Positions 1 to 64,000 of a stretch of 64,000 bases of DNA are shown here, in pieces. The position numbers were made by a program, and so were the translations under genes. This DNA comes from Nitrosopumilus sp. (GTDB taxonomy: Archaea; Thermoproteota; Nitrososphaeria; Nitrososphaerales; Nitrosopumilaceae). The DNA is taken from assembly GCA_965197525.1 (NCBI GenBank), contig OZ240211.1, forward strand, positions 1,088,001 through 1,152,000. Reading direction: 5' to 3'. Position 1 is the stretch's first letter. The number at the start of each line of letters is the position of its first letter. The notes beneath the pieces were generated by a model. That model was given only the letters and a program-made list of their open reading frames with translations. It was not told the DNA's origin and made no database searches.

Positions 1-2
1 CC

Positions 3-587
3 ATGCATCTCCAAACACCACAGGAGGTGTTGCGTTTTAACGTATACCAAACAGTCTCTCGTTCAATAGTAACATCCATGGGAACTGCTTTGGAATACAT
101 GATAGCTGACAGTGGCGGCAGAAGAGGAAGACGTGGCGAATGGTATGACGTGGTAAAAAAGCAAGATAATCAAACCTATTGGATACAAGTAAAAAGCGGC
201 CCCAATAACATAGACAAGGATCAGGTAATTGCATTTAACAGAAGGTTTTCTGAGACGGCAAAGTCACAAAAAAACCATCCTAGGCTAGGTATAACATACG
301 GCAGGCCGAATCTGAAAACTGTGTCATTGGGCCTAGTCAAAAAATACATGGATGATTGGGAAGAGAGGCTCTTGGTGGGAAGAGAATTGTGGGATTTTAT
401 GAGTGGGGAGAAAGACTATCACAAAAAAGTTCTGTCATGGATAGAAAAGGCTGTAGTGGCGGATCTCAAATCTGAGTCCATAGACAGCATGATCCAAAAA
501 GCCATCAAGAGACTGACTGGTGAATTCAAATCAAAGTATGGGAATGGTAAACAGGGCGTCCAAAAGTATCTGGACAGCATAATCTGA
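3..587 (+). CDS. Type II restriction endonuclease, PD-(D/E)xK fold (5' end probably outside the window)
   Basis: WYDVVKKQDNQTYWIQVKSGP resembles a PD-(D/E)xK catalytic core; upstream of a C5 methyltransferase on the same strand. Confidence 0.6.
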   Translation: MHLQTPQEVLRFNVYQTVSRSIVTSMGTALEYMIADSGGRRGRRGEWYDVVKKQDNQTYWIQVKSGPNNIDKDQVIAFNRRFSETAKSQKNHPRLGITYGRPNLKTVSLGLVKKYMDDWEERLLVGRELWDFMSGEKDYHKKVLSWIEKAVVADLKSESIDSMIQKAIKRLTGEFKSKYGNGKQGVQKYLDSII

Positions 588-619
588 ACAACAGGTAACT
601 AGCACGTTTATCACAAATA

Positions 620-782
620 TGGAAACAAGGATAGCATACCTAATCCTATTCCAATGGGCCGACAGAATTGCTAGAGGCAGGTCATCTTTGTTCCTAATGG
701 GATGAAGAGAATATAACCAGATCCCGAGTTCTATAATGGGACATACGAGTATCTCAAAAAAGTTGGTTTTAGCGAAATATAA
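620..782 (+). pseudogene. 3' remnant of a DUF2075 (Schlafen group 3-like helicase) gene
   Basis: Stitching frames over 681-782 gives VIFVPNG(D)EENITRS(P)EFYNGTYEYLKKVGFSEI*, matching the C-terminus I recall for this family; frameshifted, with no 5' part. Confidence 0.5.
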
Positions 783-871
783 GCAACACCTGCGATCCAT
801 TCAGATCGGGTTATTGTACAATGCCCTTCTTTTATTAAGACTTTTATCGTTATCAATACGATCATACTATA

Positions 872-2053
872 ATGTCCACGCAAAAGACTCAAAGCAGACG
901 CAGGCGACAGAACCTACATACTCTCAAACCGTCAATAATATCCTTGTTTACCTGTGGAATGGGCTTGGATATTGGTTTTGAAAAGGCGGGGTTTTCAACT
1001 AGATACGCCAATGACATTACAAAGTTTGCCTGTAATACAATAAGGATTAACAAGCCAGATATCCCATGTGATGAAGGAGATATTACCGATATACCATCTG
1101 AGGAGATACTCAAAAAGGCATCAATGAAAAGTGGCTATGTTGATGTGGTAATAGGAGGACCTCCATGCCAGTCATTTTCCACTGCAGGCAAGAGAAGAGG
1201 GTTTGATGACAAGCGAGGGTTTGCCCTGCTGCAATATCTGAGAATTATTAATGATGTAAAACCAAAGTTTTTTGTATTTGAGAATGTACCCGGACTGCTC
1301 TCAGCTGCCAAGAAACACATATCATTTTATGACAGGATGTCATCTGATCGAAAGATTACCAAAGAACAGAGATACGGCTCATTGTTCGAAGACGTGGTAA
1401 AAGAGTTTCAAAAAATGCACGAGTACCAGATAGAGTGGAAGCTGCTTAATGCAGCAGATTATGGCGTTCCCCAGAAACGCAAGAGGCTCATACTGATAGG
1501 TTCTAGAACAACGGATCCGAGACTAGTATTTGAGACAATTCAACGAGCGGCCAAGTTTGCAGATCCAGAACATGCAGAACAGGCAGGTAAAAAGCCGTGG
1601 AGAACGCTCAGAGATGCACTAGACGGTCTGGATGATGTAGAAGAGGAGCATGTTGACTTTCCCAAGTGGGGAAAGTATCTCAAGTATGTTCCTGCAGGTG
1701 GTTGTTGGATAAACCTGCCAGAACGCCTCAAAAAAGAGGCGATGGGAGGTGCTGCCGATTCCTCTGATCCAAAAAAGAAGGGAAAGCAAGGAGGACGTCG
1801 TGGATTCTATAGACGGCTGTCATGGGATGCCCCTGCCCCGACACTTGTAACGTCTCCAGCACAGCTTGGAAGCTGCATATGTCATCCAGATAAATGTCGA
1901 CCACTTACGGTGAAAGAATATTCAAGATTACAGGGATTCCCAGACACATGGAACTTTGTGGGGTCAACTACTCAAAAATACAGAATGATAGGGGAGGCAG
2001 TTCCGGTGGATCTTGCAAAAGCTATAGCCACTGCAATAAAGAAATTCCTCTAG
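872..2053 (+). CDS. DNA (cytosine-5)-methyltransferase of the type II R-M pair
   Basis: Motifs I (LFTCGMG, variant), IV (GGPPCQSFS), VI (ENV), VIII (QKRKR), IX-X (RLQGFPD...GEAVP). Target-recognition region GFYRRLSWDAPAPTLVT resembles the M.SinI/M.Eco47II type as recalled. Confidence 0.95.
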   Translation: MSTQKTQSRRRRQNLHTLKPSIISLFTCGMGLDIGFEKAGFSTRYANDITKFACNTIRINKPDIPCDEGDITDIPSEEILKKASMKSGYVDVVIGGPPCQSFSTAGKRRGFDDKRGFALLQYLRIINDVKPKFFVFENVPGLLSAAKKHISFYDRMSSDRKITKEQRYGSLFEDVVKEFQKMHEYQIEWKLLNAADYGVPQKRKRLILIGSRTTDPRLVFETIQRAAKFADPEHAEQAGKKPWRTLRDALDGLDDVEEEHVDFPKWGKYLKYVPAGGCWINLPERLKKEAMGGAADSSDPKKKGKQGGRRGFYRRLSWDAPAPTLVTSPAQLGSCICHPDKCRPLTVKEYSRLQGFPDTWNFVGSTTQKYRMIGEAVPVDLAKAIATAIKKFL

Positions 2054-2310
2054 TTATTGATTTTGTTAAATTATTACGAATAGTTATAGAATTTGACCCA
2101 AACATGTAGATGGAATTTGTAAATTTTTAATTGTGTGTTTTTACAAATCGTCATATCTTAAATCTTTTTCATCTTCATCTATATCTATAGAGATTATGGG
2201 TAATCTAGATTATGCATAATTTATTCAAATCTAACAGTTGATTAATTTTAATACTAGGACAAATATTGATGATCATTTAGTTCTATATCATACTAAACCA
2301 ACGCTAGTGC

Positions 2311-3576
2311 ATGTCAAATCCATCTAAGATCAAGATGCTGCAAGATGCGCTCGCACAGTCCAAAAACGAAAACAAAAGACTAGAGATGGTTGTAGGGCAA
2401 AAGGACAAAGAGATAGAGCGGGTTGTAGGGCAAAAGGACAAGCTAGAGATAGTTGTAGGGCAAAAGGACAAAGAGTTGAGCTTTGAGCACAGCTTGTGGA
2501 AAACCAGACATAATACCAACATACAAGCAAGCCCGGAAAATGCCGCGCTGTTGCACAGACTTGAGACACTAGATGGCATAATAAATAACAAGAAACTGCT
2601 TCGTGGAGTAACATCGCTTAGCAAAGAAGTGTTTGAATATTTACTAGATAATTTTGAGAAGGAAATCAAAAAGTTCAAAGATGCACCGTTATTTCGTAAC
2701 AACGAGTCAAGAGCAGAAGATCCCGGCAACCGTTGTAAACTCTATCCAAGACATGCACTTCTCATGTGTCTGATACGCTTCAAGGGCAATCGGACACAGG
2801 AAGACCTAGCGGCATTCTTTGGGATAGACCAGTCTAGCGTATGCGATTATCTCAAGTTCTGCAACAAGATACTTGGCATTATACTTCCAACACCACACAA
2901 GATCTCAAAGGCGATATCAAATTGCAAGACTGCAGGTGAACTAAAAGAGTTTATATCTGGAAATGGTGCAGGGGTGCTACTAGTCGATGGCACTCACATA
3001 CCAGTACTTCGTTCAGGTGACAAGGATAGAAGAAAAGAGACGTATTCAGGCAAGAAGAAGAGGCACACGTTAAACACCACCATAACAACTGCTACAAACA
3101 ACATCATACTAGGACTAGGCAATACCGTAGTAGGCAAGACACACGACCTGACACTGCTCAAGGAGGATTCGCTTCCGTTTGGCAGATGGGCTAAAAAAAT
3201 GTATGACGGGGACACCCCCGCAAAAGAGAAATTCACAGTGTACATGGATCTGGGATATCTTGGGATACAAAATGCTATTCCCGGTGCAAACGTAATCATG
3301 CCTCACAAGAGACCGCGCAGGAAAAAAGGAGAAAAGAAGAGAGGCAAGCTGACAGCTGTACAAAAAAAGCACAACAAAAATGTCAGCAGTATCAGGGTGA
3401 CAGTAGAGAATAGTGTCGGCAGGCTCAAACAGTATGCCAGGATGAGTGATCCGTATGATGGCACGGAAGATGAGCTCAACTGTGAGATGAATATCGTTGC
3501 AGGCTTGGTAAACTTGCACCTGATGATGACACTTCACAGAGGAAGTGCCAGGATGCGCAAAAGATTCTGTGGTTAA
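2311..3576 (+). CDS. IS5-family DDE transposase
   Basis: DDE triad context LLVDGTHIPV / YMDLGYLG / RVTVENSVGRLKQY; HTH-like TQEDLAAFFGIDQSSV. Confidence 0.9.
   Translation: MSNPSKIKMLQDALAQSKNENKRLEMVVGQKDKEIERVVGQKDKLEIVVGQKDKELSFEHSLWKTRHNTNIQASPENAALLHRLETLDGIINNKKLLRGVTSLSKEVFEYLLDNFEKEIKKFKDAPLFRNNESRAEDPGNRCKLYPRHALLMCLIRFKGNRTQEDLAAFFGIDQSSVCDYLKFCNKILGIILPTPHKISKAISNCKTAGELKEFISGNGAGVLLVDGTHIPVLRSGDKDRRKETYSGKKKRHTLNTTITTATNNIILGLGNTVVGKTHDLTLLKEDSLPFGRWAKKMYDGDTPAKEKFTVYMDLGYLGIQNAIPGANVIMPHKRPRRKKGEKKRGKLTAVQKKHNKNVSSIRVTVENSVGRLKQYARMSDPYDGTEDELNCEMNIVAGLVNLHLMMTLHRGSARMRKRFCG
2389..2471 (+). repeat. Three copies of GTTGTAGGGCAAAAGGACAA in the transposase N-terminus
   Basis: Exact 20-mers at 2389, 2422 and 2452 (spacing 33 and 30 bp), encoding VVGQKDK three times. 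Confidence 0.9.
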
Positions 3577-4047
3577 TACAAGGGCTGCAACGATGTCGCC
3601 ATACCAATGACACAACAATTACCGCGCACCTGACGTGCCGTATGCCTGCGCAGGTTGTTTTGGTTTTTTTCGTTTCTATATACATATATGTAGACTTTTT
3701 ATCACAAATTGTTTTATTGTTTACACATATGTTACTAAAAAATGTAATACACATATATTATAATCGATTACCCATAATCTCTATTGTAAAGATAGACACT
3801 ATTATTACTATTATGATACTTGGTATTATGATAGAAATCGATTTCATATGCTAGATTAATTGTATGACGGTATAAAGTAATAGTTTGTACACCGGTTCTG
3901 TAAAGTTATAGAGACCTGAATTTTGTTGATTTAGGTTATGCCAAGTTATCACGTGCTGATGGCTAAACCTTGGTCATGTTTCAAAGCAATTAAGGCACCC
4001 CTTGTTCATCTTGTATCTTGTTGTTGTTGTTTTTTTTCATGCTCTAG

Positions 4048-4233
4048 TCACTCTTTCTTTTTCTTGAATACAGCTATCCATTCTCCGTTTACCTTGTCAA
4101 CCTTCCAATCCAATTTTTGGCCCTCTGCCAATCCCAATTGTTCAACGACAAAGACAGGTATGGTCGTCCTCAACGATCTGCTCTCTGATCTCGCCGATGC
4201 AATCGTAGTCTCTGTTCCTATTCCTCTTCCCAT
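4048..4233 (-). CDS. AbrB/MazE/SpoVT-family small DNA-binding protein
   Basis: SLRTTIPVFVVEQLGLAEGQKLDWKV fits the swapped-hairpin pattern. Confidence 0.75.
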   Translation of the reverse strand: MGRGIGTETTIASARSESRSLRTTIPVFVVEQLGLAEGQKLDWKVDKVNGEWIAVFKKKKE

Positions 4234-4329
4234 ATAGGTAAATTAACCCTCATGGTTATTAATCGACCTATAATTATAATCTACCTATAAATCGACCAAT
4301 AGTTATATATACCTATTAATGCACCTATA
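4233..4329. promoter_or_regulatory. Putative operator array (ACCTATA-like repeats) upstream of the AbrB-like gene
   Basis: ACCTATA at 4266, 4283 and 4323; near copies at 4295 (ACCAATA) and 4311 (ACCTATT); an inverted copy at 4233-4239 overlaps the start codon. Confidence 0.35.
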
Positions 4330-4453
4330 GTATGAAAAGAACTGCAGTGATGAAAAAAATAATCATAGGTGCGGGAACACCCATGATGAAGCCTGTTATC
4401 TCTGAGCAATCTTTTCTTTCCCATCTTATAATTTTTGAGGTGTCGTACCTATA

Positions 4454-4780
4454 TGTGGAATACAAAAAGCGGTTCCCCCTTCCACATTATTTGACATGAT
4501 ATTCCTCCCATCCTTCTCTCTCTCTCCCTATTTGCTTGCCAACCACGATTTCTTCTCTAGGCGGCATCTTACGTATGAACACATGTGCAAGAGTCTCACT
4601 TTCTTAGTCTACATCAAGAGACATGTATGGTCTTCTGTGGTTGTACCACCACTCCAGAAACAGATTCACGGGATCACTCTTACGCATCATGATTGCTTCA
4701 AACTCTGGCAGTTTGTGCTGAATCTTGCCGTACAGCCTCCCAGCTTGCAGTTTATCTGTGGATGACTGACATCATCTGCA
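4454..4780 (-). mobile_element. IS481-like (integrase-core) 3' remnant with terminus
   Basis: Frameshifted minus-strand peptides SHPQINCKL / RLYGKIQHKLPEF / WYNHRRPYMSLD / FIRKMPP; ends in TGTGGAA on the + strand (TGT...ACA-type end). Confidence 0.65.
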
Positions 4781-4910
4781 AACCTATTTCACGTTGTACT
4801 AGCAAAAAAAAAATCAATCACTCCTTGATGCGTTAAAACACAAGTAGCCGTTAACGCCAGTTGTTGGTTCATATATGCAAAGATAATGATGATGGTTCAG
4901 ATACCATGAC

Positions 4911-5822
4911 TTATTTGCTTTGACTGGATGGCTGCAGCTGGCCTAGCAATACATTCAATCCTGTAGTTGACGCATCTTGATATATCTCTTCCATCACAAA
5001 CATAAAATTCTCTTCACTCTTCCAAAATGGAAAACTACCGAGCTGTTTTGGTAATGCAGCTGATATTGCGGGAATGTGCGCAAGTTCCGAATAGTTTCTC
5101 TCTTGACTCTTCTTGCCCCAGAACTCTTTGGGATCCACAGATAACGGCTCTGGCTGTAAATTATCTGTAATCTGCCCAGGAGATGATTTGTGAGTTAATT
5201 TACTGTCAGATGATTCGGCTCCTGCCATTGGACTAAATCCTGCCATATCCAGAATATCCTTTCGTGACGCTCCCCTTAATTTGAATATAAGGAAGGGATC
5301 ACGATCAAACTCCTCGCCTAGGAGAAAATATACGGCAGCTATATGCTTACACGGATTTGACCAATCTGGACAGTTACAAGAAGTACGTAGATCCGCGCTT
5401 TTGTCTGGAAACAGTGAGAGACCATTGTCTTTGAATATCTCCTCTATATTCTCCGGCATCTGTCCTGCCAACAACTTGGCTGCCAATACAGGCTGTGTAA
5501 ATAATTTCTTGGCCAGACTTTTCCAGTCTGCCACACTCAACGTCTTGACTTTGATACTTATACGGTATGGCTCTCTAAAGGAGCCTTGTACCTTTGCAGT
5601 AGCTGCCCCGTTCTTTATACTCACTGACAGCACCTGTCCTTTGCGCGCATAGGTTCTACCACGATCTAGTCTTGCACCAATATCAAAACTGTTTAGAACT
5701 TGAATCCAGCGCTTGGCCCACCAATTCTGACCGAATTCTCCGTATCTTGACTGTGCCTTGATACCGCCTTTGGCAGTACGTGGCTTGGATCGTTTATAAT
5801 ATTCATAATATCCGTATGACAT
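4911..5822 (-). CDS. SWIM zinc-finger protein (partner of SNF2 ATPase)
   Basis: SCNCPDWSNPCKHIAAV (CxC...CxH SWIM motif); N-terminal RLDRGRTYAR motif; 4 bp downstream of the SNF2 gene. Confidence 0.9.
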   Translation of the reverse strand: MSYGYYEYYKRSKPRTAKGGIKAQSRYGEFGQNWWAKRWIQVLNSFDIGARLDRGRTYARKGQVLSVSIKNGAATAKVQGSFREPYRISIKVKTLSVADWKSLAKKLFTQPVLAAKLLAGQMPENIEEIFKDNGLSLFPDKSADLRTSCNCPDWSNPCKHIAAVYFLLGEEFDRDPFLIFKLRGASRKDILDMAGFSPMAGAESSDSKLTHKSSPGQITDNLQPEPLSVDPKEFWGKKSQERNYSELAHIPAISAALPKQLGSFPFWKSEENFMFVMEEIYQDASTTGLNVLLGQLQPSSQSK

Positions 5823-5826
5823 GTTG

Positions 5827-8800
5827 CTACGCTCCTACTACCTCTTCCTTGTTTAGAGTCAAAATATCTCTTAGATCGTCATCTGAGAGCTCAGTCAACC
5901 AGCCCTCTCCGGTACCGACGACCTTTTCAGCAACTTGTTTTTTTAGTTCAATCATCTCGTCAATCTTTTCTTCTAGTGTTCCTGCACATACAAATTTATG
6001 GACTTGGACGTTCTGTTTCTGGCCTATTCGAAACGCTCGATCAGTTGCCTGATTCTCAACTGCAGGGTTCCACCAGCGATCAAAGTGAAAGACATGGTTT
6101 GCGGCAGTCAAGTTCAATCCTGTACCGCCTGCCTTCAATGAGAGGATAAATATCTGCGGTCCATCCTCATCATCATTCTGAAAACGTTCTACCATCTTGT
6201 CACGCTTGCCCCTTGGTACGCCCCCGTGAAGAAACAGTACCTCTTGTCCGAACATCTCTTGCATATGCTGCTTTAACATGTGGCCCATCTCGGCAAACTG
6301 ACTGAATATCAATGCCCTATCCCCTGACTCTACGACCTCTTCGAGCATCTCTGTCAGTCTTGCTAGTTTGCCTGATCGGTTGGCTATACTAGAATTATCT
6401 TTTAGAAACTGCGCAGGATGATTACAGACCTGTTTGAGTTTGGATAACGCGCTTAGTATCATTCCTTTTCGCTGTATGCCTTCAACCGAATCCAGGGCCG
6501 CCTCTATCTCTTTAGTAATTGACGTGTATAACGTGGTCTGCTCTGCTGTCAATGAACAAAAGACCTTCATCTCCATCTTCTTTGGAAGATCCGATATGAC
6601 GGATTTATCCGTTTTGAGTCTTCGAAGGATAAACGGTCCTGTGGCACGCTTGAGTTGTTTTACTGCATCGTGATCCTGTTGTGTTTGAATTGGCGTGAAA
6701 AAGTTGCGTTTAAACTCTGTTTGGGTGCCCAAGAGTCCGGGATTTAAGAAATCCATAATAGACCACAGGTCCCCTACGTTATTTTCTACAGGCGTTCCTG
6801 TCAGTGCAAAGCGATAGTTAGCCTTTAGCAACCGTGCAGCCCTTGCCTGTCTGGTCTCGGGATTTTTGATGTTCTGCGCCTCATCAAGTATTACGCCATT
6901 CCATGACATCTTCTTGAGGAATTCTATATCACGTTGAATCAACCCATAACTGGATAGCACTATAGCATGTTTTTTTGCAGCTTTTTTAAATGATGCTCCG
7001 TGACTCCTGTCCATACCATGATGAACAAGCACCGGAAGTTCTGGAGTAAACCGTGCGGCCTCTTTTTGCCAGTTGTTTATTACCGATGTAGGACAGACGA
7101 TAAGTGTAGGCTGTCTCTTGCTTTTCTGCCAGGATTGATACACAAGTGCCAGTATCTGGACTGTCTTACCAAGACCCATGTCATCTGCCAGACAGCCTCC
7201 CAGACCCCATTGTTGCAGAAACGAGAGCCATGAATAACCTTTAATCTGGTATGGTCTGAGTGTACCTGAGAATTTATCTGGTTGCTTGAGATTCTTGAAT
7301 TCCGTAGTTCCATCCAACTGATTCAATACGTCTGCAATCCAACCAGTGGATTTGACGCCTTCAAAGTCCAGTTCATATGATGGCGCACCACCGCCCTCTA
7401 ATCCCATATTCATTTGGATAACATCCCCAAGCGTGGTCTTGTTTGCACCCTCTTTCAAAAATTTGATTGCCGTTTGAATCTCTTTATGACTTACCTCTAC
7501 CCACTTACCGCGAATCATAGTCAGCGGAGATTTTATGCTGGCAAGCTCTTCTAGTTCCTTGATTGTCATCTTTTGTTTGCCCATGGCTATCTCCCAGTTA
7601 AACTCAACTAGGGTTTCAAGTGTTAACCCGCTTTTTGCTTTCATCTTGGGATTCTTGACATTGGCATGTACGGTTAGATGCGTTCTTTGCTTTGCGTTTG
7701 TCCACCATGATGGAAGTATGATGCCGTATCCTGCCTGTTCAAGGACGGCAGCTTCTCGGGTAAGAAACTCATATGCTTTGTCTGTGTCAACTGCATGGCC
7801 TGCAAGATTCGAGTCCATCAAACTAGTAGAGATGCTAGGACAAATACCGGATGCTTGGCCAAGTGAGAGCAATAAAAATTCCTTTACATTTGAACCGCTA
7901 CGTTCAAGTATGGTTTTCTTGTTTTTTGCATTCCATACTGTGTCAGCAGGAATAAGAAGACTCTGATCGTCATGAGGTTGTATCAAATATCGTATATACC
8001 ACGTGTTGCCTGCTGTATTTGCGCCTTTTATGGCATCATCATCATCATAGTCTGGTGCCTCTAATCGAAAGCAGAGACGAAAGTTGGATCTAGCAGAGGC
8101 TGTAATTGGCCATTGCCACTCGTTGACATGTGTGACAAGCTGCAAGAGACCCTTGTGACCTTTGTTAATGACTGCTTTTGGGGTTCTCAATGCGTAGAGC
8201 CAGGAATCATGTATGCTATCAAAGCGTTTGCGACGTCTGGATTGCGGCGGTCTATTCTCAGAGGCAGTTGTGCGTACTAGATAGTCTGTCATTGCGGTAA
8301 TAACTTGTTCTAGAACCACGATAGACGGTTTTTGAGACGGTGTGGTTGTACCAATATCTGATAGCGCTCGTCCTACTGCTGGCATGTGTCTTGAGAGTTC
8401 GTCTAGGCGCTTGAAATCATTGCCTACAAAGACAGGAGTCCATAAAGCAGCATGCTCATTGCCTTCATCGGTTATCAGGCTGGGAAGGTATTGCTGTCGT
8501 GCTACTATGGAACCTGCAAAACGTAATACATCTGTCCAGTATGCCAGATCCACACTGACGATCACCCCTGCTGCAATGGTTCTCTTATCCATGGATGCAC
8601 ACAGCAGATCTATGGCCTCTGACATGGATAGTTTACGTACATTTATCATCCACGGTGCTATCTTTGTCTTCGTCTTGGATTCAGGCATCTCAGCTATTAT
8701 CTCACTTGAGGGAATCGGATTGGCTCCGTTAGTTGGTAGCCAAACTAACATTTTATCATCTTGGCTTGGAACTGACTTGAAATCAAATGCAGTCTCCTCT

Positions 8801-8964
8801 AAAGCGCAAGAGATCTCTTCTGCGGTAGCACCAAATGGATACGGTCTTGGATTACGTTTACTTGTTTTCTGTTGCGTCTTTGCAGGATTGGCCTTGTTGT
8901 CTTTTGATGTTTCACCCCAAAGGACTAGTTCTCCATTGCCTTCCCCAACATGAAGTATAATCAT
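5827..8964 (-). CDS. SNF2/SWI2-family ATPase (DEAQ-box helicase-like)
   Basis: LADDMGLGKT (Walker A), ILDEAQNIKN (Walker B), LTGTPVEN, QATDRAFRIGQ (motif VI). Confidence 0.95.
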   Translation of the reverse strand: MIILHVGEGNGELVLWGETSKDNKANPAKTQQKTSKRNPRPYPFGATAEEISCALEETAFDFKSVPSQDDKMLVWLPTNGANPIPSSEIIAEMPESKTKTKIAPWMINVRKLSMSEAIDLLCASMDKRTIAAGVIVSVDLAYWTDVLRFAGSIVARQQYLPSLITDEGNEHAALWTPVFVGNDFKRLDELSRHMPAVGRALSDIGTTTPSQKPSIVVLEQVITAMTDYLVRTTASENRPPQSRRRKRFDSIHDSWLYALRTPKAVINKGHKGLLQLVTHVNEWQWPITASARSNFRLCFRLEAPDYDDDDAIKGANTAGNTWYIRYLIQPHDDQSLLIPADTVWNAKNKKTILERSGSNVKEFLLLSLGQASGICPSISTSLMDSNLAGHAVDTDKAYEFLTREAAVLEQAGYGIILPSWWTNAKQRTHLTVHANVKNPKMKAKSGLTLETLVEFNWEIAMGKQKMTIKELEELASIKSPLTMIRGKWVEVSHKEIQTAIKFLKEGANKTTLGDVIQMNMGLEGGGAPSYELDFEGVKSTGWIADVLNQLDGTTEFKNLKQPDKFSGTLRPYQIKGYSWLSFLQQWGLGGCLADDMGLGKTVQILALVYQSWQKSKRQPTLIVCPTSVINNWQKEAARFTPELPVLVHHGMDRSHGASFKKAAKKHAIVLSSYGLIQRDIEFLKKMSWNGVILDEAQNIKNPETRQARAARLLKANYRFALTGTPVENNVGDLWSIMDFLNPGLLGTQTEFKRNFFTPIQTQQDHDAVKQLKRATGPFILRRLKTDKSVISDLPKKMEMKVFCSLTAEQTTLYTSITKEIEAALDSVEGIQRKGMILSALSKLKQVCNHPAQFLKDNSSIANRSGKLARLTEMLEEVVESGDRALIFSQFAEMGHMLKQHMQEMFGQEVLFLHGGVPRGKRDKMVERFQNDDEDGPQIFILSLKAGGTGLNLTAANHVFHFDRWWNPAVENQATDRAFRIGQKQNVQVHKFVCAGTLEEKIDEMIELKKQVAEKVVGTGEGWLTELSDDDLRDILTLNKEEVVGA

Positions 8965-9026
8965 TTTATTATATACATTGACAATTTACGTACTTAATAT
9001 TTTTTTGGTACGTGTTCACGTCGTGT

Positions 9027-9190
9027 TGTGGAATATGAAAAACAGTTCCCCCTTCCACCTTATTTGACATATTCCTCCCCGGTTTGTTTGTCAACTGCTG
9101 TTTCTCCTCTAGGCGGCATCTTGAGTATGAAGGGCGTGTGAAGATGTTCATGGTATTTGCAATACTAGAAGTGGCCTCTCTCTCTTGTTT
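9027..9190 (-). mobile_element. Second IS481-like 3' remnant, same orientation as 4454-4780
   Basis: Shares TGTGGAATA...TTCCCCCTTCCAC.TTATTTGACAT and CTCTAGGCGGCATCTT with the 4454 copy; encodes FILKMPPRGETAVDKQTG. Confidence 0.55.
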
Positions 9191-9402
9191 TTGTAATATG
9201 ATCATTTACCTTGGATTCATCCAACTTTTTCATCGTACGTATTCTTCGGCTTCCTATATGCTGCCACATCTTAACATAACTTGACTTGACCCACATACCT
9301 GTATTTCTACCAAGTGATAGACTAGTGCGATCTCTGAATCGTTTTGTCCTGTTGGACAGGGGGCGAACTACTTTTTGTACAAGATATTATCAATATCATG
9401 CT

Positions 9403-9654
9403 TCAAACCTTTAAAATTTTGAGCACCTCTTGTAACTCTCTTGGATTTAATGCATACTGTGGGCCATATGAGGTTGGATGCATCAAAATCAGGTTTTGTT
9501 TTACAAGTTTTTTTAACTGCTTCTCAACATCGCCTTTGAGATGAGATGGGAAACCTGTCTTGAGATTCTGCTGGGAAATATGCTTTGCACCAATCCTACG
9601 ATCTAGAAACATCTTTTTTAGAATCTGATTTGACACTTGATCTTGTAAAGTCAA
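9403..9654 (-). CDS. Hypothetical 83-aa basic protein (possible toxin or winged-helix-like)
   Basis: Coherent ORF with a GAKH..NL..GFP.H...PT.YG...LNP pattern that I recall from small archaeal hypotheticals; divergent from an HTH gene. Confidence 0.6.
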   Translation of the reverse strand: MTLQDQVSNQILKKMFLDRRIGAKHISQQNLKTGFPSHLKGDVEKQLKKLVKQNLILMHPTSYGPQYALNPRELQEVLKILKV

Positions 9655-9752
9655 TCCTAGTTAATACAACACTACAGATTATATAACTATGATATAATAT
9701 TTTATATGATATAAGCTAATATTATATAATTAGTTAACGGATTAGAGATAAG

Positions 9753-10106
9753 ATGCATGTATCATCACAACAAAAAGAGTCTATAATTGTTACAGACTCT
9801 GAATTTAGAGAAAAGGCATTAGAGTTAGGTCCGTTAGAGTCAGTGTTTCCGTGTAGCACATCAAAAATATTAGATTTTATGATCGCATTTTCGGACTGGG
9901 ATTACTCTATTACAGACATTGGTAAAAACGCGGGTTTATCATTTAAGACAGGATTTGACGAGGTAAAGCGATTAGAATCACAAGGAATTTTAATAAAAAC
10001 CCGGGTTGTGGGTAAAGCAAAACTGTACAAACTAGATACAAAATCAGAACACGTGCAAGGTATAATGAAACTGGCATGGGACATAGCAAAGAACAGGAGT
10101 ATCTAG
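9753..10106 (+). CDS. Winged helix-turn-helix protein
   Basis: KILDFM...DYSITDIGKNAGLSFKT...VKRLESQGILIKTRVVGKAKLYKL is a wHTH with wing. Confidence 0.7.
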   Translation: MHVSSQQKESIIVTDSEFREKALELGPLESVFPCSTSKILDFMIAFSDWDYSITDIGKNAGLSFKTGFDEVKRLESQGILIKTRVVGKAKLYKLDTKSEHVQGIMKLAWDIAKNRSI

Positions 10107-10196
10107 TCAGTCTAACAAGTTATGTTGTCTTGAAAGTTCTCGCATCATCAGAGTTAGATTAAAAGATAGATTTGTGGAAACGATGTTGCATTATAT

Positions 10197-10280
10197 CATC
10201 CAAGTCTTAATTTTCATGATCTAGCTGACTTTACAGACATTTTATGACTTTTGATTGTGTATGTATGATGGAATTTATGG
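10197..10280 (-). mobile_element. Degenerate 3' end of the IS5-like family also at 13619, 42951 and 47421; cut by the ISH3 insertion
   Basis: Minus strand encodes KFHHTYTIKSHKM versus KFHHIQEVKSNKM at 47421-47524; TCCAAGTCTTAA versus TCCAAATCTTAG. Confidence 0.45.
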
Positions 10281-10292
10281 CTAACTAACATA

Positions 10293-11652
10293 ATCAGAAG
10301 TTGAAAATGTACCCTCTACACACGTTTTTTACGCATAATTTTACAAGCTAACACACATAGTTTTTTGATATATGGGGCTAAAAGATCAAAACTTGATCAG
10401 TTAACATGGCAAATCAGAAAAATGAATTGAATTTCCAAGATAATATTGCAAAAAAAGAATTCAAGGTCTTGTGTGACGCACTAAATTGTGCAAAGATACC
10501 GCTGTCAACAAGGCATAACGCTATGTACAGTCTTGAGGACGTCGTCTTGGTTCTGCTATACATGTGCAATAATGGGGCTACTGTCAACAGGGCCGTAGCA
10601 GAGCTTGCCATCACATCAAGAGATGACAAGAACACCAGTATTCCAACATCCCAGTGGTTATTGAGTATGATAGGTGCAATAGATTATGACAAGATGAATG
10701 CCTTGTGTATGCGCATGTTAAAGAGTACATTCAAGAATGGATTTGGTCTTGAGGAGAAGAAGAAGACAGGTCACATGTCTACCATAGACAAGCACTTGAT
10801 CCCATTCACAGGCACAGACAGGCACAATGACAACTTTGTAATCGGTGGCAAGCCAAAGGGCGGAACGTCTCAGTTTGAGACGTACGCCACCATGCAGCTA
10901 GTCACCGAAGAGCGGTTGCCTACGATAGCAGTAGTACACCTCACAAGGGACATGACCAAGACCGAATTCGTGCGTAAATTGCTCTTGGAATCACAGAAAC
11001 TAGGATTTAAAAAAAAGTCGACAATTCTCATGGACCGTGAGTTTAGCAATGTAGAGGTGATGCGCTTTCTGGACAAACGCGGCAAGAGATTCCTGATGGC
11101 AACAAGCAAGACGCCTGGAATCAAAAAGGCCGTCTCGGAGTTTCGTTGCGGCAAAAGAGACGCAATATCAAGATACGAGATGAGATCCGGCGACGGAACA
11201 ACATTCAGGTTTTGGCTGGTAATAAAAAAACGCCTCGAGGAAAAGAGGGGCAAAAAAAGATGGGAGTATCTGACGTATGCCACAAATGTAGAACGCCGGC
11301 GCATAAAACGCACCATGAAAGACGTTCCTAAAGAATACAAAAAGCGCTGATGCATAGAGAACAACTTCAAATCAGTTGAGCAGATGCGTGCACGCACAGG
11401 TAGTCGAAATCATGCGATCAGAGTCTTTATGTTCTTTCTCTCTATGACTGTGTGCAACGTGGTATACGACAGTACGAAAAATAAACAGAGTGTTTAAGAT
11501 CAAGTTTGGGCAGCATGTCAAAACAAATACGACAGCTAGTGTATTCCTAGTGTTGCTCATTGTATTGGTCAAGAAGATCATAAAATCAACAGACAAAGAT
11601 TTAGAATATTATTTGCAGTGTGTGCGATAGGGGTACATTTTTAACTTCTGAT
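10293..11652 (+). mobile_element. ISH3-family insertion sequence (inactivated)
   Basis: 22-bp inverted repeats ATCAGAAGTTGAAAATGTACCC (10293-10314) and GGGTACATTTTTAACTTCTGAT (11631-11652), 1 mismatch; no clear target duplication. Confidence 0.85.
10406..11630 (+). pseudogene. ISH3-family transposase pseudogene
   Basis: IDKHLIPFTG and LMDREF (first two acidic residues); TGA at 11348-11350 replaces the W of KRW.IE before the catalytic E; a second frameshift near 11460. Confidence 0.85.
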
Positions 11653-11763
11653 GTGACTATAAACAACTCACATTCTCCACTTTTAATCTCCAATATTTAC
11701 AAAAATATTGTTTTTGATTTGTTTTTATTCATAAATATGAGAATTTAGCAAATTTTATTTTCT

Positions 11764-11870
11764 AATTCAGACATTTCGCACTTTGCGATTAATTTATCCG
11801 TAAACAGCGTCAAGTCACGCGAGAACCATGTTCTTTGTGGCAACTCGGATGTCTTTATCGAAGTTGGGAA
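11764..11870 (+). repeat. Dispersed ~105-bp repeat, inverted copy at 59873-59978; probably the right end of another ISH3-like IS
   Basis: First 33 bp identical (AATTCAGACATTTCGCACTTTGCGATTAATTTA), then a further 21-bp identity; ends in a CAG-type terminus. Confidence 0.8.
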
Positions 11871-11937
11871 ACAAAATGGATTTAGGAAAAAGTACAATTC
11901 CATCTACTGGCTTACGTAATGAAGAGATTAGGCAGTA

Positions 11938-12237
11938 TTATTGTTCAGGAGATGGATTTATGCCGTCCATAGATTGTATGATGTAAGCGATTTTTCCCTT
12001 TATGACATGTTCTTCATCTACAATCTTTTTCTCTATGATTTCTGTGGATTGAGTAATATTCTTGCATTGTCTCTTGATATTACCCATGCAGTTAATGCTT
12101 GATTCAATATCCATGACGTTCTGCTTGACGGTCTTGGGATCAATGCCAAGTCGCTTGTCACTTGCAGAAACCGCTCTAATCCTTGCCCACTTGTACGCCA
12201 TCTCAATTATCCATATGTTTGCACCAGCATCAAACAA
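11938..12237 (-). pseudogene. Probable C-terminal fragment of a hypothetical protein
   Basis: Protein-like ORF (IEMAYKWAR...coiled-coil) with no recognisable N-terminus, lying among IS debris. Confidence 0.35.
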
Positions 12238-12502
12238 ACGTGTAAAGCAAAGCGTGTTGATTTAATCAGTATCATGCTAACAGTCTTGGATATAAATAGT
12301 TAAACGGTATATCATTGTATGTTGGGAACGTAGCATATTACGGCGTAAATCCGGGTCAAAACTATCCAATTACATTTTTGACTTTTCCTATTGGGCTAGT
12401 AACTGTGCGATTAAATTGACATTCGTGTGAAATGCCAAGATAGTTCTAGTTTACAAGCCTGTGTGAAAAAAATAAAGGCGTACAGATGGTGTTTGGAATG
12501 CA

Positions 12503-12529
12503 GATGATGATGATGATGATGATGATGAT
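12503..12529 (+). repeat. (GAT)9 microsatellite
   Basis: Nine exact GAT units, just downstream of the 12563-13573 gene. Confidence 0.9.
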
Positions 12530-12562
12530 TTACACAAAGATGTGATGATCAAGGCGCCTCAC

Positions 12563-13573
12563 CTACAGGCAGGATCCAAGATGACGTGCAACGTCTGTAG
12601 GAATGACGGCCATCTTGTATGTCCTAGTCATAATCCTCTTCTTTCCCACCATCAACAGCCCGTGCCGCCTGAGTCTCCCCACAACAGAAGCGGGCATCTT
12701 GTCCCACCTCAGGCCGGTATCATCCTTCCCAACCCTCCTGCAGAGATCCGAGTACTTGGCAGCGCAGTCTTTTGCGAAGACCAGTCTCAGCCCAATCCTT
12801 TCATCCTCGGAGAGGCCGGAGACGACACGCCTCAGGGAGTCCTCAGAGGTGAGGATCGACTTGATTATCCTGATCTTCTTCTTTTTGACATGCTGCGTGT
12901 CTATCCCCAGCGAGTCGCATATTCCGTTCACCCAGTCTATCGGAAATTTTTTGAGCAGAGGGCCCATCGTTGGATTTGACGGGATCGTTAATGACTCTGC
13001 CTTCTTCTGGAGATCCCGCTCCAACATTTGGTGGAGGTTGTTGAACATCTCAGAGTTAAGCGATCTGTAACCCTCATGCTGATCACGGCCTTCTTTTATT
13101 ATCACGTGGAAGATCCCCGTGGTTCGGTACGTGCCGTTGTCGTGCCACGGGTGTATTCTACCAATAATTAACCTCCCCTTCGAGTAGATGCCAGGGTTGC
13201 TTCCCATCATCTCAACTGTAAACACCCTTCCGTCTGACGTGGATCTTATAAGCATCCTGTTGTTTGCATCTACCGCCTTTTCTACGAGGAACGTATCGTA
13301 CACGAGGTTCTTCATCTGAAGTATCTTTGATGCAAGCCTTGTATCGTCGACGAACTCGTCTACAAACTCGTCAAGCACCGTCTTGCCGAAGAGATTCTTC
13401 TTCTCACACATAAGCCACGTCACGATCTGCTTGTATACCAGCTCGTCACTGTCAAAATCTAGGTCGTACGGACACACGTCGTAATAGTCGTATACCGTAT
13501 CAGAGTATTTCCAGTTTGCATAGTCTGCAAACAGATCCAGAAAGTTTTCCTCTGTAACTTTTGGAGGTAACAC
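12563..13573 (-). CDS. Hypothetical protein (336 aa)
   Basis: Long ORF with GTG start; OB-like middle and helical C-terminal domain (GRLRRHGLLMVG...MAVIP); visibly more GC-rich than its flanks. Confidence 0.75.
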   Translation of the reverse strand: MLPPKVTEENFLDLFADYANWKYSDTVYDYYDVCPYDLDFDSDELVYKQIVTWLMCEKKNLFGKTVLDEFVDEFVDDTRLASKILQMKNLVYDTFLVEKAVDANNRMLIRSTSDGRVFTVEMMGSNPGIYSKGRLIIGRIHPWHDNGTYRTTGIFHVIIKEGRDQHEGYRSLNSEMFNNLHQMLERDLQKKAESLTIPSNPTMGPLLKKFPIDWVNGICDSLGIDTQHVKKKKIRIIKSILTSEDSLRRVVSGLSEDERIGLRLVFAKDCAAKYSDLCRRVGKDDTGLRWDKMPASVVGRLRRHGLLMVGKKRIMTRTYKMAVIPTDVARHLGSCL

Positions 13574-13618
13574 ACAAGTGAATACAAGAATTACAATTTT
13601 AAGTTTATCTACGATCTA

Positions 13619-13663
13619 GGCTTTGTCCAAATCTTAATTTTTTAGGTCTATTTGACGTATATT
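13619..13663 (-). mobile_element. Terminal stub of an IS5-like element (GGCTTTGTCCAAATC), truncated by IS630
   Basis: Matches GGCGTTGTCCAAATCTTAG at 47421; resembles an IS903-type GGCTTTGT terminus. Confidence 0.5.
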
Positions 13664-13665
13664 TA

Positions 13666-14838
13666 GAGTGGCGGTATGCACTCAGGTTCCATCTAGTTCT
13701 AGGCGTGATTTTACAATGTGCTACGTTTTTTTGTGCCTACGCAGACACCGGACCTGAGTGCATACGAGTGGCGTCATCAAATCTTTGCAATTGATTTTCT
13801 GCACAGATACTGTTCAATATTTTGATTGAATGGAGCGGTTCTCACGTATTTCATTGCGGCTCGTGCACGGTCACTAACATGTTCATGGCAGTCACACATG
13901 AAAGGTTGAATCTTTAACTGGTGCCAACATTCTTCAATTGCATGACATTCAGAACATCCTGTAGGCAAATACATTATTCGCAGTCTAGAACTTTGCTTTA
14001 CAAATTTTTTAAACTTCTTTGTTTTATGCGGGGGTGCTGCATCCATTACAATGGCTACCTTGTCATAGTTCCAATAGTTTTTTGACAAATTTAAGAAATG
14101 TCGGACCGTTGAATTTTTTTTTCTGTAAAAAACATTGATGTGAGTCTGATATTGCACCATAAATTACACGTCTCCGATGTCTCCAAAATAAACTCGGAAT
14201 ATTTTTTGACCCACCGGCGACCATGAACCGCGCTTTGTGATAGTCATGCATCAGTATTTTTTCATCCTGTACATACAACTCAAAACCATCTCGTTTTACG
14301 CACGAAATCCACCGTTTTAGGGATTTGTCACTCTTCTATCTGTTCACTAGATGCCTTGTTTTTGTGTGTGGAATCAGGTACTTGGAGTAAAGTTATGACG
14401 ACACAATATGTCATGTATTCCAGATTCGGTGTATTTTACTCTTGTATCTTTTTTTATTTTGTGTACAAGATGCTTTGGAAAAATACCGTTTTTAACATTT
14501 GTAAAAAATTCTGTAATCTTATGATTTGCTATTTTTGTCGGGCGTCCGGATCTTGGTTTCTCATACAATCCTGCAACTCCAAATTCTTTAAATTGCATAA
14601 CCCAATTTTTAATTGTGTTGTAAGATTTGTAAAACATCTGTACGATTGTTGAAATCGTTTTACCTTCCTCTACGACATTTAGCACTGCAAGCATCCGTTC
14701 TTTTGCTTTTGAGTTTAATTCCTTCTTGTATACATACATTAATTCCGCATTCTGGTTTTCCACGATAGACGATAAATGTTTCAAGCTATAAATGTTTCTA
14801 GTGTTTTTGAAAATTGCAAAGACTTTTTGACGTCACTC
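13666..14838 (-). mobile_element. IS630-family element, transposase pseudogenised
   Basis: TA on both flanks (13664-65, 14839-40); after removing the MITE the termini match 23/27 (GAGTG(G/A)CGTCA..AA.TCTTTGCAATT); split ORFs carry an HTH (14374-14784), VQDE, VMDAAPPH and AIEECW. Confidence 0.85.
13674..13765. mobile_element. 92-bp MITE inserted in the IS630 terminal repeat
   Basis: Inverted termini GTATGCACTCAGGT(T)CC / GGACCTGAGTGCATAC; exact 8-bp duplication GAGTGGCG at 13666-73 and 13766-73. Confidence 0.8.
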
Positions 14839-14842
14839 TAGC

Positions 14843-14995
14843 AACATCTTGATCTTGTGCCCAAATCATCACAAAGAGTTTGATTATGGTGATCGTGTTA
14901 TCACAGAACATTCAGAAAAACAGATAATTTTTAGAATGAATGGGGAAAAACATACAATTAATCTAGAGCCAAAAAAACGACATCGTGGTAGTTAA
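14843..14995 (+). pseudogene. HNH endonuclease C-terminal remnant
   Basis: NILILCPNHHKEFDYG...* starts right at the IS630 boundary; the 5' part is absent. Confidence 0.55.
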
Positions 14996-15153
14996 AGTAG
15001 ATCCGATTCCTCTGTAGATACTGTAACATATTTGATGTTTGTATCATGATAAACAAATCAGATTGTTTTGGACATCAATAAAATCTGGCAAAGATCCTAT
15101 AGAATCGCCAACCCATAAAGATAAAATTAGAAAAACTCTGACTCGTATCATGC

Positions 15154-16293
15154 GTGTGGTGCCGTATCATGACAGTTGATTCTCTCAAATCCCTGGTAAC
15201 AGAGCTTGCAACAAACGTAAAAGAGCAAGGTACTGCCGGAACCAAGATGTTAGAAAATGACAGATACACCAGTCTGCCAATAACTCCTGAGAACTTTACA
15301 GAGATCAAAGAGGTTGCCACGCCCAAAAAGATAGCATATGTTGACGGAGGCAACGTAGAGTTGCTACGGGCAACAAACTATGTTGTAGAGTTTAACCGCC
15401 TGTACTATACCATATTTGAAGGCAAGAAAAAGATAGCACCACTACTAAAACCAGTCGTAGAGTTCTTTTCATGTGTCACATCAACGGTAAAGACAGACAA
15501 AGACAACAACAGACGCGACATACACTACCGCACCAGCATATTCCCCCACACAGGAAACAAAGACATGCTCCCACTCTCAGACGACCTCTCATTTCTATCA
15601 ACTGACAGAGAGATAGCAACAAGCAATCAAAGGGCGCTAATCCACTCAATCGGCTCCATTGCAAGACAGTTTGCAGAGAAGAGCCTTGCATGCGAGCTAG
15701 TAAAAAACGAGCTGTCCCAAGGTGACATACTGGTGTTAGACGGCTCTTTGCACAAGTCATTTAGACGAGAGCACAAGTACCTGCAGAGACTATTCGAGTT
15801 GGGGCAAGAAAAGGGTGTAACCATATGTGGGTTGACAAAAACCAGTACCTTGTTCACAGACAGCGGATCATCATTGCTCGGTGCCATATACGACATATCA
15901 GAGAATGTAAAACACGACAGATGGTATATCCCTGTTGCTGCACCAAAGTCAGATGATCCAAGAGGTACCATATTTGTAATAAAACTACACCCATACTCTG
16001 AACATATCTTTAGATTTGAGATTCTTGCAGACCAATACGACCAAATGAACCAACAAGAGATAGACTGCATATTTGCATCACTTGCAGTCAACTCTAACGA
16101 TTTGGCAATGATCGGCTATCCGTACGGCCTAATAGATGCTGACACACATGCGCGTGTAAGACAGTCTGACAAGGACTATTACCGCAATATCCTGTTATCT
16201 GAGATATCACAAATCCCCCAATGGAAGAAGAGCATCATGAATCATTCCAAAACACATATGGTACACAACGACTTGAATCTGGCAGTGGGATAA
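15154..16293 (+). CDS. nurA: DNA double-strand-break repair nuclease NurA (likely start ATG 15169)
   Basis: AYVDGG and LVLDGSL catalytic motifs, [10 protein letters not shown]; first gene of the herA-mre11-rad50 operon. Confidence 0.9.
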
Positions 16294-16294
16294 C

Positions 16295-17872
16295 ATGAGG
16301 GAACTAGATGTCGTAGGTCAGGTAGTCGGAGGCCAGGTAGGCCAAATAAGGATCAGAGAGAAACAGGACAGGCAGATAGAGCTAGGCGATCTGCTAGTGA
16401 CGCACGATGGTAATAATAATAACAACAGCACGATAATTTTGCAGGTATTTGACCTGACATACGGTAGCCAGATACCTGATAACACGCGTGAGCTGATGTC
16501 AGGATTGAATCTGGAGAATACAGGACACAATACGGACATCTTTGAGCCCAACCTGCGCAACTATGTCATAGCACATGTAAAGGCGCTAGTAAGAGTGGAC
16601 TCTGAATCGCACACAACTACAACCCCCAAGATACTGCCATCATTCTTTGGCAAGGTCTCACAGATAACAAAAGACGACCTGCAGTTCCTATCGAAGCAGG
16701 ATGACTCTTTTTTTGTAGGCAGGATTCGTAGCGGCTCCAAAATAGTCGATGTTCCAGTATGGCTGCCATCAAGAAAGATATTCTCTCACCACATACTGAT
16801 TCCTGCAACTACCGGTAGGGGTAAGAGCAACCTGGTCAAGACCATACTCTGGCACGTGCTTGACTCGAACAACGTGGTAGGCGCATTAGTTTTGGACCCG
16901 CATGACGAATACTGGGGGAGAACAGACAACGGGTTGCACAGCCACCCAAATGCAGACGAGAACCTTGTGTATTATACGCCTAACAGTCCGCCTGCAGGTG
17001 CCAACTTTTTGACTGTAAACCTAGGAACAATCAAACCTGATCACTTTAATGGCATAATCGAGTTTACAGACCCGCAAGAACAAGCATTACGAACGTTTTA
17101 CAGGGTATTCAGACGTGACTGGATAGATGCCATAATTGAGGAGCGTGAGCATCCTGACCTAAATGACTATGCAAAAAAGACGCGTTTTATCCTCAAGAGA
17201 AAGTTCAAACTGGCTTTGGGTGTTGATGTTGACGGTGATGGTAAAATTGTGTGCCATAACAGGGTATTTGATACAGGCACCAAGGGCACACAGACTATCT
17301 CTCAGATAGTGAAGAGTGTAGAGGATGGTAAAGTGGTGATCATAGATACCTCACAGCTCTCAGATGCTGCAGAGCTGTTGATAGGCAGCATAATTGCAAG
17401 CGAGATACTAGAGAGATACCAGCAATACAAGGCACGGGGGGAGCTTGACACCAAACCGATTGCAACCATAGTGATAGAAGAGGCACCGCGTGTGTTGGGT
17501 GAGGATGTGATGAAGAACTCTTCAGGGAATGACAACATCTTTAGCAAGATAGCAAAAGAAGGAAGAAAGTTCCAGGTGGGACTGACTGCAATTACACAAC
17601 TATCAAGCGTAATCCCAAAGACCGTTCTAGCTAACATAAATACAAAGATAATACTAGGCAATGAGATGAGACAAGAACGGGCAGCAGTGATTGCAAGCGC
17701 CTCCCAGGATTTGTCAGATGATGACAGAAACATTGCAAGTCTTGACAAGGGAGAGGCCATAATATCAAGTATATTCGTCCCGTTTGCATTGCCAATAAAA
17801 ATTCCGTTGTTTGATGAATTGGTATCTGATGGAACGAAGGATACAAAGGTGTACAAGACTAGGATGTATTAA
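16295..17872 (+). CDS. herA: HerA helicase/translocase
   Basis: HAS-barrel-like N-terminus, Walker A ATTGRGKS, Walker [16 protein letters not shown] motif. Confidence 0.95.
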
Positions 17873-17874
17873 CG

Positions 17875-19125
17875 ATGTACTCGTTTGCACACCTCGCTGA
17901 CTGTCATCTGGGTTTTCAAAAGCAAGATAGGTTACAAGGATTGGAGCAAGAAGTGTTTGAGGATGTGTTGGATGTATGTATGAGAAGAAAGGTTGACTTT
18001 ATCCTGATTAGCGGCGACCTGTTCCACACCAGTCTTCCCGACATGAGGGTTGTGCGTTTTGCATTCAAGAAATTCAAAGAGGTGTATGAGAGAGGGATTC
18101 CAGTATATGTGGTGTACGGAAGTCACGACTATAGTGTAAACCATCACTCTGTAATTGATTTGCTGACTGATGTGGGGTATCTACAAAGGGCAGACAGGCA
18201 AAAAGACTTTACAGATAAATTGGAACTGGATTTTATTGTGGACTCTTCCACCGGAGCAAAGATTACAGGATTACCAGGAAGGACCACCAGTCTTGATAGA
18301 AGATACTATCAGAGTCTGGACAGGGACTCCCTGGAGAGAGAAAAAGGTTTTAAGATATTCCAGTTCCATATCGGAATTGACGAGCTGAAAACTAGAGGGA
18401 TGCCAGAGATGGATTCCATGCCCATGTCGCTGCTGCCAAGGAACTTTGATTACTATGCAGGAGGACACGTGCACACAAAAGTTATTGAGGACGGGTATGA
18501 CAACTATGGAACCATATCATACCCCGGAACAATGTTTGCAGGGCATCCGTCTGACTTTGAGTCAAGCGCACGCGGTGTGGAGCGCGGCTTTAACATTGTA
18601 AGTTTTGAGGATAAGATAACTGGAGTAGAGTTTGTGCCTACAAAACGTGTAGGATTCCAGATGGTAAGCGTGGATGCCAATGACAAGACGTCTGCTCGAG
18701 TGCAAGAAGAGATAGCAGACAAGGTGGAGAAGATTGACACAGAGGAGAAGATTGTAATTCTAAAGGTTGCAGGAGAGATGGCATCAGGAAAGACATCAGA
18801 GGTAGAGTTAACAAAGATTAGCGAGGAGTTAAAAGAGAATGGTGCGATAAACGTCGATATAAAGAGGAGCCAGTTCAGTTCAAAAGAGTACAACATTACT
18901 CCAGTAAAGGGGGAGAACAGGGAAGAGGTAATCAAGAATATCCTAGTTGAGAATATCGGAGAGGTAAAGATGGAACGACAAGAGCTGTCAGGTGACCAAG
19001 GTGTGGCATTAGCTCTAAAGCTGTTGCACAAGCTAAAGGAACCTAAAGGTGATGAGACTGTCAATGACTATGAGGAACGGGTAATACAGGATGCAAGAGA
19101 GTTGCTGGGGATTGATAGGGATTGA
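17875..19125 (+). CDS. mre11: Mre11 nuclease
   Basis: HLADCHLG, SGDLFH, GSHD and GGHVH phosphoesterase motifs. Confidence 0.95.
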   Translation: MYSFAHLADCHLGFQKQDRLQGLEQEVFEDVLDVCMRRKVDFILISGDLFHTSLPDMRVVRFAFKKFKEVYERGIPVYVVYGSHDYSVNHHSVIDLLTDVGYLQRADRQKDFTDKLELDFIVDSSTGAKITGLPGRTTSLDRRYYQSLDRDSLEREKGFKIFQFHIGIDELKTRGMPEMDSMPMSLLPRNFDYYAGGHVHTKVIEDGYDNYGTISYPGTMFAGHPSDFESSARGVERGFNIVSFEDKITGVEFVPTKRVGFQMVSVDANDKTSARVQEEIADKVEKIDTEEKIVILKVAGEMASGKTSEVELTKISEELKENGAINVDIKRSQFSSKEYNITPVKGENREEVIKNILVENIGEVKMERQELSGDQGVALALKLLHKLKEPKGDETVNDYEERVIQDARELLGIDRD

Positions 19126-21563
19126 TTCTAAATAGGATTACACTGGAGAACATTCGTAGTTTCAAGAATGCCACCATTACTCTTGATAGGGGCGTAACGT
19201 TATTTCAGGGAGATATCGGGACCGGCAAATCATCAATCTTGATGGCAATAGAGTTTGCACTGTTTGGGGTGGGTACCAGTCTGGATGCGTTATTAAAGAC
19301 AAACACTCACTCTGGTTCTGTCACACTGGATTTTGAGGTAGATGGCATTACACACAGTGTAAAGAGGGTGCTAAAAAGAACTTCCAAGTCAGTAAAACAG
19401 GTTGCAGGTACGATTACCACGGGTGACGTGCAAGAAGAGCTGTCAGCATCAGAATTAAAACCAAGAATCCTGAGTATATTGAGGTTTAATGAACCTCCCA
19501 GTGCACGCTCACACAGCAGAATCTACAGATATGCAGTGTTCACACCCCAAGAGGAGATGAAGACCGTGTTAGGGAATCCGGATGTAAGATTAGAGACACT
19601 AAGAAAGGCGTTTGGGATAGAGGACTATCAGATAGCATCAAGGAATGCAAAGACTGTGGCTGATTTTATAAAAACAAAGATGTTGCAGGCCCAGATGGGT
19701 TTTAGGAACTTGGATGGAATAGTTGAAGAGCTATCAGATAATGCAAAAGAGATTGTAGAGGCAGAGAAAAAGCTCAACGAGCAGAGAGAAGAAAAAGAGA
19801 TGCTAGATGATGAACAAAAGGCAGCTGACATGGAGATGGAGACACTGCAAAAACAAGACAGTGACAGAAAACAGGTAGAGTCTGATATCAGAGTACTAGC
19901 AAATGATGTCAGAAACAAGAATGACCATTTAGAAGGGGTGATTGCACAGATAAAGTCAGAAAATGCAGAGATTACAAAAAAACAAAAAGAGATAACAGGG
20001 TATGAGCAGATTCGGATGCCTACTAGTAAGGGGTTAGACCAGATAGAGGCAGAGATAGCAGATGCCAGAGTGAACAAGGACAAACTGATTGGGTTGGAGG
20101 CAGAATTCGAATCGTTGGAATCACAGATTCAGGACTTGTCTGAATCATGTGATATACATGCAACAAAGGCAGATTTGGAGGAACAGGTTCGAAGAATAGA
20201 CGAGAATGTAAAAAAAGCAGAGGCAGAACTAGCACAATTCGTAGATAGACGAGAAGAGAACCAGAATATCAAGACAAAGTTAGAGCTTGACAATGAGAAT
20301 ATCAAGAAGAATCTTGATGAGCTAGTCAAGATTGATGCGCAGTGTCCCGTATGTGAGAATGCGATAGATGAGAGATATGCAAGTGATTTGGCGCAAAGGA
20401 GAAGAGACAAGATAGATGAGAATAATCAAAAGTTAGAAGAGGTTGCAGGGGTTTTGCATAATATTGCAGATGCATACAAGAGACTGATGTTAGAGATTGG
20501 GAGACTGGAGAAGGAAAAGACAAATGTGGAAAAACAGATTCCAATACTGCAAGATATCAACACAAAGAGAGAGCAGTTAAAAAGTAAAAGAGAAGTGATG
20601 CAGAGAGTGGAAGAATTAGTTTTTGTAGCAGATGATGAGAATGAGAACAGAGATTTTCTAGCTAGTGAACACTCAGATATAGAGAATTACCTAAGGGCAT
20701 TGCAAGACAAGCTTGTCAAGTATCAGAATGCGCAAAAGGATATTGCCAGATTACAAGATGAGATAACCAACAAAGAGACCAAGATTAAAGATGACACATT
20801 GACAAAAAATAACTTGGGTTTTGATATAAGAAAAGCCAAAAAAGAACACTCTGAGAAAATTACAGAACTGGAACGATTCTATGGAATTGCGCAAAAGATA
20901 CAAGGTGTACAGCAAAAGATGAAACTGGTTGGAGACAAAAAGATTAGACTGGAGCGGGAGATCGGTGCTGCCGGAACACATCTTGAGGGACTGCACAACA
21001 CAAAAGACAGGTTGACACGAGAGAGAGATACTGCACAACAATACAAAGACAAATACACAAAACTGGGCAACTATCATGCATGGATGACTGACTTTTTTAT
21101 TACCACCATGGGAGTAATTGAAAAGCAGGTGATGGTATCAATCCAGCAAAACTTTAACGAAATATATCAAAAATGGTTCTCAAAGATGATAGAGGACCCT
21201 ACAAAATCATCTCGAATTGACGAGGACTTTACACCGTTGGTAGAACAAGACGGCGTGGAGTTGCCAACTGACTACTTTAGCGGAGGGGAGAAGACCAGTG
21301 TTGCATTGGCATATCGCCTGACGTTGAACACGCTTATGCGCCAGGAGACTGAGAGCCTAAAATCAAATCTGCTGATACTAGACGAGCCTACTGACGGGTT
21401 TAGCAGGGCACAACTAGACAAGATAGGGCAGATATTCCGAGAGATAGACTCCCAGCAGATAATTTTGGTCTCACACGAACAAGAGCTGGAATCGTTTGCT
21501 GATAATACCTTTAGAGTGACAAAAGAGGTCGGAATGTCGTATGTTTCAAAGGTTGCAAATTAG
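19122..21563 (+). CDS. rad50: Rad50 ATPase
   Basis: GDIGTGKS, long coiled coils, CPVC zinc hook, FSGGEK signature, LILDEP; overlaps the mre11 stop. Confidence 0.95.
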   Translation: MILNRITLENIRSFKNATITLDRGVTLFQGDIGTGKSSILMAIEFALFGVGTSLDALLKTNTHSGSVTLDFEVDGITHSVKRVLKRTSKSVKQVAGTITTGDVQEELSASELKPRILSILRFNEPPSARSHSRIYRYAVFTPQEEMKTVLGNPDVRLETLRKAFGIEDYQIASRNAKTVADFIKTKMLQAQMGFRNLDGIVEELSDNAKEIVEAEKKLNEQREEKEMLDDEQKAADMEMETLQKQDSDRKQVESDIRVLANDVRNKNDHLEGVIAQIKSENAEITKKQKEITGYEQIRMPTSKGLDQIEAEIADARVNKDKLIGLEAEFESLESQIQDLSESCDIHATKADLEEQVRRIDENVKKAEAELAQFVDRREENQNIKTKLELDNENIKKNLDELVKIDAQCPVCENAIDERYASDLAQRRRDKIDENNQKLEEVAGVLHNIADAYKRLMLEIGRLEKEKTNVEKQIPILQDINTKREQLKSKREVMQRVEELVFVADDENENRDFLASEHSDIENYLRALQDKLVKYQNAQKDIARLQDEITNKETKIKDDTLTKNNLGFDIRKAKKEHSEKITELERFYGIAQKIQGVQQKMKLVGDKKIRLEREIGAAGTHLEGLHNTKDRLTRERDTAQQYKDKYTKLGNYHAWMTDFFITTMGVIEKQVMVSIQQNFNEIYQKWFSKMIEDPTKSSRIDEDFTPLVEQDGVELPTDYFSGGEKTSVALAYRLTLNTLMRQETESLKSNLLILDEPTDGFSRAQLDKIGQIFREIDSQQIILVSHEQELESFADNTFRVTKEVGMSYVSKVAN

Positions 21564-21677
21564 GTTTCAGAACTTGTGATTTTGTAAGATAATGTATATT
21601 TGTACCCAAGCATAGTATCTAGAAAAAAGTGAGTGTATGCCTAGCAATACCGTATTACGCCAAAATGTAATCTCTTA

Positions 21678-22613
21678 CTAGCGTTTATCTAACAACAACA
21701 ACAACCTCAAACCATCTCTCAAACTGATTTCATACTTACAATTCAGTATTTTTTCAGTCTTTGTGGTATCAGCCAAACTTGCTTTGACATCACCTTCTAA
21801 TGCTTTTTCATATACCACACCAACCTTTTGACAAGATAATTCTATAATAGTATCTGCAAGTTCTTTTATCAAAGTTGGCACTCCAGTACCAATATTAAAG
21901 AACCCAGATTCTACAGAATTTTGCATTGCAGCAAGATTGGCTCTTGCGACATCAGTTACATAAATAAAATCACGAACTTGTGTACCGTCCCCAAATATCA
22001 CAAGATCTTGTTTTGCAGAGATCTTTTTAAGAAATTTAGTAACAACACCTGCATAGGAACTCGTTTGCCCTCTTCCAAAAATATTAAAATATCTCAAACC
22101 AATGATTCTGACACCGTCGTTGTGGTATTTTGAAGCTAAAATCTCGCCTTGTAATTTTGTTAGACCGTACGGATTGATTGGATTCCTATGGTGTGTTTCA
22201 ACAATGGGAACCTGTTTAGAATCACCGTAAACGCTTGAACTGCTAGCATAAACAACCTTGATATCATGGTTTTTAGCAGCTCTAAAGATGTTCTCAGTTC
22301 CACGCACATTGACATCATAATATTCGTCTGGCATTGTAAACGATTCGGGCACATATGTCAAGGCAGCTTGGTGAAAGATACCATCGACATCATTTTTTAA
22401 AGCATTTTCTAATTTGCTCATATCTCTGATATCTACATCATAAAAATCGATATCCTGTATAACATCATCAAGATTCTTCATCTTACCTGTATGCAGATTA
22501 TCAATTACTATAACATCGTGGTTAGCAGATACAAGTAGCCTTACAATATGACTGCCGACAAATCCTGCACCCCCGGTAACTGCATACTTCATAAAAGCAG
22601 TAAATCTGTCCAT
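21678..22613 (-). CDS. NAD-dependent sugar epimerase/dehydratase (likely start 22592)
   Basis: TGGAGFVGS, YASSSSVYG, YGLTK (YxxxK), RYFNIFG. Confidence 0.9.
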   Translation of the reverse strand: MDRFTAFMKYAVTGGAGFVGSHIVRLLVSANHDVIVIDNLHTGKMKNLDDVIQDIDFYDVDIRDMSKLENALKNDVDGIFHQAALTYVPESFTMPDEYYDVNVRGTENIFRAAKNHDIKVVYASSSSVYGDSKQVPIVETHHRNPINPYGLTKLQGEILASKYHNDGVRIIGLRYFNIFGRGQTSSYAGVVTKFLKKISAKQDLVIFGDGTQVRDFIYVTDVARANLAAMQNSVESGFFNIGTGVPTLIKELADTIIELSCQKVGVVYEKALEGDVKASLADTTKTEKILNCKYEISLRDGLRLLLLLDKR

Positions 22614-22754
22614 TCTTTTTAAGCTTTAACTAGTTGAAAACAAGATTAGACAAACAAGTCGTCCTACCAAGATGCAGAATGTATTAAATTTAGCCGTGTA
22701 ATATTCCAGCGAGACTATTGAAAATGAATATCCAAAACAGTATATCACTGCACA

Positions 22755-23640
22755 TCAGTTAAAGCTTATTCTATCACCAAGAAGCATACCATCATAGTCT
22801 ATTTCAAAGACTTTGACATAATAGTCATATCCATCAGCTTTTGAATCATAGACTTTTTTGAGAAAAGGATAACCATCCTCGTTGTCAAACACATCCACAA
22901 GAAAATCTGCTCGTATGTGTTTTTCGTTAGCAAGTGCGGCTCCAAATGGATTTAACTGTATCTGTTTTCTATCCGTATGGACTCAGGTCCCAAACAAATC
23001 TAGGCACGAATTTGCAAAAATTATGTCTTTGTTTATAAGGGACCTGAGTCCATACGTCTATCCGCCAAAATATGAGTCAGACCTTCATCTCTTGATTCCA
23101 TAATGTAATCCGCTAAAGAATCAAAATTATCCATAGATATTAGATGAATACCAGTCATATTCAATCGTGTGTCGGTGTATGAGTTCGGCCATCTTTCAAT
23201 TGTTTGGCTTGTTGCCAAATAAGTTGATTCACGATAAAGAGGATTAACCCCAGATATCATAGGAGATATCTTATCCATAATTTCAAATGATTCCAGATAA
23301 TGTTCATAGTCTACTTTTTTATAATCATAGAATAATACTGATGATACTATAATAGCTGAAATTATAACAACTATAATTATAGTGGATTTATCATGTCTTT
23401 TGATAATTTTATGGATTGCCAGCACAGATAAAACAGAGAACATTGGAAACAAGACATAAAAAAATCTAGTCTCTGTGAAATGGAAGATAAAATAAGCATA
23501 CAGAAAAGGCAGCATCATTATACACAATGATAAAATTATAGTATTTTTCTCAAAATTTTTGTCTCTAGAGTAAAAATAGTCCAAGCGGTATAAAAATAAT
23601 AAAATTCGGAATCAAGACCCATCCCAGATATTTTATAAAT
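22755..23640 (-). pseudogene. Membrane glycosyltransferase-like (GT-C/PMT-like) gene remnant, MITE-disrupted
   Basis: TM-rich fragment with TRFFYVLFP; frameshift near 23570; removing the MITE restores ILADRKQ...FLVDVFDNEDGYPFLKKVYDSKADGYDYYVKVFEIDY...*. Confidence 0.65.
22975..23055. mobile_element. 81-bp MITE
   Basis: Perfect 17-bp inverted termini GTATGGACTCAGGTCCC / GGGACCTGAGTCCATAC; flanks TTCTATCC / GTCTATCC (7/8). Confidence 0.85.
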
Positions 23641-23837
23641 AATTCGCAATTGTTCACGTCTTTTGTTGATTTATGCCTCCAAACAACGCATGATGAAAAG
23701 TGAGTAGGCATGAATCATAGGCAATCTGAACAGGTACGTTTGATGTAAAGAATCATGTAACAAGTAAGGTTATCTTGTGTTTTGCATGATAAAGTACGAC
23801 AAAGAATGATCAAAATATAGTAGATCAAACCTATACC

Positions 23838-24521
23838 TTGATAAATAGAATATTTGTTATACCCCTAATCATGAATTTAAATAATATCCATATTGTTAAA
23901 CAAATTCTTCATGCAAGACGAAGACATAGAATCACTGATGCATTATCAAAAGTTAAAACAGACTCAAATACGAGTGTAATTGACATAGGTTGCGGCTTAA
24001 CCGGAAGATCATTTGAGGATTTTATTCCATCAACTTGGAGTGTAACTGCAATAGATTTAGTCGATCCGCAAAGTGTGAAACACACTCACCCACATTTTAA
24101 ATATATACAACAGGATGCTCAAGATTTGAGTCAGTTTACAAACAACCAGTTTGATTTGGCAATTTCTATTGGTTTGTTAGAACACATTACAGAAAAAACG
24201 CCTTTTGAAAAAACCATTTCAGAGATTAGGCGCGTTGCTAAGCAACATATTGTGATAGTGCCATACAAATATGGCTTGATAGAACCCCATTACGGCCTTC
24301 CGTTTTTCCCCATATATCCTAATTTCGTTAAACAGTTCCTGGTTAAAACATTTAATCTATGCGGCCAACGAGAGGCTATAAAACGTGATCCAGCGCATAT
24401 TGAAAAGTATTGCAGATGGCCCTCCAATAAAGACTACAAAAAAGAATTTTATGAATCAAACATATACTTGACATCCACACTAGAGCAGATCGTAATCATC
24501 AAATCACAACTAGATTATTGA
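23838..24521 (+). CDS. Class I SAM-dependent methyltransferase
   Basis: VIDIGCG motif I, QDAQDL...FDLAISIGLLEH, IEPHY. Confidence 0.8.
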   Translation: MINRIFVIPLIMNLNNIHIVKQILHARRRHRITDALSKVKTDSNTSVIDIGCGLTGRSFEDFIPSTWSVTAIDLVDPQSVKHTHPHFKYIQQDAQDLSQFTNNQFDLAISIGLLEHITEKTPFEKTISEIRRVAKQHIVIVPYKYGLIEPHYGLPFFPIYPNFVKQFLVKTFNLCGQREAIKRDPAHIEKYCRWPSNKDYKKEFYESNIYLTSTLEQIVIIKSQLDY

Positions 24522-24812
24522 TGGTCAGGTTACTCCTTGACAGCTGACATCAAGAATTACCCCTCATCAAGTTGACAGAGCCTAATTATTTATTTTATAC
24601 CAGAATCTCAAAAATCGAATCTCTAAACTGCCCTAGTCAGAGACAGCCATTCTATACCATGATAGTCCTAAAATAATCCGTATCCAAAATAAGACGAAAA
24701 ACACTAGTAATCCTATGAGCAAAGATGATCTACATCCTAGAACATAAAGCTGAGGTAATTTGCAGGAATCTGAACTGTATCTATAACATACAAAACACAT
24801 AATTGGATAGCA

Positions 24813-25622
24813 TCAAGTGGGTAGTATGTACACCCCGGTGCTGGTACGTTTGAACATGTTTGTATGAAGACCAATCTTCTCTCGCATTCTTGCATAGCAA
24901 AACTTTCGAAACCACTTGCGGATTGATTCGGATTCCATCTCTTCTCTATATCTCATATAGCCTCGAAATACACTAAATGATCTAGTTGTCAAAGTATCAT
25001 ACAATACAAATGGTATTGGGTATCCACAACGGCGCTTTAGTGCTCCACGGCTCATGTAGTGAGCTCCATTGTACTTGGTTCCAGTTTTTCGTCGATACAA
25101 TAATTCGATATCACGGTATACTGCACTCTTATACCCATCAAGTCCAGCATGAGCAACTATTACTGCTGAAGGAAATGATGGCAACGCAGTCAAAAACCAA
25201 TTGGTGTCAACTACCATTCCAGATTCAGCTGGGATAACACGCGGTTCGCTTGAATCAGTACCACATGCGACCATGACGTTATCTCGTCTCATATGATGCG
25301 TAATACGTTCTACGTAATCAGGCGGTAGTGTTGTATCTGCATCAACGGCTACACTGTAATCTATATTTTTAGAAGAAACCTGCATCATAAGGTCACTTCG
25401 TTTTTGGTCATACATACTGCCGCCCAACTCAGCATGATGAGGCGCCAAATGTTTTACCTCTATACCTGGCATAGAGTCAAGTATGGCACCTGTGGAATCA
25501 GTAGAACCGTCATCAAGTACAAAAATCTTGTTTGGAGGAATGGACTGATTTTTGATATGTTGTATGGTTTGCACTATCTCGTCTTCCTCGTTATGGGCCA
25601 TCGTAAACGAGTTCCATTTCAT
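24813..25622 (-). CDS. Glycosyltransferase family 2
   Basis: AHNEE, VLDDGSTD, AVDADT (DxD). Confidence 0.75.
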   Translation of the reverse strand: MKWNSFTMAHNEEDEIVQTIQHIKNQSIPPNKIFVLDDGSTDSTGAILDSMPGIEVKHLAPHHAELGGSMYDQKRSDLMMQVSSKNIDYSVAVDADTTLPPDYVERITHHMRRDNVMVACGTDSSEPRVIPAESGMVVDTNWFLTALPSFPSAVIVAHAGLDGYKSAVYRDIELLYRRKTGTKYNGAHYMSRGALKRRCGYPIPFVLYDTLTTRSFSVFRGYMRYREEMESESIRKWFRKFCYARMREKIGLHTNMFKRTSTGVYILPT

Positions 25623-26057
25623 AGTGTATTATTCCCCCATACATAGTTGAGTTTTTTTGACTGGGTGTTATGAAAGATATCTGTTAGACTCTCTTTGATC
25701 ACGACTACCATACATTTTTACGAACGGTTCTGTTTATTTTTATCTTGCTACTTGTATAATGATGATGGCAATATAGCAACGTGCACGAGTTTCTGTACAT
25801 GGTATTTTAGACCATCATAGGGTAATACCTCTTGTCTTGGGAATATGCCAAAAGCGCAAAAAAAAAATACATGGAAAATTAAAATTCAGATTCATGTATG
25901 GCTATACATATCACATTGGAAAAAAATGCAGGTACTAACATGATACGTACAAAAGATCAAACTATTCGTACAACCATTGTTTTTGTGCAGGTTTGGACGA
26001 TACCTAATGTTATACAATGTCGGGGTTTGGCAGGTAGCCATCCATCTTTATGAACGG

Positions 26058-26700
26058 CTATATGATTCCTTTGGGCGGGTTTCTCTTCTGGAATTTCTTA
26101 AAATTATAATCAAACTTGTGTACCCTGATAAACTCATACACCGCTACCAGATGTGCGTTCTTGTCTGCATAACGTAGGAAATGATTCATTGCACGCGAGT
26201 ACGTTCCATCTCCTCTACGGGATTCAGATACGGATATCCTATAGTATACCACAGGACAATAATGTCGCGCTCTGCAAAGAATATTTCTGCATCCTGATAT
26301 ATGCCACGGTGCCTTGTCTGATATCAGTACCATCTTGCCTGCCTTTTTGTACACCTTGTCCATATGTTCTAGAAAGGAAGTAAGCGGTGTCGACAGTCTG
26401 AGAGTGATTAAAAAACTGTCTGCCGTCTTGTGTCATGCTGCATATCATTGAGAATCTATGAAATCCTCTACTCCATAACATGAATGTATAGGCACAGTTT
26501 TGCCCAATATTTTGCAGACATTGCGGTGTCCTTGGTGTAATTCATCCTGTGTTACAATTGTATATCCCATCTATGTATCTTGCAATAGTTTGATACATGC
26601 CGGCTCTCCATTTGTTCACCTCTTCTATTGGTGTTATACCAACCATGATTGGCTGTGTCTTGTTTTTTTTTCTAGAGTATCCCCCTGTCTGACATATCGC
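26058..26700 (-). pseudogene. IS630-family transposase remnant
   Basis: Frameshifted peptides TQDGRQFF and VLISDKAPWH (DDE_3-like). Confidence 0.5.
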
Positions 26701-26718
26701 CTTATCTGCGACATGCCA

Positions 26719-26825
26719 ATCTAAAATAGGAGAATAATCTAAATCCGTAATTTAGTTTTTCCAATGTAAACACTTCACTTTGTGACTTGTATGAATATTT
26801 GATATTGTGATTTTTAAACGAAGAG
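26719..26825 (-). pseudogene. Promoter plus 5' fragment of a third copy of the 34941-35432 gene family
   Basis: Aligns with 35378-35484, e.g. TTAGTTTTT.CAATGTA.ACACTTC.CTTTGT.ACTT.TATGAATATTT; frameshifted. Confidence 0.5.
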
Positions 26826-26826
26826 A

Positions 26827-27591
26827 TCAAGAAATGGTTTTTTGAAAAAAGCCTATCATAGATCTCTTATTGACATCATCAGAGATACGGGAGATCTCTT
26901 GAAACTTGCAAAGATTTGTCAGGTTGTTTTTGTGCTGTCCTATAAATTCATCAAAGGTGTTACTGTGAGTAATATCATCGGAGCATAAGAATCCGTCATC
27001 TTTTAAAAAGTTCCATGCAAGATTATATTCAAAGTACATAATCTGATAAGAGTGATCAGAGTCATGAATGAACATATCTATCTTGTCCAATTCAGACAGT
27101 AAAGGCTCCAAGAGTTCACAGACATTACCAATTCTTAAATTCCAATACTCTTCTTTTAGATGGTCAGGAACAAGATACCCCACACCGCCATCTTGCTGTA
27201 CGGTTTCAGATGAGTCAATATCAATAGAGTACAGCCTGCCAGAAGAGTCTTCTCTTTGTAAAGCAGTCAGAATCATAAACGATGACCAACCCATGCTAAC
27301 GCCAGTCTCAACGACTGTCTTTAAATGATATTTTCGGACAAGCGAATACCAAACAATGGGATATTTGATAAAATTGAATTTGGTGCTGACAGATTCTACA
27401 ATCTTGTTAATTGGCTTGTCTTTAGATAACAAAACGTCAATCTCATCGCAGACTTTAATCATCAAATCTCGATTTTTTTTAATGGAGACTTGTTGCCGAC
27501 TACAAATTTTAAGTTTAGCTAGTAATATCTTGGGATTATGTAAGATTGTATCTAATTTGTGAAACATGATAATTAAAACCATAAAATACAT
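26827..27591 (-). CDS. Class I SAM-dependent methyltransferase (Methyltransf_24-like)
   Basis: VVETGVSMGWSS, LYSID, IDMFIHDSDHSY. Confidence 0.85.
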   Translation of the reverse strand: MYFMVLIIMFHKLDTILHNPKILLAKLKICSRQQVSIKKNRDLMIKVCDEIDVLLSKDKPINKIVESVSTKFNFIKYPIVWYSLVRKYHLKTVVETGVSMGWSSFMILTALQREDSSGRLYSIDIDSSETVQQDGGVGYLVPDHLKEEYWNLRIGNVCELLEPLLSELDKIDMFIHDSDHSYQIMYFEYNLAWNFLKDDGFLCSDDITHSNTFDEFIGQHKNNLTNLCKFQEISRISDDVNKRSMIGFFQKTIS

Positions 27592-27625
27592 TTAATATGT
27601 TTGGCATTTCAGAGTAAACAAAGTA

Positions 27626-28528
27626 TTGATTGTAATATTAAATGATTATATCAGAGGAACAGTTGCAAATGAAGAGACGTTTTGGTCAAGGCTTGAAGAT
27701 GAGCTATCAGATACAGTAGCAATTAGTACTGCCAAGTTAACCGTTCCACTAGATAAAAAGATTAGAGAGATAAACCCGGATCTAGTTATTCAGAATGCTT
27801 GTTGGGGAAGACTGACAGATTACAAGACAGTCTCATTTTTACAAGATCCGTTAATAGAGATGAAAGCATTGTTGTTTGAGTCATTCATGCTAAAGATGAG
27901 ATTAAAGATTAGAGGAAGACAGTCGTACGGTAGCAGACTACAGTTACAACTAGAGTCGCTGAATCATTCCATCAAAGTCACAAACTCAAACTTTATGGCA
28001 GACATGTATCACAAGTCAGGAGAGTTCAAGGTTATTCCAATGGGTGTGGATCACGAGCTGTTCAGACCGATTAACCAGAAAAAAGAGTTGAGGAAAAAAT
28101 ATGGTCTGCCATCTAATAAAACGATAAAGATATTTGTTGGCAGTACACATGAGGTAAAAGGCTTTAAACAAATCAAAAAAATGATGGAATCGGATACTGC
28201 AAGTTTTTATATTCTGGTTTTAAAGGACGTGGATATTGGTTCAGGTCATAATTTTGTAACGTTTCATAAAATATCACAAGATGTTCTTGCAGAGCTGTAC
28301 AACTGTTCAGATTTGCTAGTAGCAAAAAGTCTTGTAGAGAGTTTCGGATTGGCGGCAGTAGAGGCAATGTTTTGTAATCTGCCTGTAGACACTACAAAGA
28401 CTGGAGTGTTTTGGGATTGGGAACCGAGCATGGACAAGCCCAGAGAGGAGGCACTTAAAAAAGGATTAGATAAAATCACATGGATAAAAAACTGGAGTAG
28501 ACTAGTCAATGAACAGATTAACAATTAG
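27626..28528 (+). CDS. Glycosyltransferase family 4
   Basis: VIPMGVDHELF, LYNCSD...ESFGLAAVEAM (EX7E). Confidence 0.8.
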   Translation: MIVILNDYIRGTVANEETFWSRLEDELSDTVAISTAKLTVPLDKKIREINPDLVIQNACWGRLTDYKTVSFLQDPLIEMKALLFESFMLKMRLKIRGRQSYGSRLQLQLESLNHSIKVTNSNFMADMYHKSGEFKVIPMGVDHELFRPINQKKELRKKYGLPSNKTIKIFVGSTHEVKGFKQIKKMMESDTASFYILVLKDVDIGSGHNFVTFHKISQDVLAELYNCSDLLVAKSLVESFGLAAVEAMFCNLPVDTTKTGVFWDWEPSMDKPREEALKKGLDKITWIKNWSRLVNEQINN

Positions 28529-30026
28529 GAGAAAAGTTCTAGGTCCAGCATATAGAAGATTTGTAAGGCCTACAATTCAAGCCTATACAATTAAAAAAAT
28601 TGCATCAAGTCAATTAAGAGATTTGAAAAGAAAAGAATCAGACGATATACGGCTAGTTGGATTCTTGCAGATGCACAATGAGAGCAAGAAAGGAAATTTG
28701 GAGAGGGTATTAAAACATCTATCAAGATTCTGCAATGACATTGTAGTTTATGATGACGGGTCAACTGACAACAGTTATGAAATTGCCTCTAAATTTACAA
28801 AAAATATAATCAGATCTACTGTAAATGATTTTAAAAGCGAGATTGCACATAAACAAGAATTATTAGAGTTGGGACTAGCTCTAAACCCGGACTGGATAGC
28901 TTGGCTTGATGCAGACGAGGTCTTTGACAGGGATGGTGAGCTGTACGCAATCAGGGATTTGTGCAGGTACGGAGATAGTAAACATATTGATGGTTTCTCA
29001 TTTTTAGAGTTTAATCTTTGGAAGAGTATGTCAGAATACAGGGTTGATGAGCTATGGCACAAGTTATGGCAGATTAGATTGTGGAAAAATAATGGCAATC
29101 TTGCATTTGGAGAAGAATACGGATTGCACAAAAAAATTAGTCCAAATGGGATGAAAAAGATATGTAAAACGGATGTAAAAGTAATTCATTATGGTTTTTC
29201 AAGCGAAAAAAAGATTGATGGAAAATATCAGATGTATAAAAAGCACGGGCAAACAGGTGTGGCGCTAGAAAGAATCAAGGATGAAAAAGATATCAATTTA
29301 AAACCATTTTCAAGAGACTGGTTTCCATTATCGACTCTCAAGGTTGCCGTAGTCTGTTTAATCTACAAATCAACAAAATATTTAGAGTTTGTTTTAAATT
29401 CATTTAACAGACATACAACAGATGCGGAACTATTATTTATTGCAAATGATGCAACAGATAAAGTAAAAGATTGTCTTGATAAAAATAAAATCAATCATTT
29501 AATTTTTGAGAATAAAGACAAAGACGAGTATTACATCAAACGAGTGTACCGAGCGTGGAATTTTGGAGGTAATAATGCAGATGGGGACATTATCGTATTT
29601 GTAAACTCAGATATGGCGTTTTCTGAGAACTGGCTGGAGAATCTTTTAAAAAATTTAAAAAAAGATAGAATTGTAACATCAAGACTGGTAGAATCTGGAA
29701 AACTGATATCAGGGGATACGGCAATTTCAAAGAATTTTGGCAAGAGTCATAGCGAGTTTGACCAATTACAGTTTGAAAATTTTGTCAAAGGGGTTAAAGA
29801 GGATAAGATTGTCAAGGGCGGACTGTATATGCCCTGTGCAATCTATAAAGATACTTTTGTAAAGAGTGGAGGGTACCCAATAGGCAATACGGTAGAAAAA
29901 TCCGGTAAGACGGTATCAGGCGATCGAATATTTTTTTATAAAACACTAGGAGCAATGAATATCCGACATTATACAGTGGCAGATAGTATCGTATACCACA
30001 TTCAGGAAGGAGAGATGGACGAGTAA
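28509..30026 (+). CDS. Two-domain family 2-like glycosyltransferase
   Basis: Domain 1 VVYDDGSTD / WLDADE; domain 2 FIANDA / FVNSDM. Confidence 0.85.
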   Translation: MNRLTIRRKVLGPAYRRFVRPTIQAYTIKKIASSQLRDLKRKESDDIRLVGFLQMHNESKKGNLERVLKHLSRFCNDIVVYDDGSTDNSYEIASKFTKNIIRSTVNDFKSEIAHKQELLELGLALNPDWIAWLDADEVFDRDGELYAIRDLCRYGDSKHIDGFSFLEFNLWKSMSEYRVDELWHKLWQIRLWKNNGNLAFGEEYGLHKKISPNGMKKICKTDVKVIHYGFSSEKKIDGKYQMYKKHGQTGVALERIKDEKDINLKPFSRDWFPLSTLKVAVVCLIYKSTKYLEFVLNSFNRHTTDAELLFIANDATDKVKDCLDKNKINHLIFENKDKDEYYIKRVYRAWNFGGNNADGDIIVFVNSDMAFSENWLENLLKNLKKDRIVTSRLVESGKLISGDTAISKNFGKSHSEFDQLQFENFVKGVKEDKIVKGGLYMPCAIYKDTFVKSGGYPIGNTVEKSGKTVSGDRIFFYKTLGAMNIRHYTVADSIVYHIQEGEMDE

Positions 30027-30124
30027 TTGATGTTAATGAGTAACAATGGATAAATGTATCAAACAATCCATAGTAAAAAAAAAGAATGTGCTAAATTATA
30101 TAGGAACAGTAAGGGTTTAAAGAA

Positions 30125-31321
30125 ATGTCACTAAAATACATGATTGTACTAGGCATAAGACCGGATATTATCAACTATCAGCCAATTGTAACTGAATTAA
30201 ACAAAAAAAGATGCGACTATGTAGTAGTGCATACAGGACAGCACTATTCATATTTTTTTGATGGGTTGTTTTTCAAACAACTAAAATTTCCAAAACCAGA
30301 CTATCACCTAAAGGTAGGTTCAGGTACACAGGCCCAACAGTTGGGAGTCCTAATTCAGAGATTTGAAAAAGTATTACTAAAAGAGAGACCCGACTTGGTT
30401 TTCTCATTCTCTGATGCAAATCCCGCACTATCAGCAATTGTAGCATCAAAGATGGGAATTAAGATTGCACATCTAGAGTCAGGAATGAGAAGCTATGACT
30501 GGAGAATGCCTGAGGAAAAGAATCGTAGACTGATAGACAGCATTTCAGACTATCTGTTTACACCCACATCAATTACCAAACAGAATCTGTTACGTGAAGG
30601 ACATCCCGCACATAAAATTTTTCAGGTAGGAAAGCCAATCTATGACGTCTTACATAATTTCAGAGAAGAGATAGAACAAAATAAGATTTTAGATAGATTA
30701 CAGTTAGAAGAGAAAGACTATTTTTTGGTAACAGCACACAGACCGGAAAATGTTGGAGTCAAAAGACCGTTAAAAAATATCATACAGGCACTAAACGAAC
30801 TACACAAAAAATATGAAAAAGATATAATTTTTCCCATTCATCCAAGAACACGCAAATCAATAAAACAATTTTCCATAAAATTATCCAAGGGAATTAGATT
30901 GTTGGACCCCGTAGGATTTTTAGAGTTTTCAAAGCTAGAAAAGAACGCGTTTTGCTGCGTTACGGACTCAGGCACGGTGCAAGAGGATTCGTGCATCTTC
31001 AAGGTGCCGTGTGTGACAATTAGGGTGAGTACGGAACGTTCAGAGACAGTACGAGTAGGCTCAAACATTGTTGCAGGCTTGAACAAGAAACACATCATGC
31101 AAGCAGTAGATATCATGGTAAGTAAAAAAAATAATTGGAAGAATCCGTATGGTAAACCAAACAGTGCAGAAAAGACGGTAAAAATTTTGGAAGAGAAGAG
31201 AAGAGAGATTCTAAAACCAAAGGTGTGGTGGAATCATCCCAAAGTTCAGAGGAGTAACGAGGTTAGCACATATCGAAATAAATGGAGAGATCCGCTGTTC
31301 CCTGATGAAACGTTTGACTAG
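30125..31321 (+). CDS. wecB: UDP-N-acetylglucosamine 2-epimerase (non-hydrolysing type)
   Basis: GIRPD, HTGQHY, AHLESGMRS, PEEKNR, TDSGTVQED. Confidence 0.9.
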   Translation: MSLKYMIVLGIRPDIINYQPIVTELNKKRCDYVVVHTGQHYSYFFDGLFFKQLKFPKPDYHLKVGSGTQAQQLGVLIQRFEKVLLKERPDLVFSFSDANPALSAIVASKMGIKIAHLESGMRSYDWRMPEEKNRRLIDSISDYLFTPTSITKQNLLREGHPAHKIFQVGKPIYDVLHNFREEIEQNKILDRLQLEEKDYFLVTAHRPENVGVKRPLKNIIQALNELHKKYEKDIIFPIHPRTRKSIKQFSIKLSKGIRLLDPVGFLEFSKLEKNAFCCVTDSGTVQEDSCIFKVPCVTIRVSTERSETVRVGSNIVAGLNKKHIMQAVDIMVSKKNNWKNPYGKPNSAEKTVKILEEKRREILKPKVWWNHPKVQRSNEVSTYRNKWRDPLFPDETFD

Positions 31322-31333
31322 TGACAGAGAGCA

Positions 31334-31385
31334 TCTATAGAGTTAATAATAAAACATTATCTTATTTCAGTTATATTGATTCAAG
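31334..31385 (+). repeat. 52-bp direct repeat, copy 1 (copy 2 at 35885-35936)
   Basis: TCTATAGAGTTAATAATAAAACATTAT(C/T)TTATTTCAGTTA(T/G)ATTGATTCAAG; 50/52 identical. Confidence 0.9.
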
Positions 31386-31556
31386 TGGCAAACAACTACA
31401 GCTATAAACTGTTGCGTAATGGTGTCGTTTTTTGAAGTTGTTTTTGATCATCTAGCTGGACAATATTTGAGTTATTTTAATTATGAAGCTCATTTTAGAT
31501 CCAACTAGACAGAATTCTAATCTTATCACACATCAGCAACAAATCCTCTATAATAG

Positions 31557-32507
31557 CTAGTTTTTCTTTCTTTTCTTCCTGTATTTTTTAATTATGGTCT
31601 CTGTCGTAGATTTTGGAAGAGTTTTGAACATTACATCTCTGATACCAGATCTTACTCTTACCATAATTGGTTTTGCTCTTTTGTATTTTTTCAAAGCTAT
31701 CCTGTAATCTCTTTGCTTTTCTTTATCTAACTGGTTTAGAATACGCGTTCTAATCTTATTTTCATTATCTATGGACTCCCACATACCGTTTGTCTTTGTA
31801 AGTTGGTTTTGATGAACTCTGTACTTTGCTAAAATTTTTGGAACAAGGTGTAATCTGAATTTATGTAAAATACATAATCTTAACCATAGTTCAACATCTT
31901 CTAAAAAGATCACATTCTCATCAAACATGCCAAATCTATCAAATGCTGATTTGTGAATTAGACTGGTGATCCCGTTTCCTATGTAATGATCCAATAGTAT
32001 TGTATTAAACTCAAAAGAATCCATTGAATTATGGTTTGGTTCTATCCATTGTCGTAAAATCTTTCCTTGTGAGTCTATAATGTCATAATTTGAGTATATG
32101 ATACAATTCTCTTTATTCTCTAACTTTTTGGTACTATTCACTAACTCTTGTACTGCGTATGGGTACAACAGATCATCTGCACTCAGCCACTTGAACCATT
32201 CCCCCTGCATCGCTTGTATTCCTGCATTTAATGCAGATGCCGTTCCACCGTTGGGTTTTGAGATTATTTGAATCCTGTCAGAGTATTCTTCTAAAATCTT
32301 TAAAGAATCGTCTTTAGAGCCGTCATTGACTGCAATTATCTCCGTGTTGCCGTAATCTTGATTCAGAGCTGATTCTAGGCATTCTCTTAGATATTTTTCT
32401 GCATTGTATACTGGAATGATAATTGAAACCTTCATCCCTGTTTTATCTGATGATTCGTCTAATAAATCTGACAACATCGTTGTGTGTGTCCTAATAATAA
32501 AAAACAC
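31557..32507 (-). CDS. Glycosyltransferase family 2
   Basis: VSIIIPVYN, NDGSKD, WLSADD, EDVELW. Confidence 0.9.
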   Translation of the reverse strand: MFFIIRTHTTMLSDLLDESSDKTGMKVSIIIPVYNAEKYLRECLESALNQDYGNTEIIAVNDGSKDDSLKILEEYSDRIQIISKPNGGTASALNAGIQAMQGEWFKWLSADDLLYPYAVQELVNSTKKLENKENCIIYSNYDIIDSQGKILRQWIEPNHNSMDSFEFNTILLDHYIGNGITSLIHKSAFDRFGMFDENVIFLEDVELWLRLCILHKFRLHLVPKILAKYRVHQNQLTKTNGMWESIDNENKIRTRILNQLDKEKQRDYRIALKKYKRAKPIMVRVRSGIRDVMFKTLPKSTTETIIKKYRKKRKKN

Positions 32508-32583
32508 TGTCTGGCATGCAATGATACGTGGACATGGCAGATACCATAATTACATGTGTAGAACCATGTAAGGCTGTCCGGAC

Positions 32584-32920
32584 CTATGCGCTCAGGTCAA
32601 CTGTTTTTCTAGGCATAAAAATGCAGATATTTTTGTAAAATAGCGCGTAGCCAAAAGCGGAACACAAGCACATACGTATATGCCTCTAGGACACACCTAT
32701 GCATCAATCTGAAAATGTTACGCGAGGCGATCGCCGGATATACGAGATACACAAGACTTGATGTTGATGTTGAAAAGACTCTGTACCGAATCATTTGAGA
32801 TAGCACGTAATTCTGCACAACATGCAGCCAGCGCAAGCCATGTATGAGATGTCCAGTACAGATTAAAACACGGAACCTGTTGATCCCATCTACCGTGCTC
32901 AAGACATGTTGAGTGTATAT
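32584..32920 (+). mobile_element. Orphan end of the MITE family followed by degenerate sequence
   Basis: CTATGCGCTCAGGTC-N9-TCTAGGC has the same spacing as the ends at 13674 and 22975; no partner end found. Confidence 0.45.
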
Positions 32921-33009
32921 ACAGTCAAAATCGGATTATCTGGCGAGTATATTACACCAATTTTTAATCTTTGGTATACATGTGTTCATGCATGCAATCA
33001 TCTCCAAAT

Positions 33010-33044
33010 TTTGGAGAGGGGCAAACTGCTTTCAGGATACTATA
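33010..33044 (+). mobile_element. Possible IS481-like terminal scar
   Basis: TTTCAGGATACTATA matches TTTCAGGATACTGCA at 49040-49054. Confidence 0.3.
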
Positions 33045-33075
33045 GTTAATTAAAGCACCAACTTGGAAATATGTT

Positions 33076-34188
33076 ATGAAAATTGGGTTTATTCACGCAT
33101 CTCTTGATATGTTAGGCGGAGCAGAGCAAATTACTTATTCATTATTAGATCTTTTAAAAGATAGTAGGCATAAAGTGACATTATATACTACAACTACTAA
33201 TGCAATAGTTCCAGATCAGATCAAAGTTACACATATCAAGAGAAATCCACTTCTATGTAAAATTCCGGGTAGGAGATTACAAGAAATATTATTGGACAAA
33301 CAGATATTTAAAAAAATAAAAGACGAAGACATTCTTTTTATTTCTAATGCAGGGGGGTTAAGATTAGAAGAGATTAAAAATCCAACTGTGATGTATTGTC
33401 ACTCCACACTTGAATCGCCGAAAAGAAACGTTAAAAAAAGCAACATGTTGGGGGTGTCGAGAATTTATTATAATTATATAGAAAAACATCACAAAGCTCA
33501 ATCAAAAATACTAAAAAAATCGTCAGTGCATTTAATTACAAACTCCAATTACACTAAAGAAAGAATCGAAAAAGTATTTGGAAAAAAATCAAAACTAATC
33601 TTCCCGCCTGTAAAGATAGATCAAAACAAATCTAAAACTTTGAAAAAAGCAGGAGTCATTACTGTTGCACGATTTGATCCAACAAAAAATTTAGAGTTTA
33701 ATCTAAATGTTGTAAAAAAAATCAATACAGGATACAAAATATTTGGCAATGCAAAATTGCCGATACATTTCAACTATTATAATGATCTCTTAAAAAAGAT
33801 TGAAGATCAGAAACGGATCAACTTTTTTTGCAATGTAGATAGAAAATTAATTAAAGATTCACTTTATGAGTCAAAAGTATATTTTTCAAGTAGTAAAGAG
33901 ACATTTGGAATTTCAGTTGTTGAGGGGATAATGACAGGGTGTATCCCAATTGTTCCTGACAACACTGCAAATAAAGAGACCGTACCTATTCCAGAGTTAA
34001 GATATCGCGAAGATGATATAGAAGATGCACAAGAGCATGTTCAACGCGCAATAGAGGGGGATTTTGATAAGCATCTTGACGAATTACAAGCAAATAGTAT
34101 AGAAAAATTTTCAGAGGCGCAATTTCAAAAAAATATCACAGAGTATTTGGACGAGTTTGAGAAAAGTATGAATAAAAAAAGTAAATGA
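33076..34188 (+). CDS. Glycosyltransferase family 4
   Basis: GGAEQI, NSNYT, TVARFDPTKN, ETFGISVVEGI. Confidence 0.9.
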   Translation: MKIGFIHASLDMLGGAEQITYSLLDLLKDSRHKVTLYTTTTNAIVPDQIKVTHIKRNPLLCKIPGRRLQEILLDKQIFKKIKDEDILFISNAGGLRLEEIKNPTVMYCHSTLESPKRNVKKSNMLGVSRIYYNYIEKHHKAQSKILKKSSVHLITNSNYTKERIEKVFGKKSKLIFPPVKIDQNKSKTLKKAGVITVARFDPTKNLEFNLNVVKKINTGYKIFGNAKLPIHFNYYNDLLKKIEDQKRINFFCNVDRKLIKDSLYESKVYFSSSKETFGISVVEGIMTGCIPIVPDNTANKETVPIPELRYREDDIEDAQEHVQRAIEGDFDKHLDELQANSIEKFSEAQFQKNITEYLDEFEKSMNKKSK

Positions 34189-34447
34189 GTATTATAAGAT
34201 TTGAAAATATCTGATTAGTAAATTACTAATTTGCCCTTAGTTTTAATTAGATCTTTTGTAACTGTAGTTTTTCGAAGTTCATGACTGCAATATGGAAATT
34301 TACACTCAAACTTGCATCTCATAAAACAGATAGTAATGATTGGTCGATATACTATGCGTAGATCCTAGTCTACTTCAAAAAACTGCATAGCTTCATATGA
34401 TATAATATATTATGCATAGTCTCTAATCTCTTCTAACGTACGAAATG

Positions 34448-34939
34448 CTATAATCGTTTTATTTCATCGAATTTGTCAGGTTTTGGAAGACTGCCACCAT
34501 TTGATAAAAGTTCAAACTTTTTCTCCAATGCCTGCAATCTCTCCAGATCACCACTGTTTGATTTTTCGTCATTAATGTTATTCTTTGATATGATTAACAA
34601 TTCAAGCAAAAGAGGTGTAACACATTCTTTCCATAATCCTGGAGGTAGTTTGTAGTTGTAAGGGTTGGCCTCTGCAGCTACATCTACCTCAGATGAATAT
34701 GCCAAAGATTTTTTCATGTGTAAGAATCCGGCAAACGAGAGTGTTGGTAGTATAATAATTACAAATAAAATAGCATAGCCTGTAAAACTAGGAAATACAC
34801 TGTTTAGTGTAGAAGAATTTGCCACTGCAAGATAATAAGTCAATGTCAACATATTGCCAAGCGATAACAAAAATGCAAAATATTGTGCGTATCCCATTCG
34901 AAAATAAAACCATGATCTAAAAGGTAGTGTTTTTTTCAA
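34448..34939 (-). CDS. Small membrane protein, tandem paralog B (likely TTG start 34939)
   Basis: WFYFRMGYAQYF, two hydrophobic helices, EANPYNYK; paralog of the next gene. Confidence 0.75.
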   Translation of the reverse strand: MKKTLPFRSWFYFRMGYAQYFAFLLSLGNMLTLTYYLAVANSSTLNSVFPSFTGYAILFVIIILPTLSFAGFLHMKKSLAYSSEVDVAAEANPYNYKLPPGLWKECVTPLLLELLIISKNNINDEKSNSGDLERLQALEKKFELLSNGGSLPKPDKFDEIKRL

Positions 34940-34940
34940 T

Positions 34941-35432
34941 TTAAAATGCCCCCTTTGGCGGGTTGCCAACATGACCTCCATTCATTAATTTAAGTAAGTC
35001 TTTTTCTAGACTATCTAATCGATTTTTTTCATCCTCAGAGAGTTGTTCGTCATTTATTTTCTTGATTAAGAGTTTGGTTATTTCATGATATGCAGGAAAA
35101 ATTACTTTTTCTGAAAATCCTGGAAGAGGTTTATAATGATAAGGATTAATTTCTGCAGATATATTTTGCTCAGCTGAAAATGTACCTATCTGTTTTAAGT
35201 GAATCCATCCAGCTAGTACGACTATCGGAATACCGATTGAGATTACAGTAACAATATAGATTTCAAATGTTGGAAAAATAACAAGTAAAAAAGGAACTTT
35301 GTCAATTGCAAGAAAGTAAGTACTTGTAAGTATATTGATCATTCCAACGAACACTGCAAAATAAGTGGCATATCCGATTCTAAAATAGAAAAATATCCTA
35401 TATCCGTCGTTTAGTTTTTTCAATGTAGACAC
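34941..35432 (-). CDS. Small membrane protein, tandem paralog A
   Basis: FFYFRIGYATYF, two hydrophobic helices, EINPYHYK. Confidence 0.75.
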   Translation of the reverse strand: MSTLKKLNDGYRIFFYFRIGYATYFAVFVGMINILTSTYFLAIDKVPFLLVIFPTFEIYIVTVISIGIPIVVLAGWIHLKQIGTFSAEQNISAEINPYHYKPLPGFSEKVIFPAYHEITKLLIKKINDEQLSEDEKNRLDSLEKDLLKLMNGGHVGNPPKGAF

Positions 35433-35485
35433 TTCGCTTTGTTACTTATATGAATATTTTTGATATTTTATTTTTTAACAAGAAA

Positions 35486-35797
35486 CTAGATCAATGACCG
35501 ATTTTCTGGAAAAAGCCCATCTCCTAGACTCTTGTTATTCCTCTCTGCGTCTGCTGCGTGTTGCCGTGCCTCTCTCTCTCTCTTTTGCATACACCATTCC
35601 AAAGAATCCGCAGATGGTGGTAAATTGGGATTCTCGTAATATGCTAGCTTGTGCTCAAGTGCATCGATGACTCTATTGAATCAATTGTTTTCCTTTTCGA
35701 TTGCATTTATCTTGACATTGAGTACTGATATTCTGTCTGTGAAGGAGCGTATGATTTCCTCCTCCAATTCACCATATGTCAGTCTGCGGTCTTTCAT
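35486..35797 (-). pseudogene. IS66-like transposase N-terminal remnant
   Basis: Coiled coil followed by KLAYYENPNLPPSADS; internal TGA. Confidence 0.5.
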
Positions 35798-35884
35798 ACA
35801 GAAACATGTACTATCAACATAGTGATGCATAAAATCTATTGTTGGCTAGTAGTTCAGAGGACGTGACATCATACTAGTAGAACG

Positions 35885-35936
35885 TCTATAGAGTTAATAA
35901 TAAAACATTATTTTATTTCAGTTAGATTGATTCAAG
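35885..35936 (+). repeat. 52-bp direct repeat, copy 2; contains the promoter-like AT tract and first codons of the RmlC-like gene
   Basis: 50/52 identical to 31334-31385; includes the TTG at 35927. Confidence 0.9.
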
Positions 35937-36373
35937 GAGTAGAAAACAATCCGGTACAACATTTCATTGATGATAGAGGATTCTTGTCACAGATACTTCC
36001 AGAAGGAGACAAGTCCTTTGAGATAAAGCGCGTTTATTCAACAGGAAACTTCTCCAAAGGCACCATTAGAGGATACCACAAACATCAGCGTGAAAAGAAA
36101 GGATTTTTTGTTACGTCAGGCGCTGCAAAATTTGTTGCAGTAGATGATCGAAAAGATAGCCAAACTTACAAAGAGATAAACACGTTTGTTTTATCAACAC
36201 TGAAACCTACGGTTTTAATTATACCAACAGGTGTGTATACCGGATGGATGTCGCTTGCAGATAATACAGTGATATTGGGAATCTCATCAGAAGTATTTGA
36301 TAGAGATAATCCTGATGATGAGAGGTTGGATCCTAACACTTTTGGTAATGTTTGGGAGATAAAAGACAGATGA
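35927..36373 (+). CDS. dTDP-4-dehydrorhamnose 3,5-epimerase-like (RmlC/cupin) protein
   Basis: DDRGFLSQ, IRGYHKH, VAVDDRKDS, IIPTGVYTG. Confidence 0.85.
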   Translation: MIQGVENNPVQHFIDDRGFLSQILPEGDKSFEIKRVYSTGNFSKGTIRGYHKHQREKKGFFVTSGAAKFVAVDDRKDSQTYKEINTFVLSTLKPTVLIIPTGVYTGWMSLADNTVILGISSEVFDRDNPDDERLDPNTFGNVWEIKDR

Positions 36374-37362
36374 AGATACTGCTAACCGGAGGAGCGGGGT
36401 ATCTAGGCTCTGTACTTGCAAGAAAGTTGCTGGTAAACGGTCATCATGTCAGAATACTAGATAACTTTCTGTTTGGGAAGGATTCTATCAAGGACATACA
36501 AGACAACAAAAAGCTAGAGGTTGTACAGGGTGATATCAGAGATTTGGCCATAGTAGGCAGATCGCTTAAAGACATCGATTCAGTGATTCACCTAGCCTCA
36601 ATAGTTGGGACCCAGTCAGCGGAACTAGATCCAAAGACATCAATGGAGATCAACTTTATGGCAACAAGAAACATTGCCGAGTTGTGTAAAATCTATAAAA
36701 TTGAACAGTTTATTTTTGCTAGTACGTGCTCTGTGTACGGTGCTCAACCAGACCAACTAATTACAGAGAGCTCAGAGGTAAATCCGTTGGATTCATACGG
36801 TTTGTCAAAGTTCCAATCAGAACGGGCAATACTGCAAGCGTATGACTATCCTACAATATTGAGATTGGGCACATTGTTTGGTGCATCATACAGAATGAGA
36901 TTTGATTTGGCAATTAATCTGTTTATTGCACAAGCTATGAACAAAGAAAAGATAACGGTATTTGGGGGAGAGCAATGGAGACCGTTTTTGCATGTTGATG
37001 ATGCGGCAGAGGCATTTGTTTTTGCAGTAGAAAACAAGATGGAGGGCATATACAATGTAATTTGGAAGAATCTCACAATTAATCAGATGGCAAAAGATGT
37101 AAAGAAGATAGTTCCAACTAGGATAGAATTGTCAAAAGATATCATAGACAAGAGGGACTATCGTGTAAGTGGAAAAAAGGTGGAAAGATTTGATTTTAAA
37201 GCCAGTAAAGGTATCTCATATGCGGTAAAAGAGTTCAAGACACATATACGAAACGACATAAAAAACTACAAGCAGGACAGATACAGCAACTACAAATCCT
37301 TCTTTAACTCAAAATCCATTCAACGTAAAGTGTATACTCAGGGACCGATATTTAAGAGGTGA
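36370..37362 (+). CDS. NAD-dependent sugar epimerase/dehydratase
   Basis: TGGAGYLGS, ASTCSVYG, YGLSK, MRFDL; ATGA overlap with the upstream gene. Confidence 0.9.
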   Translation: MKILLTGGAGYLGSVLARKLLVNGHHVRILDNFLFGKDSIKDIQDNKKLEVVQGDIRDLAIVGRSLKDIDSVIHLASIVGTQSAELDPKTSMEINFMATRNIAELCKIYKIEQFIFASTCSVYGAQPDQLITESSEVNPLDSYGLSKFQSERAILQAYDYPTILRLGTLFGASYRMRFDLAINLFIAQAMNKEKITVFGGEQWRPFLHVDDAAEAFVFAVENKMEGIYNVIWKNLTINQMAKDVKKIVPTRIELSKDIIDKRDYRVSGKKVERFDFKASKGISYAVKEFKTHIRNDIKNYKQDRYSNYKSFFNSKSIQRKVYTQGPIFKR

Positions 37363-37375
37363 CAGGAGGGATACC

Positions 37376-38101
37376 ATGACAGTTTTTATCACAGGTGCAT
37401 CAGGGGCGTTAGGCTCAGAACTACAAAAGACATATCCTGGTGCCCTAGTGCCAACGCACAAAGAGCTAGATATTGGCAATAGAGAGCAAGTGCTAGAATT
37501 TTTTCAAAAACACCCAGATATTGATACAGTTATTCATGCCGGTGCTCTTACTGGAATAAGACCTTGTGAAGAGGACCAGCCACTAGCATGGAGAACCAAT
37601 GTCGAGGGTACAAGAAATCTTGTAGATGCAGTACTAGAATCAAAACAAAAGATTCAGTTTATCTATGTGAGTACTGCGTGCGTGTTTGACGGGCATCACG
37701 AGATGTACAAAGAGAGTTCCATACCATATCCTGAGAATTTTTACGCACTCACAAAACTGGTGGGAGAGAGCGAAATTAGAAAATTACCAGAATTTTTAAT
37801 TGCAAGAACTAATTTTGTTGCAAAGGAAAGGTGGCCATATCCTAAAGCATTCACAGACAGATATGGGACTTATCTATTTGCAGATGGGGTAGCGCATGGA
37901 ATAAGAGATGTACAAAGAGAAGAGATGACAGGAATTGTGCATATTGTAGGAGATAAAAAGATCTCTGTATATGAATTGGCAAAGATTACGACTCCAGATG
38001 TTGAACCTATGACTATCAAGGATTATTCAGGACCCAAACTAACGATGGATATGAGTTTGGACACAGAGAGATGGAAAAAATATAAAATTTCCAATCCATG
38101 A
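37376..38101 (+). CDS. RmlD-like sugar nucleotide reductase (SDR)
   Basis: TGASGALGS, HKELDI, VSTACVFDG, YALTK. Confidence 0.85.
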   Translation: MTVFITGASGALGSELQKTYPGALVPTHKELDIGNREQVLEFFQKHPDIDTVIHAGALTGIRPCEEDQPLAWRTNVEGTRNLVDAVLESKQKIQFIYVSTACVFDGHHEMYKESSIPYPENFYALTKLVGESEIRKLPEFLIARTNFVAKERWPYPKAFTDRYGTYLFADGVAHGIRDVQREEMTGIVHIVGDKKISVYELAKITTPDVEPMTIKDYSGPKLTMDMSLDTERWKKYKISNP

Positions 38102-38193
38102 CTTTAAAGACTGTACATATTATACAAAAACTATCAGGGTTATGTTCAGAGTAGAAAATACACAAGATGAATTATAAAGACATATCAAAATAG

Positions 38194-39753
38194 TTAATCT
38201 GTCGGAGAATTTGTTACAAGAATAGTGGTAACATCAGTGAAATTATAAGGATAACCATAACCACTAAAGTAATTTTTATCGTCGAGTAACTCAAAATCCC
38301 CATTAAAATATGCATTAAGGATTAATCTAAACGAGTTAACAGGAGTTATTCCATTATAAATCAACTCATTGTTTTGATCGGGCAGATAATACGCATTAAG
38401 GATGGACATTCTTTCTTGGATAGCTGCATCACTTGGATTGTGATGCCAGTTTGAGGAAGGTTCGGTAAAAAGGCTAAAAGTACCATGATCTCCTTGCAAA
38501 ATGATAACAGGTGGAAAAGTGCTTTCAAGTAATATGATATCGATCATCTCAATCACTTTTTTATTGATAAATTGAACTTGTTCTACATAATCATTTTTGT
38601 CCTCTAATTTAAAGTTCCCAGGAATGACTTTTTTAGGTTGTTTAATCTCACCGTTAGATCCAAACACAAATGGACCATGAGGAGATAGAAAATGTGCATA
38701 AACAAAGAATGGTTCTTCAATGACGTTATGCAAATCAGATAATTCAGAAAATTTGCATAAAACTTGACCAGTACGAAAATGTTCCGTAGGGATATCAGAA
38801 AGTGGCGGATGTAATATAGTGGATTCCCACAAAAGACTATGGAATGGACTACTAAATCCAGGATGTGGGCATAATTGGTAATCATGGGACGTTATAGTGT
38901 TAGGATATATAGGTGTATGTACAACTGTATAGTTTAAAGATTTAAAAATTTTAGATATTTTATTATCATTCAATAGTTTTAAAGGTAAAGTTGAATCAGA
39001 CGAATCGACTCCAACTGTATCAGTAAGGTAATTTAGATATTCCATATTCAATGAAGATGTAACTGAGAGAAATGTTTGAGGATAGTTGCTATGACTATTT
39101 TTGTCAACATGAAATCCTCTTGATTCCAATTCAGATATAAAATCTTGATTATCAAAATTGAATAGTTCTTTTAAAACTTTAGAATTGGTGTATTCATCCA
39201 AGATAATATAATATACGTTGGGAGTGTATCCAAGTGCAGATGCAGACAAAGTATCAAAAGTTATATTATTATCTGCAATTTCAGTAAAACTGTTCTCTAC
39301 CAAGGATACAGTGATGTTAGATGCCGAAACAAGTATTAGAACTATAGCAATAACATTTGCAATTGTTGTAAATTCTACAAAATTTTTCTTAGTCTTTAAG
39401 ATGGAATAAATACCAACGCCGAATATCAGAAGAAAAGATCCCATCAAATAACGATGACGTCCAATCTCAAAATCACCAATCATAGCGTTATTAAAAATAT
39501 TAAAAATGTGTCCATACATAAAAAATAACACAAGACCGAGTGATACTATCAATCCAGATTTCATCTTGTTTTTCAATAAGAGATTTAATAGATACCACAA
39601 ACTGCTTACAATCAGAATGATAACCAGTATTGATAAAATAATGTCAGCGAGATGTATATAGTCAATATTCAAAGAGACAAGCAAGAGAACAGGTATTACA
39701 GCAAACAGAAATGGATGAATGACGCTAGACCTAGTTAACAAAAATTTCATCAT
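38194..39753 (-). CDS. Membrane-anchored sulfatase-like / LTA-synthase-like protein
   Basis: About five N-terminal TM helices, then NVYYIILDEY, YAHFLSPHGPF, ILQGDHG. Confidence 0.8.
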   Translation of the reverse strand: MMKFLLTRSSVIHPFLFAVIPVLLLVSLNIDYIHLADIILSILVIILIVSSLWYLLNLLLKNKMKSGLIVSLGLVLFFMYGHIFNIFNNAMIGDFEIGRHRYLMGSFLLIFGVGIYSILKTKKNFVEFTTIANVIAIVLILVSASNITVSLVENSFTEIADNNITFDTLSASALGYTPNVYYIILDEYTNSKVLKELFNFDNQDFISELESRGFHVDKNSHSNYPQTFLSVTSSLNMEYLNYLTDTVGVDSSDSTLPLKLLNDNKISKIFKSLNYTVVHTPIYPNTITSHDYQLCPHPGFSSPFHSLLWESTILHPPLSDIPTEHFRTGQVLCKFSELSDLHNVIEEPFFVYAHFLSPHGPFVFGSNGEIKQPKKVIPGNFKLEDKNDYVEQVQFINKKVIEMIDIILLESTFPPVIILQGDHGTFSLFTEPSSNWHHNPSDAAIQERMSILNAYYLPDQNNELIYNGITPVNSFRLILNAYFNGDFELLDDKNYFSGYGYPYNFTDVTTILVTNSPTD

Positions 39754-41150
39754 ACTGCCAGCTTTTTCATCAGATATAAAACTCGTTCAGAGTCACCAAG
39801 TTTGAGTTTTTGACGTATATCAAAAAAATCACTAAATGCTTTCTCAAAGGTCTCCCCAGTATAATCAGCAAAGATATCCTCTCGTGTTACAAGTAATCTG
39901 CTTATCTGAGAGTCAGATTTTGGAATAAATTCAATTATCAAGAATCGGGATACTATTGTTTTAAAGAATGTGGCAATCCTATATAACGGAAGATTGTTGC
40001 TGATTGCCAAGTGATGTATCAGGGCCAAAGCCATAACCGTATCTGCAGGCCCTCTATCAACAAACGACTTTCTCTCTGAATTGGCCCACCCCACGCTGGG
40101 GCTAGGATTAGTCAAGTCAAGTAACAGTGGCAGAATATTAGCATCTCTATCTTTTTGTGCACTCAAAAAGTTCTGTTCCACTGCTGCAGGGTCAATGTCA
40201 AATGATACGGTAAAAATCCCTTTAGAGGTGGCAGTCCTACTAAACACACCAGTATTCGCACCTAGATCCCACACAACAGAGGGTTTTACATCATCGAGCC
40301 AATCAGATACAACCCTCTTTTTTTGCTCAAACCCCTGTTCAGAATAGTTCGTATCAGAGTAATAATCGGCCCATTGGGTCCCCTTGGGAGACCAATTCAA
40401 TTTTTGTATCCCGGAATGTAGACTGGAGACTAACCCAACGAACTGATTCTTGGACAATTTTTTCTGTTTTGCGATTTTGACTTTTTTATCCCCGTAATGT
40501 TTCTGACTTTTTGCATGGGCATGAATGTGTGCTAGCAACGAATATGAGAGAAACATCTTGGTAGGTAAAAGAGCACTTGCCATATCAAGTGGAATACCGT
40601 CTACATAGTTTCGTAGCAGTTGACTGAGGCGTATATCCTTGTGGGCCATCAATGCAAGGGGGGCAAGAAAATGAGAGCAGAACTGTTTGTACGCCTTCCA
40701 GATATCACCTTCCTTGTACATCTCAAAGGATAAAGTATCAATTAGAATGGGTTTACAGTCTTTGAATTGAATGTTGTATGCACTGCTGTCTTTTAGTGTC
40801 ATTCCAAAATCCATAGCAATGCTTTGAATCTCAAGTGTGGCTAGTGCAGCCTGTTTTAACTGGCTGAATGACCATTCGTAAGGATATGATACAAATGGAA
40901 TTATGGAGGGTTTGATTATTTTAAAAGACTTGTCTTTATTGTGAATGGGAGTAACAACATCTGATGTTTCGTGGGGTACAAGCAGGTGGGATTCCACTAG
41001 TTTCTCATAAAGACCAGAGGTCATCAGATGCTCATAATCTTCTTTGTAGGACGAGTTGATTTGGCGGTACAGCGTATCACCAGAATAAAATAAAAAGCCG
41101 CTGGGATCTCTAAAGGAACTGGGTTCAAAGTGGTGTGAGGGTACAGACAA
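39750..41150 (-). CDS. SAM-dependent methyltransferase, NoeA-like
   Basis: SFRDPSG, SYPYEWSF, VWDLGANTG, ALALIHHLAI. Confidence 0.8.
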   Translation of the reverse strand: MSVPSHHFEPSSFRDPSGFLFYSGDTLYRQINSSYKEDYEHLMTSGLYEKLVESHLLVPHETSDVVTPIHNKDKSFKIIKPSIIPFVSYPYEWSFSQLKQAALATLEIQSIAMDFGMTLKDSSAYNIQFKDCKPILIDTLSFEMYKEGDIWKAYKQFCSHFLAPLALMAHKDIRLSQLLRNYVDGIPLDMASALLPTKMFLSYSLLAHIHAHAKSQKHYGDKKVKIAKQKKLSKNQFVGLVSSLHSGIQKLNWSPKGTQWADYYSDTNYSEQGFEQKKRVVSDWLDDVKPSVVWDLGANTGVFSRTATSKGIFTVSFDIDPAAVEQNFLSAQKDRDANILPLLLDLTNPSPSVGWANSERKSFVDRGPADTVMALALIHHLAISNNLPLYRIATFFKTIVSRFLIIEFIPKSDSQISRLLVTREDIFADYTGETFEKAFSDFFDIRQKLKLGDSERVLYLMKKLAV

Positions 41151-41151
41151 T

Positions 41152-41367
41152 TTAGTTCTTGATGAATTTCTCTTTAATCTTGTGCCAATAAATCTTCAGA
41201 GTAATGCCAACGCCTGCTAGCGCGCCAATTAACATTTGAATTATCACACTTCCACTACCAGGGTCCAAGTATGCGTATGCCTCTGTAACAAAGAATCCTC
41301 GGAATAGTAGGGCTAACGTAAAGATAGGTAAAACAGTATAAAGATAGTTATGTGCTCTGATCATCAA
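41152..41367 (-). CDS. Small membrane protein with a YLDPGSGS motif
   Basis: Signal-like N-terminus, AYAYLDPGSGSVIIQML, one TM helix, basic tail; 1 bp from the next gene. Confidence 0.7.
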   Translation of the reverse strand: MMIRAHNYLYTVLPIFTLALLFRGFFVTEAYAYLDPGSGSVIIQMLIGALAGVGITLKIYWHKIKEKFIKN

Positions 41368-41793
41368 AGTGTAAAAAACTAGTAATTATTTAAACTATCA
41401 GTACAGACAAAGGTCCAAATTAGAATGATGTATTTCGAGACAAAAAGATATAGGAATTCAAGTAGAGAGTGTATCTGAACATAAAACAGAGCAAGTGACC
41501 TTAGGAGAGTGCAACTATATGTTTTGGCAGTCAACTTTTTGATGTAAATTTGAGCTAGTTTGCAACAAGTTATTGTGTTTTTACAAGGTTATAGCAGAAC
41601 TTGGTCTGCGATGATCCTAGATAAAAATTACAAGATGGTAGAAACTAGCTGTTGGCATCATTGATTATTTTTAATAATTCTAGAGACGTGCCGGCAGGAC
41701 AGTTAGACTGGTAGTATATGACATACATTTAATGTTACGTGTCAAGACAGACCCCATAGTGATATTTTTATTGATATAGTCAAAATGTGTGTT

Positions 41794-42712
41794 ATGAAGA
41801 TAATTCATGTAGGCTCTCATGCAGGCGTTCCTGGGATACTTGCCAAGTATCAGAGGGAGACGCATGATGTCGAACTAGTCTACAAGGATTTGGATATCCT
41901 GGGGGGACGTGCAGTTACTATGGATATACAGGATACAAGTCGTCCATTGACCCGTTGGTGCAAAGAGTGCGTATGTGGCGACACGGCAGGACATCAGAGA
42001 AGGTAGGTGGCGGGAACAGTGGTGGAATACAGCAAGGAAGACAGGTAGCCAACCACGGGTATCACAAAGAGATACGTAACAGGTGCAAAGGTTGCAAGGG
42101 GGTCATACATGTACATGGTGCGTATGCCCTCTTGCCAATGATTCGCAAGGTAGCCCCTGATGCGGGTATCGTTATTCATTATCATGGAACGGATCGTCGT
42201 ACAGGTAAACCAGAAGAGTTGGAGCGGTATGAGAGATACGCAGATTGTGTGCTGGTATCCACCACTGACTTGTTACAAAGATGATCATGCACAATGGGTT
42301 CGCAACCCGATAGACTTGGATCATTTCAAACAGGGTTGACAAACCAGAAGAGTGTGATACTGCATTGTGTATCGTGTGGCTGGCAACTGACACCAAAGAG
42401 GCAGCACGCAGGGAGTTGGACAGGGTACGGCCGGAACTGGGGTTACACTATCATAATAGGTTGGAGAGTCCGATACCATACAAGGACATGCCCCGGATGC
42501 TTGCACGGTACGGGTACTATTTGGATGTAAAGGGTTTGGGCGGGGCGTTGAACATGATTGCAAACTCTATGATCGGGTTGCAGGCGCAAGCTGTTGGCAG
42601 GCCTGTATTTTTTAACGGAAAGGTTGTTTGTGGGAAGCATGTGCTACATGACGGTAGCAAGGCGGTAGAACGGTTAGATGAAATATACAGTGGAATAAAA
42701 CGAAATCTGTAA
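41794..42712 (+). pseudogene. Frameshifted glycosyltransferase-like (GT-B) gene
   Basis: Consecutive fragments MKIIHVGSHAGVPGILAKYQ / IHYHGTD...VLVSTTDL / IPYKDMP...GLQAQAVG in different frames. Confidence 0.5.
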
Positions 42713-42950
42713 GCTAGATTTGATATTTAGGTGTATAAAACATCTTACTGTCTGTTGGTTTGTAAACGAGTAATATGACTTTAATTTATAGAATTTCCGA
42801 TAATAAGAGTAGGTTTACTGCAGTTGTTCCTCCTTCTGTGCATCTATTACAACCTGCTGTCATAGTGGAACGACGCAAAAAACACGTGTTGTGTGTCTAG
42901 CGTATGCTGTGCAACCATACAACGTTTTGACGCAAGATACATCTCATCAG

Positions 42951-43054
42951 ATCTTGCTGCAAAAAAAATCCGCCATATACAGGAAGTCAAAAGCAATAAA
43001 ATGCAGATAAAATGACATCCAATAGGCTTGAAAAACTAAGATTTGGATAACACC
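42951..43054 (+). repeat. 104-bp inverted repeat, left copy (3' end of an IS5-like element)
   Basis: 90/104 ungapped identity to the reverse complement of 47421-47524; encodes ...HIQEVKSNKMQIK* then a terminus. Confidence 0.85.
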
Positions 43055-43158
43055 ACACTTGAGCAAATTTTTATAACATGCCTGATTACTTTCCTACTTC
43101 TTTTCTACTTGTATCCAAGAGATTAGATAAGATCTTTCAGCGATAGTTTTAAACAAAT

Positions 43159-44328
43159 GTGATTTTCACGTCATATATGGATAATGAAACCGCTCCTTTT
43201 ACAGATTTGCCTCAAGCATTAGTAGAACAGATGTTCAGTGTTTCAAAAGAACTAGCTTCAGGGTTAGCTACGCATATTTCTCAAATTCAAAACAAGCGAG
43301 AAGATCTACGTACCAATCTTGAAGAGAGCATACGTCATGAATCAGAAATAATTGCGACGCAGCATTTTCCCACTACAGCTGGCGTGGATGGATCATATTG
43401 TGCAGATAAGCTTCTCGCAACAGATTTTGTAGCTATGGCAGCAGTTGCAGTAGAAGGATTAGTGCCACCAAAATTAAAAGAACCATTATGGCCTAAACCG
43501 CATCATTTCGTAAATGTTGAAAGTTTAACACATGATGAAGCAAGTTTGATTTGGGCAAAAGCTATAATGTTTTCAATGGAAGTTCAATTATCCGCATTAG
43601 CTCCACATGATGTAGTATTTCTAGATGGATCGTTAACGACCCTTTCAATTGCATTTAACCAAGCATTTGGACATTCTACTCCTGAAACATTACGTAATTT
43701 TTTGATAGAAGGAGATTTAAAAAAATATTCAGACGATAGAGAAAAATTTGCATCGGTTGAAATTACCTTGGAAAAATATAGTGAAATTTTGTCAGGAAAA
43801 CGAACAGACAAGATCACGGCAGCCATTCCAAAGTATAGTAGGCGAAATGAAATTTGTGAAAGTATTGGAATTTCAGATTATGATGACAGGGGACTGCTCT
43901 CACTAATTCTAAATCCAGGGGAGTTTACAAATCCTATGCCGATGATAAAAGAAGGGGGTGGAAAATGGTTCACTTCTAAATTACCAGAAACAGTAAGGAA
44001 GACTATCGAAGACATAGAGTATTTGTTGAGCCGTGCGTACGTAATTTATTATAAACCATTCAAACATTTTCCAGCAATTAGAATGGAAGTGAGTGAAACA
44101 GTAGCAAAAAATGATAATAGGTTAGCTATGCTGCTATCAGGGATAAGAGTGCAGTCTGGAACTCCAGGGATGATGGAACCATATCCAACTTATCTTGCAG
44201 ATAAAATGGTAAGACATCTCTCAACAGCGTTACCTGCAATGAAAGGCTTATCAATAACAGAAATAGCATCAGAATGGAAAGGCAACATAGGAGATGTGTA
44301 TTTATCCACACATAGTTACAGGACTTGA
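43159..44328 (+). CDS. NurA-domain nuclease (accessory copy)
   Basis: TAGVDGS and VVFLDGSL catalytic motifs, EPYPTYLAD; divergent from the canonical NurA. Confidence 0.85.
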   Translation: MIFTSYMDNETAPFTDLPQALVEQMFSVSKELASGLATHISQIQNKREDLRTNLEESIRHESEIIATQHFPTTAGVDGSYCADKLLATDFVAMAAVAVEGLVPPKLKEPLWPKPHHFVNVESLTHDEASLIWAKAIMFSMEVQLSALAPHDVVFLDGSLTTLSIAFNQAFGHSTPETLRNFLIEGDLKKYSDDREKFASVEITLEKYSEILSGKRTDKITAAIPKYSRRNEICESIGISDYDDRGLLSLILNPGEFTNPMPMIKEGGGKWFTSKLPETVRKTIEDIEYLLSRAYVIYYKPFKHFPAIRMEVSETVAKNDNRLAMLLSGIRVQSGTPGMMEPYPTYLADKMVRHLSTALPAMKGLSITEIASEWKGNIGDVYLSTHSYRT

Positions 44329-44332
44329 TATC

Positions 44333-46114
44333 ATGAACGATTTAGAACAAGCAGTGGATAACGGGGAAAAAATCGGAGTAATTGGTTCGCCGTCACGTAC
44401 TTCAAGACTGTCATTAGATATTTTGGGCACTGCCGTAGAAAAGCGATTAGTTGGGACAATTTCTGTTTTTAAATATAGACAGAACGATAGTGTGAATTTT
44501 GCATTGGGGCAAATTACAGAAGTGACTCTTTCAAATCAATTTGCACAAGACCCGATTATGAGGGGACTAATTAGACAGAGAGGAAGTGTAGAACCAATTA
44601 CAAAACAGCAGGATATTCACATGGCAGAAATGATGGTAAGTGCAGTTTTTGAGGAAAGCAATAAAGGATTAGAACAAAGCTCGCTAGATACAATTCCTTC
44701 CACAGGCACTCCAATTAAACTGATTAATCAAGACATCATGAGCCAAATTGTTGCACCATACGAAAAGGACCTTTCAATAGTTGGTAAAGTGTTTGGTAAT
44801 GAAGTGTTAATGCCTAGCTGGTTCAGACATTTTGGAAGAGCTTCAGAAGGCGGTATTGGTGATGCAATGCATTTAGGAATTTTTGGAAAAACAGGTTCAG
44901 GAAAATCAGTATTGGGGAAAATGATATTGTTGTCATATATGAAACACAAACCAATGTCTATTTTAATTTTAGACCCCCAAGGGGAATTTTCAAAAATGGC
45001 ATTAGATGAAGACGTTTCAAAATTTGTTAAAGAATATTGTGGAAAGGAAATAGAGGTATATGATTTATCCCGATTGCTTTTAGTTTCTAAACATGATCTT
45101 TTTAAAAAAATTTTAGTGTCTTCCAATTTTCTTAGAAAACTCGGTATAAAACATCTGGATAATCAAATGGATGGAGCAGAACAAATTTTAAGAATATTGT
45201 TGCACAAATATGGCCATGCAGTTTCAAGTTCAATAACTGGAGAAGTTAAAATTTGGAAGGCGTATTCGAGAGAAGTTTTTGATCACGTTTGGGAAAGAAT
45301 ACAACACGTAGCATCTGGTAGAGGACCAAATCCTGCACACCCAGTAATCGATCATATCTACACTGCTACAGATACTCGAAATAGAATTTTAAATACTATG
45401 GACAGTGCCAATGAGGATGAATTTTATGAGTTATGGAGAAATGTTTTACATTTATTTGGAAGAGAAAATAAATATGAAGTGACACGATTGGATAAAGTTT
45501 TAGAAACGATTGGAAATAAAAAAAATGGGAAAATTGTCATTGTTAATTTATCCGACAATGGTGTCCCCGACGAGCTATTTTGGAATGAAAGAAGTCAATC
45601 CATAGCAATAAACCACATTTTAGAGAATCTTGTAGATATTGCAAAGATGAAATACAACCAAGGAGGAGATCTCAACACACTTGTTGTATTGGATGAAGCA
45701 CATCGTTTTGCGCCACGCCGTATTGAAGTTGATGATGAAGAAATAGAAGAATTAAGGCATACTCTACGAGATGCAGTTAGAACGACCAGAAAATACAAAT
45801 TAGGATGGATGTTTATCAGTCAAACTTTGGCCAGTTTAGATAAGGAAATTATCAATCAGTTAAGGATGTATTTTTTTGGACATGGTCTTGCTTGGGGTAC
45901 GGAATTAGAGGCGTTACGACAGTTGATTGGAGGAAATTCATCGGCTCAGAAACTATATCAGCAGTTTAAAGATCCTGAAAGTAGCATAGGTGAAAAAAAA
46001 TATTCTTTTATGGGCATTGGGCCTTCATCACCCCTGTCATTCTCACAGGTGCCGTTATTCTTCAATTCATTAGATTTTCCAAAAGAATACTTATCAAATA
46101 ATAAAACGGAGTAG
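44333..46114 (+). CDS. HerA-like ATPase (accessory copy; ATG 44333 preferred over 44294)
   Basis: IGVIGSPS HAS-barrel start, GIFGKTGSGKS, LVVLDEAHRF, RTTRKYKLGWMFISQ. Confidence 0.9.
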   Translation: MNDLEQAVDNGEKIGVIGSPSRTSRLSLDILGTAVEKRLVGTISVFKYRQNDSVNFALGQITEVTLSNQFAQDPIMRGLIRQRGSVEPITKQQDIHMAEMMVSAVFEESNKGLEQSSLDTIPSTGTPIKLINQDIMSQIVAPYEKDLSIVGKVFGNEVLMPSWFRHFGRASEGGIGDAMHLGIFGKTGSGKSVLGKMILLSYMKHKPMSILILDPQGEFSKMALDEDVSKFVKEYCGKEIEVYDLSRLLLVSKHDLFKKILVSSNFLRKLGIKHLDNQMDGAEQILRILLHKYGHAVSSSITGEVKIWKAYSREVFDHVWERIQHVASGRGPNPAHPVIDHIYTATDTRNRILNTMDSANEDEFYELWRNVLHLFGRENKYEVTRLDKVLETIGNKKNGKIVIVNLSDNGVPDELFWNERSQSIAINHILENLVDIAKMKYNQGGDLNTLVVLDEAHRFAPRRIEVDDEEIEELRHTLRDAVRTTRKYKLGWMFISQTLASLDKEIINQLRMYFFGHGLAWGTELEALRQLIGGNSSAQKLYQQFKDPESSIGEKKYSFMGIGPSSPLSFSQVPLFFNSLDFPKEYLSNNKTE

Positions 46115-46119
46115 AACTG

Positions 46120-47337
46120 TTGATACGGCACCATCTTAATGTAGTGGATTTATTTGCAGGATGTGGAGCATTAAGTGCAGGATTTAACAATGTTGAAAAT
46201 AATCCATATAATGTTGTTTTGGCAAATGAAATCGATCCGCATGCAGCAAAGGCATATGAATTGAATCACCCTTCAACAGAAATGTTTTTGGATGACGTTA
46301 AACAATTAACTCAAAAAAAAATACGATTGATAACAGGATTAAAGAAAAATGAAATCGATGTAGTTATTGGCGGGCCGCCATGTCAAGGTTTTTCCGCAGC
46401 GGGCAATAGATTTGAAAACGACCCACGAAATAAATATTTTCTAGAATTTATAAGATTGATCAAAGAACTAAATCCTACAGTTTCAGTATTAGAAAATGTT
46501 CCTCAATTTCTGACTACAGCAAATGGCAGATACGCAAAAATATTTTCAAAATTAATGAGCAAACTTGGATATAAGACAAGAATCACAGTGTTATTAGCTA
46601 GTGACTACGGAATACCTCAAGTTAGAAAACGAGCTATTTGTATCTCTGTAAAAAACAATTTTAAAGATGAAATTACTTTTCCTGCACCCACTCATGAAAA
46701 AATTCTTAATGCACATTTAATTCAAAAAGGAAACCTTGAAGGAATCGCGCGTCAAGAAGATTCAAACCTAGAAAAGTTTGTATCAATTAGTGATACTATA
46801 GCGGATTTACCCAAATTAAATCCAAAAAATACAAATGAAACCAACTATTCAAAAAAGCCATTTTCAGATTATCAAAAAGAGCGAAGGAAAAAATCTAAAA
46901 ATATTTCTCATCACGAATACTGGGGACATTCTAAATTATTGTTAAAGTACATCTCAAAAATTCCTGAGGGTGGACGAATGATCGAAACATATTCGGAAGA
47001 CATGTGGAAAGGGAAAGGTTTCGGACAAGCTTATGGACGTTTACATAGAAATGGAGTAGGACAAACCATCACTACTTTCTTCCACAATCCTGGGTCTGGT
47101 CGTTTTATACACTATCGAGATTTACGTGCAATTTCAGTCAGAGAAGCAGCAAGAATTCAAGGATTTGACGATAATTTTATTTTTTATGGAAGTAAAACTC
47201 AACAAGAAAAACAAGTAGGTAATGCAGTACCTCCACTATTAGCACAAAAAATTGGAGAACATGTATATCAATCTATTTTTCTTAAAAAAACAGTACCTAT
47301 ACTGATAATCAAAAATTTATCGGTATGTAAATTTTAA
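46120..47337 (+). CDS. DNA (cytosine-5)-methyltransferase
   Basis: DLFAGCG, GGPPCQGFS, LENV, QVRKR, REAARIQGF, QVGNAVPP; TTG start 5 bp after the herA-like stop. Confidence 0.95.
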   Translation: MIRHHLNVVDLFAGCGALSAGFNNVENNPYNVVLANEIDPHAAKAYELNHPSTEMFLDDVKQLTQKKIRLITGLKKNEIDVVIGGPPCQGFSAAGNRFENDPRNKYFLEFIRLIKELNPTVSVLENVPQFLTTANGRYAKIFSKLMSKLGYKTRITVLLASDYGIPQVRKRAICISVKNNFKDEITFPAPTHEKILNAHLIQKGNLEGIARQEDSNLEKFVSISDTIADLPKLNPKNTNETNYSKKPFSDYQKERRKKSKNISHHEYWGHSKLLLKYISKIPEGGRMIETYSEDMWKGKGFGQAYGRLHRNGVGQTITTFFHNPGSGRFIHYRDLRAISVREAARIQGFDDNFIFYGSKTQQEKQVGNAVPPLLAQKIGEHVYQSIFLKKTVPILIIKNLSVCKF

Positions 47338-47420
47338 TAAACCGCAAACTGTATTGATCCCGGCATACCAAACTGATGTAACTATATGTGAAACAAGAAA
47401 GAAATTTAGATAGTAATCGG

Positions 47421-47524
47421 GGCGTTGTCCAAATCTTAGTTTTTCAAACCCATTGGATGTTATTTTATCTGCATTTTATTGCTTTTAACTTCCTGTATGT
47501 GATGGAATTTTCTCGTGGCAAGAT
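47421..47524 (-). repeat. 104-bp inverted repeat, right copy
   Basis: Reverse complement of 42951-43054 (90/104). Confidence 0.85.
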
Positions 47525-47849
47525 GTTCTTTGGCCAATCGCACTCCATTCCACATTAGAAAGGTGTCTGTATAATACAATCCAACATTACCATTACGTTA
47601 TCATGCCAAAAAATTAGTTATTACAACAAAACCAATACTAAGAACTCCACCTAATAGAACTATATCCCGAGCATTGTCAATTATTTCATTGAACATGAAT
47701 TAGATTCTATACTGTGATTAATAAATAGAGGGTTATAACTAAATAACCTATACATGAATTTAGCTGGTTATTCCATGGAAAGGACAGTTGTTGATGAAGT
47801 TACTGTCTTGATTTGCTAGATACTTATTAACATCATTTTAAATTGGTTC

Positions 47850-48299
47850 ATGGATGATCCTCATCATTGTAGGTGTTTTTTTGTCAAGGACACCCAATGT
47901 TTTGAAGATATTCTTCTAGATTTTGGTTTTCAAGATGAGCTGCAAGAAGATCATGGACAATTATATGGATATGTATTGCGAGTGAGTGACAAACTTCAAC
48001 ACCACATAAAGGTAATGCCTGATGGGAATATTGAATCAGAAATGGAACCTCCTCCTGCATATCCTGCAGCTCATATAAATCAAGAACATAGTTATTCAGC
48101 GCATAAAGAGACGAGGCAGGTTTTACGTCTAGCAAGAGTTGATTACGATGTAATTTCTCCAATACCTGACACCTGTAAAAACCGTAAAATAAAAAAACCA
48201 GACAGTCCTACGCACGCAGCTGAATTTGTCGTTGCAGGAATAATTGGGATTACAGCAGGTTATATTTTAAAAAAACTACTTGAAGACGATGAGGAATAG
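47850..48299 (+). CDS. Hypothetical protein with a C-terminal TM helix
   Basis: Coherent 149-aa ORF; hydrophobic C-terminus. Confidence 0.65.
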   Translation: MDDPHHCRCFFVKDTQCFEDILLDFGFQDELQEDHGQLYGYVLRVSDKLQHHIKVMPDGNIESEMEPPPAYPAAHINQEHSYSAHKETRQVLRLARVDYDVISPIPDTCKNRKIKKPDSPTHAAEFVVAGIIGITAGYILKKLLEDDEE

Positions 48300-48561
48300 G
48301 ACTTCACTGAAGATTCTTCTAACCTAAATATTTATCATAATTTATTGACAAATCATGTACGTCTTCGATATAAGAAATGTCCATGTAATGACAGTGTTCT
48401 CTTTGATTGCTTTTGGTGAATTGGGACATATCGCTTCTAAGATAAACACAGAATATGATAAAAGATGTGCGATAGCGTGTCTTGTTGCTTCTGATACGAG
48501 ATTTATCCATGCCTAAAATAGGTATACTTTTATCAACACATTCATTCAGTAGTTATTGGTC

Positions 48562-48930
48562 TTATGATTTTATTATATCATAGTATTTAGCTAACATCTG
48601 ATCGCTTGATAAATGAACATATGGATTAATTCTATCAACAAGTGACTTTATCACGTATTTGAGACATCGGTCTGCATCTTCTCTCGTAATTTATTTTCCG
48701 TTATGATAGTATTTGTTACGTTTATTTTTCAACTCCGTTAAGAGATCATAAGATTTTTCATCAATTGTCCTGAAATGCAAGAACTTCCAAAATATAGTCA
48801 AACGTCCAGTAATTCGAATTTATCAGTTTGCTTAAACGCTGTGAACCCATGTTCTTCTGGGATAGTAACGCATTCCAAGGATTAGAATAGTATCTCTCTC
48901 TATCACACTCCAGCTAATAATAAAATATGA
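48562..48930 (-). pseudogene. HEPN-like domain gene remnant
   Basis: Stitched frames SWSVIER / WTFDYILEVL / LKNKRNKYYH (R-x4-H) ...ITREDADRCL; internal stop and frameshifts. Confidence 0.4.
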
Positions 48931-49054
48931 TCTGGAGACGCCTGCTAGGGCGTTTGTAAGAAAGATGCCGGAATCAGGAACGATAATTATTGACAAGCAG
49001 ACAGGAGAGGAGTATCATGCAGAATAAAGGATGAACTAGTTTCAGGATACTGCA
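48931..49054 (+). mobile_element. IS481-like 3' remnant
   Basis: ETPARAFVRKMPESGTIIIDKQTGEEYHAE*, homologous to the 4454 and 9027 remnants. Confidence 0.55.
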
Positions 49055-49121
49055 AGCCTGTACATAAAGAAGAAAAGTAAACTGGGAATTGTATAACTCT
49101 AAAGGAAACTATTGTGATCGG

Positions 49122-49325
49122 TCAAATCATGCGTAACTCTTTTAGAATTTTTTCAAGTTTGTCAAACACGTGATCAGGGCATGGGTATTTTGGTGTTGAA
49201 CCAATCCTATTCCATGACGTGTGCTTGGTTTTCCCATGTCTTCTTTTGATATCTGCAATCCAGCATGTTTTAACCGTCTTGCCATAACGCTTCTTATAGA
49301 TTTCCTGTGCTTCCATATAGGTCAT
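49122..49325 (-). CDS. Small basic hypothetical protein (HTH-like)
   Basis: TY.E.Q...K..G..V...WIADIKR..G...CP pattern resembling a small domain I recall at the C-terminus of some RNA methyltransferases. Confidence 0.55.
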   Translation of the reverse strand: MTYMEAQEIYKKRYGKTVKTCWIADIKRRHGKTKHTSWNRIGSTPKYPCPDHVFDKLEKILKELRMI

Positions 49326-49390
49326 AAATAATGTAAGACGGAATAGATAAAAATGTAATAGGCTGCCTTGGTGTAAGATATAGCAATATC

Positions 49391-50107
49391 ATGCAACCTG
49401 ACAGCCCTCAACCAAGCGATCCTGCAATCACGAATCGACTGTCGCAGGCATGGGATGCGCTATATCGTAAAGGTAGATATCATGCAGAACACGCACTAGA
49501 CTTTACTGACGATATTCTAAAAGAGCTGCATGCCAATCCGGACCTGATTAGTGGTCGTGGACTCTATGTCGGGTGCGGGAATGGACGGAACTACTCCAAG
49601 CTAGCAGAGTCAGGATTGGATGTAACGGGACTGGATGTATCCGGGGTGGCACTAGCAGAGTTATCAAAAAGGTTACCACAGTACGCTGCCATGCTACACC
49701 AGTGTGATTTCTTGGATTACAGGCAAGAAGAACTGTTCCAATACGTCATAGCAATACAGGTATTCCAGCACGGGAACATGGACAGAGTAAACAGATATTT
49801 TGAAAAGGCATCCATGCTCCTAGAAAGAGACGGGCTGGTATTTCTACGCGTAAATGCCTCAAACACGGTAATACAATACGATCATGATGTAATTGAAGAG
49901 AATGATACCGTGGGATTTACCGTTCACTACATGGAAGGACCAAAGAAGGGATTGGATATACATTTCTTCTCCAAAGAAGAGATCTGTAGTCTTGTATCCA
50001 AAAACGATATGACTGTAGTACGGGAATTAAGAAATGTCACAACCAAACGAGTCTCTCCTCGTGTCGGCTCATGGTCACAGTGGGAACTGGTTGCAAGGAA
50101 GAATTAG
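49391..50107 (+). CDS. Class I SAM-dependent methyltransferase
   Basis: LYVGCGNGRN, GLDVS, CDFLD. Confidence 0.85.
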   Translation: MQPDSPQPSDPAITNRLSQAWDALYRKGRYHAEHALDFTDDILKELHANPDLISGRGLYVGCGNGRNYSKLAESGLDVTGLDVSGVALAELSKRLPQYAAMLHQCDFLDYRQEELFQYVIAIQVFQHGNMDRVNRYFEKASMLLERDGLVFLRVNASNTVIQYDHDVIEENDTVGFTVHYMEGPKKGLDIHFFSKEEICSLVSKNDMTVVRELRNVTTKRVSPRVGSWSQWELVARKN

Positions 50108-50134
50108 GACGGTATGAGTATTAATGAAATCAAT

Positions 50135-50359
50135 TCAATCATGATTATCTTTTACAAATTTTTCTTTCATTTCTTTCAAATTTCTTACTTTGATATATTC
50201 TAAAAAGGCATGATTTGCAATATCTGATAATTCCTCAATTATGTTTTGATACATGTCATTCTTCAAATAGTCGTTTCCTTCTTGTCCTTCTCCTTTTTCT
50301 AATCTATCATGACAGAGTGCGATAAAATCCTCGAGATGTTTTTTCATTGCTTTATTCAT
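50135..50359 (-). CDS. Small hypothetical protein, possibly MazG-like all-alpha fold
   Basis: RLEKG...IIEELSDIANHAF (EExxD). Confidence 0.45.
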   Translation of the reverse strand: MNKAMKKHLEDFIALCHDRLEKGEGQEGNDYLKNDMYQNIIEELSDIANHAFLEYIKVRNLKEMKEKFVKDNHD

Positions 50360-50924
50360 TGTTTAGTCTTAGTTTTTGGTAGTTTATTCTAATAATTATA
50401 CTTTGTATAATTTAGTTGGTACGAGACCGTAGATTCGTTTAGATGAGATGGAAACAATACTGGATCTTGAATTTATGTCTAGTTGGCAGATATTCGATCT
50501 CATATCTGGATGTATGGATTCGGGCCCCATGTTCACTCAGGTCAGCAAATTGCCAGTATTGTGGCATTAGATAACATAAAACACCATCTCAACACCTGAT
50601 AGTAACTGCTGGTAGGGATCTTTGTCTGATCTGATCCGGCAGTTCAAACGAATTCCAATTAGAATTCATAACCATATTTTCCACTGCAATACGAGAGAAG
50701 AAACACCCCTCCCATATACATTCAGGATTCCAAGTTTGCTAGATACCGACATGTTGCAGTATTTGAAATTCACTTACAACTCTCATGCAAAGCTTGAATT
50801 AAAGGAATAATCTCAATTATCCAATCAAAAGTGACTATACATAATAAACGACAAAAATACTAGTTTGTTCTCCAATCTAGATTACAATACAGTTCAGAAT
50901 CAGTGTTACTAGATTCATTTACTA

Positions 50925-52589
50925 CTACATGGTAGCCTGTGAGGCCTCGTGGAACATTTGTGACTTTGCACATCCTGCAGCTAGTTCATCACCTGCACCG
51001 CGTCTCATAAGACCACGGTACAAACCATCCTCTAGTTTGACGCCTTCGCGTTCCTCCCATTCCTCGACAGTAATGGAGTATTTCTTTTGGATTCTGTCCC
51101 TGTACCACTCTGGTATCACGTTAAACGCACAGAACGGTACGATACGCAAGTCAGGTGTAAGATAATGAATATCACATCTTTGTAACCGCTCCAAGTCCTC
51201 GTTGTATTTGTCCTGAAAATGCATCATGCCCAAGAACAATCCTTTGACGTGCCAAGAGCCTACTGAATCAAACGATCTCTTCATCAGGATGTTACCGAAC
51301 ATCTTGGCCAAATCAAGACCGGCAGGCTGTTTCTTTGTATCAACAAATCCCTTTAGTTTACGGACTACCTCTAACATTGTAAAATACTTGTTTTTACCAG
51401 AACGAATCTCTTCTGCCTTATCTTCAAATAACTCTAACATTCCCTGGATATCACAAAACTTTGTCAATGGTACAAATTTCTTGGTATCTGCATCCTCAAA
51501 GATGTATGTGCCGGCACCACAGGCAAAGTGTATAGACAGCTCGTACTTTGGTTTACTAGAGAATGCTTCAATAACATTGGTCAGAGGCATACAGCTAGGA
51601 ACAGGGAACCAGTCATCGACTGTAACCTCGCCTGCAGTCTGCTCTTCAATTCTTTGGATACAGTCAGGTATTGTAATACGGTATTTTTCACGTTCCGATT
51701 TACCCATACGACCAGTAAGAGAGACAGGTTGAAAGTTGACTGCGTGTACTACATCCATGTTCTTTTGTGCATAGCGAATAATACCGCCCAACTCGTGATC
51801 ATTAATTGATTTGATTACAGTGGGTACAAACACCACGGTAGTACCGGTCTTGCGACAGCTATCCAGAGCGTACGGAATCTCCCAGTGATTCTTGGGATTT
51901 GTTCTTGCAGTCACACCGTCAAACGACAGATACAGATTGTTACAGCCAGCCAGCCTAACCTCACGTGCGGCTTCTGGATCCATTGCATGTCTGATACCGT
52001 TTGTGTTCATCTGGATGTGGTCAACACCCTCCTCCTTCATTATTTTTATAACATCTGCAATATCCTCACGCAACATGGGTTCACCACCAGTAATCTGCAT
52101 GGAATTACCAGGGATTGGTCTCTCTGCACGCAGCGTCTTCATCATTGCACGAATCTGTGTATGGTCAGGCTCGTACATGTATGCGCCTTCTAACCCTTTC
52201 TTTACATAAAAGAAACAGTACCAGCAAGTCAAGTCACAACGGTTAGTCACTATCATGTTTGCAAGACCGCTATGTGACAAATGATTAGAACATAGACCAC
52301 AGTTATTAGGACAGGAACATTTGTCAATCAATACGTTTGGGGCATGGGCACCCTTGCCGTCCATCCAGTATGTACTGAACTTGTTATACATATCAAAAGA
52401 GCCAAAGTACAGTTCCTCGCATTCGCCGTGTGTCGGACATGTCTTGGTCATAAACACCTTGCTGTCACGCTCAAAGACTTCGGCATCCAGTATCATGTTG
52501 CAGTCAGGACAGATACTCTGTGTAAAACGTATAGTAGATTTCTTTCCCAGATTTTTGACACTCTGGTTGGATATCTGAATTAGCGCCAT
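50925..52589 (-). CDS. tes: Tetraether lipid synthase (Tes / GDGT-MAS, MJ0619 family radical SAM)
   Basis: N-terminal CPDC...CPTH, CPNNCGLC, NRCDLTCWYC (CxxxCxxC), TGGEP, FQPVSLTGR, GMMHFQD, RCDIHY...VPFC. Confidence 0.9.
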   Translation of the reverse strand: MALIQISNQSVKNLGKKSTIRFTQSICPDCNMILDAEVFERDSKVFMTKTCPTHGECEELYFGSFDMYNKFSTYWMDGKGAHAPNVLIDKCSCPNNCGLCSNHLSHSGLANMIVTNRCDLTCWYCFFYVKKGLEGAYMYEPDHTQIRAMMKTLRAERPIPGNSMQITGGEPMLREDIADVIKIMKEEGVDHIQMNTNGIRHAMDPEAAREVRLAGCNNLYLSFDGVTARTNPKNHWEIPYALDSCRKTGTTVVFVPTVIKSINDHELGGIIRYAQKNMDVVHAVNFQPVSLTGRMGKSEREKYRITIPDCIQRIEEQTAGEVTVDDWFPVPSCMPLTNVIEAFSSKPKYELSIHFACGAGTYIFEDADTKKFVPLTKFCDIQGMLELFEDKAEEIRSGKNKYFTMLEVVRKLKGFVDTKKQPAGLDLAKMFGNILMKRSFDSVGSWHVKGLFLGMMHFQDKYNEDLERLQRCDIHYLTPDLRIVPFCAFNVIPEWYRDRIQKKYSITVEEWEEREGVKLEDGLYRGLMRRGAGDELAAGCAKSQMFHEASQATM

Positions 52590-52692
52590 ATTGTAAAAAA
52601 TCTACAGAAAATGAGTATATAATCCATTTCACACGTGACATAGGGTTGAATTTATGATTAATTTAAATATCAAAACGTAAGAATTAGAGCTT

Positions 52693-53460
52693 GTGAGCAT
52701 ATCAGACAAAACAAGAAAAGCGCTAGAGAAGATAGGCATGACAGGGTACGAGATTAGGACGTTTTCCACACTGTTAAAGTCAGGCGAGATGACAGCATCT
52801 GATCTGAGTCAGAGGTCGGGTGTGCCTTATTCGAAGATTTACGAGGTGGTAGGTACGCTAGAGGAGAAGGGATGGATTGGCAGTGATGATTCAAGACCTA
52901 CAAAGTACTTTCCCAAGTCACCTGCAACCGGACTGGATACTACAAAACAAAAGATGGATACACAATTTACAGAGAATCAGAATGTGATATTGCACGAGCT
53001 GGTACCACTATATGAGAAGAGCGGGACAAGTGAGAGACCCGACATCTGGGTGCTGTCAGGTGCCACAAACATTACACTAAAGATTTTGGAGATGGTAGAT
53101 GCCTGCCGCAACGAGGTCATGATAGCATTGCCTGATGCGGGTGTAGAACTGGTAAGGCAGGCATTGCCAAAGCTGAGATTACTACATGACAAGGGAGTAA
53201 AGATAACCATACTTACATCAGACAAGATGGACAAGGACTCCATTGTTGCAATAAGAAGGGTGGCTGATGTAAAGATAAAGAAAGGGTTGTTTGGTGGCGG
53301 CATCATATCTGACAAGAGGTATGTCGTAATACTGTTGGGACCCGAGATCGGCGGGATTAATACGTCAGATATTGTAGCCATATGGGCAGACCATGCGGGG
53401 CTGGCAGGCTTTGCAAGACAGTATTTTGAATATTTATTAAAAGATTCGACTATGGGATAG
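52693..53460 (+). CDS. TrmB-family transcriptional regulator
   Basis: SGVPYSKIYEVVGTLEEKGWI...RPTKY wHTH plus effector domain. Confidence 0.9.
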   Translation: MSISDKTRKALEKIGMTGYEIRTFSTLLKSGEMTASDLSQRSGVPYSKIYEVVGTLEEKGWIGSDDSRPTKYFPKSPATGLDTTKQKMDTQFTENQNVILHELVPLYEKSGTSERPDIWVLSGATNITLKILEMVDACRNEVMIALPDAGVELVRQALPKLRLLHDKGVKITILTSDKMDKDSIVAIRRVADVKIKKGLFGGGIISDKRYVVILLGPEIGGINTSDIVAIWADHAGLAGFARQYFEYLLKDSTMG

Positions 53461-53461
53461 T

Positions 53462-53956
53462 GTGGATGAATTGAGTGATAATGGCGTAATAGATGACGAG
53501 GTGCTGTTTGTCGGAACAGCAGAGGCAGAACATGTAGAGATGTATCTAAAAGCTATCTGGCACATAAAGGAGAGGGGAGAGGATGTAAGGATTACAGGTA
53601 TTGCAAAGATGCTAAACATCAGACAGCCAAGCGTGGTGCAGATGCTAAAAAAATTGAACGGTAAAAATCTTGTAAAGTACAACAAGGCAGGCGTGAGACT
53701 GACTGAGGAGGGCGAGAGGATTGGTGCAGGTATGATGAGGAACAGCAGGCTGTTGGAGGTACTGATGGATAGTGCACTAAAGGTGGAGATTGACGAGGAG
53801 ATGGTATGCGGGATTGAGCACCACATGAACAAGCAGTTTACTGATGCATTGTGTGTAATGCTGGGGCACCCAAGAAAGTGTCCGCACGACCATGATATTC
53901 CGGTCGGGGAGTGTTGCAGGATGCAGACGGCAAATGAGAACGCATCTGTATCATAA
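53462..53956 (+). CDS. DtxR/MntR-family metal-dependent regulator
   Basis: EMYLKAI, IRQPSVVQMLKKL, RLLE, IEHH, CPHDHDIP. Confidence 0.9.
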   Translation: MDELSDNGVIDDEVLFVGTAEAEHVEMYLKAIWHIKERGEDVRITGIAKMLNIRQPSVVQMLKKLNGKNLVKYNKAGVRLTEEGERIGAGMMRNSRLLEVLMDSALKVEIDEEMVCGIEHHMNKQFTDALCVMLGHPRKCPHDHDIPVGECCRMQTANENASVS

Positions 53957-54061
53957 CCTGATTAAAAAAACAGTTTGCATTACAACCAGATACACAAAAA
54001 CAGTATGTCAATAGAGCAACATGCAGTTAATTTTGCACGGTATGCATACGTATTAATTTTT

Positions 54062-55546
54062 TCACGAGTTTAACTGTTCTGCATAACGCATACACTGCAT
54101 CCCCTCATCCCCTCTGCCAAGACTGAGAAGTGCGGTACCTTTGGATACATACGCATACTGGTCTTTAGGATCTATCTCCAAACACTTGTCATAGAATGAA
54201 ATTGCCTCTTCAGGCATTCCAAGGGAAAGGTGGATGTTTGCTTTGCGGAGATATGCTCCCGAACTCATAGGGTTCAATCTCAAGGCATCATCGCAGCATT
54301 GGAGCGCTTTTTCATACATCTCAAGATCTTCAAGCGAGCTTGCCTTGTAAAGATGTGGATAGATATGGTTTGGATCCATACCTATAGCCTTGTCATAGAA
54401 CTGGACTGCTTTTTCATACATTCCAAGTTGGTCAAAGACGATCCCCTTGTGGATGCACGCATCTGCATGTTTTGAATCTATCTCTAGGGCTTTATCATAA
54501 CAGTGTAATGCCTTTTTATGCATGCCAAGTTCTGTAAAAGAATGGCCTTTCCAAAAGTATGCATCAGCGTCACTCGAATCTAGCTCTATTGCCTTGGCAT
54601 AGTACGGTATTGCCTCCTTGTGTCTGTGAAGAAAGTGAAGTGTATATGCCTTCTCGAAATACGCGTTGTTGGTTGGTTCTATCTGCAGGGACCTGTCAAA
54701 ACATTTGAGTGCCAGCTCGTATAGGGCCAGTTTTTGAAGCAAGGCTCCTTTTTGGGCATGCAGGTTACAGTCACTGGCAAAATTATCCGGATCAAGATCC
54801 ATGGCCCTGTCGTAGCATTCGATTGCCTGTCTGTGTAAATCCAACGCTGCAAGGGAATGTCCCTTTGATACGTACGCGGAACTATAACTAGGATCAAGAT
54901 CCAGACATTTGTCATAGTACTCGATTGCGTCGTTGTGCAATCCTAGTTTTGCAAGCGATTTTCCCTTGGATTGGTATGCAGGATGGTATTTGGGATCAAG
55001 CTCCAGACATTTGTCATAGTACTCGATTGCGTCGTTGTGCAATCCTAGTTTTGCAAGCGAATATCCCTTGCAGAAATACAGGTAGCCATCATCATGTATG
55101 TGGTCTAAGCATCGACTATAGCACTCAATTGCCTGGCCGTGTAGATGCAGTGCTGCAAATAAGTGCCCCTGAATCACATGTGAATCAATATGATCGGGAT
55201 CAAGCTCTATGGCCTGTTCAACAAATTGGATTGCTTTTTTATAACGCCCAAGTGCATAAAGCGAGTTTGCCTTGTTGTAATAGGCATGACTGCTGTCAGG
55301 GGACAGTTTTAAAACATTCTCATAGCACCGTATTGCTTTTTTGTACTCGCCAAGACTATAGAGTGAGTTTCCTTTTTTGTTGTGTATGTCTGCATTATCA
55401 GGATTTGCTTTCAGGGATTTGTCATAGAATGTGACTGCTTTTTTATGCATGCCGCATTTGGCAAACTCATAACCGGTGGATGCAAGGATATCACTCTCAT
55501 GTATTTTGTGATCCTCAGGCATGTATTTTGTTTGGTTGTTTGTCAT
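54062..55546 (-). CDS. Tetratricopeptide repeat protein
   Basis: About 13-14 repeats of 34 aa (KG..L..LG...A..YDK.L.LDP); exact 59-bp duplication at 54900/55002. Confidence 0.9.
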   Translation of the reverse strand: MTNNQTKYMPEDHKIHESDILASTGYEFAKCGMHKKAVTFYDKSLKANPDNADIHNKKGNSLYSLGEYKKAIRCYENVLKLSPDSSHAYYNKANSLYALGRYKKAIQFVEQAIELDPDHIDSHVIQGHLFAALHLHGQAIECYSRCLDHIHDDGYLYFCKGYSLAKLGLHNDAIEYYDKCLELDPKYHPAYQSKGKSLAKLGLHNDAIEYYDKCLDLDPSYSSAYVSKGHSLAALDLHRQAIECYDRAMDLDPDNFASDCNLHAQKGALLQKLALYELALKCFDRSLQIEPTNNAYFEKAYTLHFLHRHKEAIPYYAKAIELDSSDADAYFWKGHSFTELGMHKKALHCYDKALEIDSKHADACIHKGIVFDQLGMYEKAVQFYDKAIGMDPNHIYPHLYKASSLEDLEMYEKALQCCDDALRLNPMSSGAYLRKANIHLSLGMPEEAISFYDKCLEIDPKDQYAYVSKGTALLSLGRGDEGMQCMRYAEQLNS

Positions 55547-56049
55547 TTAAAATCATTTCTAGATCATCAAGGTATGATATTTGCATGACGTAACAAGTAA
55601 TGTATTGGTCAGCCAAATACAGGCATGTTCGGTTTCCAAACCAGATAAACTGCGATGAAACGGACTGTGTGGTATTTTACCCAAATTCAGTGTGTATATA
55701 TACAGAAATATTTGCGTTCTCAAAGACACATCCTCGCAAGATGATAGGGCGTGTGATAATTGGGTAATATTTTATGGATACGATAACCCCTATCAAAAAA
55801 AACCATACAATTACAGTCGGTATTTGGATGACTGCAAGCGCAAACATTTAACGAAAGAGAGAGAGAAACCAAGATCGACACCCGTATAAAAAAAACAGGC
55901 GCGCACGTATCCTCTTTATCATTCCTATGAGCGGATAGATGAAGCGCAGTCAGACTGGGATCAAATCAAGAAGTGAACGGTTATTAAAAAAAATACCGGC
56001 GTCAAAAAAAACACGATATCTGAATGACAGATAACAGTTTACATACTGA

Positions 56050-57702
56050 CTATCGCATCTCCAACCGTCTTGCATAATCAGCACACCGTTCTGCCTCATC
56101 ATGCATGCCAAGCTCTTGAAATGCAAACCCCTTGAAGACATATGCAAGATGGTTATCTGGATCGATCTCCAGGCATCTGTCATAGTATTCTATTGCCTTC
56201 TCCGGCATGCCAAGTTTAAAAAATGCGTATCCTTTGCTGAGATGCGCTCGTACATTCACGGGATCCAGGCTCAGGCATTTATCGTAACATTTCATTGATT
56301 CACCATACATGTTAAATTTTGTAAGTGTGTCCCCCTTACGGACATACGTATCGGCATGATTTGGATCCAGTTCTATGGATCTGTCGTAGCATTCGATTGC
56401 CTTGTCATACATGCCAAGGACATCAAATGTAGATCCCTTGTAGGCAAACGTAACTGGATCAGTCGGGTCTAGACGTACGGCATTGTCGTAGCATTCGATT
56501 GCTTTTTGAGGCATGTCAAGGTCTACAAACAAGGACCCCTTGGCTATATGTGCAGCGATACTGGCGGGATCTATCTCTAGCGCCCTGTTGTAGCATTTTA
56601 GTGCTTTTTTATGCATGTCAAGTGCCGCAAGCGAATTACCCTTCTCGACATACGAATCGACGTAGTTTGGGTCTAGTTTGATGGCCTGGTCAAAGCATTC
56701 GATTGCTTGTCTGTGCACCCCAAGGGCTGCAAGCTCTGTTGCCTTGTTAAAATAGGTAGTACCGTCATCGGGATTTAGTTTCAGGGATTTGTCGTAGCAC
56801 TCGATTGCTTGTTTATGCAGGTGTAGATGTGAAAGCGAGAGTCCCTTGTGGATATATACGTCAGTGTTGTTGGGATCGGGTTTCAGGGATTTGTCGTAGC
56901 ACTCGATTGCTTGTTTATGCAGATCAAGATCTTCAAACGAGATTCCCTTGTACATGTATGTATAAGTGTTGTTGGGATCGAGTTCCAGGGATTTGTCGTA
57001 GCACTCGATTGCTTGTTTATGCAGGTGTAGATGTGAAAGCGAGAGTCCCTTGTTGATATATGTATCAGTGCTGTCGGGATCGAGTTCCAGAGATTTGTCG
57101 TAGCACTCGATTGCTTGTTTATGCATGAGCAGTGCCGCATATGAGGATCCTTTATTCTGATGCGCGTAGGCATTGTTTGGATCGATTTTTAAGGATTTAT
57201 CATAGAATTCGATGGACTTTTTGTATAGACCAAGTTCAAGATATGAACGTCCTATGGCCATATACATAGTGGTATCAGTGGGATCGAGTTTCAAACATCT
57301 CTCGTAGCATTGTATTGCCTTTTTATACATGCCAAGTGAAGAAAACGAGTATCCTTTTCGAAAATCGACGTCAAACATAATTGGAATTTGATCTGAAACC
57401 TTGTCGTAACACTGTATCGTTTTTTCGTACATGCCTAGTTCAAAAAACGAGTGTCCCTTGTGCAGATTGGCATTGAGATCGTGGGGATCTATTTTTAAAA
57501 TCTTGTCAAAGGATTTTATTGCCTGCTCGTGTATGCCACGGTCTGCAAGGTCAAGGCCAGCAGATAGTAAGTCGTAGAGTGTCTGGGCCTTGTCGCTAAT
57601 AGTGCCGTTATCAGGCAACACGTCTTTTGCTGGATCTTCTTTTTTCATCTGATAGTAGAGGGACCGGTTGCCATATTTGATGGTATGGTAATACTTGCAC
57701 AA
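56050..57702 (-). CDS. Tetratricopeptide repeat protein
   Basis: About 14 TPRs; identical 34-bp cores at 56786, 56888, 56990 and 57092 (102-bp period). Confidence 0.9.
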   Translation of the reverse strand: MCKYYHTIKYGNRSLYYQMKKEDPAKDVLPDNGTISDKAQTLYDLLSAGLDLADRGIHEQAIKSFDKILKIDPHDLNANLHKGHSFFELGMYEKTIQCYDKVSDQIPIMFDVDFRKGYSFSSLGMYKKAIQCYERCLKLDPTDTTMYMAIGRSYLELGLYKKSIEFYDKSLKIDPNNAYAHQNKGSSYAALLMHKQAIECYDKSLELDPDSTDTYINKGLSLSHLHLHKQAIECYDKSLELDPNNTYTYMYKGISFEDLDLHKQAIECYDKSLKPDPNNTDVYIHKGLSLSHLHLHKQAIECYDKSLKLNPDDGTTYFNKATELAALGVHRQAIECFDQAIKLDPNYVDSYVEKGNSLAALDMHKKALKCYNRALEIDPASIAAHIAKGSLFVDLDMPQKAIECYDNAVRLDPTDPVTFAYKGSTFDVLGMYDKAIECYDRSIELDPNHADTYVRKGDTLTKFNMYGESMKCYDKCLSLDPVNVRAHLSKGYAFFKLGMPEKAIEYYDRCLEIDPDNHLAYVFKGFAFQELGMHDEAERCADYARRLEMR

Positions 57703-57774
57703 GATCTTGTGCTGTGATCTGATTCGGGGAAAATGGTATTGTTCACATCGTATCTTAATTCGTGTCTAACTACA

Positions 57775-57798
57775 ATCATCATCATCATCATCATCATC
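57775..57798 (+). repeat. (ATC)8 microsatellite
   Basis: Eight exact ATC units, about 70 bp upstream of the TPR gene start. Confidence 0.9.
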
Positions 57799-58351
57799 TA
57801 CCCACCCATAGGCACGAATCAAGGGGTAATGTGAACACTTGCAAAAGATGTTAGGCTGTTTTGATGTTTGAACTTTCGAGTACGGGGATGAGTTTAGGGG
57901 TTTGCTTTCCTGGGACAGTATTCGTAACGGGTACAGGTGCCTAACTGTATCTAAAAACTCACCTATTTCATATTTAACTGCTAATTACAGATTCGTCTGA
58001 TTGGTATTATTATCAGCATCATCATCATCGCTATTGGCATTATCATATGCATCAGCGTCACCATCATAATCTAAACAACGTCAAACCCGTTACTACAAAC
58101 TTTGTAGTTGTTGGTGCCATCTTGGGTGTGTGTGTGTTTTTTTTTTTGACTTGTATGGCATATCAGATTCTACATGTGTTATTTTTTTTACCATAGTGCA
58201 TTCAAAAGATAGACAATACTATTCTCATAACTCTGTCTTAAGAAACTACTTCTCAAGAGTACAATTCTGTGTCAGATTTATAAAACAAAGTATCTTCAAA
58301 ACTTGTCGAATGATTTACTAGCATTTGATCAAATACGTACTGTTCTGAATC

Positions 58352-59575
58352 TTAATGCCGTTTATCAATCCATGGAAAGAGAGATAGTCCCTCCTTGCGT
58401 ATATTTTGCATTTTAGTCTTGTTTGTACCTGCCAGCATCTTGATATACATCTCACATATCTCTGAAGAGTGGCGGTAGTGTTTTTTATACAGACTCTCAA
58501 GGGACGGATCGCCTAGCCTCTCAAGTATATCTGCCTGCATCTCCACGAGCAAGGAACTATGGTAGTGATTTGTAAATTCATGGTTGGGCAACTTGCGAGG
58601 TACAGCAGGCTCGTGCAACATCTTCCAGTATTCTAGATCTTTTTTGGTGATGCAGACGGATTTGAGCGCTTCGTGGTAAAACTCGTTAAAATAATCAGGT
58701 TCGTTGTAGATGAATTGATCATACAGATACGATATGTATTGACGTTTTTGTAGATGATCCAATTTTGCTTTGTTGACGTTGTAGACCATCTCTTTGAGCA
58801 TCTTTACAAATACATCTCTATAGTATCCGTTGGAATCGTCTACGCAATGCATATTTGATGCAATTCCCTCAGAGACTGCCTGACACATCTTGGCAGCCTC
58901 TGAATAATTTTTACTCTTCTGACACTTTTTAGTTTTTTCAAAGAACTCGGTAAAATCTACCTCAGCAGTGGTCCATATTCCGTATCTTGTACACAAGTCA
59001 TAAAACAGTGAATCTACAACAGTAAGGAAGTCAATGTAAGTTTGTGTGTATTTATCTCCCAGACGAGTCAGGAGACGCTTGAATGACTTTTTGTTGTAGA
59101 CTAGATTACGAGGCATAAAATCACTCTTGTCGTCTTCTAGTCCCTCAAGAAGATAATCAGCGATATTGCCATGATATTTTTCATACTGAAAAATCTTTTT
59201 CATGTTATGCAAGGTGTACAGTAGTACTGCTGCTGCATGTCTGCAGATCTTATCAGATGAAGAACATATACAGTTGGAACCAGACGGATTATCATTAAAA
59301 GATATCACCAGAGAATAAACGATGCCGTCTAAGACGCGTCCTTTCAAGACATTCTTGTCACCTCTGACTCGTATTACTGAACCCTTTTCGAATAGTTTCT
59401 CTCCAGGCTCAAAGGATTTGCCGGATAGATCTTTGATTCGACGGATAGTAAGACCGCCTTCTTCTTTTGCCATATTTAGAAGTGATGTGTAAAGTGACGC
59501 CATTAAATCTTTACAATTTACAAAAACGTCAAAACATTCATAGTATACACTCGGATCCGATGCAAATCTGGACAC
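58352..59575 (-). CDS. SWIM zinc-finger protein
   Basis: CICSSSDKICRHAAAVLL; helical C-terminal region with VDDSNGYY. Confidence 0.7.
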   Translation of the reverse strand: MSRFASDPSVYYECFDVFVNCKDLMASLYTSLLNMAKEEGGLTIRRIKDLSGKSFEPGEKLFEKGSVIRVRGDKNVLKGRVLDGIVYSLVISFNDNPSGSNCICSSSDKICRHAAAVLLYTLHNMKKIFQYEKYHGNIADYLLEGLEDDKSDFMPRNLVYNKKSFKRLLTRLGDKYTQTYIDFLTVVDSLFYDLCTRYGIWTTAEVDFTEFFEKTKKCQKSKNYSEAAKMCQAVSEGIASNMHCVDDSNGYYRDVFVKMLKEMVYNVNKAKLDHLQKRQYISYLYDQFIYNEPDYFNEFYHEALKSVCITKKDLEYWKMLHEPAVPRKLPNHEFTNHYHSSLLVEMQADILERLGDPSLESLYKKHYRHSSEICEMYIKMLAGTNKTKMQNIRKEGLSLFPWIDKRH

Positions 59576-59872
59576 AAGTTTGCAAGAGTTACGAGGTATA
59601 TCCTAGTAATAAAAAACGCCATCTGACATGCAATGATACGGTACATGACAGACGCTGCAATTACGTGTGTTGAATACTGTAATACCAGCAGGACATCCAT
59701 AAACGATAAAATTCGTAACTGTGTAGTTTGTTGAAGTAAACTAGAATATATGCACAGGATATCAACCAATCATTACTATTTGTTTTATGAGAGATGTAAG
59801 TTTGAGCGTAAATTTCTTTATTGTAGTCATGAACTTCAAAAAACTATACAATTACCAAAAAACTACATAATT

Positions 59873-59978
59873 TCCAATTTAGATAAACATATCTGGGTTG
59901 CCGCAAAGAACGTGATTCCCGTGTGACTTGACGCTGTTTACGGGTTAAATTAATCGCAAAGTGCGAAATGTCTGAATT
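59873..59978 (-). repeat. Inverted copy of 11764-11870
   Basis: 33-bp and 21-bp identical blocks. Confidence 0.8.
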
Positions 59979-60119
59979 GAAAAACAAAGTTCCCAAAGAG
60001 TAATTTTTGCATATCTGTTTGGTTTGTAGGTGGAATCTCAATCTAACACTCGTCTTGATGTGAGATTAAAAAGAATTTGAAACGCAATTCTGAGAAATAA
60101 CTTGTGCTAAAACTAACAA

Positions 60120-60950
60120 CTATTGAACATAGATTCGTTTTCGTTTTTGAGCCTCGTTCTTTAAGCATATTGTTGCAAATGCAACTTCGTCAAAGTTGAT
60201 TGTCTTTAAAGAATTTCTTTTCTCAATTTTAGGATATTCGCTGTATTCCCTGCCGTCGATCATCCGGCCACCAGATTTTGGTCTAAAGCCTCCCCACTGT
60301 TTGAAGAAGACAGGCACGTTTTGCTCTTTGCACTGTTCTATAATTTCTAAAACCCATTCTTTCTTAATGGGCCTATGCTTGGATCCGCTCTCGCCTCCAA
60401 CAATCGCCCAATCAATATTTTTCAGATTGACTTTTCCCATAGGTCCAACCAATGGTTCAAAGCTTATGAACCGTGTGCAACATTTTACTTTGCATAGTTC
60501 GTTAATTCTTGGTGTATAATCATTATTCTCGACACTCACACCCATCCATATATAATTGGGAATTTTATGGCCAAAGTAATCTAGAAACAACTTTGAAAAT
60601 TCTGTCATTCGTTTTGGCCGTTTGGTTAAAATTTGGTAATCATGTATATCTGCTTGAATCATTGTTGAAAAACAGTGACCAATAAATTCAAACGAAGATT
60701 GCTCATGGAATAAATCCGACATACTATTTACAAAAATCCTCTTTCGCTTCTTCCAGCTCAATGGAATATCTACATCTGACGGATGTTGAACAAACTCAAA
60801 TCCCTTTTTGTATTTTTTCAATTTCATCGCGTTTAAACGATTCGATAATTTTTCAGCATAGCAATTTTTACATCCGGGAGAGATTTTTGTACAACCAGTT
60901 GACGGATTCCACGTTGCCTCTGTCCATTCAATGTTTGAATTGTTTGCCAT
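60120..60950 (-). CDS. DUF5131 (phage Gp37/Gp68, PF07505-like) three-Cys protein
   Basis: IEWTEATWNP, GCTKISPGCKNCYA (Cx6Cx2C), FVNSMSDLFH, LTKRP, SFEPL, GGESG, FFKQWGG. Confidence 0.9.
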   Translation of the reverse strand: MANNSNIEWTEATWNPSTGCTKISPGCKNCYAEKLSNRLNAMKLKKYKKGFEFVQHPSDVDIPLSWKKRKRIFVNSMSDLFHEQSSFEFIGHCFSTMIQADIHDYQILTKRPKRMTEFSKLFLDYFGHKIPNYIWMGVSVENNDYTPRINELCKVKCCTRFISFEPLVGPMGKVNLKNIDWAIVGGESGSKHRPIKKEWVLEIIEQCKEQNVPVFFKQWGGFRPKSGGRMIDGREYSEYPKIEKRNSLKTINFDEVAFATICLKNEAQKRKRIYVQ

Positions 60951-61285
60951 AGAATTTTTTGCAATTCATTCTATAAAACTATTGGACGAGGCTGGATATC
61001 GGCTGCATGGCAACAAGGAAAACAGCATTTAATATTAGAATAGGAAGCAATTACCCATCATAATTCAAAATTTATCGCAGCCAATGGTACGTACAGTCAA
61101 CGGATATAACAAAATCATGCCGGTCTAGCACACGTTCTAATGAAATGTAATTTACAAGGACATCTAAGAATATCAGATAATAGATTTTCAGCATTTTGTA
61201 CAGGTTCAAAAAATCCTGACAAGGCAGATTATGAAACAGGTTATGGATACTAAAAGATATATCATCTGAAAAAAAGGCCATAAAC

Positions 61286-61450
61286 ATGGCATGTTTTTGC
61301 GGATGTGAAACCTATGAAAAAGACCGAGATGGTTTCAAAGTTGCATGTGTAAAATGTGGGCATGGACCTCAAAATCACGATGAAGAGTTCAGGGAATCTG
61401 CACGAAAGAACGAGTCACAGAGTCAAAAACGCGATGCTGATTTTGGATAA
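61286..61450 (+). CDS. 54-aa Cys/His-rich putative zinc-binding protein (below the ORF-track cutoff)
   Basis: MACFCGCETYEKDRDGFKVACVKCGHGPQNH...; ATG...TAA in frame. Confidence 0.5.
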   Translation: MACFCGCETYEKDRDGFKVACVKCGHGPQNHDEEFRESARKNESQSQKRDADFG

Positions 61451-61895
61451 ACTCACTTTAAAAAAATGTCTAATATATCATCAATTACAGCAAAAATTTG
61501 AGATAATCTTTAATGCAAGATGATGCAAATACACTACTCCATAGATGTTCAAAATATATGCGGAATCATGATGACAAGAGTACAGTAACGACACAACATT
61601 TTGAGATGGCTAAAGTTAGAATACTTGAGAGGGGTTTGAAAACACAACATAAAAACAAATGTTAAACACAATAACGCATATGGTATGATTTAGAGAATAT
61701 GTGTACATATAATAACATATTTAGAAATAGAACATGTTAAAAATGTCAAAGAATATTCTAAATAAAAAATGTCGATATAAAGATGATGATTTAGAATTCA
61801 ATTAATAAAATCTTGAACCATGTAAGAATGTAAATCCGGTATGGATTTTAATATATGTATATAATCTTCATATAATAACAAAAGAATATTCAGTC

Positions 61896-62111
61896 ATGGA
61901 ATATAAAACCCAAGACATCATACATGTTTGTAATAGAACATGTAGAAAAAGAATGGTAACTGGTAAAGATACTGAATATGCAGGTGTAAATCCTGAAGAT
62001 TGGAATTTCGCTCAGATGTTGAGACGATGTAAACAGTATGACCAAAGCAAAGTCGATGTTAAAGAATGGCAATACATAACGGATGCTCAAAGAAGGCAAG
62101 ACGGAGATTAG
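61896..62111 (+). CDS. Small hypothetical protein
   Basis: 71-aa ORF with HVC...C and WNFAQMLRRC; protein-like composition. Confidence 0.45.
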   Translation: MEYKTQDIIHVCNRTCRKRMVTGKDTEYAGVNPEDWNFAQMLRRCKQYDQSKVDVKEWQYITDAQRRQDGD

Positions 62112-62340
62112 GACAAAACCCAAGATATCATAAAGGAAAACAGCGAACAGAACAAGACATCATCAAAAATCACACAGGCAGAACACGGCATCTCAAACAA
62201 AAAACAGGCTCAGAACTCAAGATCTTCATCATCTACTAGTCATAGGGATAGTTACATCACTGCCTGCACCCCTTATACCGTATACCTTATTGAGTCTTTC
62301 AAGAAGCTTGATAAAAGGGAGATCGACTTGATTATTCACA

Positions 62341-62772
62341 ATGGTAGTAATTAACACGCCGGCATCGCTTGAGAGTTTTAGAAGATTTGTCATCTCAAGT
62401 ACGTGCAAGTCGTATGCACCAAGGGCGTATTTAGAAGACTCTGAAGTATTTGCAGAAAGGGAGGAGAAGCTAGGGGCAATCTACGTAGAGGCCGCAGACA
62501 AGGTGACATTAAAAAAATTAAGGGATATCACGTTTGTCAATGGACGCGACGTCCTAGGAATAATATACAACTCAAAGAGTGGAAATACATCTTTGAAGTG
62601 GAGACAAATAAGAAGAAACAACGGCAAGGTTACAGGCGAGGCGTCTGCCAACTCGTTGACAAACCTCTCAGAGTCAGGAGTGCTTACACTTGACTGGGTT
62701 GAGAACTATCTAAAAAAGAAGGCCCAAGAGACGAAAGCAGATGCAGAGACGAAAGAGAATCCTGCAAACTAA
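62341..62772 (+). CDS. Conserved hypothetical protein (AOA-type)
   Basis: Clean ORF co-oriented 35 bp upstream of pelota; sequence recalled as typical of thaumarchaeal hypotheticals. Confidence 0.75.
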   Translation: MVVINTPASLESFRRFVISSTCKSYAPRAYLEDSEVFAEREEKLGAIYVEAADKVTLKKLRDITFVNGRDVLGIIYNSKSGNTSLKWRQIRRNNGKVTGEASANSLTNLSESGVLTLDWVENYLKKKAQETKADAETKENPAN

Positions 62773-62807
62773 ACTCTTTTCATTTTGTATGATACAGTAA
62801 TAATACC

Positions 62808-63869
62808 ATGATAATTAAAACGATAGATGAGAATGCTATCTCTGTAATACCCGAGGATTCAGACGATCTGCTAAAGTTGCGTCGCATAATAAAGCAAGGC
62901 GACAGAGTGATAGGGGATACGACACGTGTACTAAAGAGAGAACAGGACTATAGCAGACCGGACAAGGGTGAGAGAATCAAAGTCAAGGTGTCACTGTCAG
63001 TTGAGAAGATCTCACTTGACGATGTACTAGACAAGCTAAGGGTCGGCGGCACCATAGTCGAATCAAGTAACGAGGCAGTGCCACACGGAACGCACCACTC
63101 TTTTATCATAAAACTAAATGACGGAATCACGATATCAAAGAAGCGATGGGCATCATTTGAGAGAAGGTTGCTAAAGGCAGGAGACAGACAGACAAACTTT
63201 GTGTTGATTGCAATCGATACCGCAGATGCAGGCATTGCAAGACTGCATGGAACACATCTAGAGTTTATGCCCAACATCTACTCTGGGAGCGGTGGAAAGA
63301 GATACAAGACCAGTTTTAACGTGGAGAGGTTCTTTGACAAGGTGCTGCTTGCATGCTCATCCATATGTAAAAAGGAGGATACAGTCATTGTGTTCGGTCC
63401 AGGAGAGACTAAAAAAAGATTTGTAAACTATATGAGAAAAGAGCAGGGACAGAACAGCATCCAAAACAAAACCATCATAGTGGAGGGAATAGACACGGGT
63501 GGAGAGGATGGGATTTACGTATTTACAAAGTCACAGATGATACAGAATATAATATCAGATAGCAAGCTGGCAAAAGCTGCTGCAATTATTGACGAGGTGA
63601 TGATTCTTGCAGCAAAGCAGAGTACAAAGTTTACAATGGGGTACAAAGAGACTGCACAGGCAAACCAGATAGGAGCGGCAGAATCAATAGTGTTCTCAGA
63701 GAAGGTAATCCAGGATAATGACGAACAAGAGATTGTAGACCTGCTAAATGATGCAGAGTCAAAAGGTGTAACAATTTACAGCGTTGACTCGTCAACTGAT
63801 ATCGGGTTGCGTGTAACCGGACTGGGAGGAATTGTGGCCTTGTTACGGTATGCAAACGCTTTGAGTTAG
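62808..63869 (+). CDS. pelA: Pelota/Dom34 ribosome-rescue factor
   Basis: PEDSDDL..L..II..GD.V, HH...I, eRF1-like domains, GLGGIVALLRY. Confidence 0.95.
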   Translation: MIIKTIDENAISVIPEDSDDLLKLRRIIKQGDRVIGDTTRVLKREQDYSRPDKGERIKVKVSLSVEKISLDDVLDKLRVGGTIVESSNEAVPHGTHHSFIIKLNDGITISKKRWASFERRLLKAGDRQTNFVLIAIDTADAGIARLHGTHLEFMPNIYSGSGGKRYKTSFNVERFFDKVLLACSSICKKEDTVIVFGPGETKKRFVNYMRKEQGQNSIQNKTIIVEGIDTGGEDGIYVFTKSQMIQNIISDSKLAKAAAIIDEVMILAAKQSTKFTMGYKETAQANQIGAAESIVFSEKVIQDNDEQEIVDLLNDAESKGVTIYSVDSSTDIGLRVTGLGGIVALLRYANALS

Positions 63870-64000
63870 GATGTAGAGGATAACAGCCAGTCAAGATACG
63901 GTTTGTTAATATCGGTAACTGAGAGTTCTGCAATCTCTGGGGTATCGTACGGATGGGTCTCTCTTATCTTGTCTTTTAGTATGGTCTTGTTCTTTGGTAC
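63866..64000 (-). CDS. cutA: CutA divalent-cation tolerance protein (3' part; runs off the window)
   Basis: IRETHPYDTPEIAEL...NKPYLDWL*. Confidence 0.8.
   Translation of the reverse strand, partial: VPKNKTILKDKIRETHPYDTPEIAELSVTDINKPYLDWLLSSTS

What the first reader, a model, noticed from the sequence alone, without database searches (positions are those of the whole stretch)
43159..47337. NurA-HerA-C5 methyltransferase operon: candidate restriction-modification-like defence system with a NurA/HerA effector
Seen in sequence: three co-oriented genes separated by 4 and 5 bp. They encode a NurA nuclease (VDGS/LDGS intact), a HerA ATPase (Walker A/B intact) and a complete C5 cytosine methyltransferase. 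There is no conventional restriction endonuclease or Vsr nearby, no mre11/rad50 attached, and the DNA is visibly more AT-rich than the repair operon. Established: NurA-HerA normally resects DNA ends with Mre11-Rad50, and that canonical operon is already present at 15-21.6 kb, so this pair is redundant for repair. HerA ATPases also power anti-phage systems such as Sir2-HerA and DUF4297-HerA. Inference: the methyltransferase marks self while the NurA-HerA nuclease-translocase destroys unmethylated or end-exposed foreign DNA. I do not know of this tripartite system being characterised.
Basis: partly seen in the sequence, partly recalled or inferred. Interest (0 to 1): 0.85.

Follow-up and report, generated by a model that had tools for sequence, protein, structure and literature searches.

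The report
Methylase-coupled NurA-HerA mobile defence cassette
An ammonia-oxidising archaeon carries, besides its normal DNA-repair nurA-herA genes, a second and very divergent nurA-herA pair fused into one mobile operon with a cytosine DNA methylase; it is most likely an untested restriction-modification-like immune system, in which the methylase takes the place that a Druantia DruA protein holds in related cassettes.

Summary
Three co-oriented genes, 4 and 5 bp apart, encode a NurA-fold nuclease (43177-44328), a HerA ATPase (44333-46114) and a complete C5 methyltransferase (46120-47337). The canonical nurA-herA-mre11-rad50 operon lies at 15154-21563.

The second pair is not a repair duplicate:
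- It shows no BLASTP similarity to the canonical copies.
- It was found in 3 of 200 same-family genomes and 0 of 16 same-genus genomes.
- IS5-like end remnants flank it.
- It recurs at 94% DNA identity in an unrelated context.

The methylase link is real but confined to one clade. Ten Nitrososphaerota loci keep the triad, and methylase divergence tracks NurA/HerA divergence. Five of the ten have Vsr alongside. In the wider family (80 loci) the pair is never methylase-linked except in one locus. At least 56 of those loci carry DruA (DUF4338) instead, and others have no third gene.

No PADLOC model matches the nuclease, and I found no paper describing the triad. The closest characterised analogue is TdpABC, a modification gene plus a HerA/NurA-like restriction complex.

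Function is inferred, not shown. This scan had already noted DruA-NurA-HerA and methylase-linked NurA/HerA cassettes on other DNA.

The parts
42817..43054 (+). Left flank: a 238-bp remnant of one end of an IS5-like (DDE_Tnp_1) element, with its terminus pointing into the cassette.
   Evidence: It is 82-88% identical to four other copies in the genome, and similarity stops sharply at 43054. The intact copy L099 encodes a DDE_Tnp_1 transposase.
43147..43154 (+). TTTTAAAC, a TATA-like box centred about 26 nt upstream of the nurA2 ATG. It is a candidate promoter of a leaderless operon transcript (inference).
   Evidence: Read directly from the sequence. It lies inside the block conserved at 94% with L108, which begins at 43134.
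43177..44328 (+). nurA2: a divergent NurA-fold nuclease of 383 aa (the ORF is open from GTG 43159).
   Evidence: Pfam NurA scores 24.2 bits. The fold aligns to solved NurA structures at Z 12-14 and to TdpB at Z 10.1. D71 and D150 are invariant in the family. BLASTP finds no similarity to the canonical NurA (E 1.1).
44333..46114 (+). herA2: a HerA-family ATPase of 593 aa.
   Evidence: Pfam DUF87/HerA scores 53.6 bits. Walker A and B motifs are present. A family profile hits HerA structures, including TdpA, only weakly. A HerA2 homologue lies directly next to NurA2 in 79 of 80 related loci.
46120..47337 (+). C5 cytosine DNA methyltransferase of 405 aa, with a TTG start.
   Evidence: PF00145 scores 254 bits, and all catalytic motifs are present. 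Every orthologue (52-95% identity) whose context I read lies directly after herA2.
47421..47524 (-). Right flank: a 104-bp remnant of the same IS end, inverted, with its terminus pointing into the cassette.
   Evidence: It forms an inverted repeat with 42951-43054, 87% complementary and 4366 nt apart. Copies occur elsewhere in the genome.

Best explanation
The cassette is a mobile, three-gene defence unit that works like a restriction-modification system. The C5 methyltransferase methylates a short motif throughout the host chromosome. NurA2 and HerA2 form an ATP-driven translocase-nuclease that threads and shreds DNA lacking that mark, such as virus or plasmid DNA.

Shown here: gene identity, intact catalytic motifs, operon coupling, co-inheritance of the three genes, movement as a unit, accessory distribution, and defence-island and IS neighbourhoods.

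Inferred: that the two proteins form a complex as canonical HerA-NurA does; that 5-methylcytosine blocks loading, translocation or cutting (by analogy with TdpAB, whose action I recall as being blocked by phosphorothioate); and that the target is invading DNA.

In the wider family the same nuclease-motor pair is combined with DruA instead of the methylase. I therefore read the third gene as an exchangeable marking or sensing module.
For: 1. It is not a repair paralogue.
- BLASTP finds no similarity to the canonical copies.
- tblastn with the window's Mre11 and Rad50 gave no hit, and no other recurrent family except DruA turned up, within +/-8 kb in 80 related loci.
- It was found in 3 of 200 other same-family genomes and 0 of 16 same-genus genomes.

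2. The triad is kept.
- Ten distinct loci hold it: the window, L108, L087, L088, L089, L093, L094, L105, L109 and L110.
- herA2 and the methylase overlap or lie 5 bp apart.

3. The three genes are co-inherited.
- Methylase identities of 95, 70, 66, 60, 57 and 52% follow NurA2 identities of 96, 78, 79, 70, 57 and 58%.
- The triad rows form one clade on the NurA2 tree (SH-aLRT 94).
- Starting from the methylase instead, every orthologue context I read is a triad.

4. It moves as a unit. L108 shares 94.2% DNA identity over exactly window 43134-47299, with unrelated flanks. IS-end inverted repeats flank the window's copy.

5. The methylase appears active in vivo. Vsr, which repairs the T:G mismatches left by 5mC deamination, lies next to 5 of the 10 triads.

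6. The neighbours are defence and mobile genes: OLD-like, KAP NTPase, SNF2-PLD, HsdR, HNH, SIR2 and transposases.

7. The decay pattern fits a restriction nuclease. herA2 is broken by an IS in L105 and frameshifted in L093, while the methylase is intact in all ten loci.

8. There is a within-genome contrast. The only other PF00145 methylase in the genome sits beside a classical EcoO109I/TdeIII-like endonuclease.

9. There is precedent.
- NurA2 matches TdpB of the TdpAB complex at Z 10.1, and the HerA2 profile hits TdpA. tdpABC is described as a phosphorothioate R-M system (PMC12914056).
- T. kodakarensis HerA-NurA degrades both strands and is proposed to act in defence (PMC12977600).
- MADS combines methylation with the MAD7-MAD8 ATPase-nuclease module (PMC13662399); PADLOC's mad8 model hits HerA2.
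Against: - There is no experiment, no methylome and no expression data.
- The methylase link has a single origin, so its recurrence is maintenance, not repeated independent association.
- In the wider family the pair has no methylase (1 of 80 loci). About 20 archaeal loci show no recurrent third gene at all. The nuclease-motor is therefore not intrinsically lethal without a marking enzyme.
- Neither NurA2 nor HerA2 has an evident methyl-reading or sequence-reading domain.
- In L007 the nearby non-orthologous methylase is in three fragments while nurA2-herA2 look intact.
- The L093 frameshift could be an assembly error, since that contig has 4x coverage.
Confidence: 0.5

Rival explanations
1. 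Two independent modules share one transcript. NurA2-HerA2 is a stand-alone nuclease that destroys any DNA with free ends, in the manner of RecBCD. The methylase, with Vsr, is a solitary or anti-restriction methylase that shields the mobile cassette or its host from other restriction systems. Methylation does not gate the nuclease.
For: - Many archaeal relatives carry the pair with no third gene.
- T. kodakarensis HerA-NurA digests dsDNA from ends regardless of end structure (PMC12977600).
- Three clade members have unrelated C5 methylases nearby that belong to other systems: R.HinP1I plus Vsr in L092, and a GHKL ATPase in L095 and L007.
- No methyl-reading domain was found.
Against: - This methylase orthologue group was seen only after herA2, in every context read.
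- It overlaps herA2 by 1-11 bp in several loci and has co-diverged with it down to about 52% identity.
- It travels with the pair when the flanks change.
- A free-riding methylase would be expected to turn up in other contexts too.
Confidence: 0.22
2. It is a second DNA repair or recombination machine: a horizontally acquired end-processing complex that backs up or specialises the canonical HerA-NurA-Mre11-Rad50 pathway. Methylation would serve strand or age discrimination.
For: - NurA fold and HerA family membership.
- Bacterial NurA-HerA pairs without Mre11-Rad50 exist and have been studied in repair (D. radiodurans complex, PDB 7f6d).
- Vsr is a repair enzyme.
Against: - The distribution is patchy (3 of 200 same-family genomes).
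- The setting is IS-flanked and mobile.
- The neighbours are defence-island genes.
- Relatives link the pair to DruA, a Druantia defence protein.
- The genes are lost by IS insertion.
- The similarity to D. radiodurans NurA is weaker (Z 8.5) than to archaeal NurA.
Confidence: 0.1
3. It is the maintenance or addiction module of a mobile element. The methylase and the nuclease-motor act like a post-segregational killing pair that stabilises the IS-bounded cassette or a larger island, with defence as a by-product at most.
For: - The structure resembles a composite transposon.
- Transposases lie next to most triads.
- Type II R-M systems are known to behave as addiction modules (general knowledge).
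Against: - This is mechanistically the same as the best explanation (methylation protects, the nuclease kills), so it differs only in what selection acts on.
- herA2 is readily lost while the methylase stays.
- Only 5 relatives were found in 2.9 million viral contigs, and all with readable upstream sequence are of the DruA type.
Confidence: 0.08

Closest known systems
TdpABC, the phosphorothioate-based restriction-modification system of thermophiles (PDB 8wet, 8wfd; PMC12914056)
   Same: One modification gene plus a HerA-like ring ATPase (TdpA) and a NurA-fold nuclease (TdpB). NurA2 aligns to TdpB at Z 10.1 and the HerA2 profile hits TdpA at 28 bits. Both are three-gene systems.
   Different: The mark here would be 5-methylcytosine made by a PF00145 enzyme, not phosphorothioate made by TdpC. 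Sequence similarity is marginal. That the modification blocks TdpAB is my recollection of the primary paper, which I could not read here.
DruA-NurA-HerA cassette
   Same: The NurA2 and HerA2 families are orthologous (36-48% identity), always adjacent and in the same order. The cassette is mobile and patchily distributed.
   Different: The window has no DruA; a C5 methylase follows herA2 instead. DruA and the methylase never co-occur in the loci I read.
Druantia types I and II (DruABCDE and DruM-F-G-E; Doron et al. 2018)
   Same: The same two alternative accessory genes appear: DruA (DUF4338) in type I and a C5 methylase, DruM, in type II. PADLOC's DruM models match the window's methylase at E 2e-84.
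   Different: There is no DruE/YprA helicase and none of DruB, C, D, F or G; the effector here is NurA-HerA. Generic type II methylase models match the methylase better than DruM does (E 4e-99).
Canonical archaeal HerA-NurA-Mre11-Rad50 operon (present at 15154-21563)
   Same: NurA fold and HerA family, adjacent and co-oriented genes, and presumably a hexamer-dimer translocase-nuclease.
   Different: No sequence similarity is detectable by BLASTP. There is no mre11/rad50 linkage. The pair is accessory rather than core, and it is linked to a methylase.
Sir2-HerA, DUF4297-HerA and MADS (MAD7-MAD8) defence systems
   Same: A HerA-type ATPase coupled to an effector in anti-phage defence. MADS also uses methylation for self-marking. 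PADLOC HerA and mad8 models hit HerA2 at 40-49 bits.
   Different: The effector is NurA, not Sir2 or DUF4297. MADS has eight genes and uses m6A. NurA2 matches no PADLOC model.
Type II restriction-modification with a Dcm-type methylase and Vsr
   Same: A C5 methylase with all motifs, Vsr alongside in half of the triads, and mobile, addiction-like behaviour.
   Different: There is no site-specific endonuclease. An ATP-dependent processive nuclease-motor stands in its place.

Membership tests
NurA nuclease (PF09376) | Profile match above the curated threshold | tested here: met
   24.2 bits against a cut-off of 21. Many homologues carry precomputed PF09376 hits.
NurA nuclease (PF09376) | NurA (RNase-H-like) fold | tested here: met
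   Z is 14.1 to 2ygk, 14.0 to 9x1m and 12.8 to 3tai. The next unrelated folds score 5.4 or less. Model pLDDT is 77, and the segment around D71 is poorly modelled.
NurA nuclease (PF09376) | Conserved acidic catalytic residues | tested here: inconclusive
   D71, E93, E135, D150 and D342 are invariant in 24 homologues. I did not map them residue by residue onto a solved active site.
HerA/FtsK-type ATPase (PF01935) | Profile match, Walker A and Walker B | tested here: met
   53.6 bits. Walker A is GKTGSGKS at residue 185 and Walker B is LVVLDE at residue 450. The family profile hits HerA structures 9c1m, 8wiv, 8xau, 9x1l, 8wet and 4d2i.
HerA/FtsK-type ATPase (PF01935) | Hexameric ring with an N-terminal HAS barrel that binds the nuclease | not tested
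   I did not fold HerA2. Complex formation with NurA2 is assumed from family behaviour.
C5 cytosine DNA methyltransferase (PF00145) | Motifs I (FxGxG), IV (PCQ), VI (ENV), VIII (QxRxR), IX and X (GNAVP) | tested here: met
   254 bits. The motifs are visible in the alignment to DNMT1 and bacterial methylases, and are invariant in 30 homologues.
Canonical archaeal HerA-NurA-Mre11-Rad50 repair system | Linkage to mre11 and rad50, and core (near-universal) distribution in the lineage | tested here: not met
   tblastn found no Mre11 or Rad50, and no recurrent neighbour apart from DruA turned up, in 80 loci. The pair was found in 3 of 200 same-family genomes. The canonical operon lies elsewhere in the window.
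Type II restriction-modification system | A site-specific restriction endonuclease next to the methylase | tested here: not met
   Only three genes lie between the inverted repeats, and none matches an endonuclease family. By contrast, the methylase at 872-2053 has an EcoO109I/TdeIII-like neighbour.
DruA-NurA-HerA cassette (unnamed) | A DruA (PF14236) gene adjacent to the pair | tested here: not met
   No DruA cluster member lies within about 8 kb either side of the pair in the window. DruA is present in at least 56 of 80 wider-family loci.
Druantia (types I-III) | The DruE (YprA/DUF1998) helicase | tested here: not met
   None of the five cassette-region proteins hits DruE or any other Druantia-specific model except the methylase, which hits DruM.
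TdpABC | A HerA-like TdpA and a NurA-fold TdpB | tested here: met
   Z is 10.1 to 8wfd chain G, and the profile hit to 8wet TdpA is E 7e-6. This is a family-level resemblance only.
TdpABC | The TdpC phosphorothioate-forming enzyme | tested here: not met
   The third gene is a PF00145 methylase.
MADS | The eight-gene mad1-8 set with an m6A methylase | tested here: not met
   Only mad8 (42.7 bits, to HerA2) matches, plus a weak generic mad2 hit to an unrelated SAM methyltransferase at 49391-50107.

The most novel reading that the evidence does not exclude
NurA2-HerA2 may be the common effector of a widespread, undescribed class of restriction systems. In this class restriction is not site-specific cutting but processive, ATP-driven shredding, which a covalent self-mark stops much as Chi stops RecBCD. 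The mark-writing gene would be exchangeable: a C5 methylase in ammonia-oxidising archaea and DruA (a GNAT-like protein) in most bacteria. This mirrors the DruA/DruM alternation of Druantia types I and II. If so, DruA is itself a DNA- or chromatin-marking enzyme, and the function of Druantia's signature protein becomes testable.
Probability: 0.2. Interest if true: 0.85.

Novelty: new variant of a known kind. Interest (0 to 1): 0.62.

Why it matters
- **Defence in an important group.** Ammonia-oxidising archaea are globally important, and their antiviral defences are barely studied. This would be a compact, mobile immune cassette of theirs.
- **A cleaner reading of the wider family.** The cassette places a well-understood enzyme, a C5 methylase, exactly where a widespread cassette carries DruA, whose role in Druantia is unknown. 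That gives a concrete hypothesis for DruA and for how a NurA-HerA shredder tells self from non-self.
- **Support for a current proposal.** It adds genomic support to the recent suggestion that archaeal HerA-NurA complexes act in defence as well as in repair.

Tried and rejected
- **Complex prediction.** I predicted the methylase against NurA2 plus the HerA2 N-terminus. The job returned no answer (score 0.00), which is not evidence either way.
- **Sequencing runs.** No RNA holder was listed for the cassette, so I could not check co-transcription or expression, and I laid no reads.
- **PDB sequence searches.** The NurA2 profile and the single HerA2 sequence found nothing. Only the fold search and the HerA2 profile reached known structures.
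- **Vsr in the window.** tblastn and a whole-genome Pfam search found no Vsr or Vsr remnant in or upstream of the cassette.
- **Upstream gene-poor stretch (41150-42817).** I tested whether it is a decayed copy of the IS transposase. There was no tblastn hit, so it remains unexplained.
- **RNA genes and CRISPR near the cassette.** None were found.
- **Methylase target from genome composition.** GGCC, CCWGG and GATC are under-represented. The genome has a second methylase with its own endonuclease, and I had no control genome, so no target can be assigned.
- **A conserved third partner in the DruA-less archaeal loci.** I looked and found none.
- **Neighbours of the sister lineage L106/L107.** I abandoned this because high GC produces too many spurious ORFs.
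- **Literature.** Searches for NurA/HerA with methyltransferase, DUF4338, DruA or anti-phage returned no description of this triad.

Full report
**1. What is there**

The window comes from a 2.21-Mb single-contig genome of an ammonia-oxidiser-type archaeon. Its nearest named relatives are Nitrosotenuis and Nitrosarchaeum.

Three + strand genes lie at 43177-44328, 44333-46114 and 46120-47337. The gaps between them are 4 and 5 bp. Pfam assigns them as follows:
- NurA, 24.2 bits against a cut-off of 21.
- HerA/DUF87, 53.6 bits.
- C5 DNA methylase, 254 bits.

Because the NurA score is marginal, I folded the protein with a 24-sequence alignment (pLDDT 77).
- It aligns to solved NurA structures at Z 14.1 (S. 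solfataricus), 14.0 (T. kodakarensis) and 12.8 (P. furiosus).
- It aligns to TdpB of the TdpAB complex at Z 10.1 and to D. radiodurans NurA at Z 8.5.
- Unrelated RNase-H-like folds such as Argonaute and EndoV score 5.4 or less.

The other motifs are intact.
- The aspartates of the VDGS and LDGS motifs are invariant across the family.
- HerA2 has intact Walker A and B motifs.
- The methylase has all catalytic motifs, including PPCQ and ENV.

The canonical nurA-herA-mre11-rad50 operon is at 15154-21563.

**2. The pair is not a repair duplicate**

- NurA2 and HerA2 share no BLASTP-detectable similarity with the canonical copies beyond the P-loop.
- A search of 200 other genomes of the same family found NurA2 in only 3, and in none of 16 same-genus genomes.
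- The whole stretch from 34 to 50.9 kb has no DNA match in 20 same-genus genomes. The genes from 50.9 kb onward are conserved at 77-78%.
- The three genes lie between inverted remnants of one end of an IS5-like element: 238 bp at 42817-43054 and 104 bp at 47421-47524. This element has seven end copies in the genome and a DDE_Tnp_1 transposase.
- A metagenomic contig (L108) carries the same three genes at 94.2% DNA identity over exactly window 43134-47299. Its flanks are unrelated to the window's. The cassette therefore moves, or is retained, as a unit.

**3. The wider family**

A genome-collection scan found 223 relatives of NurA2, and I kept the best 80 with flanks.
- A HerA2 homologue follows NurA2 directly in 79 of the 80 loci; the remaining contig is cut off.
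- De novo clustering of flanking ORFs revealed one further recurrent gene, which Pfam and PADLOC identify as DruA (DUF4338, PF14236). This is the signature protein of type I Druantia.
- DruA is present in at least 56 of the 80 loci. It lies upstream in bacteria (Chloroflexota, Poribacteria and others) and downstream in several archaea.
- All four virus-collection relatives with readable upstream sequence also carry DruA.
- The window's methylase family appears in only 1 of the 80 loci (L007).
- No Mre11 or Rad50 was detected in any of them.
- About 20 archaeal loci (Asgard, Bathyarchaeota, Methanoculleus) have no recurrent third gene. One Nitrososphaeraceae locus has a plain GNAT acetyltransferase in the DruA position.

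**4. The methylase link is real within one clade**

The closest NurA2 relatives (51-96% identity, mostly metagenomic Nitrososphaerota) tell a different story.
- Ten distinct loci carry NurA2-HerA2-methylase in the same order: the window, L108, L087, L088, L089, L093, L094, L105, L109 and L110.
- In these loci herA2 and the methylase overlap by 1-11 bp or lie 5 bp apart.
- Methylase identity to the window's copy falls in step with NurA2 and HerA2 identity. Close pairs of loci are close in all three genes: L093/L094 at 84, 75 and 77%, and L087/L088 at 86, 83 and 76%.
- On a NurA2 tree the triad rows form one clade (SH-aLRT 94) inside a Nitrososphaerota clade (SH-aLRT 100).
- I also searched from the methylase side. 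Its orthologue group (52-95% identity, then a gap down to 47% and below) maps onto contigs that, wherever I read them, are again triads.
- Vsr, the enzyme that repairs T:G mismatches left by 5mC deamination, lies next to five of the ten triads. This suggests that the methylase is active on the chromosome.

Three further clade members have non-orthologous C5 methylases (24-30% identity) 1.3-3.5 kb away. These belong to other arrangements: R.HinP1I plus Vsr in L092, and a GHKL ATPase in L095 and L007.

The flanks of the triads are rich in transposases and defence-type genes: OLD-like, KAP NTPase, SNF2-PLD, HsdR, HNH and SIR2.

The caveat is that the operon-type link arose once. What is observed is maintenance over considerable divergence and across changing contexts, not repeated convergence.

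**5. Mechanism**

I commit to an R-M-like reading at about 0.5.
- The methylase marks the host chromosome.
- NurA2-HerA2, presumably a ring ATPase feeding DNA to a NurA dimer as in solved complexes, degrades DNA that lacks the mark.

Four things support this beyond linkage.
- **Decay pattern.** herA2 is interrupted by an IS630-like element in G083 and frameshifted in L093, while the methylase is intact in all ten loci.
- **Within-genome contrast.** The only other PF00145 methylase in this genome sits beside a classical EcoO109I/TdeIII-like endonuclease.
- **Precedent.** tdpABC is a modification-based system whose TdpAB complex has a HerA-like ATPase (TdpA) and a NurA-fold subunit (TdpB) (PMC12914056). 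MADS combines methylation with the MAD7-MAD8 ATPase-nuclease module (PMC13662399), and PADLOC's mad8 model hits HerA2 at 42.7 bits. T. kodakarensis HerA-NurA shreds both strands and has been proposed to act in defence (PMC12977600).
- **A parallel swap.** The alternation of DruA and a C5 methylase as third gene mirrors Druantia type I (DruA) and type II (DruM). The PADLOC model names and hits show this.

Four things count against it.
- Stand-alone pairs exist.
- No methyl-reading domain is evident.
- In L007 the neighbouring methylase is fragmented while the pair looks intact.
- There is no functional data at all.

A weaker variant fits the stand-alone pairs. The complex may attack DNA ends in general, and methylated sites may act as a stop signal that spares the host chromosome.

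Rivals, with my confidence in each:
- Two independent modules on one transcript (0.22).
- A second repair machine (0.10).
- An addiction module of the mobile element (0.08).

**6. Comparison and novelty**

- NurA2 matches no PADLOC model, and HerA2 matches only generic HerA and mad8 models.
- My literature searches found no description of a NurA-HerA-methylase or a DruA-NurA-HerA system.
- DUF4338 has been read as a GNAT-like acetyltransferase (PMC10853773).
- The cassette is best filed as a new variant of a known kind: modification-dependent restriction, with the effector architecture of TdpAB.

This scan had already noted the following, all on other DNA:
- DruA-NurA-HerA cassettes: 29 notes in at least 24 genomes.
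- Several methylase-linked NurA/HerA-like cassettes.
- The inverted repeats around this very cassette.

I had derived the DruA link independently before reading those notes. I re-tested the inverted repeats myself.

What this locus adds:
- The orthologous nuclease-motor pair of the DruA cassette carries a C5 methylase instead in Nitrososphaerota.
- The methylase has co-diverged with the pair.
- There is direct evidence that the three genes travel together.

Noticed in passing
window 3-2053: A classical type II R-M pair. An EcoO109I/TdeIII-like endonuclease (cut by the window start) is followed by a second C5 methylase at 872-2053, then an IS (DDE transposase, 2311-3576).
   Followed up: partly
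window 15154-21563: The canonical nurA-herA-mre11-rad50 operon, tightly packed and with higher GC (0.43-0.46) than its surroundings.
   Followed up: partly
window 4911-8964 (- strand): An SNF2-family helicase with DUF3670 (1045 aa) is followed by a SWIM zinc-finger protein (303 aa). This pairing is common in defence-like contexts.
   Followed up: no
window 41150-42817: A 1.7-kb stretch with no ORF longer than 115 aa and GC of 0.39-0.45. It holds no RNA family, tRNA or repeat, and it is not a decayed copy of the IS transposase. Unexplained.
   Followed up: partly
window 21600-50900: A large low-GC island of sugar-nucleotide and glycan genes, IS scars and the cassette. The part searched (34-50.9 kb) has no DNA match in 20 same-genus genomes. 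Conserved genes resume at the radical-SAM gene (50925-52589).
   Followed up: partly
whole genome (G000): GGCC (O/E 0.65), CCWGG (0.64-0.68) and GATC (0.72) are under-represented against a maximal-order Markov expectation. The genome has no Vsr. These may reflect methylase or restriction targets, but I could not assign them.
   Followed up: partly
L105 (G083) 9878-12799: In a same-family genome herA2 is split by an IS630-like (DDE_3) insertion, while nurA2 and the methylase stay intact. A type I HsdR gene lies directly upstream and an IS66 transposase downstream.
   Followed up: yes
L007 11126-14544 and L095 10632-13604: Downstream of nurA2-herA2 lies a different C5 methylase paired with a GHKL (HATPase_c_3) ATPase, plus Vsr in L007. 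In Nitrosotenuis chungbukensis (L007) this methylase is in three fragments.
   Followed up: partly
L069 6641-7624: A Nitrososphaeraceae locus has an ordinary GNAT acetyltransferase (PF00583) directly upstream of nurA2, in the position DruA usually holds.
   Followed up: no
window 47279-47421: Between the methylase stop and the right IS remnant lies another short repeat, with copies elsewhere in the genome at 88-92% identity.
   Followed up: no
window 54062-57702 (- strand): Two large tandem TPR-repeat proteins (494 and 550 aa).
   Followed up: no
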